NCBI GenBank assembly: GCA_964363145.1
Contig: CAYIHE010000002.1
Span: forward strand, 1 to 33,412
DNA from: an uncultured Gammaproteobacteria bacterium
Lineage (GTDB): Bacteria > Patescibacteriota > Patescibacteriia > Magasanikbacterales > GWA2-37-8
Reading direction: 5' to 3'
DNA length: 33,412 bases
Part shown: piece after piece, positions 1 to 33,412 of the stretch
Position numbering within the stretch: position 1 is the stretch's first letter
Layout: each line of letters begins with the position of its first letter
The notes under the pieces: generated by a model
What the model was told of the DNA's origin: nothing
The model's database searches: none
Seen by the model: only the letters and a program-made list of their open reading frames with translations
Translations under genes and position numbers: made by a program

Positions 1-460
1 CGTACGGCATATTCGGCCAAACAGGAGTTTGCTCGGTAAACTTTCTGTCCTCGTCTAAACCAAGCGAACCATAAACTTCATCAGTGGAAACATTAACGAA
101 TTTTTCAATATTATTGAAACGCGCGGCATCCAAAATCATTTGCACGCCCAAAGTATTAGTCAACACAAAATCTTTACTGCCGCCATGTATTGAACGATCC
201 ACATGCGTTTCCGCCGCAAAATTTATCACATGGGTAATACCGTGTTCTTTGATAACCGAATTTAATTTATCCAGATCAATAATATCACCCTGAACAAAAC
301 TATAATTTGGATTGTTTTCTATGTCCACTAAATTTGCCAAATTGCCGGCATAAGTCAGCTTGTCAAAATTAACAATTTTATACTCAAAATATTTTTCCAG
401 CATGTGGTGTATAAAATTTGACCCGATAAATCCGGCTCCTCCGCAAACTAATAAACGCAT
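1..460 (-). CDS. rfbB: dTDP-glucose 4,6-dehydratase, N-terminal ~153 codons; 3' end lies beyond the window edge
   Basis: Not in the ORF track because it is open at the window edge. Reverse-strand translation from the ATG at 458-460 reads MRLLVCGGAGFIGSNFIHHMLEKYFEYKIVNFDKLTYAGNLANL...INFAAETHVDRSIHG...VSTDEVYGSL. This gives a GxxGxxG Rossmann start plus the KLTYAGN, ETHVDRS and STDEVYG blocks typical of RmlB/RfbB. Confidence 0.85.
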   Translation of the reverse strand, partial: MRLLVCGGAGFIGSNFIHHMLEKYFEYKIVNFDKLTYAGNLANLVDIENNPNYSFVQGDIIDLDKLNSVIKEHGITHVINFAAETHVDRSIHGGSKDFVLTNTLGVQMILDAARFNNIEKFVNVSTDEVYGSLGLDEDRKFTEQTPVWPNMPY

Positions 461-494
461 AAAATTAATTTCCAGATGTCATCCCGAACTAGTT

Positions 495-1607
495 TCAGCA
501 TGACAATTGCTTATTAAATTTACTAATATTGGCCACTATGCCGAAGGCCGCCAACAATACAAGCATTGCCGAGCCGCCATGGCTAAGGAATGGCAAAGGC
601 ACGCCAGTAAGCGGCATTAACCCGATAATCGAGCCGATGTTCAAAAAAGATTGCCAAACAAACCATACCATAATGCCAAGAGCAAGTAAATAACCAAACT
701 CGTCCGGCGCGCCGCGCGCAATTTTTAATCCCCGCAAGCCAATGAAAGAAATCAAAATAATTACGCCGACAGAAATTATAAAACCGGTTTCTTCAGCCAC
801 AATGGCAAAAATGGAATCTGCCTGTACCTCGGGCAAATACTGAAATTTTTGTCTGGAATGTCCCAACCCCAATCCCAAAACTCCACCAGATCCTACGGCC
901 AAAAAAGCCTGATTAATTTGATACCCCACGCCTTTGGGATCAAGCTCTGGATGCAAAAAAGTGGTTAATCTTTGCACGCGGTATGGGGCCACAGCCATAA
1001 GCGCCGCGAATCCAACAACACCAACTAAGCCCAACATCAATAAATAAATTTTTGGAATGCGCGCGGCATAAAGCATGGCAAAAATAATAACAACCAGGAT
1101 AGACAAGGTGCCAACATCTGGCTGTGCTCCCACCAACAAAAGCGCCGGCGCGAGCACCGCTAAGACTGGCGCCAAGCCATTCTTCCAATCTTTTATATCA
1201 CGGCCATCGGCAAGCAATTTGGCCAAAATTATAATAATAGCCAATTTGGCAAATTCCGCTGGCTGGGTGCTATGACCAAAAAATTGCACCCAGCTACGCG
1301 AATTGTTTAGTATTAAACCGATGCCTGGTATAAAAACCAAAATCAAAAATACAAGGGAGGCGAAATAAATTAATCCGCCGAATTTTTTCCACCAGCGATA
1401 ATCCATATGACCAAGTACGAGAAACAAAACCATACCCGGCAACAAGCCAAACAAAAGTTGCTTCTTTATAAAATAATAAGTATCGCCAAATCGGGCGTAA
1501 CCAACCGGCGAGCTGGCGGAAGCCAGCATGACCAATCCAAAAATCACCAAAATCGCAATCAGCAATAAAAACATTCTGTCCGCGGATTTTTGAACGGTGA
1601 CTGACAT
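495..1607 (-). CDS. SEDS-family peptidoglycan glycosyltransferase (FtsW/RodA/SpoVE)
   Basis: 370-aa ORF with about 10 hydrophobic helices. It contains the SEDS signature block GSGGVLGLGLGHSRQKFQYLPEVQADSIFAIVAEETGF. FtsW versus RodA cannot be decided from this window. Confidence 0.85.
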   Translation of the reverse strand: MSVTVQKSADRMFLLLIAILVIFGLVMLASASSPVGYARFGDTYYFIKKQLLFGLLPGMVLFLVLGHMDYRWWKKFGGLIYFASLVFLILVFIPGIGLILNNSRSWVQFFGHSTQPAEFAKLAIIIILAKLLADGRDIKDWKNGLAPVLAVLAPALLLVGAQPDVGTLSILVVIIFAMLYAARIPKIYLLMLGLVGVVGFAALMAVAPYRVQRLTTFLHPELDPKGVGYQINQAFLAVGSGGVLGLGLGHSRQKFQYLPEVQADSIFAIVAEETGFIISVGVIILISFIGLRGLKIARGAPDEFGYLLALGIMVWFVWQSFLNIGSIIGLMPLTGVPLPFLSHGGSAMLVLLAAFGIVANISKFNKQLSC

Positions 1608-1609
1608 AA

Positions 1610-1963
1610 TTAGGCGTTAAGTCTGACCAAAAAAACCGTGCCAATAAGTAAAAACAGATGAAAAAATAACGCCCAGAAACTTAATAGTCTGGCCAAAAAT
1701 TTTTCCCTAGCGTAAAATATGGACGAAAAAAAATAATTTATTAAAATCACCGCCATTCCTGCCGCGGGCAAATAAAAAATTCTCCACCAATTGCCAACCA
1801 AATCCACGCCAAAAATTATATTATAATGCAAAAATATCTGGCCGGCATCTGGCTTAATGTTGGCGATCAAATACCACCACAAAAAAAATTGCGTCAAAAC
1901 TGACCCTAACAAAGGGGCTGTAATCCACCAATCGCGAAAATATAGTTTAGGGGAGTAAAACAC
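1610..1963 (-). CDS. small integral membrane protein, function unknown
   Basis: 117-aa ORF with a GTG start at 1961-1963. It ends 2 nt before the SEDS start codon. It is Trp-rich with 3-4 hydrophobic segments, and I recognise no family signature. Confidence 0.5.
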
Positions 1964-1973
1964 AACTTGGTTC

Positions 1974-2002
1974 TTGACAAATTATACTGAATATAGTATA
2001 GT
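1974..2002 (+). promoter_or_regulatory. sigma70-like promoter for rpmA
   Basis: TTGACA (1974-1979), a 17-nt spacer, then TATAGT (1997-2002), 34 nt upstream of the rpmA ATG. On the opposite strand a TATAAT (1981-1986) faces the small membrane protein gene, so this is a compact divergent promoter region. Confidence 0.5.
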
Positions 2003-2036
2003 ATTTCTAATTAAATTAATCAATCTTTTAGCTAGT

Positions 2037-2312
2037 ATGTCTCATAAAAAAGCGGGCGGCTCTACGCGGTTGGGTCGCGATTCCAACTCACAGCGCTTGG
2101 GTGTTAAACTCCATGATGGCCAGGCGGTACGCACCGGCATGATTATTGTGCGCCAGCGCGGCACCAAATTTCATCTGGGAAAAAACGTCAAAAAAGGCAA
2201 GGATGACACTATTTTCTCTATGACTAATGGAAAAGTAAAGTTCACGCAGCATAAACGAATCCGTTTTGATGGTAGTATGAAAATGGCAAAGTTTGTCAAT
2301 GTGGTGGCGTAA
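2037..2312 (+). CDS. rpmA: 50S ribosomal protein L27
   Basis: [29 protein letters not shown]... matches the conserved L27 N-terminus (AHKKxGGSTxNGRDSxxKRLGVK). I chose the ATG at 2037 rather than the track start (TTG at 1974), which coincides with the -35 box. Confidence 0.95.
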
Positions 2313-2333
2313 ACAAGTTGCCAAATTAAAAAA

Positions 2334-2361
2334 CCGAGCCGCAATTGCGGCTCGGTTTTTT
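2334..2361. terminator. bidirectional Rho-independent terminator between convergent rpmA and the epimerase gene
   Basis: CCGAGCCGC (2334-2342), loop AATT, GCGGCTCGG (2347-2355) form a perfect 9-bp GC-rich stem. An A6 run lies upstream (2328-2333) and a T6 run downstream (2356-2361). Confidence 0.7.
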
Positions 2362-2366
2362 AATAA

Positions 2367-3269
2367 TTACTTTATCCCCCATTCTTTCTTTAATTGTTCT
2401 ATTCCATCTGACAAAGCAACGGTCGGCTCCCAACCAAGAACTTGCCTGGCTTTGGTGTTGTCGGCTTCAGCCGCTACCATTTCGCCCGGTCTTGCCGATA
2501 TGTTGATTGTTTCGCCTCCTATTATTTTAGCTACTTCATTGACACTAACTTGTTTGCCCGACCCGATATTTACAACAGAACCATTATCCACCTTGGATCT
2601 CCAAGCCAAAATATTTGCTCGCACCACATCGCTGACGTGCACATAATCGCGCGTTGCTTGTCCGTCGCCTACGATTGTCATGACCTTATTTTTAGCGCGC
2701 TGGTCTAAGAATATTGGAATCACCATGGGATACGCTCCGGTGGCCAATTTACGCGGACCAAACACATTAAAATACCTAAGACAAACTGTCTTTAGGCCGT
2801 ATAAATTAAAAAACAATTGGCAATATTTTTCTCCGATAAGCTTGTGAAGCCCATAAGGACTAACCGGATTGACCGGCGAATCCTCTTTAAACGGCGGTTT
2901 TCCCAAACCATAAACCGCGCACGAAGAAGAAAAAATTACTTTGGACACTTGATTTTCTTTTGCGGCCCAAAGTACGTTCAAAGTTCCATTTACATTTATA
3001 TCATTTGTCGTTAAAGGGTCTTCGATAGAAACTGGCAAACGCGGATCAGCCGCCAAATGAAAAACCGCGTCAGCTCCTTTAAATATCTTTTTTAAACTTT
3101 TATAATCACGGATATCTTTTTTATAAAACTTTGCTTTTTTATTCACGAATTCTTTTTTTCCAAGCATTAAATTATCCACCACTGCCACTTCGTGGCCAAG
3201 CTTAACTAACTCGTCGGTTAGATGCGATCCTATAAAACCCGCTCCTCCGGTTACGATTATTTTAGACAT
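2367..3269 (-). CDS. NAD-dependent nucleotide-sugar epimerase/dehydratase (extended SDR, GalE/UDP-GlcA-epimerase-like)
   Basis: 300 aa. N-terminal VTGGAGFIGSH Rossmann motif, catalytic SPYGLHK (YxxxK), C-terminal GWEP block. Confidence 0.8.
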   Translation of the reverse strand: MSKIIVTGGAGFIGSHLTDELVKLGHEVAVVDNLMLGKKEFVNKKAKFYKKDIRDYKSLKKIFKGADAVFHLAADPRLPVSIEDPLTTNDINVNGTLNVLWAAKENQVSKVIFSSSCAVYGLGKPPFKEDSPVNPVSPYGLHKLIGEKYCQLFFNLYGLKTVCLRYFNVFGPRKLATGAYPMVIPIFLDQRAKNKVMTIVGDGQATRDYVHVSDVVRANILAWRSKVDNGSVVNIGSGKQVSVNEVAKIIGGETINISARPGEMVAAEADNTKARQVLGWEPTVALSDGIEQLKKEWGIK

Positions 3270-3270
3270 A

Positions 3271-4653
3271 TTATTTTCCTTTTAAAAACGGCGAACCAAC
3301 CGCTATGATATTATAACCCTTATTTTGTAATTCGTCATATTTTTCCTGCAAGATGCGTCTCCCGTCCATAATAAGCAGTTTTTTATTAGACCGTACAATC
3401 AAGTTCGCCAGCTCTTTAAACTGCGGCCAGTCGGTAGTAATAATTACCACATCCGCGTCTTTTATTGCATCCGCCTCGTTTGTAGAATACTTTATCGCCT
3501 CTACAGATAAAAAAAGTCGTTTAAAATTTTCCATAGCCGCCGGATCATACACGGCAATCTCTTTAATATTTTTAGACAAAATTAAATTTGTAATTTTTAC
3601 GGCCGCGGAATCGCGAATGTCATTTGTGTCCTTTTTAAAGGCCAGGCCGAGAATAGCCGCCTTTTTGTTATGCCAATCAAAACCGGCCTCATCTTCTGCC
3701 CGAATCACAAAATGTTCGAGTTGTCTTTTGTTGGCTAAATACGTCTCATTTATTAATACGGCATTTTTATTTTGTGATTGCAATTGATACATTAATGAGC
3801 GGCTGTCCTTTATCAAACAGCTGCCGCCGGCGCTTAAACTATCAAAAAGGCCCCAACTGCCAATACGGCTATCGCTGGATAAGATACTGCGTATATTTTC
3901 AAACTTTAATTCTTCAAACGTTTCGCATGTCCGACCCATTACATCAAAACAGTTTGCCAGTTTATTGAATAAATAATAATTAGCCAAAAGTTTCCCCGCC
4001 GCCGCTTCTGGAGGATTGACTTCGATATACTTTACGGACGGAGAGTTATAAAACATTAAATAAATCTGTCTCATTATTTCAAAATCTTTTTCATTCCACG
4101 CGCCTATTACTATTCTGTCCGGTTTTGTGGAATCATGAATAGCTTTACCCATTACCAAAAACTCTGGATTGGAAACCACGCCAAAATTTTTCACCCCAGC
4201 TTTTTCCAAAAAAAGTTTCGTTTTATAGGCCGCTTCTATTGGCACCGTACTCTTATTTACTACCAAAACATACTTCTCTTGCCTTCCATTATTTCTTTTA
4301 AGCAAAGCTTGCGAAATATTTTCTAAGGCCTCATAAAAATATTTCAAATTGCTTTCTCCGGTTTCTCCAATTTCCGGCGTGGGCACACAAATAAAAACAG
4401 CATCGCAATCATTTAGAAAACCTTCCACTTCATTATAATCCGAAGTAAATTTAATTCTGTCATTATTTTGTACCAACAAATCACCCAGGCCGGGCTCGGA
4501 AAGACAAGACTCAATAATATCGCGGTCGTCGGAAGAAAGTAGCTCGATTCTTTTTTTGTCGACATCGTATACTAGTGTTTTATGGCCGTTACTGGCTGCC
4601 GTTGCCGCGCTACAACTTCCGACAAAACCGGCCCCTATATAAAGAATGTTCAT
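3271..4653 (-). CDS. nucleotide-sugar 6-dehydrogenase (UDP-glucose/GDP-mannose dehydrogenase family)
   Basis: 460 aa. N-terminal YIGAGFVGS dinucleotide fold and catalytic-Cys block GGSCLIKD (compare GGxCxxKD). ATGA overlap with the upstream GT4 stop at 4650-4653. Confidence 0.85.
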   Translation of the reverse strand: MNILYIGAGFVGSCSAATAASNGHKTLVYDVDKKRIELLSSDDRDIIESCLSEPGLGDLLVQNNDRIKFTSDYNEVEGFLNDCDAVFICVPTPEIGETGESNLKYFYEALENISQALLKRNNGRQEKYVLVVNKSTVPIEAAYKTKLFLEKAGVKNFGVVSNPEFLVMGKAIHDSTKPDRIVIGAWNEKDFEIMRQIYLMFYNSPSVKYIEVNPPEAAAGKLLANYYLFNKLANCFDVMGRTCETFEELKFENIRSILSSDSRIGSWGLFDSLSAGGSCLIKDSRSLMYQLQSQNKNAVLINETYLANKRQLEHFVIRAEDEAGFDWHNKKAAILGLAFKKDTNDIRDSAAVKITNLILSKNIKEIAVYDPAAMENFKRLFLSVEAIKYSTNEADAIKDADVVIITTDWPQFKELANLIVRSNKKLLIMDGRRILQEKYDELQNKGYNIIAVGSPFLKGK

Positions 4654-5741
4654 AGTAAAGATTTATATGTTTTCTCGGTTTCCATCAACATTTTCTGTAA
4701 CGAAAACTTACCTACCGCAATTTTTCTCGCGCTCTCTCCCATAGTTTGACGCAAATTTTTATCAGAAATAAGTTTTGTTAGCGCCTGCTGCAAACCGATC
4801 ACATCTCCGCGCTTAATCAAAAATCCACAACTTGAATCTACTGCTTCGCTTATACCACCCACATTAGTGGCTACCACCGGCAAACCGGCGCTCATGGCTT
4901 CTAAAACTGAATATGGAAGACCTTCCCAGTTAGTGGAAAGAACAAAAATATCCGAGTCTTTAAGCATGCCCATCGATTTATACCGGGCAACATTACTAAT
5001 TATTTTAACAAACAAGTTTTTATTTTGACCGACCAAATTATTAAGCAACCCTGCTTTTGGCCCGCTCCCAATTATTGATATTTCAATTTGTTTAATCAAA
5101 TCTGGCGACAGACCGGAAGCCGCTTTAATCAATAGCTCCGGGTCTTTTTGTTTTGACAGTCTGCCGATAAAAATAATTTTAATTATGTTGTTTGTCTGGT
5201 TTCTCGGCGTTTCAATTTTTTCAATCCCGTTATGAATTACTGTAAATTTATCCGTATAGGCAATTCCGAATTTTACACCCACATTTCGGGTAAAATTTGA
5301 AACGCAAATAATCTTTTTACAAAATTTTGCGGCGTATCTTTCCGCCATCACTGCCGGCAATTTTCTCCAGAATGGCGTGCCCGACTCAAAAGACCAACCA
5401 TGGGCCGTATAGATTGTAGAAATCTTATTCCGTACCGCTATTCTTCCTATAAAGCCGGCGGCGGTGCTGTGGCATGCGACAATATCCGGTTTAAATTCTT
5501 TAATTAAATCTTGAATGGTTTTAATGGCGCGAAAAAATCTGATGGAATTAAAGCTGTTTGAAAAATAAATATTGGGATAAAATTTCGCCCCCGCGTTTTT
5601 TACTTCATTTTCAAGCCAGCCGCCGGGCAGACTCATTACCGCCACCTCGTGATTATTATGAACAAAAAAATTAACAAGTTGAGATACATGTGTTTGCGCT
5701 CCGCCAATTTCGGATTTTGTTATTAAATATAATATTTTCAT
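4650..5741 (-). CDS. glycosyltransferase family 4 (GT-B fold)
   Basis: I prefer the ATG at 5739-5741 (MKILYLITKSEIGGAQTHV...) over the track start at 5759. It gives an ATGA overlap with the upstream GT2 stop. The E-x7-E block NWEGLPYSVLEAMSAGLPVVATNVGG is typical of GT4. Confidence 0.8.
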   Translation of the reverse strand: MKILYLITKSEIGGAQTHVSQLVNFFVHNNHEVAVMSLPGGWLENEVKNAGAKFYPNIYFSNSFNSIRFFRAIKTIQDLIKEFKPDIVACHSTAAGFIGRIAVRNKISTIYTAHGWSFESGTPFWRKLPAVMAERYAAKFCKKIICVSNFTRNVGVKFGIAYTDKFTVIHNGIEKIETPRNQTNNIIKIIFIGRLSKQKDPELLIKAASGLSPDLIKQIEISIIGSGPKAGLLNNLVGQNKNLFVKIISNVARYKSMGMLKDSDIFVLSTNWEGLPYSVLEAMSAGLPVVATNVGGISEAVDSSCGFLIKRGDVIGLQQALTKLISDKNLRQTMGESARKIAVGKFSLQKMLMETEKTYKSLL

Positions 5742-6505
5742 ACCAATGATAAAATCCAAGACATGACCAACCGCAAATATCCCTTAATCAACGCTGGAAA
5801 ATAATTTGGGTATTGTTTTTTATATTTCGCGATAATGCTTAAATGATCTTTGGCCGCGCGGACGCGCCGAGACCAGGTAATTCCCGAACCGTGTTTCCGA
5901 TATTTAACTAGGTAATCATCTAAATTGGCGAGTTTACCAAACTTGCCAAGTTTTAAAAATAAATCATAGTCTTCACCTACTGTATAATCTCCGTACCCGC
6001 CGCAATTTATCGCCACATCGCGCCTAAACATTGCTGAAGAATGTAAAAATGGATTTCGCAACAAAATACCGGCTCTAATCGCCGTATCTGTGGCGGAATT
6101 TTTATAGCGGCCAACCTCTTGCCCGTTTTCATTGATAACAATCACCGCGCCGCCCACCGCCACATGGTCATCGTTCTTTTCCAAAAATTCGTACTGTTTT
6201 TGCAGTTTATTAGAATCCGCCCAGGCGTCATCGCTGTCCAAAATAGCCACATACTTACCTTGGGCCAATTGCAAACCCAAATTACGTGCCTTGGTTATGC
6301 CTAAATTAATATTTTCACGATGAAATTTAATTCGTAAATCTTGCGCGGCGTATTTTGCGACCACCTCCGCGGTTTTATCGGACGAAGCATCGTCGATAAT
6401 TATAAACTCAAAATCTTTAAAGGATTGCTGCAAAGCGCTCTCTATGGCCTCGGCAATATATTTCTCTCGATTACGGGCTATGATTATAATGCTTATCAGA
6501 GGCAT
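5738..6505 (-). CDS. glycosyltransferase family 2
   Basis: ISIIIIARNREKYIAEAIESALQQSFKDFEFIIIDDASSDKT plus ILDSDD (DxD). Classical GT2 N-terminal domain. Confidence 0.85.
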   Translation of the reverse strand: MPLISIIIIARNREKYIAEAIESALQQSFKDFEFIIIDDASSDKTAEVVAKYAAQDLRIKFHRENINLGITKARNLGLQLAQGKYVAILDSDDAWADSNKLQKQYEFLEKNDDHVAVGGAVIVINENGQEVGRYKNSATDTAIRAGILLRNPFLHSSAMFRRDVAINCGGYGDYTVGEDYDLFLKLGKFGKLANLDDYLVKYRKHGSGITWSRRVRAAKDHLSIIAKYKKQYPNYFPALIKGYLRLVMSWILSLV

Positions 6506-6513
6506 AAATGATA

Positions 6514-7365
6514 CTAAATTTTAATCCAACTAGCTGGTAATAAATTCTCTGTTTTAATATTTTCTGCCACCAACCATCGGCTGGGAGAAATCACAATTTT
6601 TTGCGGATTCTGATTGAGCCAAGCCGACCACCAACTAAAAGTGCTGTTAGCGATAATTTGATGTTTACACAAACTCATCAACCACAACTCTTCTGCGGGG
6701 TTTAAAGTGGGGTTAGAAACAAATACCATTGGACTGGCAAGTTTTAGATTTACTCTTGCCCACTCAATATCGTCTGAAAAAATAAACAACCTAATACTTG
6801 GATGATTATTTATAATTATTTCTAAAGCCTTTTTATAATAAGACAAGTCACAAAGACCGTTATAACCCTTGCGTATAGTGGCAAAATCACCACGACGAAT
6901 ATGAATAGCCACAGACTGATCGGTTTTTTCTATCTCTGATTTTATATCATTAACTTCCTGATGATAGCCGTTTTTTAAGGTAAATTCATCCAACAAAACA
7001 TCCCTAATTGATTCAAAGTACTTATAACTCTGAAAATAACCATCCAGGTATGCATTCTTTTTCTTTTTTAATACCTGTGGATAAAACCTATAAAAATGAT
7101 TTCTATTTATACGCCCGCGGATTTTATCAACTGTTCTGGCAAAAAAAGATGGCATTGACATGGCAACCTCTGCTTCAGTCGCATTTTTTAAAACAACATT
7201 AAAACTGTCAATTTCCAGCTCTCTTGGTATGTCGCCTGTCTTAATATTATCAAACCAAGACAAATCTACTTTTAATTCGTCCTGCCAATCCAAAGCCAGG
7301 CGCTTACCCAGCGCGTATTGGAACATTTGGTTGCCAAGTCCACATTTTATTTTCATTATGATCAT
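6514..7365 (-). CDS. alpha-1,2-fucosyltransferase (GT11)
   Basis: All three GT11 motifs are present: HIRRGDF, FIFSDDIEW, ANSTFSWWSAWL. The N-terminal GLGNQMFQY block is also present. The start may be the second ATG (7356). Confidence 0.85.
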   Translation of the reverse strand: MIIMKIKCGLGNQMFQYALGKRLALDWQDELKVDLSWFDNIKTGDIPRELEIDSFNVVLKNATEAEVAMSMPSFFARTVDKIRGRINRNHFYRFYPQVLKKKKNAYLDGYFQSYKYFESIRDVLLDEFTLKNGYHQEVNDIKSEIEKTDQSVAIHIRRGDFATIRKGYNGLCDLSYYKKALEIIINNHPSIRLFIFSDDIEWARVNLKLASPMVFVSNPTLNPAEELWLMSLCKHQIIANSTFSWWSAWLNQNPQKIVISPSRWLVAENIKTENLLPASWIKI

Positions 7366-7397
7366 AAAATTTAAAACCTAACAATAATAACACAAAT

Positions 7398-8249
7398 TTA
7401 TTTCTTAATTATAACCTCCCATTGATCTTTGCCTAATATAATTTGACCTAATATTAAACTCTTAAAAAATCTATAAATAATCCCCTTTGACTTTAAATCA
7501 AATCCTTTAATCAAATCAAAAACTCCCAAGCCACCTTGCCTCAACTTTTTTTCCAGCACAATTTTAAATTCTTTAAATAACACATCGATTGATTTGGCTG
7601 AAAAAAAATGGAGATGACCGATGGGCAAAACCATCGACCACTTACCTTTCATCAAAAGTGCCTTAATACAATCTTTATTAGGAAAGTCCACATATATAAT
7701 TGCCTCTTGATTAGTTATTTCTTTTATTTTTTTTATCATAGACTTAACATCAACTACATGCTCCAACGTACCACCCAAAATAACTACATCAAATAATACA
7801 TTCTTAGGTAAATCATTTATATCAGAAACAATATTCCCACCCGCCGCCCAAGATCCAGGCTCGACCCCGAAACTAACATTAGCCATTTTAGAAAAATACT
7901 TCAATAGACTTCCTGTACCACAGCCGATTTCCAAAAAATTAAACTTACCATCCTCTCTAAAACTAACTACCTTATTAAACATTTTTTTACAATCCTCATC
8001 TGATGGAGAGGTACCGTTATAATTTGCTGAAACAACAAACTTTGAACCATTCTTATAAAGCGACGATAAATACTCCTGTTTTGGCATAGGATCTATCCAC
8101 CAATGCTTACAACTTTCACATTCACGCAAAGATACATTATCTTCGGACTCTTTATTCATCGTCTTGAGGGTATCTACTATCTTTGAACGACAACCACAAA
8201 TTGGACATTGTTTTTTTTCAACTAACTGAGTTTTGTCTAGCATTTCCAT
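7398..8249 (-). CDS. class I SAM-dependent methyltransferase with N-terminal Cys4 zinc ribbon
   Basis: CPICGC...CESCKHWW followed by SAM motif I LEIGCGTGSLLKYF. 283 aa. Confidence 0.75.
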   Translation of the reverse strand: MEMLDKTQLVEKKQCPICGCRSKIVDTLKTMNKESEDNVSLRECESCKHWWIDPMPKQEYLSSLYKNGSKFVVSANYNGTSPSDEDCKKMFNKVVSFREDGKFNFLEIGCGTGSLLKYFSKMANVSFGVEPGSWAAGGNIVSDINDLPKNVLFDVVILGGTLEHVVDVKSMIKKIKEITNQEAIIYVDFPNKDCIKALLMKGKWSMVLPIGHLHFFSAKSIDVLFKEFKIVLEKKLRQGGLGVFDLIKGFDLKSKGIIYRFFKSLILGQIILGKDQWEVIIKK

Positions 8250-8263
8250 AAATTATTCTATTT

Positions 8264-8977
8264 TTACTTTTCCAAAACCACAACCAAGGACAATCCAATT
8301 GTTTTTCTTAATATATATTTTTCAATAAATTTTAAAACCGGAACCAAAAAATTAAAAAACTTTAACGCATTTTCATTTAAAATTTCTTTTTTCATAATCG
8401 TGCCGTTCCAATACCAGCCTAAGATAGAAAGAAAGTTAAAGAAGAACAGGCTTTTAACTTTAAATTTGGTTTGAGCAACTTTTTCCAGCATCTCTTTTTT
8501 TGTATATCTCCTATAATGATCCACGGTTTTATCGATGCAATTAAAAAGAAATTTATAAGCCGGCGTAACCAAAATTAATCTTCCGCCCGGATTTAATATT
8601 TCATAAATATTATTAATCGCATCAACATCGTGCTCAACATGTTCTATAACATTTAAAGCAAAGACTGAGTCCACATTAGTTAAATTTTTAAAGTCTTCCT
8701 TGTTTTCAAGACCTAAACGCACCACAGAAACTCTTTCGCTAGCAAACTTACTTTTGAGTTGTTCAACATATTTAATATCAATATCGCTCAAAATAATTTT
8801 ACTGCCAGGAAAACTATCGATTGTTAATTTGCTATATGTACCTCTACCGCTTCCAATTTCCAAAATAGTTCCACCCAAGTATGGTTTTACCGTATCAAAT
8901 AACCAATTAGTAAAATTATCTGCTTTGCTTAATAAATCAAGATTAACGTCGCCTTTTTCCGAATAATTTTCTGTCAT
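8264..8977 (-). CDS. class I SAM-dependent methyltransferase
   Basis: Motif I ILEIGSGRGTYS, an acidic SDID loop, and NVIEHVEHD typical of the Methyltransf_11/12/23 group. 237 aa. Confidence 0.75.
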   Translation of the reverse strand: MTENYSEKGDVNLDLLSKADNFTNWLFDTVKPYLGGTILEIGSGRGTYSKLTIDSFPGSKIILSDIDIKYVEQLKSKFASERVSVVRLGLENKEDFKNLTNVDSVFALNVIEHVEHDVDAINNIYEILNPGGRLILVTPAYKFLFNCIDKTVDHYRRYTKKEMLEKVAQTKFKVKSLFFFNFLSILGWYWNGTIMKKEILNENALKFFNFLVPVLKFIEKYILRKTIGLSLVVVLEK

Positions 8978-9000
8978 ATAAGATATGAATTATATTTATT

Positions 9001-10950
9001 TTATTTATTTTTAATAGATAAATCTAAAACAAAATTTTTTCCATCATCATAAATTATTTTTCTAGTTTTGCTTAATTCCATTGTATAATCCTGAAAAGCC
9101 AGACCATTTTCTGAAATGGCGCGTAACAGCGGATTCACATGAGCCTTTAACATTCCCGATACTGAAACACGAGAAAAATTTGCCTCATTTCCGTAGGAAT
9201 ATGCCACATATTTAAGATTGTGCGATAAAAAATAGTCGGCCATCGCCTCACTGCCGGACCTTAACGGTATTCCGGGCGGCAAACTGGCTCCACCCGGAGT
9301 ATCGTTTATATAAACGTTATTTCTCTTAAAATCAAACAAAAAATTTCTATCCAATCTGGCAATAATCGTTTCTCCGACCGGTACTGCTTTTTGCAAATCC
9401 GAGTATTGTTTAAGTTCGCCTTCACTTACCAAATCAGAGTTCGTTAATCCAATCTTTGGCCGGCCGCCGTCAATGTTTAAACTGTATTTAATATTATCAA
9501 TTACAATTAAATCTTTTTGTAAATATGCGCCAAATAAAAAAATAATTATCATTAATCCAAGCAACCGACTGTTAAAATTAGGGAAACTGCGAAATTGCAA
9601 ACCGCCCGCTAATGACACGGCCGCGGTAAATAAAATGCCCGGAAAAAGATACGCAAAGCTGTAATAATACAAGCTATAGCCACCCATTAGCACCGCCAAT
9701 ACCAACACACCGGCGGATGAACTTAAAAATATCAACCATAGAAGTTTTTTTCCCTCACCGGCGACCAAACCATGCATCATCGCGCCAATGACCACTAACG
9801 GTAAAAGCGTAATTAAACTGTTAAAACCCTCAAAACAAAAACGCAATAAACTGTACAAATCAAATTGGATAACATGTTTAAAAGCGCCGTAAGCTGTGCC
9901 GTGGTAGCCTAAGCCAAAAACCGGATAAAGCAATGTGCCTGAAGACGCCAGCAAGGACAACATCCACGGAAAAAGAAAAATAAATACCGCCGCTACCGCA
10001 ATAAAAAACTCCTTTACGAGCGGACGAAAACTTCCCAAACTGCGGAAATAAATAAAATAATGCCCGACAAATAACATAACCGACACAATAATGTAACTTG
10101 ATTTTAAGGCGCAAAGCGCGGATAGAGGCAAGGCAACCATTAGAGCGTTGCGCAAGGGTGAATTATTTTTGAATTCTAAAACCTGATAAGATAATCTGAA
10201 AAAAAGAAAAATAACCGCGGCGGCGGTATAGGCGGCGGTAATGTTTAGCACCGGCGAAACAATAACCGTCATCACCAGAACTGCCCCCATGCCCAAATAT
10301 CGATCAACCTTCTTCTCCCTAAGAAAACCCACCAGAAGAAGTATGAGTATCAAATAGCCCAAGCCGTTGTCTGTTAGATGAAGGTTTTTGAAAGAAGTAG
10401 CGGAAAGAATAATGGCGTGTAAAAAGTATTGGCCGCCAAGCGATGATTCCACCCGGCGTTCACTAAAGGGATCATTGCCCAACGACCCGGTTTGCAGCAT
10501 CTTCGCCGGAAAAGACATATAGCCATGAAAATCATCGGCGCCATTAAAACCAAAAAAGGAGACGGCAAAACTATACCTAGCTAAAATAATAACTACAATA
10601 ACCGCTGTGGCGATAGAGAAAAATTTATTTTCTTTGACAAATACAAAAGCTTTCCGCGCCGACATTGGCCATGCCCGGCAATTTTTAATCAAAGAAAAGA
10701 AAAGCAATAAGACACCAAAAATAATAAATACCTGGATTGCCAACGGCGAAATGACACTGGCTAAATTTAAAATACCGCCCACTATCACGCTTAAAACCAG
10801 ACCAAAAGCCGCTTGCATGCCGATATCGAATTTCTTTCCCGGCGATAAAATTACATTAATAAGCCGCCCATAACCGATAAAGGCCAATAGCACGATGATC
10901 CCCCACGCAAAAGCTGTTAAATACTGAACTAGCATAATTAATTTAACCAA
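9001..10950 (-). CDS. large polytopic membrane protein (649 aa), unknown family; candidate GT-C-type glycosyltransferase or polymerase
   Basis: About 14 hydrophobic helices followed by a C-terminal hydrophilic domain of about 170 aa. An acidic DDFH motif (residues 139-142) lies in a loop predicted extracytoplasmic by the positive-inside rule. No family signature recognised. The start could be 10935 (MLVQYL). Confidence 0.55.
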   Translation of the reverse strand: MVKLIMLVQYLTAFAWGIIVLLAFIGYGRLINVILSPGKKFDIGMQAAFGLVLSVIVGGILNLASVISPLAIQVFIIFGVLLLFFSLIKNCRAWPMSARKAFVFVKENKFFSIATAVIVVIILARYSFAVSFFGFNGADDFHGYMSFPAKMLQTGSLGNDPFSERRVESSLGGQYFLHAIILSATSFKNLHLTDNGLGYLILILLLVGFLREKKVDRYLGMGAVLVMTVIVSPVLNITAAYTAAAVIFLFFRLSYQVLEFKNNSPLRNALMVALPLSALCALKSSYIIVSVMLFVGHYFIYFRSLGSFRPLVKEFFIAVAAVFIFLFPWMLSLLASSGTLLYPVFGLGYHGTAYGAFKHVIQFDLYSLLRFCFEGFNSLITLLPLVVIGAMMHGLVAGEGKKLLWLIFLSSSAGVLVLAVLMGGYSLYYYSFAYLFPGILFTAAVSLAGGLQFRSFPNFNSRLLGLMIIIFLFGAYLQKDLIVIDNIKYSLNIDGGRPKIGLTNSDLVSEGELKQYSDLQKAVPVGETIIARLDRNFLFDFKRNNVYINDTPGGASLPPGIPLRSGSEAMADYFLSHNLKYVAYSYGNEANFSRVSVSGMLKAHVNPLLRAISENGLAFQDYTMELSKTRKIIYDDGKNFVLDLSIKNK

Positions 10951-11531
10951 TTTTTCATGAACCTTTCTTTATTCTCCAGCGGAAAAATATACCACGCGAG
11001 AATTTCTCTTATAAGTTCATTCTCATTAATTTCCATATCTTTTTTCCTGCATTCCACTTTTATATTGGGCATAAAATTCCGATACAAGGGGTGTTTGAAG
11101 CTAAAATCATCAAAACCATATTTAGACAAGATCTTTTTAAATTTCCTTTTATCCCAAAAATCCAAATGGTTCGCCCAAGCCGCCTCTTGTGTGCCGAATA
11201 AATGCCTGCCTAACCTCATTCTGAAGAAAAACGGCACAAACGGAATCAATCCGCAAGTCCAAAAATAATCCGGAGTTTCAATTACCAATTTACCGCCCGG
11301 TTTAAGCCAGTGGCGCCATTTAGCCAGCAATTTTAACGCGTCAACCCTGTTAAAATGCTCAAAAAGGTGATGGCTTCTAATTTCATCCAAGGAATTATCG
11401 GCATATTCCAACGTACTGATGTCCTGATAAACATCCGCCTTAACATTCATAATTGTTTTGTCATCAGTCGGATAATCTATGTTTACATAACCTTCTAAAT
11501 ATGTGCCGCCACAACCTAGATGAATTTTCAT
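10938..11531 (-). CDS. SAM-dependent methyltransferase (type 11-like)
   Basis: MKIHLGCGGTYLEGYVNIDY start and LKPGGKLVIETP block typical of small class I methyltransferases. 197 aa. Confidence 0.7.
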   Translation of the reverse strand: MKIHLGCGGTYLEGYVNIDYPTDDKTIMNVKADVYQDISTLEYADNSLDEIRSHHLFEHFNRVDALKLLAKWRHWLKPGGKLVIETPDYFWTCGLIPFVPFFFRMRLGRHLFGTQEAAWANHLDFWDKRKFKKILSKYGFDDFSFKHPLYRNFMPNIKVECRKKDMEINENELIREILAWYIFPLENKERFMKNWLN

Positions 11532-11556
11532 ATATGATTTAGTATAATAAATTATT

Positions 11557-12255
11557 TTATTTTGCGTAAATATCTCCCCATAAATCCGGATTGTTTTTTA
11601 TTCTTTCTTCAATTGCCATGAATAGTCCGTCTTTACCGGTCCATGAACTTAATACCAGGCGCGGTTCCTCGCCAAGAGTAAAATTAAACTCCTTAAAACC
11701 AATTGACGCCAGCCGCTCTATGCATTTTTTGGCATTATCAAAAAACTCGCTGGTAAACTCAAAATTCAAACAATTTATTTTTTTAGTCAAACCACTTAAA
11801 ACTTCAAACTCAAAACCTTCCACATCTATTTTACAAAAATCCGGAAAGCCGTACTCACCTACCAAATTATCCAGCGTGGTCATTGGCACGGTGATTTCTT
11901 TATCAAACTTAAAATTTTTGAACCGGCCGGTTTTCCAATTTTCGGAAAAAGTAGACAGGCCTTTCTCGCTTGTACAAACACTCATCTTCATCTCTCCGGG
12001 TTCTCTGCCCAAACCTTTGCGTACCACCACTACATCTCGATCGGCAAAGTGCTTTTCCAATTTATCGGCACAATCGGGCTGCGGTTCTACCGCCACCACT
12101 TTTACGCCCAAGCGACTAAAAATTCTGGTACGATTGCCAATATTAGCGCCAATATCAAAAAACAGCTTATTTGGCCCGACAAACCGCTTAAAAAAACCAA
12201 AACTGCGAATATAATTTAGTGGTTTTTTTAGACGAAGGAAAAATCCGGATAACAT
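11557..12255 (-). CDS. FkbM-family methyltransferase
   Basis: FFDIGANIGNRTRIF...VVAVEPQP... and KIDVEGFEFEVLSG are hallmark FkbM blocks. Overlaps the upstream gene by 28 nt. Confidence 0.75.
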   Translation of the reverse strand: MLSGFFLRLKKPLNYIRSFGFFKRFVGPNKLFFDIGANIGNRTRIFSRLGVKVVAVEPQPDCADKLEKHFADRDVVVVRKGLGREPGEMKMSVCTSEKGLSTFSENWKTGRFKNFKFDKEITVPMTTLDNLVGEYGFPDFCKIDVEGFEFEVLSGLTKKINCLNFEFTSEFFDNAKKCIERLASIGFKEFNFTLGEEPRLVLSSWTGKDGLFMAIEERIKNNPDLWGDIYAK

Positions 12256-13187
12256 ATTTTAATTAATTCAACGAATTTTTTAGCGGCGATGATGTTGGTA
12301 AAATTAGCCAATGCGTAATCCCGCGGCTTAAAAACGCCGATTTTATCGTTAAAATCCCGCCATTTTTCCGGAAAATCATCAATTCCGATAAAAAACTTAC
12401 CGCACTCATCGGTTAAATACGGTGCGCTTATCTTACCATCAAACCACTTGTGCCCGCAATACTCCCAATACCCCCTATTCCACACCAATGTCGGCACATC
12501 ATGCATCCACGCTTCGCAAAGCGCCAATCCTTGGCTTTCGGACTCCGATAAGCAAATCATCCCCTTCGCGCGCGCTAATAAGGCAAAATAGCCTTTCTGA
12601 CGATAACGCCCATAACGAATGACTTTATAAGCCACATTATTAGAATCCAAGAATTTGATTATTTGCTTAAGCTGCGATTTTGGGCCGTTTTTATAATAAA
12701 CCAAAAACAAGTCCCGTCTTTGCGATAAATCGCAGTCGCTACTCGCTCCGGCCGGCCAAATTTTTATTTTATCCGCCAATTGCGGCGCTTGCGACACCCA
12801 ATAGTTTTTTGTCCAAACAGACGGAAACGGCAAAAGATCAATATTTTCATCGAGCATCAAACCATTCTCCTCTGTCGGTAGCACCGCTATCACCGGTCCG
12901 GCAATAATTTTGCTTACAATTCCCTTTTTTTTTAAATTAATAGCTTCGCGTAGAGCGTCGGCGCTTTCATTAATATAAACAAGCGCGCCATCGTCGATTT
13001 TTCCGGGATTTAATAAAAATTTTACCCCAATTTCCTTCAGCCCTGTAAGCAAACTTTTTGTTACCGCTTGCGGACCGCGGCGCCTTCCTAATACGTACCG
13101 GGCGCCTTTTTTTACAGTCGTTAAAAAGCGCGGCCACAAATTTTGTCCCGCTCCTTTTATTGGTTCGGTTAAAATAACGAGTGGCAT
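12228..13187 (-). CDS. divergent GT-B-fold glycosyltransferase (GT4-like)
   Basis: 319 aa. The C-terminal SESESQGLALCEAWMHDVPTLVW block resembles the E-x7-E donor-binding block of GT4. The N-terminal half is not recognisable. Confidence 0.5.
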   Translation of the reverse strand: MPLVILTEPIKGAGQNLWPRFLTTVKKGARYVLGRRRGPQAVTKSLLTGLKEIGVKFLLNPGKIDDGALVYINESADALREAINLKKKGIVSKIIAGPVIAVLPTEENGLMLDENIDLLPFPSVWTKNYWVSQAPQLADKIKIWPAGASSDCDLSQRRDLFLVYYKNGPKSQLKQIIKFLDSNNVAYKVIRYGRYRQKGYFALLARAKGMICLSESESQGLALCEAWMHDVPTLVWNRGYWEYCGHKWFDGKISAPYLTDECGKFFIGIDDFPEKWRDFNDKIGVFKPRDYALANFTNIIAAKKFVELIKICYPDFSFV

Positions 13188-13193
13188 ACTAGG

Positions 13194-13910
13194 CTATAAT
13201 TTATCCGTAATACCATGTCTCTTGTATATAACTTGGTTTTCGGCAACCATAAGCGGGTTGGCGCCGGCGCTTAGACCCCGGCCATCAACATTGAAAATTC
13301 CGGCGTTCTTTTTGGATAAAACAAATTTACCAAATAGTTTTGCCGCTCTCACGCACCAATCAAGATCCCCGCTGATTTTAAACTGTTCGTCAAAAGGACC
13401 CACCCGATTATAAAATTCTTTACTAATCATAAAAAATGGACCACAATGCATGGATCGGGAAAATTCTTGCTGATTATACGCGGGTGGGGAAATATGTCGA
13501 TATTTTACCGGCACGGCCATCGGTCCAAACCGTAATACCCAAAGAATATGAAAAGGGAAATAAACCAAATCGGCGCCATTTTTAATGAGATTATAACCGT
13601 CAATAATTGCGCCGGCAAACCGGGTATCGTCGGCATTCCAAAAAGCGATTACTTCACCTTTGGCCATTCGTACGCCTCGATTCCAACTGGCAAACACAGT
13701 TTCTCTGTCAACAACAATATACCTAAACCATGATTTATTTTTTAATTTGGCAATTACTTTTAATTCTTTTTCCGTCGGATTGTTAAATACTATAATAATT
13801 TCGAACCGCGCGCCTTTAGCTTCCAAGGATTTAGCAACCCTAGAAAGACGTGTAAAAAGCTTGTTGATATAACGACCGGAATTGTACAACGACAAAACTA
13901 TTGATATCAT
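13194..13910 (-). CDS. glycosyltransferase family 2-like
   Basis: MISIVLSLYNSGRYI... start, then NRGVRMAKGEVIAFWNADD (DxD-like). 238 aa. ATGA overlap with the upstream gene at 13907-13910. Confidence 0.6.
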   Translation of the reverse strand: MISIVLSLYNSGRYINKLFTRLSRVAKSLEAKGARFEIIIVFNNPTEKELKVIAKLKNKSWFRYIVVDRETVFASWNRGVRMAKGEVIAFWNADDTRFAGAIIDGYNLIKNGADLVYFPFHILWVLRFGPMAVPVKYRHISPPAYNQQEFSRSMHCGPFFMISKEFYNRVGPFDEQFKISGDLDWCVRAAKLFGKFVLSKKNAGIFNVDGRGLSAGANPLMVAENQVIYKRHGITDKL

Positions 13911-14818
13911 AAATTTTTATCCATTGAATCAACAATACGTTTTTTTTCAACTACAAATTGCTCCTCAATTTTCTCCAACGTAATTCCGTTTTCTTTTTCA
14001 TAGAGCGAAAAATAAGTAAGAAGCCGAAAATACGAATAAGCCAGCGCTTCCATAAAACCAACCACCCCGTTTTTCCAATTATTCTTATAAAATAACCAAA
14101 AATACCTAACCATAGCCGCCAACATTCTTATGACAGAAAATTTTTGTCCGTTGGCATATTTTTGCCCCGCCTCCGCTTCGGCATACGCCAAATGACTGGT
14201 GGCAAACTTTTTCAGGTTATATAAGCTAAAATGCCGTATAGCGTATTCATCGCGTACTGGTAAATGTAAGACTTCTTCTTTTTTGCCCAAAAATTTTCCC
14301 ATGCCATGAATTTGATTGTTGGAAAAATCAACTGAGTCTCTCTGAAAAAAACAGCCAACTGCCGTTTTTATCGCCGGATGAGCAGTTTTGCCCCAAAGAT
14401 ATGTATATAATGGGACAATTACTTGCTTATATTTATTCTGGCGAGAAATATCGGTAAGTTTTTCCAGCAGTGTTTTTGGCGCTAAATCATCAACATACTG
14501 CCAAAACAACCATTTCTTGCCGGTATTGGCCAAAACAAAATCAAGCATTTCTTTGGTTTCACCAAGCGCGACCCCGCCCTTAGTTCCTTCCATACCGGCT
14601 ATATTAATTTTGGGCCGTTGTAAAAATTTAGCTCCGTATTTTTGCGCTATTTCACCGGTTTTGTCAGTACTGCCGCCATCTAAAACAATTACCTCGCCGT
14701 ATTTAATAAAATTACGCACCGGATATTCAATGCGCTTTTCTTCGTTAAAAGTAAAAATAATAAAGGCGATGCTAGAATCTTGCATACTATTTCTTTTTAT
14801 TGAGGAAATATTTATCAC
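13907..14818 (-). CDS. glycosyltransferase family 2 (WaaE/KdtX-like)
   Basis: IAFIIFTFNEEKRIEYPVRNFIKYGEVIVLDGGSTDKTGEIAQKYGAKF. A more likely start is the ATG at 14783-14785 (MQDSSIAF...), which removes the 32-nt overlap. Confidence 0.7.
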   Translation of the reverse strand: MINISSIKRNSMQDSSIAFIIFTFNEEKRIEYPVRNFIKYGEVIVLDGGSTDKTGEIAQKYGAKFLQRPKINIAGMEGTKGGVALGETKEMLDFVLANTGKKWLFWQYVDDLAPKTLLEKLTDISRQNKYKQVIVPLYTYLWGKTAHPAIKTAVGCFFQRDSVDFSNNQIHGMGKFLGKKEEVLHLPVRDEYAIRHFSLYNLKKFATSHLAYAEAEAGQKYANGQKFSVIRMLAAMVRYFWLFYKNNWKNGVVGFMEALAYSYFRLLTYFSLYEKENGITLEKIEEQFVVEKKRIVDSMDKNL

Positions 14819-15698
14819 ATTTAATTAAAATCAAAAACTTTTTTATCAACCCTTTTGCGGCAATCCAATATCCTCTACCCATAAAATAGACAAATGCCCC
14901 AATTTTTGATTGCGGTAAATCATACAAATCCTTAATCCATAAAAAATCCTTAAACGCCCGCATGTTTCTCCGCTGGGTTGTTTCCAATCCAACAATATCA
15001 TCCCACCGCATATTATCACCGCGTGTTTTCACGATTAAATCTTGCAAAACCATAAACTTGGCGGTACGAAACGCCCGCAAAAAAACATGGGTATGAATTT
15101 GCAACGTGCCGATATATTTATTCAGTTCGTTGAAAGACACCCATGTTTCACGTAAAAAAACATGAGTCGACATACCGCCGAAAATCCCAATCACATTAAG
15201 ATACCCGCCGACCGACCTGACGAAATCCTGCAAACTTGCGTAAGGCTTGTCTTCCGCAACTTCAGCCCCGCCTTCACTAGGATAAGCCCGCATCATGTCG
15301 CGCGAATAACCGACACGGCCAACTAAATAATAAGGAATGTTGGTGGTTAATATTTTTTTGGTTAGTATAAAAAGCGCCCCGGGGAACAAAGCGTCATCAT
15401 CTCCCAAAGTAAAACAATATTTTCCTCCGGCCAACCTGACTGCGTTGTTTAAATTGCGATCAAATCCAATATTAGTTTCATTTCTATTATAAACAATATT
15501 TGGGTATTTTTCAATAAAACTAGCCACCATTTCTTTGGTGTTATCGGCGCTAGCGTTATCGGAAATTACCACTTCCACAACACCTGCCAGTGAGGGATCA
15601 GCATCAAACTGGCCGGTAATGCTTAACAGATTGTAACGCAAAAAATCCGCTCGATTAAAAGTGGGAATACAAATGCTTAGCAATTTTTGCTCCGGCAT
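14787..15698 (-). CDS. glycosyltransferase family 2
   Basis: LSICIPTFNRADFLRYNLLSI...VVISDNASADNT...LGDDD. 303 aa. Confidence 0.75.
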   Translation of the reverse strand: MPEQKLLSICIPTFNRADFLRYNLLSITGQFDADPSLAGVVEVVISDNASADNTKEMVASFIEKYPNIVYNRNETNIGFDRNLNNAVRLAGGKYCFTLGDDDALFPGALFILTKKILTTNIPYYLVGRVGYSRDMMRAYPSEGGAEVAEDKPYASLQDFVRSVGGYLNVIGIFGGMSTHVFLRETWVSFNELNKYIGTLQIHTHVFLRAFRTAKFMVLQDLIVKTRGDNMRWDDIVGLETTQRRNMRAFKDFLWIKDLYDLPQSKIGAFVYFMGRGYWIAAKGLIKKFLILIKCDKYFLNKKK

Positions 15699-15701
15699 AT
15701 A

Positions 15702-16682
15702 TTATTCAAAATTTATCCGCTCTTTTTCTATCACCAAAGGCCGGCGCTTAACTTGAGCATAAATGGCTCCAATATATTCACCCAAAATGCCTATAAAAAA
15801 TAGTTGGATGGAAGAAAACAAGAAAATACCAATGGTAACCGGGGCCAAACCGGCTTGAAATCGATCCCAAAACAGAAGTTTATAAATCAAATAGACCATG
15901 CCGACCGCAAAACTGATGAGCGACATACCGAAACCGATAAAACTGGCTAAGCGCAACGGCAATTTGGAATGATTAACAAAACCAAGCATGGCTACATCGT
16001 ATAATCTGTAAAAATTATTTGAACTTTTGCCTTTTTTACGCTGGGATTGCACATAATCTATTTTGGCCATGGAAAAACCAAGCTCGCTAATTAACCCGCG
16101 TAAGTACGGATCCGGATCATCCACTACTTTTAAAGTTTCTATAACCTGTCTGTCATACAAGGCAAAACCGTTGAAATTTTTTATCTGCTCTGTTTCGGCG
16201 ATTATTTTAATTAAATTATAATATAATTTTCTCACGGCAAACATTAACGGACTTTCTTCACTTTTATTTTTAATGCCAACGACTATTTTGTAACCTTCAT
16301 CCCATTTTTTAATAAAATCTTTTATTAGACCGGGCGGATCCTGTAAATCGCAATACAACAATACCACCGCGTCCCCTTTTGTCTGGAGCATGGCGTAATA
16401 AGGAGATTTTAACTGACCAAAGTTGCGCGCGTTAACAATTATTTTTACATGTTTATCTTGCGCGGCTATTTCTTTTAGAATCGCCACGGTTTTGTCGACC
16501 GAAGCGTTGTCAATAAATATGTGCTCGTAATTATAGCCACATTCGGCCATTACTTTTTTCACTTGATTATAAACCTCGGCCGCGTTGGCTTCTTCGTTAT
16601 AGCAAGGGGTAACAATGCTAATTAGTTTATTTGCACCAGACATACGCGTGTAGTTAATTATATTTTTCAAAAAATTTCTCAA
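15702..16682 (-). CDS. polyprenyl-phosphate glycosyltransferase (GtrB/ArnC/DPM1-like GT2 with C-terminal TM hairpin)
   Basis: ISIVTPCYNEE...IFIDNASVDKT...LYCDLQDPP (DxDLQxPP hallmark) plus two C-terminal hydrophobic helices (LPLRLASFIGFGMSLISFAVGMVYLIY and APVTIGIFLFSSIQLFFIGILGEYI). The start is possibly the ATG at 16643 (MSGANK...). Confidence 0.8.
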   Translation of the reverse strand: MRNFLKNIINYTRMSGANKLISIVTPCYNEEANAAEVYNQVKKVMAECGYNYEHIFIDNASVDKTVAILKEIAAQDKHVKIIVNARNFGQLKSPYYAMLQTKGDAVVLLYCDLQDPPGLIKDFIKKWDEGYKIVVGIKNKSEESPLMFAVRKLYYNLIKIIAETEQIKNFNGFALYDRQVIETLKVVDDPDPYLRGLISELGFSMAKIDYVQSQRKKGKSSNNFYRLYDVAMLGFVNHSKLPLRLASFIGFGMSLISFAVGMVYLIYKLLFWDRFQAGLAPVTIGIFLFSSIQLFFIGILGEYIGAIYAQVKRRPLVIEKERINFE

Positions 16683-17958
16683 AGCACGACACCATATACT
16701 CTACCATTTCCGCGCTTAATCCTGGATACACCCCAATCCAAAAAGTATTGCTCATAACCATATCCGTGTTGGCTAAATCGCCGACCGCGCGATAATTTAC
16801 TTTGTTGCTGATAAAATATGGCTGTTTGGTAATATTGCCGGCAAACAAATAGCGAGTGGCTATGTTACAACCCTGCAAATACTGAATCAGCTCATCTCTA
16901 CCAAACGGAGCGCCGGCTTTGACCGTAAGCAAAAAGCCAAACCAGCTTGGATCGGCTTTTTCTTCCCATTTTGGAAGAACAAAATAATTTTCGTATTTCT
17001 TCAGACCGTCATACAAAATTTTAAAATTATCTTTGCGTTTCGCCACAAAACCTTCCAATTTTTCCAATTGAGCGACTCCCAAAGCGGCCTGCATATCGGT
17101 GGCTTTTAAATTATAGCCAATTTCCGAATAAATATATTTATGATCATAACCAAACGGCAGATCGCCTAACTTCCAACCAAATCTCATGCCGCAAGTATTA
17201 TCACTTCCGGTTTTACACCAGCAATCTCGCCCCCAATCCCGCATTGAGCGAATAATTTTGTTGAGTACGCCGTCATTGGTAAATATCGCGCCGCCTTCAC
17301 CCAAAGTAATATGATGCGCCGGATAAAAACTGCAAGTGGCAACATGGCCAAAAGTTCCCGTAAATTTACTATCGTACTTAGAACCGAGCGCGTCACAATT
17401 ATCTTCTATAAACCAAAAGTTGTTTGCCTTGCACAATTCCATGATGGCGGTTAAATCCATCGGATTGCCAAGTGTGTGCGCCAACATTATCGCTCTAGTT
17501 TTAGGTGTAATCGCTTTTTTTATTTCCTCAATATTGGCATTGTAAGTTCCCAAATCAACATCCACAAAAACCGGCGCTAGATTATTCTGCATTATAGGAT
17601 TAATGGTGCTTGGAAAACCCGCGGCTACGGTTATTACTTCGTCTCCGGGTTTTAATCTTTTTTCACCCAACTTCATGGAGGTAAGGGCGGTAAGCGCCAA
17701 CAAATTGGCCGACGACCCGGAATTAACTAAAATTGCGTGTCTGACCCCCAACCAACGGCTAATTTTGGCTTCAAATTGGCTAGTAAACCGGCCCTCGGTC
17801 CACCAACCGTCCAAAACCGCCTCTACGCCTAAAATCATCTCCTGTTCATCAAATACTTTGCCGGAAACGGGCACGGAAGATTCTCCGGGAATAAATTGTT
17901 TCTTGGAAAATTTTTCCTGATAATGCTTAATTATCTCCGCTTTTAAATTTTCTTCCAT
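16654..17958 (-). CDS. rfbH: PMP-dependent NDP-4-keto-6-deoxyhexose 3-dehydrase, E1 type (RfbH/DdhC/AscC-like) with [2Fe-2S] Cys motif
   Basis: 434 aa, DegT/DnrJ/EryC1 fold (VNSGSSANLLA, DNCDALG, GEGG). His occupies the Schiff-base Lys position (FYPAHHITLGEGG). Cys188/246/248/256 give C-X57-C-X1-C-X7-C, counted directly. RDWGRDCWC...DNTCG and GYDHKY blocks are present. Confidence 0.85.
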   Translation of the reverse strand: MEENLKAEIIKHYQEKFSKKQFIPGESSVPVSGKVFDEQEMILGVEAVLDGWWTEGRFTSQFEAKISRWLGVRHAILVNSGSSANLLALTALTSMKLGEKRLKPGDEVITVAAGFPSTINPIMQNNLAPVFVDVDLGTYNANIEEIKKAITPKTRAIMLAHTLGNPMDLTAIMELCKANNFWFIEDNCDALGSKYDSKFTGTFGHVATCSFYPAHHITLGEGGAIFTNDGVLNKIIRSMRDWGRDCWCKTGSDNTCGMRFGWKLGDLPFGYDHKYIYSEIGYNLKATDMQAALGVAQLEKLEGFVAKRKDNFKILYDGLKKYENYFVLPKWEEKADPSWFGFLLTVKAGAPFGRDELIQYLQGCNIATRYLFAGNITKQPYFISNKVNYRAVGDLANTDMVMSNTFWIGVYPGLSAEMVEYMVSCFEKFFEKYN

Positions 17959-17969
17959 ATAAATGTTTT

Positions 17970-18941
17970 TTATATTTTTTTATTTTCAATTTTTAACCAG
18001 TGTTCAATCATCTCGTCCATCATGGCCTCAAAAGTACACTCCGGCTTCCATCCTAATTCCCGGCGAATTCTGGACGAATCCCCTTTTAAATACGGCAATT
18101 CTTCCGGTCGCAAGTATCTGGCATTTATTTGCACATATTCTTTATAATCCAGCCCCAGCTTTTTAAATACATATTCACACATATCCCGAACCGACCTGGT
18201 CTCGCCCGTTGCCACCACCCAATCTCCGGGTTTGTCTTGCTGTAAAATTAAGTGCATGGCCCGAACATAATCACGGCTGTGCCCCCAATCGCGGTATGAA
18301 TCCATATTACCCATTTCTAAGACTTTTTGCAGGCCTAATTTAATTCTAACAGCCGCCTTGACGACTTTATTTGTTACAAAATTACTTCCTCTTCGCGGGC
18401 TTTCGTGGTTAAATAATATACCGTTGGAGGCGTGCAGTTTATAACCGTTGCGATAATTGCGAACTATATTGTACCCAAATACTTTGGCGCAACCATAAGG
18501 CGACACCGGAGTCATCTTGGTGGTTTCTCTTTGATAGCCGTCTTCATCCACCGAAGTGCCAAACATTTCCGACGAACTTGCCTGATAAAACTTGGCATTG
18601 GGACAGATATTTTTATAGGCCTCCAAAATATTTAACACTCCTAGCGCGTTGGTTTGCACAGTAAATTGCGGAATGTCCGAACTAATTCGGACGTGGCTCT
18701 GCGCGGCTAAATTATATATTTCGTCAGGCTGAAACTTTCTTAAGGCGCGTTCTAATGATGACTGATCCAACAAATCACCATACTCCAATTTTACGTCAAG
18801 GTGATTTATTCTATTTTCTTGGTGTTCAACGGTGGAATTTCTCCTAACTATGCCGCTGACTTCATAGCCAAGAGACAGGAGGTATTCGGATAAATAACTG
18901 CCGTCTTGTCCCGCTATGCCGGTTATAAAAGCTTTTTTCAT
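17970..18941 (-). CDS. gmd: GDP-mannose 4,6-dehydratase
   Basis: AFITGIAGQDGSYLSEYLL, FYQASSSEMFG, SPYGCAKV, NGILFNHESPRRG and MGNMDSYRDWGHSRDYV are near-identical to canonical Gmd blocks. Confidence 0.9.
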   Translation of the reverse strand: MKKAFITGIAGQDGSYLSEYLLSLGYEVSGIVRRNSTVEHQENRINHLDVKLEYGDLLDQSSLERALRKFQPDEIYNLAAQSHVRISSDIPQFTVQTNALGVLNILEAYKNICPNAKFYQASSSEMFGTSVDEDGYQRETTKMTPVSPYGCAKVFGYNIVRNYRNGYKLHASNGILFNHESPRRGSNFVTNKVVKAAVRIKLGLQKVLEMGNMDSYRDWGHSRDYVRAMHLILQQDKPGDWVVATGETRSVRDMCEYVFKKLGLDYKEYVQINARYLRPEELPYLKGDSSRIRRELGWKPECTFEAMMDEMIEHWLKIENKKI

Positions 18942-18957
18942 AATTAATTTGCTTGGA

Positions 18958-19650
18958 TTATTTATTTAAATTATTTCTTATATATTGAAAAACTTCAGTG
19001 GCGTCCGGGTAATCATTGTCAGCAAACTCTGGGTGGCATTCATACCCATCGCCGAATTTTATATTTAGACCCAACTCGTCGGTAATTTCTTTTAAAGATA
19101 TCGTATTTCTTGAATTCACGTTTTCAATCCCGTTTTTTGTTAATTTTGAAAAAATAATTTCTGCCGCCTTTTCTACATCTATAAAACTATACCTGGAATC
19201 GCCGGACACAAATAAAGGATTTCCTTTTATGATATCGTATATTATTCCTTTGTTTAGCCCCTCGCCAAATAAATTTCCCAATCTAATAACTAAATTGTTT
19301 TGGTTAGAATTTAACACCAACTGCTCCGCCAAATGCTTGTGTATTCCATACGGATGGTTTAATTGGAGTTTCGCGGAAACAGTGCTTATTTGCACCAGTT
19401 TTTTATAGCGCCAATTATAGACAATTTCCGCCGTTAGCCCAACCGTGGCCTTAAAATCCGCCAAAGGATTATTTAACGCCCAATATCTTTTTGAGGGCGT
19501 GGCGGAATTTATCAGTATGTCAAATTCGCTATTGATAAAATCGTTATAATTTTTTTTATTTATCCCTATCAATTCGTTGTCGGTTTTGGCGATAAATCCG
19601 CACAAAGCCGATCCAACAAAACCGCCGCATCCAATTACACCTATCCGCAT
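18958..19650 (-). CDS. short NAD(P)-binding SDR, probable NDP-sugar 4-ketoreductase
   Basis: 230 aa. MRIGVIGCGGFVGS Rossmann start and HPYGIHK (YxxxK). Shorter than typical extended SDRs. Confidence 0.5.
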   Translation of the reverse strand: MRIGVIGCGGFVGSALCGFIAKTDNELIGINKKNYNDFINSEFDILINSATPSKRYWALNNPLADFKATVGLTAEIVYNWRYKKLVQISTVSAKLQLNHPYGIHKHLAEQLVLNSNQNNLVIRLGNLFGEGLNKGIIYDIIKGNPLFVSGDSRYSFIDVEKAAEIIFSKLTKNGIENVNSRNTISLKEITDELGLNIKFGDGYECHPEFADNDYPDATEVFQYIRNNLNK

Positions 19651-19673
19651 ATATGTAAAACTAAAAATTTATT

Positions 19674-20075
19674 TTAAATGATAGGATCAACTCTAAACGT
19701 GTCTGACTCATAATCTTTGCCGCCTCTTTTGCCTTCGGAAAATACTATAAACTCATTCCCCTTATCTGTTATTTTAAGCGTATGTATTTCGTTTGGTCCG
19801 GTTGATATCAGATCGCCGATTTTAGTCAAATACATCTTGGGCCCTTCTTTTGAATCCACGGGTTTATACCAATATTCCAGCTCGCCTTTGGTAATTAACA
19901 TATGCTGGGTTGTTTCCTTGTGATAATGATTGCCGCGAATAACGTTTGGTTCAGACACAACCACCGCCACATGGTGTATTTGAGTATTATAAAAAACATC
20001 GGCGATTACGCCCCTATCATCTTTGTGAACCTCCAAAGCCGAATCTTCGTTTTCGTATATATTTATTACTTTCAT
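19674..20075 (-). CDS. cupin-fold NDP-sugar epimerase/ketoisomerase (RmlC/FdtA/WxcM-like)
   Basis: 133 aa. DDRGVIADVF and RGNHYHKETTQ (RG-x-H-x-H) blocks as in small sugar-nucleotide cupins. First gene after the 194-nt intergenic region. Confidence 0.5.
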   Translation of the reverse strand: MKVINIYENEDSALEVHKDDRGVIADVFYNTQIHHVAVVVSEPNVIRGNHYHKETTQHMLITKGELEYWYKPVDSKEGPKMYLTKIGDLISTGPNEIHTLKITDKGNEFIVFSEGKRGGKDYESDTFRVDPII

Positions 20076-20085
20076 ATTTGAAATG

Positions 20086-20126
20086 AGTGAGAGAAAAAGT
20101 TAAATGTTTTTAACTTTTTCCGAGCG
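20086..20126 (-). promoter_or_regulatory. conserved leader module, copy A (11-mer / hairpin / 11-mer) upstream of the cupin gene
   Basis: The minus strand reads CGCTCGGAAAA, a stem-loop, TTTCTCTCACT, 9 nt, then ATG. A perfect 12-bp stem GAAAAAGTTAAA/TTTAACTTTTTC forms (plus-strand 20093-20104 / 20109-20120). The same two flanking 11-mers occur at 30926-30962. Confidence 0.45.
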
Positions 20127-20158
20127 AATGAGAATATATGCGGCGAAGCCCCTATATT
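20122..20158. repeat. 37-nt perfect direct repeat, copy 1
   Basis: GAGCGAATGAGAATATATGCGGCGAAGCCCCTATATT, identical to 20232-20268. Confidence 0.9.
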
Positions 20159-20231
20159 CGAAATGAGTGAATTAAATGATTTTAGAGAAAATAATGAGCT
20201 TGCTCGATTATTTTTGAATAAAATTATTTAT

Positions 20232-20268
20232 GAGCGAATGAGAATATATGCGGCGAAGCCCCTATATT
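20232..20268. repeat. 37-nt perfect direct repeat, copy 2 (abuts the stop codon of the C-methyltransferase gene)
   Basis: Identical 37-mer, 110 nt from copy 1. Together with ATATT(T/C)GAAATGAGTGA at 20074-20090 and 20154-20170, this defines two diverged tandem modules. Confidence 0.9.
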
Positions 20269-20269
20269 T

Positions 20270-21523
20270 CTATACTTCTATAAATTTAATTTTTGAATTT
20301 ATCTTTAATAATATTTGTTTTAAGTTGTCCGATAAATTCCAAGATAAAATCAAGGCATAGACCTCGTCGTAATCCGCAAATACTTCATCGGCCACAATTG
20401 GTATCCTGGTTAAAGGAGTAAACTTGCCCTGTTTATATACCGAACTGTCCGTTACGTATTTTAATACGGACGCATCTAATTTATAATAATTTAAAAAGGT
20501 GTTAGCTTTGGCCGCGGCTCCCACTCCGATAATCGGTGCGTCTGGATAATTAACTTTAAGATTATACAAACGCTGAAGGAATAGGTTTCTTCTGCCAAGC
20601 AGTTCTTTTTGCCAACCAACATAAGTCTCCGGTTTAAATAAACCCAGCTCTTCTTCGTTATTAATGGCGTCGGCTACTTTATTTACCAAAACCGGTGCGG
20701 CTGATTTCTTGGCATAAACGCGGAGTGAACCGCCGTGATAATCCACTTTTTCAAAATCAAATATCTCCAATCCGGCTGCTTTTAATAAATTAAAAGATGA
20801 TTTAATCGTAAAATAGCTTACATGCTCATGATATATTTGATCAAACTTTTTTGATTTAAATGTGTCTTCCCAGTAAGGCAGTTCAAACACAAACACGCCA
20901 CTATCGCTTAACAAATCTGCCGCGCCTTTGGCAAAATCCAAAGGATTATTAGAGTGATTAAACACGTTGTTGGCTATAATCAACTCCGCTGTCCCCTGTT
21001 TATTTTTAATATTTTTAGCCAGTTTTTCGGTAAAACAATCATTAATGGCATTCATGCCTTTTCCCGACATTAAATCGCACATTTCTTTTGACGTATCCAC
21101 GCCCAAAGTTACATTGTCAGAAGAAAAATGATTTAGTAAATAGCCATCATTACTGCCGATTTCAATAACTGTTTTATTTTTTATGACGAAACGCTCCGCA
21201 ATGGTTTTATGATAATTATCCCAATGATTCCGTGAAAATTGCGAATTGGCCGATGTGTACGAATAGGCGTATAAATTATACCTTTCAAAGTCGTCGGTAA
21301 TGTACCCCAACTGAATTTGGCCGGAATTTGGATTAAGATAAACTTCCAAAGGAAAAACCGGTTCTGACAAACCAAGCTGATCTTTATTTATAAAAGTATC
21401 TGCATAGGGGTGCATCCCTAAATCAACAATCTTGACTACCGGTTCGCCAGTTATAAGGCAATTACTGGTTAATCGGCTGTTTGTCTGTTTGGATTCCGTT
21501 GTATGGTCCGTTTTTAAATTCAT
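20270..21523 (-). CDS. NDP-hexose C-methyltransferase (TylCIII/NovU-type, SAM-dependent)
   Basis: 417 aa. N-terminal C..TGEPVVKIVDLGMHPYAD (zinc-binding-domain-like, but only one Cys is visible), YSYTSANSQ, SAM motif VIEIGSNDGYLL, and C-terminal DYHGGSLRVY typical of sugar C-methyltransferases. Confidence 0.8.
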   Translation of the reverse strand: MNLKTDHTTESKQTNSRLTSNCLITGEPVVKIVDLGMHPYADTFINKDQLGLSEPVFPLEVYLNPNSGQIQLGYITDDFERYNLYAYSYTSANSQFSRNHWDNYHKTIAERFVIKNKTVIEIGSNDGYLLNHFSSDNVTLGVDTSKEMCDLMSGKGMNAINDCFTEKLAKNIKNKQGTAELIIANNVFNHSNNPLDFAKGAADLLSDSGVFVFELPYWEDTFKSKKFDQIYHEHVSYFTIKSSFNLLKAAGLEIFDFEKVDYHGGSLRVYAKKSAAPVLVNKVADAINNEEELGLFKPETYVGWQKELLGRRNLFLQRLYNLKVNYPDAPIIGVGAAAKANTFLNYYKLDASVLKYVTDSSVYKQGKFTPLTRIPIVADEVFADYDEVYALILSWNLSDNLKQILLKINSKIKFIEV

Positions 21524-21872
21524 AGAATTTAGTGTTATCCGCTAATACTTCCAAACTATGGCCTCCTCTGAACAGGACAATGCAATCTCCCGGTTCTAAT
21601 ATAATTTCCGTTAAAAAAGAGTCGTCCAGGTCATACAAAACCGCCTTGAGCTTTCCCGACAGTATTACCCACGCCTCTTGGGTGAGCTCGGTTTCCCTGT
21701 GTTGTGGATTGTGTTTATGCGCCTTTATTTTAACGTCTAATTTCAAATTCCTGGCGCAAACCTGCACAAGCTCTTCGGCCGGACTTAAATCCTCCCGATA
21801 ATCGGAAATGTCTTTGTTTGCCACGCAAGAAGCTATTAGTGTTTGCGGGGATACTTTGGAAAATACCTTCAT
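21462..21872 (-). CDS. cupin-fold protein, WbuC-like
   Basis: 136 aa. HKHNPQH...E metal-type block and C-terminal YEFKNGPY resembling WbuC-family cupins of O-antigen loci. The 3' end overlaps the C-methyltransferase ORF by 62 nt. Confidence 0.45.
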   Translation of the reverse strand: MKVFSKVSPQTLIASCVANKDISDYREDLSPAEELVQVCARNLKLDVKIKAHKHNPQHRETELTQEAWVILSGKLKAVLYDLDDSFLTEIILEPGDCIVLFRGGHSLEVLADNTKFYEFKNGPYNGIQTDKQPINQ

Positions 21873-21934
21873 AATAGCGCTTAAACCGTGCCTTTTGACA
21901 CGACTGTATTATGTCAACATTATAATCTTTTCCT

Positions 21935-24664
21935 TTAATTTTGGCAACCTCCGCGGCTATTTAGCAACATAGCCATATCTTCGCTGCTTGTAGCAACAAC
22001 CGCATAGTGATTTTTTATCGTTTTATTGATTCTGATATCAACAAGATCGTTGCCGAATTGAGTATAAAATTCGCTAAACGGATAAATAAATACTTTGCTG
22101 GTTTTATTGCATTTTAAAAAATCAACCGCGTAATCCGACTCACGCTTAAAAAACATTTCGGTAAAAGAAGGAATATCCAAAACCGAACGCGTATGCGACT
22201 CGCCGTAATACACGCCATCAAACCCCCCGGCCAAAATTATCACGCTCTCTCCTTCTGCGGTATTACTTTTTATAAAATCTATATTCTTTGTTAATGGTGT
22301 TTCTGATTTCTGAAAAAAAGAGTTAAGCCCAATGGACGACCATTTATAATACCCACGGCTTTTATATAAAATACTAAGCGGGGATGAAAGAATAAAAAAT
22401 ATTACCATTAAAAATAACAAGGCATGCCCGTACAATTTTGGATGAGAAACAACTATACTATATAAAATATCGGCAAAAATTGTCAATAAAATAAGGGGCA
22501 GATATAACGGCAAATAAAATGTCGCGTCGTGCGATCTGCCTTCGTAGTAACTAAACAAGCCCATACCTAAAATAGACAAAAGAAAAATAGAAGTATTTCT
22601 CCAATCACCGTCTTTAACCAGCCATTTTTTGATTGATAACAACAAACCGCTAAGAAAAACTAGCATTACCAAAATCCATACGTGAGGAAAAGGCATGGCA
22701 ATCATCATAAAACCGTCATAAAACATTTTTTGATACAGAAAAAACATGGCCAGGTTTGGAACATGACCGCTTCGTAAAAATGTATAACCGGCATAACCGG
22801 CAAAAACAACCGTCAGCGCCAGCGCGCCAAGAAAAAGATGCCGGGCGATATTTTTAATCATTATTTTTTTGTCACCGTTAAACGCTTCCGTGTAAATCAA
22901 GGCCAATATCCAAGAAACAAAAACCATAATTCCGGAATCAAAGTTCCATAAAATAGACAGGGCGCTTATGATAAATAATAAATAATAAATAATCCGGTTT
23001 CTGTTTTTAAAATAAATAGAAGAGAGAAGCAAAAGTAGGCTGGGAAAAAAAGTCCTAATCGGCCAATACTGAAAATACGGATACGGATTGGCCGAACCAT
23101 CCAATAAATAAATCGCGATCGTGCTAAATCCTAACAATAAAATTATATTATTTTTTACTAACCGGCGAAGGAAAAGAAAAATAAATAGAAAACTCAAGCT
23201 TAACAGCAAGCCCATTATTGTTGTAACAGATAAGATGTTTAAACCGATTAGCTTAAATATAGGCTCTAAAAATACAGGATACAGACCATACTGGCTGGAT
23301 AAATTTACTAACAACGTCTTACCGGCCATTACTTGTGAAATGGGATAAAAAATCGGATTGGCGTGATTAACAATATTTTGTATATCAATTAAACTGGAGG
23401 TGTTTACATTGATGACGCTTATAAAAAAAACCACTGCCATTAACAGGCCGGAAAACAAATATACTAAATTTTTAATTAAATTATCATATTTATCTTTTTT
23501 TAGTAAAAGAATAATATAAACGCCGACTGGAAATAAGACTAAGCCGTATAAATACTTGCCTACACCGCTAAGAAAAAAATTCTTTCCGGTGTACATAAAA
23601 TTACTAACCGCCAAACCGATATACGCAATTGCAAAAAGCAACAGTGGGGCGGCAATGCTGGCAATAAAATACAAACGACCAATAATTTCGTCTTTTATTT
23701 TAGAAACATAGCGACTAAATAATTTATAAAAAATAAGCAACAAAAACGGGCTTAATAAAATACTAAGTGAGAATTGCGCTCTTTCTACTGTTTTGGGTAT
23801 AAAAGACGGCAAAAACTTATCTAAATAAATTTTAGAGGCTTCCGCTAATATGTGGGCGGTGTCCGGTTTATAAAAAGACTTTATAAAAAGACATAACAAA
23901 AATAAAACGATAGAAGTGGCAATAATGCTTAAAGCAAAAACCACTAACTCTCGCTTGCTACGCAAATCCATATCCGGATCATTAACATTGGTATTTTTGC
24001 GTTTAACAATAGATAGAATGAAAAAAATTATTATTAAAACCACAACTAACAACAAAAAAGTTTTAACCGCGGAAACTATCGGTTTTTGCACCAAATACTC
24101 ACTGCCTTTAAAATTCAAGCTGGACAAAAGGCCGGAGACTAAGGGAATTTGCGTATGCCACGGCTTTACTTTCACATTATCCGGCGCTTCATACACAAAA
24201 TAACCGGGACTGCCGTTTATGTCGCTCATAAACCAGCCGCCGCTTTTTGTTTCTATTTTTTTCCACTCGGACAAAAACCGATCTTTGGTAAAAACAAAAT
24301 CTTTTTCTCCAAGTGAAATAGTGATTTTTGAAAACTGGCCAAGACTTTCACTATTCATGCCTACTAATATTTTATTTACGAAAGTTTGACTCGGATTATT
24401 CCACTCATTTTTATTTCCTTCCAATATTCTGGTTAAATTCATGGTATTGCCGGCCCGCGATAATGTTGCCAGCACTCTGATAGATGTCAGATTGACCGCG
24501 TCCAACCCGTCAACTTTTATTGACAATGGATCAAGAACAGCTCGGCTGGTAATAACCGCTATAATATTCCCCATCCAAATAACGGCAAAAATAAAAAAAC
24601 AGGACAAAATTATGGCCCCCAAGTATTTTTTTAAAAAAACAAACATCTCGCCAATCATAAACAT
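21935..24664 (-). CDS. very large polytopic membrane protein (909 aa), unknown family
   Basis: N-terminal TM anchor, a hydrophilic domain of about 160 aa (residues ~40-200), at least 16 hydrophobic helices, and a C-terminal soluble domain of about 140 aa. No recognisable motif. Confidence 0.55.
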   Translation of the reverse strand: MFMIGEMFVFLKKYLGAIILSCFFIFAVIWMGNIIAVITSRAVLDPLSIKVDGLDAVNLTSIRVLATLSRAGNTMNLTRILEGNKNEWNNPSQTFVNKILVGMNSESLGQFSKITISLGEKDFVFTKDRFLSEWKKIETKSGGWFMSDINGSPGYFVYEAPDNVKVKPWHTQIPLVSGLLSSLNFKGSEYLVQKPIVSAVKTFLLLVVVLIIIFFILSIVKRKNTNVNDPDMDLRSKRELVVFALSIIATSIVLFLLCLFIKSFYKPDTAHILAEASKIYLDKFLPSFIPKTVERAQFSLSILLSPFLLLIFYKLFSRYVSKIKDEIIGRLYFIASIAAPLLLFAIAYIGLAVSNFMYTGKNFFLSGVGKYLYGLVLFPVGVYIILLLKKDKYDNLIKNLVYLFSGLLMAVVFFISVINVNTSSLIDIQNIVNHANPIFYPISQVMAGKTLLVNLSSQYGLYPVFLEPIFKLIGLNILSVTTIMGLLLSLSFLFIFLFLRRLVKNNIILLLGFSTIAIYLLDGSANPYPYFQYWPIRTFFPSLLLLLSSIYFKNRNRIIYYLLFIISALSILWNFDSGIMVFVSWILALIYTEAFNGDKKIMIKNIARHLFLGALALTVVFAGYAGYTFLRSGHVPNLAMFFLYQKMFYDGFMMIAMPFPHVWILVMLVFLSGLLLSIKKWLVKDGDWRNTSIFLLSILGMGLFSYYEGRSHDATFYLPLYLPLILLTIFADILYSIVVSHPKLYGHALLFLMVIFFILSSPLSILYKSRGYYKWSSIGLNSFFQKSETPLTKNIDFIKSNTAEGESVIILAGGFDGVYYGESHTRSVLDIPSFTEMFFKRESDYAVDFLKCNKTSKVFIYPFSEFYTQFGNDLVDIRINKTIKNHYAVVATSSEDMAMLLNSRGGCQN

Positions 24665-24672
24665 TGGAATGT

Positions 24673-25557
24673 TTACAGCGGTGGTTCCGCGTCTAAACTG
24701 GGCGCGGTTAACTGGTAATACTCTGTCATTTCAGCCAAAGAATCATTAAGGTTGGTAAAGGTTATTTCGCCCATTTCCGCTTTTAGTCTATCCATGTTGC
24801 AGGAGTATTCTTTGTTTAACCCCGGATTTTTTACCACAAATGCCAAATCTTTTTCGGTTGCGGATAAAACTTTTTTAGCGATAGAAACCAAATCCATTGC
24901 TTCGCCGCGACCGATGTTATAAAAAGTTTGCCGCGGTTTATTGATAATAAAATAATTTAGGATTTTGACAAAATCATTTATATACAAATAATCAAAATAG
25001 ACATTCTGATTTATGATTATTTGCATATCTGAAATCGCTCGGCAAATCGCTTCGGAAATAAACCTAATTTTATAGTCTTCGTATTTACCATACACTCCAA
25101 ACAGACGCAGGTGCGTGATAAAATCTACGTTTTCAGCGTATTTGGCCATGATGTATTTGGCCACGCCATAATGATCGGTGGGCACGCGCCGGTCGAAGTC
25201 TTCCTCTTTTATTTTTACTATGTCGCGCCGCTTGTCATATTCGGCGCCGGAGCCAAGCACGATCATTCTTTTATAATAATCTTTGCACCTTACTAAATTA
25301 AAAAACATTTGCATGTTCTTTTCCAATACCCATTCCACACCCACCCATTTTTGACTACGATTGCCGCCCACGTTGGCGGCGTGAATTACTATGTCTATAT
25401 TATTATTTTTTATATATTCAAAAACGGCATCCGCATCAGTTAAATCCAGCTCCTGGCTAAATGGGGCCAAAAAATCATGCTCGTAACTCAATATCTCCAA
25501 AATATTTCGGCCAATAAACCCACCGCCGCCGGTTAAAAAAATTCTTAATTTTTTCAT
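24673..25557 (-). CDS. extended-SDR NDP-sugar reductase/epimerase (GDP-fucose-synthase/RmlD-like)
   Basis: Start moved to the ATG at 25555-25557 (MKKLRIFLTGGGGFIGRNILE...). Shows LDLTD..AV, HAANVGG, YGVAK (YxxxK). By-eye alignment to E. coli GDP-fucose synthase suggests the epimerase Cys (GSSC) and His are replaced (GSGA; YGKYEDY), so a reductase-only role is possible. Confidence 0.65.
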   Translation of the reverse strand: MKKLRIFLTGGGGFIGRNILEILSYEHDFLAPFSQELDLTDADAVFEYIKNNNIDIVIHAANVGGNRSQKWVGVEWVLEKNMQMFFNLVRCKDYYKRMIVLGSGAEYDKRRDIVKIKEEDFDRRVPTDHYGVAKYIMAKYAENVDFITHLRLFGVYGKYEDYKIRFISEAICRAISDMQIIINQNVYFDYLYINDFVKILNYFIINKPRQTFYNIGRGEAMDLVSIAKKVLSATEKDLAFVVKNPGLNKEYSCNMDRLKAEMGEITFTNLNDSLAEMTEYYQLTAPSLDAEPPL

Positions 25558-25608
25558 AAAATTAGACAAAAATTGCTCTTTTACGGTATTTTTTAGTGTA
25601 CCTAAAAT

Positions 25609-25627
25609 AACCCGATTAGTCAACCTG
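25609..25627 (+). repeat. IS-end-like fragment
   Basis: AACCCGATTAGTCAACCTG matches AACCCGATTAGCAACCTG at 32329-32346, the inner part of the right end of the IS, except for a single-nt insertion. Confidence 0.4.
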
Positions 25628-25673
25628 CTTTTTGGGCTAAATAAAAGGGTTTTTAAAACGATATTTTTGATAC

Positions 25674-25702
25674 TTGTAACAATTAAAAATCTGTTGTAAA
25701 AT
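25674..25702 (+). promoter_or_regulatory. candidate promoter for the PEP carboxylase gene
   Basis: TTGTAA (25674-25679), 17 nt, TAAAAT (25697-25702). The -10 ends directly at the track ATG (25703), which favours the ATG at 25730 as the real start. Confidence 0.35.
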
Positions 25703-25729
25703 ATGCGGGCTACGAATTTTAACCTAACT

Positions 25730-27235
25730 ATGCGAAAAATACCGGCCACCATGGCCTCACAACACCCTGATCACGCTTCCGTGCCATATTGGCATCATTC
25801 GGAATTTATTGGCGCCCAAGATGAAGCAAAGGAATGCTTTTTATCATTTTCCGATTTGGGTATTTCCGAATACAAATGGGATTGGGAAGGAAAACTGGTT
25901 GATGAATCTATTTTGGAAAGATTGCTGGGAGAACATTTGGATTTTTTCCAAAAACATCCACTGGGCTTGGACAAATTCCTCACATTCAGATTACCAAATT
26001 CCAACACAGAAACAGAATTTCGCATGAGCCGGGCCATGATGGGCATCCTTAGCGCGGCTGGCATGGCCAAACAAGTAGGTTTGCATTGTCCGCCGATTTT
26101 TGAGGTAATTCTGCCTATGGTAAAAACCGCCGAAGAAATGATTGATGCTGAAGAAGCATTTGAAGAACTAACCAACTTAAAACACCCCTTATTTAAATTA
26201 AAAAATTGCGCCCCGCATCACCTAGAAATAATTCCACTTTTTGAAAATACAGACGTAATTATTAATTCGGATAAAATAATTAAAAAATACCTTGAACTTC
26301 ATAAAACAAAATTTAAAAAAACGCCAAATTATATACGGCCATACATAGCCCGATCTGATCCTGCGCTTAATTCCGGCATAGTGCCAACCGTTATTGCCAT
26401 CAAAATCGCTTTGGCAAAATACAAAAAATGCGCCGAGGAAAACAACATTGATTTATACCCTATTCTCGGCGCCGCCTCTTTGCCTTTTCGCGGCGGCCTC
26501 ACCCCATATAACACGGAAAGTTTTATTCGCGAATATGCCGGCATAAAAACAGTTCTGTTGCAAAGCGCTTTTCGATACGATTTTCCAAAAGAAGAAGTGA
26601 TAAAATCAATAAAAATTTTTGAAGACAAACTGCAATCAAGCCAAGCCGCCGCCATGGAAGAGCCGGAAGAAAAAAAATTAATTGAACTAATCAAAACATT
26701 TGAAAATTTTTACAAACCAACGATTGAGAGTGTCGCGGATTTTATTAGCAACATCGCCCAATCCATACCCAAACGCCGCGAACGCGTCCAGCATGTGGGC
26801 ATTTTTGGCTATTCCCGCGCGGTCGGTTCCGTAAAACTTCCACGCGCCATTGGCTTTACGGCCGCATTTTATTCTCTCGGCGTGCCTCCGGAAATTATTG
26901 GCACCGGCCGAGGCATTGCCGCCGCTAAAATTAACGGATCTTTGCCGTTAATCGAGCAATATTATTTAAACCTAAAAGACGATCTAGCGCGCGCCGGCAG
27001 ATTTGTAAATAAAAAAAACCTGCAAAAACTTGCGGCTGAAAATAATGCTTGGAACGATGTCTTGGCTGACGTCGTGGCGGTGGAAGATTATTTGCAAATA
27101 GAATTAACGCCGATTTCTGATGAAGAAAAACAGCACCAAACACTCACCGAACAAATTCTAAACCAATTGGAAAAAAACGAACCCATCATAGGCCTCGTTC
27201 AATCGGCCGGCGTTCTGCGAAAAAGTTTAGGCTGA
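25730..27235 (+). CDS. ppcA: archaeal-type phosphoenolpyruvate carboxylase (PepcA family)
   Basis: MRKIPATMASQHPDH start, PIFEVILPMV, IARSDPALNSG, ILGAASLPFRGG, LQSAFRYD, LPRAIGFTAAFYSLGVPPEIIGTGRG and a C-terminal ...RKSLG. These match my recollection of PepcA blocks (for example Clostridium perfringens PepcA MKIPCSMMTQHPDN ... RGSIG). Confidence 0.85.
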   Translation: MRKIPATMASQHPDHASVPYWHHSEFIGAQDEAKECFLSFSDLGISEYKWDWEGKLVDESILERLLGEHLDFFQKHPLGLDKFLTFRLPNSNTETEFRMSRAMMGILSAAGMAKQVGLHCPPIFEVILPMVKTAEEMIDAEEAFEELTNLKHPLFKLKNCAPHHLEIIPLFENTDVIINSDKIIKKYLELHKTKFKKTPNYIRPYIARSDPALNSGIVPTVIAIKIALAKYKKCAEENNIDLYPILGAASLPFRGGLTPYNTESFIREYAGIKTVLLQSAFRYDFPKEEVIKSIKIFEDKLQSSQAAAMEEPEEKKLIELIKTFENFYKPTIESVADFISNIAQSIPKRRERVQHVGIFGYSRAVGSVKLPRAIGFTAAFYSLGVPPEIIGTGRGIAAAKINGSLPLIEQYYLNLKDDLARAGRFVNKKNLQKLAAENNAWNDVLADVVAVEDYLQIELTPISDEEKQHQTLTEQILNQLEKNEPIIGLVQSAGVLRKSLG

Positions 27236-29005
27236 CATATTTTCGGCCAACTCATCTTTATCTAAATACGGAAACATGTCTTCGTACGGTTTGGAAACCA
27301 ATTTTCCCTCGGCGTTTTTTTCCGATGCAACGCGCGGTACTATCAATTGCCACTCCGGCGTCATAATGTCGCAAATTACCGGACCGTTAAAATCTAAAAC
27401 TTCTTTTATTTTTCTGTCAACTTCACTGGCTTTGGATATGCGCACGCCTTTAATGCCATACGCTTTAGCAATGGCCAGCGAATCCGGGCACCAAACTCCC
27501 GACTCTGGACCTTCGCCCAACAAACGGCCTTCCATAAAATTCTTCTGGGTATGCCGGATAAGTAAATAACCGTTGTTATTGAAAATAAAAACCTTAATAG
27601 GCAAGTTATTGTGTTTGATGGTGGCAAATTCCTGAATATTCATCTGTAAACTGCCGTCACCGGTAATAATAAACGTTCTTTGGCGGTTATTGGCCGCGCA
27701 CGCGCCGATTCCGGCTACCCAATACCCCATTGAGGATAGTCCTCCCGTGGTAAGAAAACGCTGCCCTTTTTTTATTTTCCATGTTTGACAAGCGACGTGA
27801 AAACATGAACCGGTGTCTACCAAGACCATATCGCCGGATTCGGACAATTCGGACAACCTGTCGGTAAAGTAATACGAATTAACCGGATTTTCTTTTTTAT
27901 AAGCGGGTAAAGCAACCGGATATTTTCTTTTCCACTCCTGGCATTTTTTTAACCAGGCGCTAAAATCAAACGGCTTCGCGTTTTTTAATTTATCTGACAA
28001 TAATTTAAAAAATACTTTTGCATCTGCTAAAATTTTTAATTCAATTTCAATTGTCGGTTTGTCTAATTCCAGCCGATCTATATCCACAACAACTTTTTTA
28101 GCGTTTCTGGCAAAATCTTGGGCATTATGGCCGATTAAAGATGTAGTTAAACGACAACCAACCGCTATTAATAAATCGGAATTCTGAATCGCAAAATGGG
28201 CGGCTCTTTCGCCGTAAGTGCCGGGACGTCCCACATAAAGATCATTGTCGCTTTCGATTAAATCTATGCCGAGCCGGGAAGTTAATACGGGAATTTTTAA
28301 TTTAGAGATGGCTTCGCCAAATTCTTTAGTAGCATGCGCCAATCTTACTCCCTGCCCAACAAGCAAAACGGGTCTTTTAGCGCTAGATAATAATTCAATC
28401 ATTTTTTCTATTTGTTCCACAACAGCTGTTTCCGATTTTACTTCTACGGGAAACTTAAAATCAGAAGAAATATTTTCCGGAACCTCCGCTCTTTGTATGT
28501 CTAACGGCACATCAATCCAAACCGGACCGGGCCGGCCACTCGTCGCTAAAAAATAAGCGGTTTCCAAATAAGTTAATATCTTGGCCGGATCATCCACGGT
28601 GATAAAATACTTGGCAACTTTTTCTACCAGCGGTTTGATGTTTATGCCTTGAACGCCAAACTGCCTGATGCCGGTTTGCTCCTGATACTGCACATTAGCC
28701 AAATTTGACTGTCCGGAAATAACAATCATCGGCGCTGAATCAGTCCAGCCACCTACTACGCCATTGATAACATTTACCGCGCCCGGACCGGCCGTAACCA
28801 GCGCCACCGCCGGTTTGCCGGCAATTCGCCCATACGCGTCGGCTGACATGCCGGCGGATTGTTCGTGATGCGTGCAGGTAACGTGAAATTTACCGCTTCG
28901 GTAAATAGCGTCAATTAAATACATGGCCTGCCCGCCGGAAACCATAAAAACTTCATCTGTGCCTTTTTCCGCTAAAAATTTAAAAATATAATCGGCAACG
29001 TTCAT
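27227..29005 (-). CDS. thiamine-diphosphate-dependent enzyme, acetolactate-synthase large-subunit-like (function open; YerE-like carboligase is one possibility)
   Basis: About 592 aa from the ATG at 29003-29005 (MNVADYIFKFLAEKGTDEVFMVSGG...). The track start at 29017 is a TTG. Shows the N-terminal Pyr domain (HEQSAGMSADAYGR, TAGPGAVN) and the C-terminal ThDP motif GDGSLQMNIQE...NN. Its 3' end overlaps ppcA by 9 nt (convergent). Confidence 0.8.
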   Translation of the reverse strand: MNVADYIFKFLAEKGTDEVFMVSGGQAMYLIDAIYRSGKFHVTCTHHEQSAGMSADAYGRIAGKPAVALVTAGPGAVNVINGVVGGWTDSAPMIVISGQSNLANVQYQEQTGIRQFGVQGINIKPLVEKVAKYFITVDDPAKILTYLETAYFLATSGRPGPVWIDVPLDIQRAEVPENISSDFKFPVEVKSETAVVEQIEKMIELLSSAKRPVLLVGQGVRLAHATKEFGEAISKLKIPVLTSRLGIDLIESDNDLYVGRPGTYGERAAHFAIQNSDLLIAVGCRLTTSLIGHNAQDFARNAKKVVVDIDRLELDKPTIEIELKILADAKVFFKLLSDKLKNAKPFDFSAWLKKCQEWKRKYPVALPAYKKENPVNSYYFTDRLSELSESGDMVLVDTGSCFHVACQTWKIKKGQRFLTTGGLSSMGYWVAGIGACAANNRQRTFIITGDGSLQMNIQEFATIKHNNLPIKVFIFNNNGYLLIRHTQKNFMEGRLLGEGPESGVWCPDSLAIAKAYGIKGVRISKASEVDRKIKEVLDFNGPVICDIMTPEWQLIVPRVASEKNAEGKLVSKPYEDMFPYLDKDELAENMSA

Positions 29006-29036
29006 ATTCAAATACAAGTAATTAAAATTATTTTTA

Positions 29037-30041
29037 CTATTTTTTCTTAGATAATTCTATGGCCGCTTCGTTAATCATATCTTCCTGGCCGCCGACAATT
29101 TTTCTCTTCCCCACCTCCACATAAATATCCCGGGCGTCAATACCGTATTTTTCCGCCGCTCGTTTTATAGGCAAAGCGTAAACTGAAAAAACTCCGGTTA
29201 AACCGCCCATCAGGCCGATTGTGTCTATTTCTTGCGGCTTCGTCATTATTTTTGTAACAATGCCTTCGCTCACGTCCATTAATTTGTATAAATCAATCCC
29301 GGTGGCGAAGTTCATTTTTTGTAAAACCGTTACCATGGCTTCAAGCTGGCAATTACCCGCGCCGGCGCCAAATCCGCGCAAAGTGCCGTCTATAATCGTC
29401 GCACCGCTATCGATAGCAACAAGCGAATTGCCCACCGCCATCCCCAAATTGTTGTGAGCGTGAAAACCGACCGGAATGGACAAATTATCTACCAGATGTT
29501 TAATGGTTTCCGAAACCATAGACGGGATAGATGCTCCGGCCGAGTCCATTATTATTATACCGCGCGCGCCATAAGATTGCATCTTTAATGCTTCTTCCAG
29601 CAATCTTTCTTTGGTGGTCATGTGATACATCATTAAAACTCCATGCACTTCTTTGTTTGCGGAAGCCAGATACTTTATATATTGCTGGGTGGTATCGGCT
29701 TCAGTGCAATGCGCGGCCACGCACACCAAATCAACCCCCAATTTAAGCGCCGGCTCCAAATCATCGGCAATGGTGGCAAATCCGGGAATCATAAAAATTC
29801 CCAGACGCGTTTTTTTCAAAGCTTTTCTGGCTATAGCAATAGTGTCTAAATCATTTACTTCCGAAAATCCCACCTGATGCGATGAGGCGCCAATGCCATT
29901 GCCATGGCCAACGATGACCGTGTACAAACCGGCGCCATCTATACTTTCACAGTATTCGCGAATTTGCTCGGCGCTGATTTTGTGTGAAACGGCATGCGAT
30001 CCGTCGCGCAAAGTAGAATCAAAAAATTTAACGTCATTCAT
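29037..30041 (-). CDS. dmpG: 4-hydroxy-2-oxovalerate aldolase
   Basis: DSTLRDGSHA, AAHCTEAD, HAHNNLGMAVGNS, GFGAGAGNCQLE and VGGQEDMI are colinear with Pseudomonas DmpG blocks. 334 aa. Confidence 0.85.
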   Translation of the reverse strand: MNDVKFFDSTLRDGSHAVSHKISAEQIREYCESIDGAGLYTVIVGHGNGIGASSHQVGFSEVNDLDTIAIARKALKKTRLGIFMIPGFATIADDLEPALKLGVDLVCVAAHCTEADTTQQYIKYLASANKEVHGVLMMYHMTTKERLLEEALKMQSYGARGIIIMDSAGASIPSMVSETIKHLVDNLSIPVGFHAHNNLGMAVGNSLVAIDSGATIIDGTLRGFGAGAGNCQLEAMVTVLQKMNFATGIDLYKLMDVSEGIVTKIMTKPQEIDTIGLMGGLTGVFSVYALPIKRAAEKYGIDARDIYVEVGKRKIVGGQEDMINEAAIELSKKK

Positions 30042-30921
30042 ATTTTCTTTTTTCTAAAATTGTTTTAGCGTAATCTTCGGCTACCCGCACTGCCGCGCAA
30101 GTAATAATATCCAAATTTCCGGCATACGCCGGCAAAAAGTCCCCGCTACCCACCACTTGCACGGTAATAGCTACTCGCCCTTTTTCCACTATCGGCCCAT
30201 AGGTAACTTGATAGCCGGGAACATATCCTCGGATTAGTTCGGCCATTTTATCAATTTTTTCTTTAAGCAATTCAATGTTGGGGTTAGGGATACTAGCGTA
30301 AATAGTGTTATGCATTAAAACGGGTGGTTCAGCCGGATTGAAAACTAAAATAACTTTCGCCTTTTGCACGCCGGAAAATTGTTCCAGAGCGCGCTTGGTG
30401 GTTAGCATATACTCTTCAATATTCGCGCGAGTTCCGGAACCGGCGGATTTTGAGGCGATGCTTCCCACGATTTCAATATAGGTTGTGTCCGGATGAGTGT
30501 CCATAATAACTTTGGCCAGAGGCACGCACGCTTGTCCGCCGCAAGTAACCAAATTAACATTTTGCGCAGAAAGCGCCTTATCAATATTCAGAACCGGAAT
30601 GCACATCGTGCCAATTCGCGAAGGCGTTAAATCAATAACAAATTTTCCCAATTGCTTTAAAATGGGGGCGTGAACAAGGTGGTTTTGGGCCGAAGTGGCG
30701 TCAAAAACTATTTCACAACAACTAGGGTCGCGCTCAATCGCCGCGATAGAATCCGCGGAAGTGGGAACGCCAAGTTCTTGGGCTCTTTTAATACCTTCGG
30801 ATTCTAAATTTCGACCGGTAAATAATCCGCACTCCAAAACAGCGGATTTTTGAATCTTTAAAAGCAAATCACTACCAATATTGCCCGTGCCGATTATGGC
30901 GACTTTTAGCTTATTTTGCAT
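30034..30921 (-). CDS. dmpF: acetaldehyde dehydrogenase (acetylating)
   Basis: Start set at the ATG 30919-30921 (MQNKLKVAIIGTGNIGSDLLLK; compare DmpF MNQKLKVAIIGSGNIGTDLMIK). Catalytic Cys block NVNLVTCGGQACVP, then SKSAGSGTRANI and LPAYAGNLDI. The track N-terminal extension to 30996 is rejected. Confidence 0.85.
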   Translation of the reverse strand: MQNKLKVAIIGTGNIGSDLLLKIQKSAVLECGLFTGRNLESEGIKRAQELGVPTSADSIAAIERDPSCCEIVFDATSAQNHLVHAPILKQLGKFVIDLTPSRIGTMCIPVLNIDKALSAQNVNLVTCGGQACVPLAKVIMDTHPDTTYIEIVGSIASKSAGSGTRANIEEYMLTTKRALEQFSGVQKAKVILVFNPAEPPVLMHNTIYASIPNPNIELLKEKIDKMAELIRGYVPGYQVTYGPIVEKGRVAITVQVVGSGDFLPAYAGNLDIITCAAVRVAEDYAKTILEKRKYE

Positions 30922-30925
30922 ACAA

Positions 30926-30962
30926 AGTGAGAGAAATGAAAACTTGTTTTCTTTTCCGAGCG
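30926..30962 (-). promoter_or_regulatory. conserved leader module, copy B (11-mer / hairpin / 11-mer) upstream of dmpF
   Basis: The minus strand reads CGCTCGGAAAA, GAAAAC-AA-GTTTTC, (A)TTTCTCTCACT, 4 nt, then ATG. It shares both 11-mers and the basal GAAA/TTTC stem with 20086-20126. Confidence 0.45.
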
Positions 30963-31017
30963 TGTATGGAAAATACCTTAGTATTTTACATAACAATTTT
31001 TACTTTGTTTGATTATA

Positions 31018-31046
31018 AATATATCATTTTTCCCTAAAAAAATCAA
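31018..31046 (-). promoter_or_regulatory. candidate promoter of the dmpF-dmpG-ThDP operon
   Basis: The minus strand has TTGATT (31046-31041), 17 nt, TATATT (31023-31018). It lies about 5 nt from the left end of the IS. The AT-rich context makes this tentative. Confidence 0.3.
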
Positions 31047-31062
31047 GTAACCCTGGGTAGAG

Positions 31063-31085
31063 AGCGTCCTAATCCGAGGTTGCTA
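31063..31085. repeat. IS left inverted repeat
   Basis: AGCGTCCTAATCCGAGGTTGCTA. The reverse complement of 32337-32359 is AGCGTCCTAACTCCAGGTTGCTA, a 20/23 match. Confidence 0.7.
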
Positions 31086-31130
31086 TCAAATCCATACTTC
31101 CTCTAAGCCTAGCGTCAAATTGAACAATTA

Positions 31131-32327
31131 ATGTATAGTACCTGCGTTAATAACTTTTTATACACATTTTTATGCCCAAAAAAAAGAGTGCTACGCTGTC
31201 CGAAATGTAATTCTTTAGACACCAAAAGGTACAGAAAACGTTTTGTGGCGGCGTTGTCCAAAACGGTTCTGCGCATCGCCTGTAAGACGTGTGGTTTTGT
31301 CGGACCAGTTCGCTCCATCTCCGGTGTTCGAGCCAGCGAAGAATTGTGTCAAACAATCATGCGGGAGAGTTTAGAAAGAGCCTCAATGCGCATCCTCGCT
31401 CGCCGGTATCACAAGACACGCGATACCATAATGCGCATAATACATCGTGTCTGTGAAGCCTTGCCGGATAGTATTAGCCTGGCTAAAAAACTTCAACCGC
31501 TATGGTCTGGTATTCTTGTTTTCGACGGCAAGGTGATCAGGGTCTATGACAAGGTGACGGAAAAACTTGACCCCCAATATTTAACCGAGGACGAAAGGAG
31601 ATGGATTCACAAAATGCGCTGGCTCTGCGGCGTCGACTATGGCACCGGCGATCTGCCCCACTATGATCTCGGGGAGTCGGAGAATATGGTTGATTTGGTT
31701 TTGTATTTCAAAAATCTAAAGTCCCTAAAATACCCGTTAATTGCTATAGTTTGCGATGGAAATCCGCTCATACCAAGAGCGGCCAGATTTGTGTTTGGCA
31801 AGCAGATTATTGTCCAGCGGTGTACCCGCCATTTTTTAGAAGATTTAAGAAAACTTTTGCCGACCGAAGAGGACAGAAAAGCAGAAAGGATACAATTGGA
31901 ACAGTTAATTCTGAGAATTAAATCGGTAATTGAAACGGACACGCTGGAGTCAGCCCAATACCATTTAGAATCATTAAAAAGATTTTCCGATTCCATTACC
32001 GGACCGCTTAAACAATCTATGCTGAATATGTTCAAAAGAACAAAAGTCGAGTTGACCGCCCACTTGCTTTATCCCGAACTCAAACTGCCGCATACTTCCA
32101 ACGACATTGAAAATCTTTTCAAACAGCTGATGCAGAGATTAAAAACCATTGGCCGATTTTTTCATCAGACCTACGCCAAAAATTATTTAAGCGCATGGGC
32201 ATTGCTCAGACGGTTCACTCCTTTTACCGATTGCCGAAAAGGAAGAAGGCACCGAAACAAAAAATCCCCGCTGGAATTAGCGGGGTGTGAAATACAGAAT
32301 ATTGATCCGATGAAATTAAAAAGATAG
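31131..32327 (+). CDS. putative DDE-type transposase with N-terminal zinc ribbon and HTH
   Basis: CPKC...CKTC ribbon, an HTH-like SMRILARRYHKTRDTIMRIIHRV, candidate catalytic blocks LVFDGK and AIVCDGNPLIPRAARFVFGKQIIVQRCTRHF, and HTSNDIENLFKQLMQRLK resembling IS256/ISL3/IS1-type cores. Family not assigned. The start is uncertain (see the A8 finding). Confidence 0.6.
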   Translation: MYSTCVNNFLYTFLCPKKRVLRCPKCNSLDTKRYRKRFVAALSKTVLRIACKTCGFVGPVRSISGVRASEELCQTIMRESLERASMRILARRYHKTRDTIMRIIHRVCEALPDSISLAKKLQPLWSGILVFDGKVIRVYDKVTEKLDPQYLTEDERRWIHKMRWLCGVDYGTGDLPHYDLGESENMVDLVLYFKNLKSLKYPLIAIVCDGNPLIPRAARFVFGKQIIVQRCTRHFLEDLRKLLPTEEDRKAERIQLEQLILRIKSVIETDTLESAQYHLESLKRFSDSITGPLKQSMLNMFKRTKVELTAHLLYPELKLPHTSNDIENLFKQLMQRLKTIGRFFHQTYAKNYLSAWALLRRFTPFTDCRKGRRHRNKKSPLELAGCEIQNIDPMKLKR

Positions 32328-32336
32328 CAACCCGAT

Positions 32337-32359
32337 TAGCAACCTGGAGTTAGGACGCT
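32337..32359. repeat. IS right inverted repeat
   Basis: TAGCAACCTGGAGTTAGGACGCT. It is preceded by a second TAGCAACC copy at 32325-32332. Confidence 0.7.
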
Positions 32360-32392
32360 ATCAGGGCCTTGGCAGGGACATTGACGCAGACT

Positions 32393-33025
32393 CTACTTCG
32401 ACGGGTTGGCAATATGCTCGTGATCAATCACGTTTCCTTGATCATCAAACAATATCCGCCACGCTTCACCCTTTTCCAAATACGGCACCCGACCGCTTTC
32501 CTTCTGTAGTTCCCGAAGAGACGGCAAAGGCTGACCGGGGTTCAATAGTTGCCACATGGCGAAAGCTGTTGGGTCGCCGTGGCTAACCACAAAAATAGTC
32601 TTGCCACTATGTTTCCTCACCACACCGCTTATCGCCGCCACCATTCTGGCCGTAAAGCTGGGCGGTCTTTCGATGCGCCAGTTTGCCAGCTCCGGATGAG
32701 TATGTGGATCAACAATTTCGGCCAGCCAAACAAGAGACTTGCCGAACATGTCTGGTGAATTCGGATCTTGCAAACGCGGATCAGTCTCAATTGGCATGTT
32801 CAGTTCCGGGTAGTTACCCCTGATTTCGGCAGATGACTGCACTGCCCGCAAAAAATCACTGCTGACAATCGCATCCGGTACGATACCACGATCACGCAGA
32901 ATTCGGCCAAGAACGCGCATTTCCATTTTCCCCAAATTACTCAAGGAGATGGTCCCGTCGTAAATAGTGCCTTGCGGGTTTTCCAATCTCCCGTGGCGGG
33001 CAAGAATAACAGTGGTCTGCGGCAT
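32393..33025 (-). CDS. histidine phosphatase family protein (phosphoglycerate-mutase-like)
   Basis: VILARHGRLENPQG (RHG catalytic motif) and FVVSHGDP (second His). 210 aa. Confidence 0.8.
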   Translation of the reverse strand: MPQTTVILARHGRLENPQGTIYDGTISLSNLGKMEMRVLGRILRDRGIVPDAIVSSDFLRAVQSSAEIRGNYPELNMPIETDPRLQDPNSPDMFGKSLVWLAEIVDPHTHPELANWRIERPPSFTARMVAAISGVVRKHSGKTIFVVSHGDPTAFAMWQLLNPGQPLPSLRELQKESGRVPYLEKGEAWRILFDDQGNVIDHEHIANPSK

Positions 33026-33031
33026 AAAACT

Positions 33032-33412
33032 TCAACTTAATAATTTTTTAATGGCTTCCGCCACAGCAACCGCGGATAAACCGGCTTGCGCGCGCATAAA
33101 ATCCTGCTTACCAATGTATGGTAAATATTTATCTTCCACACCCAACCGGCGAAACGGAATCGATATTCCCTCCTCGGCCAACACTTCCGCCACAGCTGAA
33201 CCCAATCCGCCATTTATGGTATGCTCTTCCAGAGTGACTATGGCGACGCGCGTATGAGCGCGGTCTATAATTATATTTTTATCCAACGGTTTAAGCGTGT
33301 GCAAATGAACCACCTCCGCCTCAATCCCCCCCTGTTCCAACAGTGCGGCCACCGCGAGCGCCACCTCGGTAATAGCGCCAATGGAAAAAATAGCCACTTT
33401 TGAACCATGTTT
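33032..33412 (-). CDS. transketolase / 2-oxoacid dehydrogenase E1-beta type C-terminal domain protein; 5' end beyond the window
   Basis: The frame stays open to the window edge (KHGSKVAIFSIGAITEVALAVAALLEQGGIEAEVVHLHTLKPLDKNII...TLEEHTINGGLGSAV). This is a typical transketolase C-terminal domain. The track Met is an internal GTG. Confidence 0.8.
   Translation of the reverse strand, partial: KHGSKVAIFSIGAITEVALAVAALLEQGGIEAEVVHLHTLKPLDKNIIIDRAHTRVAIVTLEEHTINGGLGSAVAEVLAEEGISIPFRRLGVEDKYLPYIGKQDFMRAQAGLSAVAVAEAIKKLLS

Follow-up and report, generated by a model that had tools for sequence, protein, structure and literature searches.

Why do an acylating acetaldehyde dehydrogenase and a pyruvate aldolase of the DmpF and DmpG type stand in one cassette with a ThDP-dependent enzyme, next to a deoxysugar locus? 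In the window, the whole stretch of 33,412 nucleotides that was analysed, all three genes lie on the minus strand where the sequence-only reading had put them, and coordinates, Pfam domains and NCBIfam scores bear out both their presence and their placement. The DmpF/BphJ-like dehydrogenase (30034..30921) reaches 368 bits with TIGR03215 (cutoff 282), carries the Pfam domain AcetDehyd-dimer and starts at an ATG at 30921-30919, the mechanical ORF beginning farther upstream at a TTG. Its gene overlaps by 8 nt, the aldolase ATG lying over the dehydrogenase stop, with that of a DmpG/BphI-like class II pyruvate aldolase (29037..30041; TIGR03217, 370 bits, cutoff 286; DmpG communication domain, DmpG_comm). 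From the aldolase stop to the ThDP gene (27227..29005) the gap is exactly 31 nt, as had been described. Pfam and NCBIfam scans of the window ORFs found no hydratase and no ring-cleavage or meta-cleavage gene, in agreement with the earlier account, and no ilvN/H (ACT-domain small subunit) or other ilv gene, which had been named as signs of branched-chain amino-acid synthesis. Most likely, the trio builds a four-carbon keto-acid and attaches it to a 3,6-dideoxy sugar destined for a surface glycan. With good confidence, we assign the three genes to an erwiniose-type pathway for an acyl-branched deoxysugar, in which they would supply and attach the side chain.

A different answer places the cassette in central carbon metabolism. 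The dehydrogenase and aldolase would then serve energy or acetyl-CoA supply by cleaving or forming 4-hydroxy-2-oxovalerate, and the ThDP enzyme would be a pyruvate-using acetolactate synthase, acting alongside the PEP carboxylase, phosphatase and transketolase encoded nearby. Both proteins of the pair pass the cutoffs of catabolic-family equivalogs, and acetolactate-synthase models are the best NCBIfam matches of the ThDP enzyme (592 aa counted from its ATG, with all three TPP-enzyme Pfam domains). However, these models all score far under their cutoffs (TIGR00118, 380 against 538), and the missing small-subunit, ilv, hydratase and ring-cleavage genes also speak against such a role. Among solved structures, the best score is that of JanthE (8rph) with 415 bits, plant AHAS reaching 272, and the JanthE alignment is full length, C-terminal tail included. 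Identity in the tree alignment is ~37% to JanthE and 28-32% to IlvI/IlvB, and by tblastn ~31% to plasmid-borne ilvB/ilvG. The phylogenetic placement that had been proposed was run by neighbour joining: the enzyme stands apart from IlvB/IlvI/Gcl/PoxB/Oxc at 100/100 bootstrap, in a tight clade at 92/100. An acetolactate-synthase identity, which had been named as evidence against a sugar role, is contradicted by the NCBIfam cutoffs and this split. As judged from these comparisons, the enzyme groups with JanthE, a characterised YerE-like ketone-accepting carboligase and its closest characterised and solved relative, not with acetolactate synthases. The structure 5ahk, which we take to be PpYerE, scores 254 bits, no better than plant AHAS, so 'YerE-like' is a functional label rather than the name of one clean clade.

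The genomic setting of related cassettes was examined in a genome scan, among the best 80 species loci listed (ThDP identity at least 59%, more than 10 phyla). Wherever at least 2 kb of upstream sequence was available (68 of the 80), the dehydrogenase-aldolase pair lies upstream of the ThDP gene in the same order (68/68), within 500 nt of it in 66 loci, and the dehydrogenase is directly upstream of the aldolase in 66/68. The trio sits within an NDP-deoxysugar locus in every one of these 68, where unrelated contexts would have counted against a glycan role. Co-occurrence with RfbH genes had been suggested as a check: 45 loci reach 6 kb or more in both directions, and 42 of them have an RfbH gene near the cassette, 36 a nucleotidyltransferase and 40 a 4,6-dehydratase. 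The cultured species Clostridium gasigenes has a cytidylyltransferase, a CDP-glucose 4,6-dehydratase and an RfbH, each above its equivalog cutoff, and in the sister lineage Brevinema (48% identity) the gene order is identical. At 85% and 78% identity, the closest relatives have an unbroken series of the ThDP gene, an SDR gene, a gene for a 916-aa protein, RfbH and four GT2 genes, colinear with the window. In more than 10 phyla the trio keeps company with NDP-sugar genes, which speaks against a place in central metabolism.

The neighbours that had been cited for a metabolic role are better read against the same relatives. The PEP carboxylase adjoining the cassette is a bona fide archaeal-type enzyme (TIGR02751, 484 bits), which favours that role, yet none of the 88 related loci scanned has its gene, which here lies as an antisense insertion between those for the ThDP enzyme and the SDR and breaks an otherwise contiguous junction. 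An inserted IS element and a histidine-phosphatase gene lie between the cassette and the upstream transketolase genes. The 3' part of a gene for a split-transketolase C-terminal subunit, TK/DXS-like by NCBIfam (33032..33412, minus strand), is cut by the window end and is 69% identical to the corresponding subunit of relative L009. In close relatives L003, L009 and L011, the operon runs nucleotidyltransferase, 4,6-dehydratase, TKN, TKC and DmpF, with the C-terminal transketolase gene immediately preceding the dehydrogenase gene in the same sugar operon. In L061, a more distant relative, the sugar cluster includes a histidine phosphatase 76% identical to that of the window. By comparison with these gene orders, the operon in this contig is rearranged, and expression may have suffered from the IS element and the antisense PEP carboxylase gene. 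The central-metabolism explanation is already close to refuted, and we give it hardly any credence.

A precedent for the whole module was published in 2022 as the erwiniose route of Pectobacterium atrosepticum, which comprises the acetaldehyde dehydrogenase ErwJ (BphJ-like), the pyruvate aldolase ErwI (BphI-like), the ThDP carboligase ErwE and the reductase ErwF (PMC9306805). The sequence-only reading had set sugar branching beside central metabolism. Its sugar-branching part is supported by the deoxysugar loci, the RfbH counts and the JanthE-like ThDP enzyme, and its surmise that the pair supplies a longer 2-oxoacid donor was right in substance, whereas the suggested novelty of the route falls to the published one. 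By function, likened through the published descriptions, the window's dehydrogenase, aldolase, ThDP enzyme and SDR match the ErwJ/ErwI/ErwE/ErwF scheme, and we propose by analogy that the first three are counterparts of ErwJ, ErwI and ErwE. The Pectobacterium gene order, as implied by consecutive accession numbers, differs from that of the window, and ErwE is neither among the best 120 matches of either search nor among the best 80 genome loci. Pectobacterium is a plant pathogen, and an erwiniose-type route would now extend to an uncultivated groundwater-type bacterium.

The active sites of the pair fit this scheme. The dehydrogenase matches the acetaldehyde-specific NCBIfam equivalog and retains the catalytic Cys in the motif TCGGQA (alignments to 7z3s and 4lrs). 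The aldolase keeps R17, D18, H21, H200 and H202 (DmpG numbering) and has Phe at both Y291 and L88. Among 74 sugar-cluster aldolase homologues, the position of BphI Tyr290 is Phe in all, and that of BphI Leu87 is always F, Y or H. The chain-length gate Leu89 remains bulky (Ile or Leu) across the aldolases compared, which fits a short aldehyde. Engineered BphI variants L87W/Y290F and L87N/Y290F are (4R)-specific (PMC3962088); the Phe and the aromatic residue of the cassette aldolases reproduce this pattern, which also agrees with the donor of ErwE. These two substitutions suggest that the aldolase product is probably the (4R) isomer of 4-hydroxy-2-oxopentanoate.

Would the ThDP enzyme use this product, or pyruvate itself? 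In a yersiniose-type reaction, pyruvate would be the donor of an acetyl branch and the pair would act elsewhere, for example in later extension of the branch or in pyruvate supply. JanthE takes pyruvate among other donors, and the founding member, YerE, uses it with the same acceptor (PMC9306805). ErwE, however, which works with the same partners, accepted 4-hydroxy-2-oxopentanoate and rejected pyruvate, giving a (1R,4R) product, and a 'branch first, aldol later' order was tested in the same study and rejected (PMC9306805). The strict linkage of the pair in 68/68 loci likewise argues that its product is the donor. Pyruvate is the nucleophile in class II pyruvate aldolases, and an acetyl group already on a sugar would not be lengthened by such enzymes. 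Two-carbon branching is accordingly very unlikely.

A probable acceptor is suggested by the gene at 16654..17958 (minus strand), which had been recognised as an E1-type dehydrase and is confirmed as an RfbH/DdhC-type CDP-6-deoxy-4-hexulose 3-dehydrase by a score of 693 bits against equivalog NF011936 (cutoff 423), the cysteine motif C188-x57-C246-x-C248-x7-C256, and the motif SFYPAHH, in which His replaces the Schiff-base Lys of aminotransferases. From these features we propose that it makes the 3,6-dideoxy-4-keto acceptor. When the window and 88 loci were scanned with a crude motif search, no gene turned up for an E3 (AscD/DdhD-type) reductase as electron supply of the E1 dehydrase, which tells against the scheme. 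A GMD-like 4,6-dehydratase (17970-18941) was assigned by NCBIfam; a cytidylyltransferase and a CDP-type 4,6-dehydratase are not within the window and, by analogy, would lie further upstream, outside it. The same chemistry could give a sugar other than erwiniose itself if the donor were another short 4-hydroxy-2-oxoacid (e.g. from propanal or glycolaldehyde), if the acceptor were a 4-keto-6-deoxyhexose keeping its 3-OH, or if the sugar were also C-methylated. RfbH is missing from loci L001, L020 and L034, so the acceptor may vary; a TylC3-type C-methyltransferase (20270-21523, by Pfam) is present in the window and also adjoins the cassette in L001, L006, L025 and L061. The variation at BphI Leu87 points the same way, as does the finding that ErwE also took C4 and C6 hydroxy-keto-acids (PMC9306805). 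Against this stand the acetaldehyde-specific dehydrogenase, the bulky gate residue, and RfbH in the window and most loci, and we consider a different product unlikely.

In the erwiniose-type pathway that we favour, the dehydrogenase would run reductively, converting acetyl-CoA and NAD(P)H to acetaldehyde, which would be handed to the aldolase and joined with pyruvate to give 4-hydroxy-2-oxopentanoate. The ThDP enzyme would decarboxylate this to a C4 acyl-anion equivalent and add it at the carbonyl (C-4) of an NDP-4-keto-3,6-dideoxyhexose. This acceptor, probably a CDP sugar, would be supplied by RfbH together with a cytidylyltransferase and a 4,6-dehydratase. An extended-SDR reductase (24673..25557, minus strand; 294 aa from Met66 of the mechanical ORF; Pfam Epimerase) would then reduce the side-chain ketone, and glycosyltransferases of the locus would carry the branched sugar into a surface glycan. 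This SDR is 68% identical to an SDR of L006, the closest relative, where its gene abuts that of the ThDP enzyme; an SDR gene likewise follows the ThDP gene in L001, L003, L005, L008, L056 and L095, and in L004 it lies two genes downstream. By analogy it is a candidate side-chain ketoreductase, the counterpart of ErwF/YerF. Between the SDR and RfbH genes lies a conserved neighbour in Patescibacteria relatives, a polytopic membrane protein of 909 aa (21935..24664, minus strand) with roughly 15 hydrophobic stretches (overlapping windows merged) and no match in Pfam or NCBIfam. Homologues scoring 1292-1410 bits occupy the same position in L003, L006, L010 and L011, and we infer that it is possibly a transferase or polymerase using the branched sugar.

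The leader said to be shared by the cassette and the deoxysugar unit proved real and strain-specific. The bipartite motif CGCTCGGAAAA-N(14/19)-TTTCTCTCAC matches the window at exactly two places, and 100 shuffles gave no match; both places are just 5' of a start codon on the minus strand: a CGCTCGGAAAA-hairpin-TTTCTCTCAC element directly 5' of the dehydrogenase ATG (30927..30962), and a second copy (20087-20126) 5' of a 133-aa gene at 19674-20075. The region 20076-20275 folds at z = -6.2, with a 13-bp hairpin between both boxes. The motif was not found in the 96 related loci fetched, which makes it weak evidence for a conserved regulon. A consensus scan also gave a promoter-like site, by consensus match only (TTGATT-17-TATATT with a TG extension; 31018..31046, minus strand), located just within the IS boundary and ~100 nt 5' of the start of the dehydrogenase gene; a similar stretch, 'aaaatgatata(a)t', lies upstream of the dehydrogenase gene of L006.

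The three genes share the minus strand and run in one direction; the coordinates and description that the sequence-only reading had given them are borne out by ORF listing and HMM searches. The acylating acetaldehyde dehydrogenase (30921-30034) scores 368 bits against a cutoff of 282 (TIGR03215), and the 4-hydroxy-2-oxovalerate aldolase (30041-29037) scores 370 bits against 286 (TIGR03217), with 83 bits to DmpG_comm. They are followed by a three-domain ThDP enzyme (29005-27227) of 592 aa from its ATG, identical to P0001 of our ThDP homologue search. The aldolase and dehydrogenase genes overlap by 8 nt, and 31 nt lie between the aldolase stop and the ThDP start; start codons were placed by homologue lengths and alignments, the raw ORFs beginning further upstream. 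Neither Pfam nor NCBIfam detected a hydratase, a ring-cleavage enzyme, an ACT-domain small subunit or an ilv gene among the window's ORFs, in agreement with the earlier remark that the trio stands without hydratase or ring-cleavage genes.

The large subunit of acetolactate synthase (IlvB/IlvI/IlvG) belongs to the same three-domain ThDP fold family as the third enzyme and supplies its best curated-HMM matches. Pfam TPP_enzyme_N, M and C are all present, and the catalytic Glu (E48) and the GDG...NN motif (G449-D450-G451, N476-N478) are invariant across an alignment of 20 ThDP enzymes. However, the window enzyme is only 28-32% identical to these synthases, lies below every equivalog cutoff and has no regulatory small subunit. 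The acetolactate synthase models of NCBIfam all score far under cutoff (380 vs 538 for the best, TIGR00118; 250-360 vs 509-1084 for the others), as do those for glyoxylate carboligase, sulfoacetaldehyde acetyltransferase and AlsS. Plasmid-borne true ilvB/ilvG genes, the only matches that tblastn against plasmids returned, are ~31% identical to it. The true ilvB genes fetched for comparison are followed by ilvN or ilvH, and window scans found neither IlvH/IlvN nor any other ilv gene.

Among solved structures the best match is 8rph (JanthE), at 415 bits and ~37% identity over residues 5-594, an alignment that takes in a C-terminal tail lying outside the AHAS matches; the best AHAS, from a plant, reaches 272 bits. 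A further structure, 5ahk, which we take to be the YerE homologue PpYerE, scores 254 bits, no better than AHAS. By sequence, then, the window enzyme is closer to a ketone-accepting YerE-like enzyme than to AHAS, and this holds for JanthE only, not for 5ahk. JanthE, from Janthinobacterium sp. HH01 (8rph, 8rpi, 8rpj), is a characterised YerE-like ThDP carboligase that couples 2-oxoacids to ketones and is promiscuous for donors, pyruvate included; its ThDP motif is CDG, whereas the window protein has the canonical GDG (T448-G-D-G-S). A neighbour-joining tree was built from ten members of the window's clade, 30 representatives of related 50%-identity clusters, JanthE and six reference enzymes, of which IlvB, IlvI, Gcl, PoxB and Oxc are from E. 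coli and a second IlvB is from B. subtilis. In this tree the window clade, JanthE and the cluster representatives together split from all six reference enzymes in 100/100 bootstraps, and the window's own clade is monophyletic in 92/100. This clade is tight, and JanthE falls outside it. An exhaustive search of 1.84 billion representatives shows a gap around the clade: its members keep at least 59% identity to one another in different phyla, whereas the nearest 50%-identity clusters come no higher than 48%.

A published pathway combines these enzyme types. In the O-antigen cluster of Pectobacterium atrosepticum, the AHAS-like ThDP enzyme ErwE, the NAD(P)H reductase ErwF, the BphI-like aldolase ErwI and the BphJ-like acetaldehyde dehydrogenase ErwJ are encoded next to the genes for CDP-4-keto-3,6-dideoxyglucose (Steitz et al., 2022, PMC9306805). 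On a ketone that stands in for the sugar, ErwE uses 4-hydroxy-2-oxopentanoate and not pyruvate, giving a (1R,4R) product, and the deduced order of erwiniose synthesis is conversion of acetyl-CoA to acetaldehyde (ErwJ), aldol addition with pyruvate (ErwI), branching (ErwE) and reduction (ErwF) (PMC9306805). Since the same four enzyme types and an E1 dehydrase occur in the window, we infer from homology and gene context the scheme assigned to the Erw proteins. The DmpF-like dehydrogenase, the counterpart of ErwJ, would form acetaldehyde from acetyl-CoA; the DmpG-like aldolase (ErwI) would join it to pyruvate to give the hydroxy-keto-acid donor 4-hydroxy-2-oxopentanoate; the ThDP enzyme (ErwE) would graft this donor onto the 4-keto sugar; and the short-chain reductase (SDR) encoded at 24673-25557 (ErwF) would act last. 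Of the two roles offered by the sequence-only reading, central metabolism and sugar branching, the latter was essentially right; its suggestion of a new route does not stand, as the erwiniose scheme is already published (PMC9306805).

The likeness to the Erw module of P. atrosepticum SCRI1043, in which the four enzyme types likewise lie together in a CDP-3,6-dideoxyhexose locus, is one of enzyme type and of predicted logic. ErwE (WP_011093010) was not among the best 120 matches of two protein searches, the 80 genome loci or the cluster look-ups, and no Pectobacterium entry was among the ten nearest 50%-cluster representatives. A profile search from eight ThDP homologues of Gammaproteobacteria/Pseudomonadota returned only environmental and Clostridial members. 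The gene order is J-I-E-F in the window, whereas the consecutive accessions of Pectobacterium (WP_011093010 to WP_011093013) give E, F, J, I. The hosts also differ, the present module occurring in Patescibacteria, Omnitrophota, Elusimicrobiota, Clostridia, Planctomycetota, Lentisphaerota and others. It was found without a linked E3 reductase gene, and in some relatives its operon contains a split transketolase. For the window enzyme, a working in the manner of ErwE is supported as a predicted likeness of function. In the yersiniose A pathway of Yersinia pseudotuberculosis, YerE, as would the window enzyme, receives its acceptor from an E1 dehydrase and carries out ThDP-dependent branching of CDP-4-keto-3,6-dideoxy-D-glucose at C-4, after which YerF reduces the side chain. 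YerE, however, uses pyruvate (a C2 branch) and has no aldolase and dehydrogenase partners, whereas the window enzyme has both.

The aldolase and dehydrogenase share with the catabolic DmpFG, BphIJ and HsaFG complexes the passing of equivalog cutoffs, the gene overlap and the communication domain. The catalytic Arg/Asp/His/His/His set of the aldolase is kept (R17, D18, H21, H200 and H202 in DmpG numbering), and the catalytic Cys of the dehydrogenase, in TCGGQA, aligns with that of solved enzymes. In contrast, the hydratase and ring-cleavage context of the catabolic complexes is missing for the window pair, which probably works in the synthetic direction. The four solved catabolic aldolases have Leu and Tyr at BphI positions 87 and 290 (8ih7, 1nvm, 4lrs, and 4jn6, the last without a residue-by-residue display), whereas the window aldolase has Phe at both (DmpG Leu88 and Tyr291). 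Among 74 aldolases of related sugar loci, the BphI-290 position is Phe in all, the BphI-87 position is Phe in 46, Tyr in 26 and His in 2, and the position of BphI Leu89 stays Ile or Leu. Tyr290 and Leu87 lie on either side of C4 of the BphI substrate; stereocontrol is lost in the Y290F variant, and the double variants L87W/Y290F and L87N/Y290F are specific for the (4R) enantiomer (PMC3962088). The Phe/aromatic pair in 74/74, taken with this engineering result, therefore suggests that the sugar-cluster aldolases carry the pattern expected for making the (4R) acid, the enantiomer preferred by ErwE and the configuration present in erwiniose (PMC9306805). Because the (4S)-enforcing Tyr290/Leu87 pair is absent and there is no hydratase, the aldolase is, as judged from its residues, a sugar-pathway variant of the DmpG/BphI family and not a catabolic enzyme. 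The Phe/aromatic signature is a new, if modest, lead.

The gene context in relatives was drawn from a genome scan with one genome per species, from which the best 80 loci with a close ThDP homologue were taken. These span Patescibacteria of several classes, Omnitrophota, Elusimicrobiota, Firestonebacteria, Goldbacteria, Planctomycetota, Lentisphaerota, Verrucomicrobiota, Fibrobacter, Melainabacteria-type Gastranaerophilales, Desulfobacterota, Gammaproteobacteria MAGs and many Clostridia, the last with the cultured carriers Clostridium gasigenes DSM 12272 and Lachnotalea glycerini DSM 28816. The window's proteins were searched against all ORFs of the related loci, and counts were limited to loci with enough flank. 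Wherever 2 kb or more was available upstream (68 loci), the ThDP gene is preceded by the dehydrogenase and aldolase genes in unchanged order, at a distance of no more than 500 nt in 66 cases. This co-encoding, which marks the ErwE subtype, is also seen in the adjacent, overlapping genes of the window and in Brevinema sp. (48% identity), which represents the sister lineage and has the same gene order. Where at least 6 kb was available on both sides (n=45), the trio is accompanied by a 4,6-dehydratase in 40 loci and a nucleotidyltransferase in 36; an RfbH/E1 homologue, whose co-occurrence the sequence-only reading had proposed to test, is present in 42/45.

In Pfam-annotated loci of Patescibacteria, Planctomycetota, Omnitrophota and Clostridia the compact unit reads nucleotidyltransferase, 4,6-dehydratase, (E1), dehydrogenase, aldolase, ThDP enzyme, SDR, (E1). 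The equivalogs in C. gasigenes are a glucose-1-phosphate cytidylyltransferase (333 vs a cutoff of 300), a CDP-glucose 4,6-dehydratase (512 vs 278) and RfbH (613 vs 423). SDR neighbours were taken from the Pfam-annotated loci only, phmmer having missed an SDR that Pfam detects in the C. gasigenes locus (L056). The window's own SDR is a Pfam match, and together with RfbH it gives the cassette the keto-deoxyhexose cluster and reductase of a YerE-type context.

The E1-type 3-dehydrase at 16654-17958 was correctly named in the sequence-only reading. Its RfbH equivalog score is 693 bits against a cutoff of 423 (NF011936), a His replaces the Schiff-base (PLP) lysine in SFYPAHH, and four cysteines from C188 to C256 form the motif C-x57-C-x-C-x7-C. 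We take this motif, kept in 54/56 members of the RfbH family, to be the E1 iron-sulfur site known from the Yersinia enzyme. A crude motif search for an E3-type (AscD/DdhD) reductase partner found no ORF with a plant-type 2Fe-2S site and RxYS motif in the window or in 88 related loci, and the window has no ferredoxin-reductase Pfam match. The missing linked E3 is likewise a modest new lead.

The route itself, then, is already known, and the window trio is a member of a large, phylogenetically scattered clade. A more tentative proposal is that the tight clade marks a widely transferred, self-contained branched-sugar module whose product is chemically undescribed in these organisms. If so, the module would consist of cytidylyltransferase, 4,6-dehydratase, E1, dehydrogenase, aldolase, ThDP carboligase and reductase, and its product would be a C4-branched 3,6-dideoxyhexose carried by the surface glycans of Patescibacteria and perhaps, in some Clostridia, by flagellin. 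The aldolases would then be natural (4R)-selective counterparts of engineered BphI L87W/Y290F, the E1 would work without a dedicated E3, and in some lineages a further type of ThDP-dependent branch would come from the split transketolase encoded in this operon. If the genes are read as an acyl-branched sugar module, many Patescibacteria, Omnitrophota, Elusimicrobiota and Clostridia should display an unusual branched dideoxyhexose at the cell surface. For biocatalysis, the clade offers a large natural set of predicted ErwE-type carboligases, whose partner aldolases carry BphI-type substitutions of the (4R)-conferring kind. The names that pipelines give these genes (acetolactate synthase, meta-cleavage enzymes) mislead metabolic reconstructions of small-genome uncultivated bacteria.

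Some loci show further variation. In C. gasigenes DSM 12272 (L056, 15037-19070) the seven-gene module adjoins flagellin, flagellar rod and M-ring genes, an arrangement resembling a flagellin-glycosylation island, and a flagellin gene is also near in a Lachnospiraceae MAG (L047, 14435-15751). A general link to flagellin glycosylation was rejected, as a flagellin gene lies near the cassette only in these two. Five loci (L023, L024, L026, L027 and L084) encode another ThDP paralogue less than 10 kb from the main gene, more distantly related and scoring ~465-540 bits against the window protein, and these organisms may make two different branched sugars. In a Roizmanbacteria locus (L096, 5810-10672) a YerE-like enzyme (44% identical) and an SDR have as neighbours, in place of the aldolase/dehydrogenase pair, a NeuB-type synthase and a HAD phosphatase, which may be another way to a 2-oxoacid donor, from PEP and an aldehyde; a NeuB-cupin gene also lies at the end of locus L001. 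Among ThDP relatives of 790-950 aa no aldolase fusion was found. At 36-46% identity, fused domains occur in P0124, P0126, P0132 and P0182 (N-terminal, ~250 aa) and in P0151, P0202 and P0269; P0132 and P0182 have a weak cupin match, the extensions of P0124 and P0126 have no Pfam match, and the remaining domains are HAD hydrolase, radical-SAM/SPASM and methyltransferase, all, like cupin, typical sugar-tailoring activities.

The window is a rearranged copy of the arrangement in its closest relatives, Patescibacteria H51-bin093 from Hainich groundwater (85% identity) and Magasanikbacteria (78%). Their order is nucleotidyltransferase, 4,6-dehydratase, split transketolase (N, C), dehydrogenase, aldolase, ThDP enzyme, SDR, a 916-aa membrane protein, RfbH, four GT2 genes, a 321-aa protein and an FkbM methyltransferase. 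From the dehydrogenase to the methyltransferase at 11557-12255 the window is colinear with them, apart from three changes. Inserted antisense between the ThDP and SDR genes is a complete archaeal-type PEP carboxylase gene (25703-27235, plus strand; TIGR02751, 484 bits), its stop overlapping the ThDP stop by 9 nt; no PEP carboxylase was found in the 88 related loci scanned, and no flanking repeats were seen in the window. The window SDR, which starts at Met66 (25557), is 68% identical to that of the relative, which abuts the ThDP gene. An IS element (31060-32362) with 26-nt imperfect terminal inverted repeats (31060-31085 and 32337-32362) lies between the histidine-phosphatase gene and the cassette's promoter-like site; it encodes a 398-aa IS256-like transposase with weak IS256 and ISL3-HTH matches, and no clear target-site duplication was seen at its ends. 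The histidine phosphatase (branch 1; 32393-33025, minus strand) stands between the dehydrogenase gene and a remnant of the transketolase C-terminal subunit (33032-33412, minus strand), which is 69% identical to the relative's and runs to the window edge. The cytidylyltransferase and CDP-type dehydratase are not inside the window and would, by analogy with these relatives, lie beyond its right end.

This synteny bears on the alternative that the cassette serves central metabolism, handling acetaldehyde, pyruvate and acetyl-CoA, for which the nearby PEP carboxylase, histidine phosphatase and transketolase had been cited. In close relatives the transketolase belongs to the sugar operon; a homologue of the phosphatase lies in the sugar cluster of one more distant relative; and the PEP carboxylase is a lineage-specific insertion, which rules it out as a pathway member. 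The central-metabolism reading accordingly falls away in favour of sugar branching. The window phosphatase is 76% identical to a gene between SDR and RfbH in a Parcubacteria locus (L061, 13622-14302), and seems to be an occasional member of sugar clusters. A split transketolase/DXS-like pair was observed in the same sugar operon at L003 (6374-8097), L009 (2344-4180), L011, L025, L046, L049 and L081. According to a 2025 review, every split transketolase with a predicted role in keto-sugar branching is so far from Streptomycetes (PMC12247030); those in glycan loci of Patescibacteria and other groups may form a second branching system that depends on ThDP, and their presence in the same operon is a third new lead of modest weight.

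The leader that the cassette was said to share with the deoxysugar unit is real as sequence. It consists of CGCTCGGAAAA, a hairpin-capable spacer of 14 or 19 nt and TTTCTCTCAC, and occurs in exactly two copies (30927-30962 and 20087-20126). Both lie on the minus strand, a few nt ahead of a start codon, and 100 shuffles gave 0 matches. The region 20076-20275 is strongly structured (z = -6.2), and no Rfam family matches anywhere in the window. A conserved regulon does not follow, as the motif is missing from all 96 loci, relatives at 85% identity included. Because of this absence, and because the two gene blocks behind the window's leader copies are adjacent in the closest relatives, the leader is probably a strain-specific duplication linked to the rearrangement; it could give common control of both units in this organism.

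A stretch at 17970-21872 (minus strand) encodes a GMD-like 4,6-dehydratase, a 230-aa SDR, a 133-aa protein, a TylC3-type sugar C-methyltransferase and a WbuC-like cupin. The dehydratase (17970-18941) reaches 384 bits, just below the cutoff of 415, and with the C-methyltransferase and cupin probably forms a second, GDP-linked deoxysugar branch; the gene set suggests a C-methylated 6-deoxyhexose in the same glycan. Between the C-methyltransferase and 133-aa genes lie direct repeats of 47 nt (20112-20158 and 20222-20268), 91% identical and 110 nt apart, and a GT11 fucosyltransferase-like gene is found at 6514-7365.
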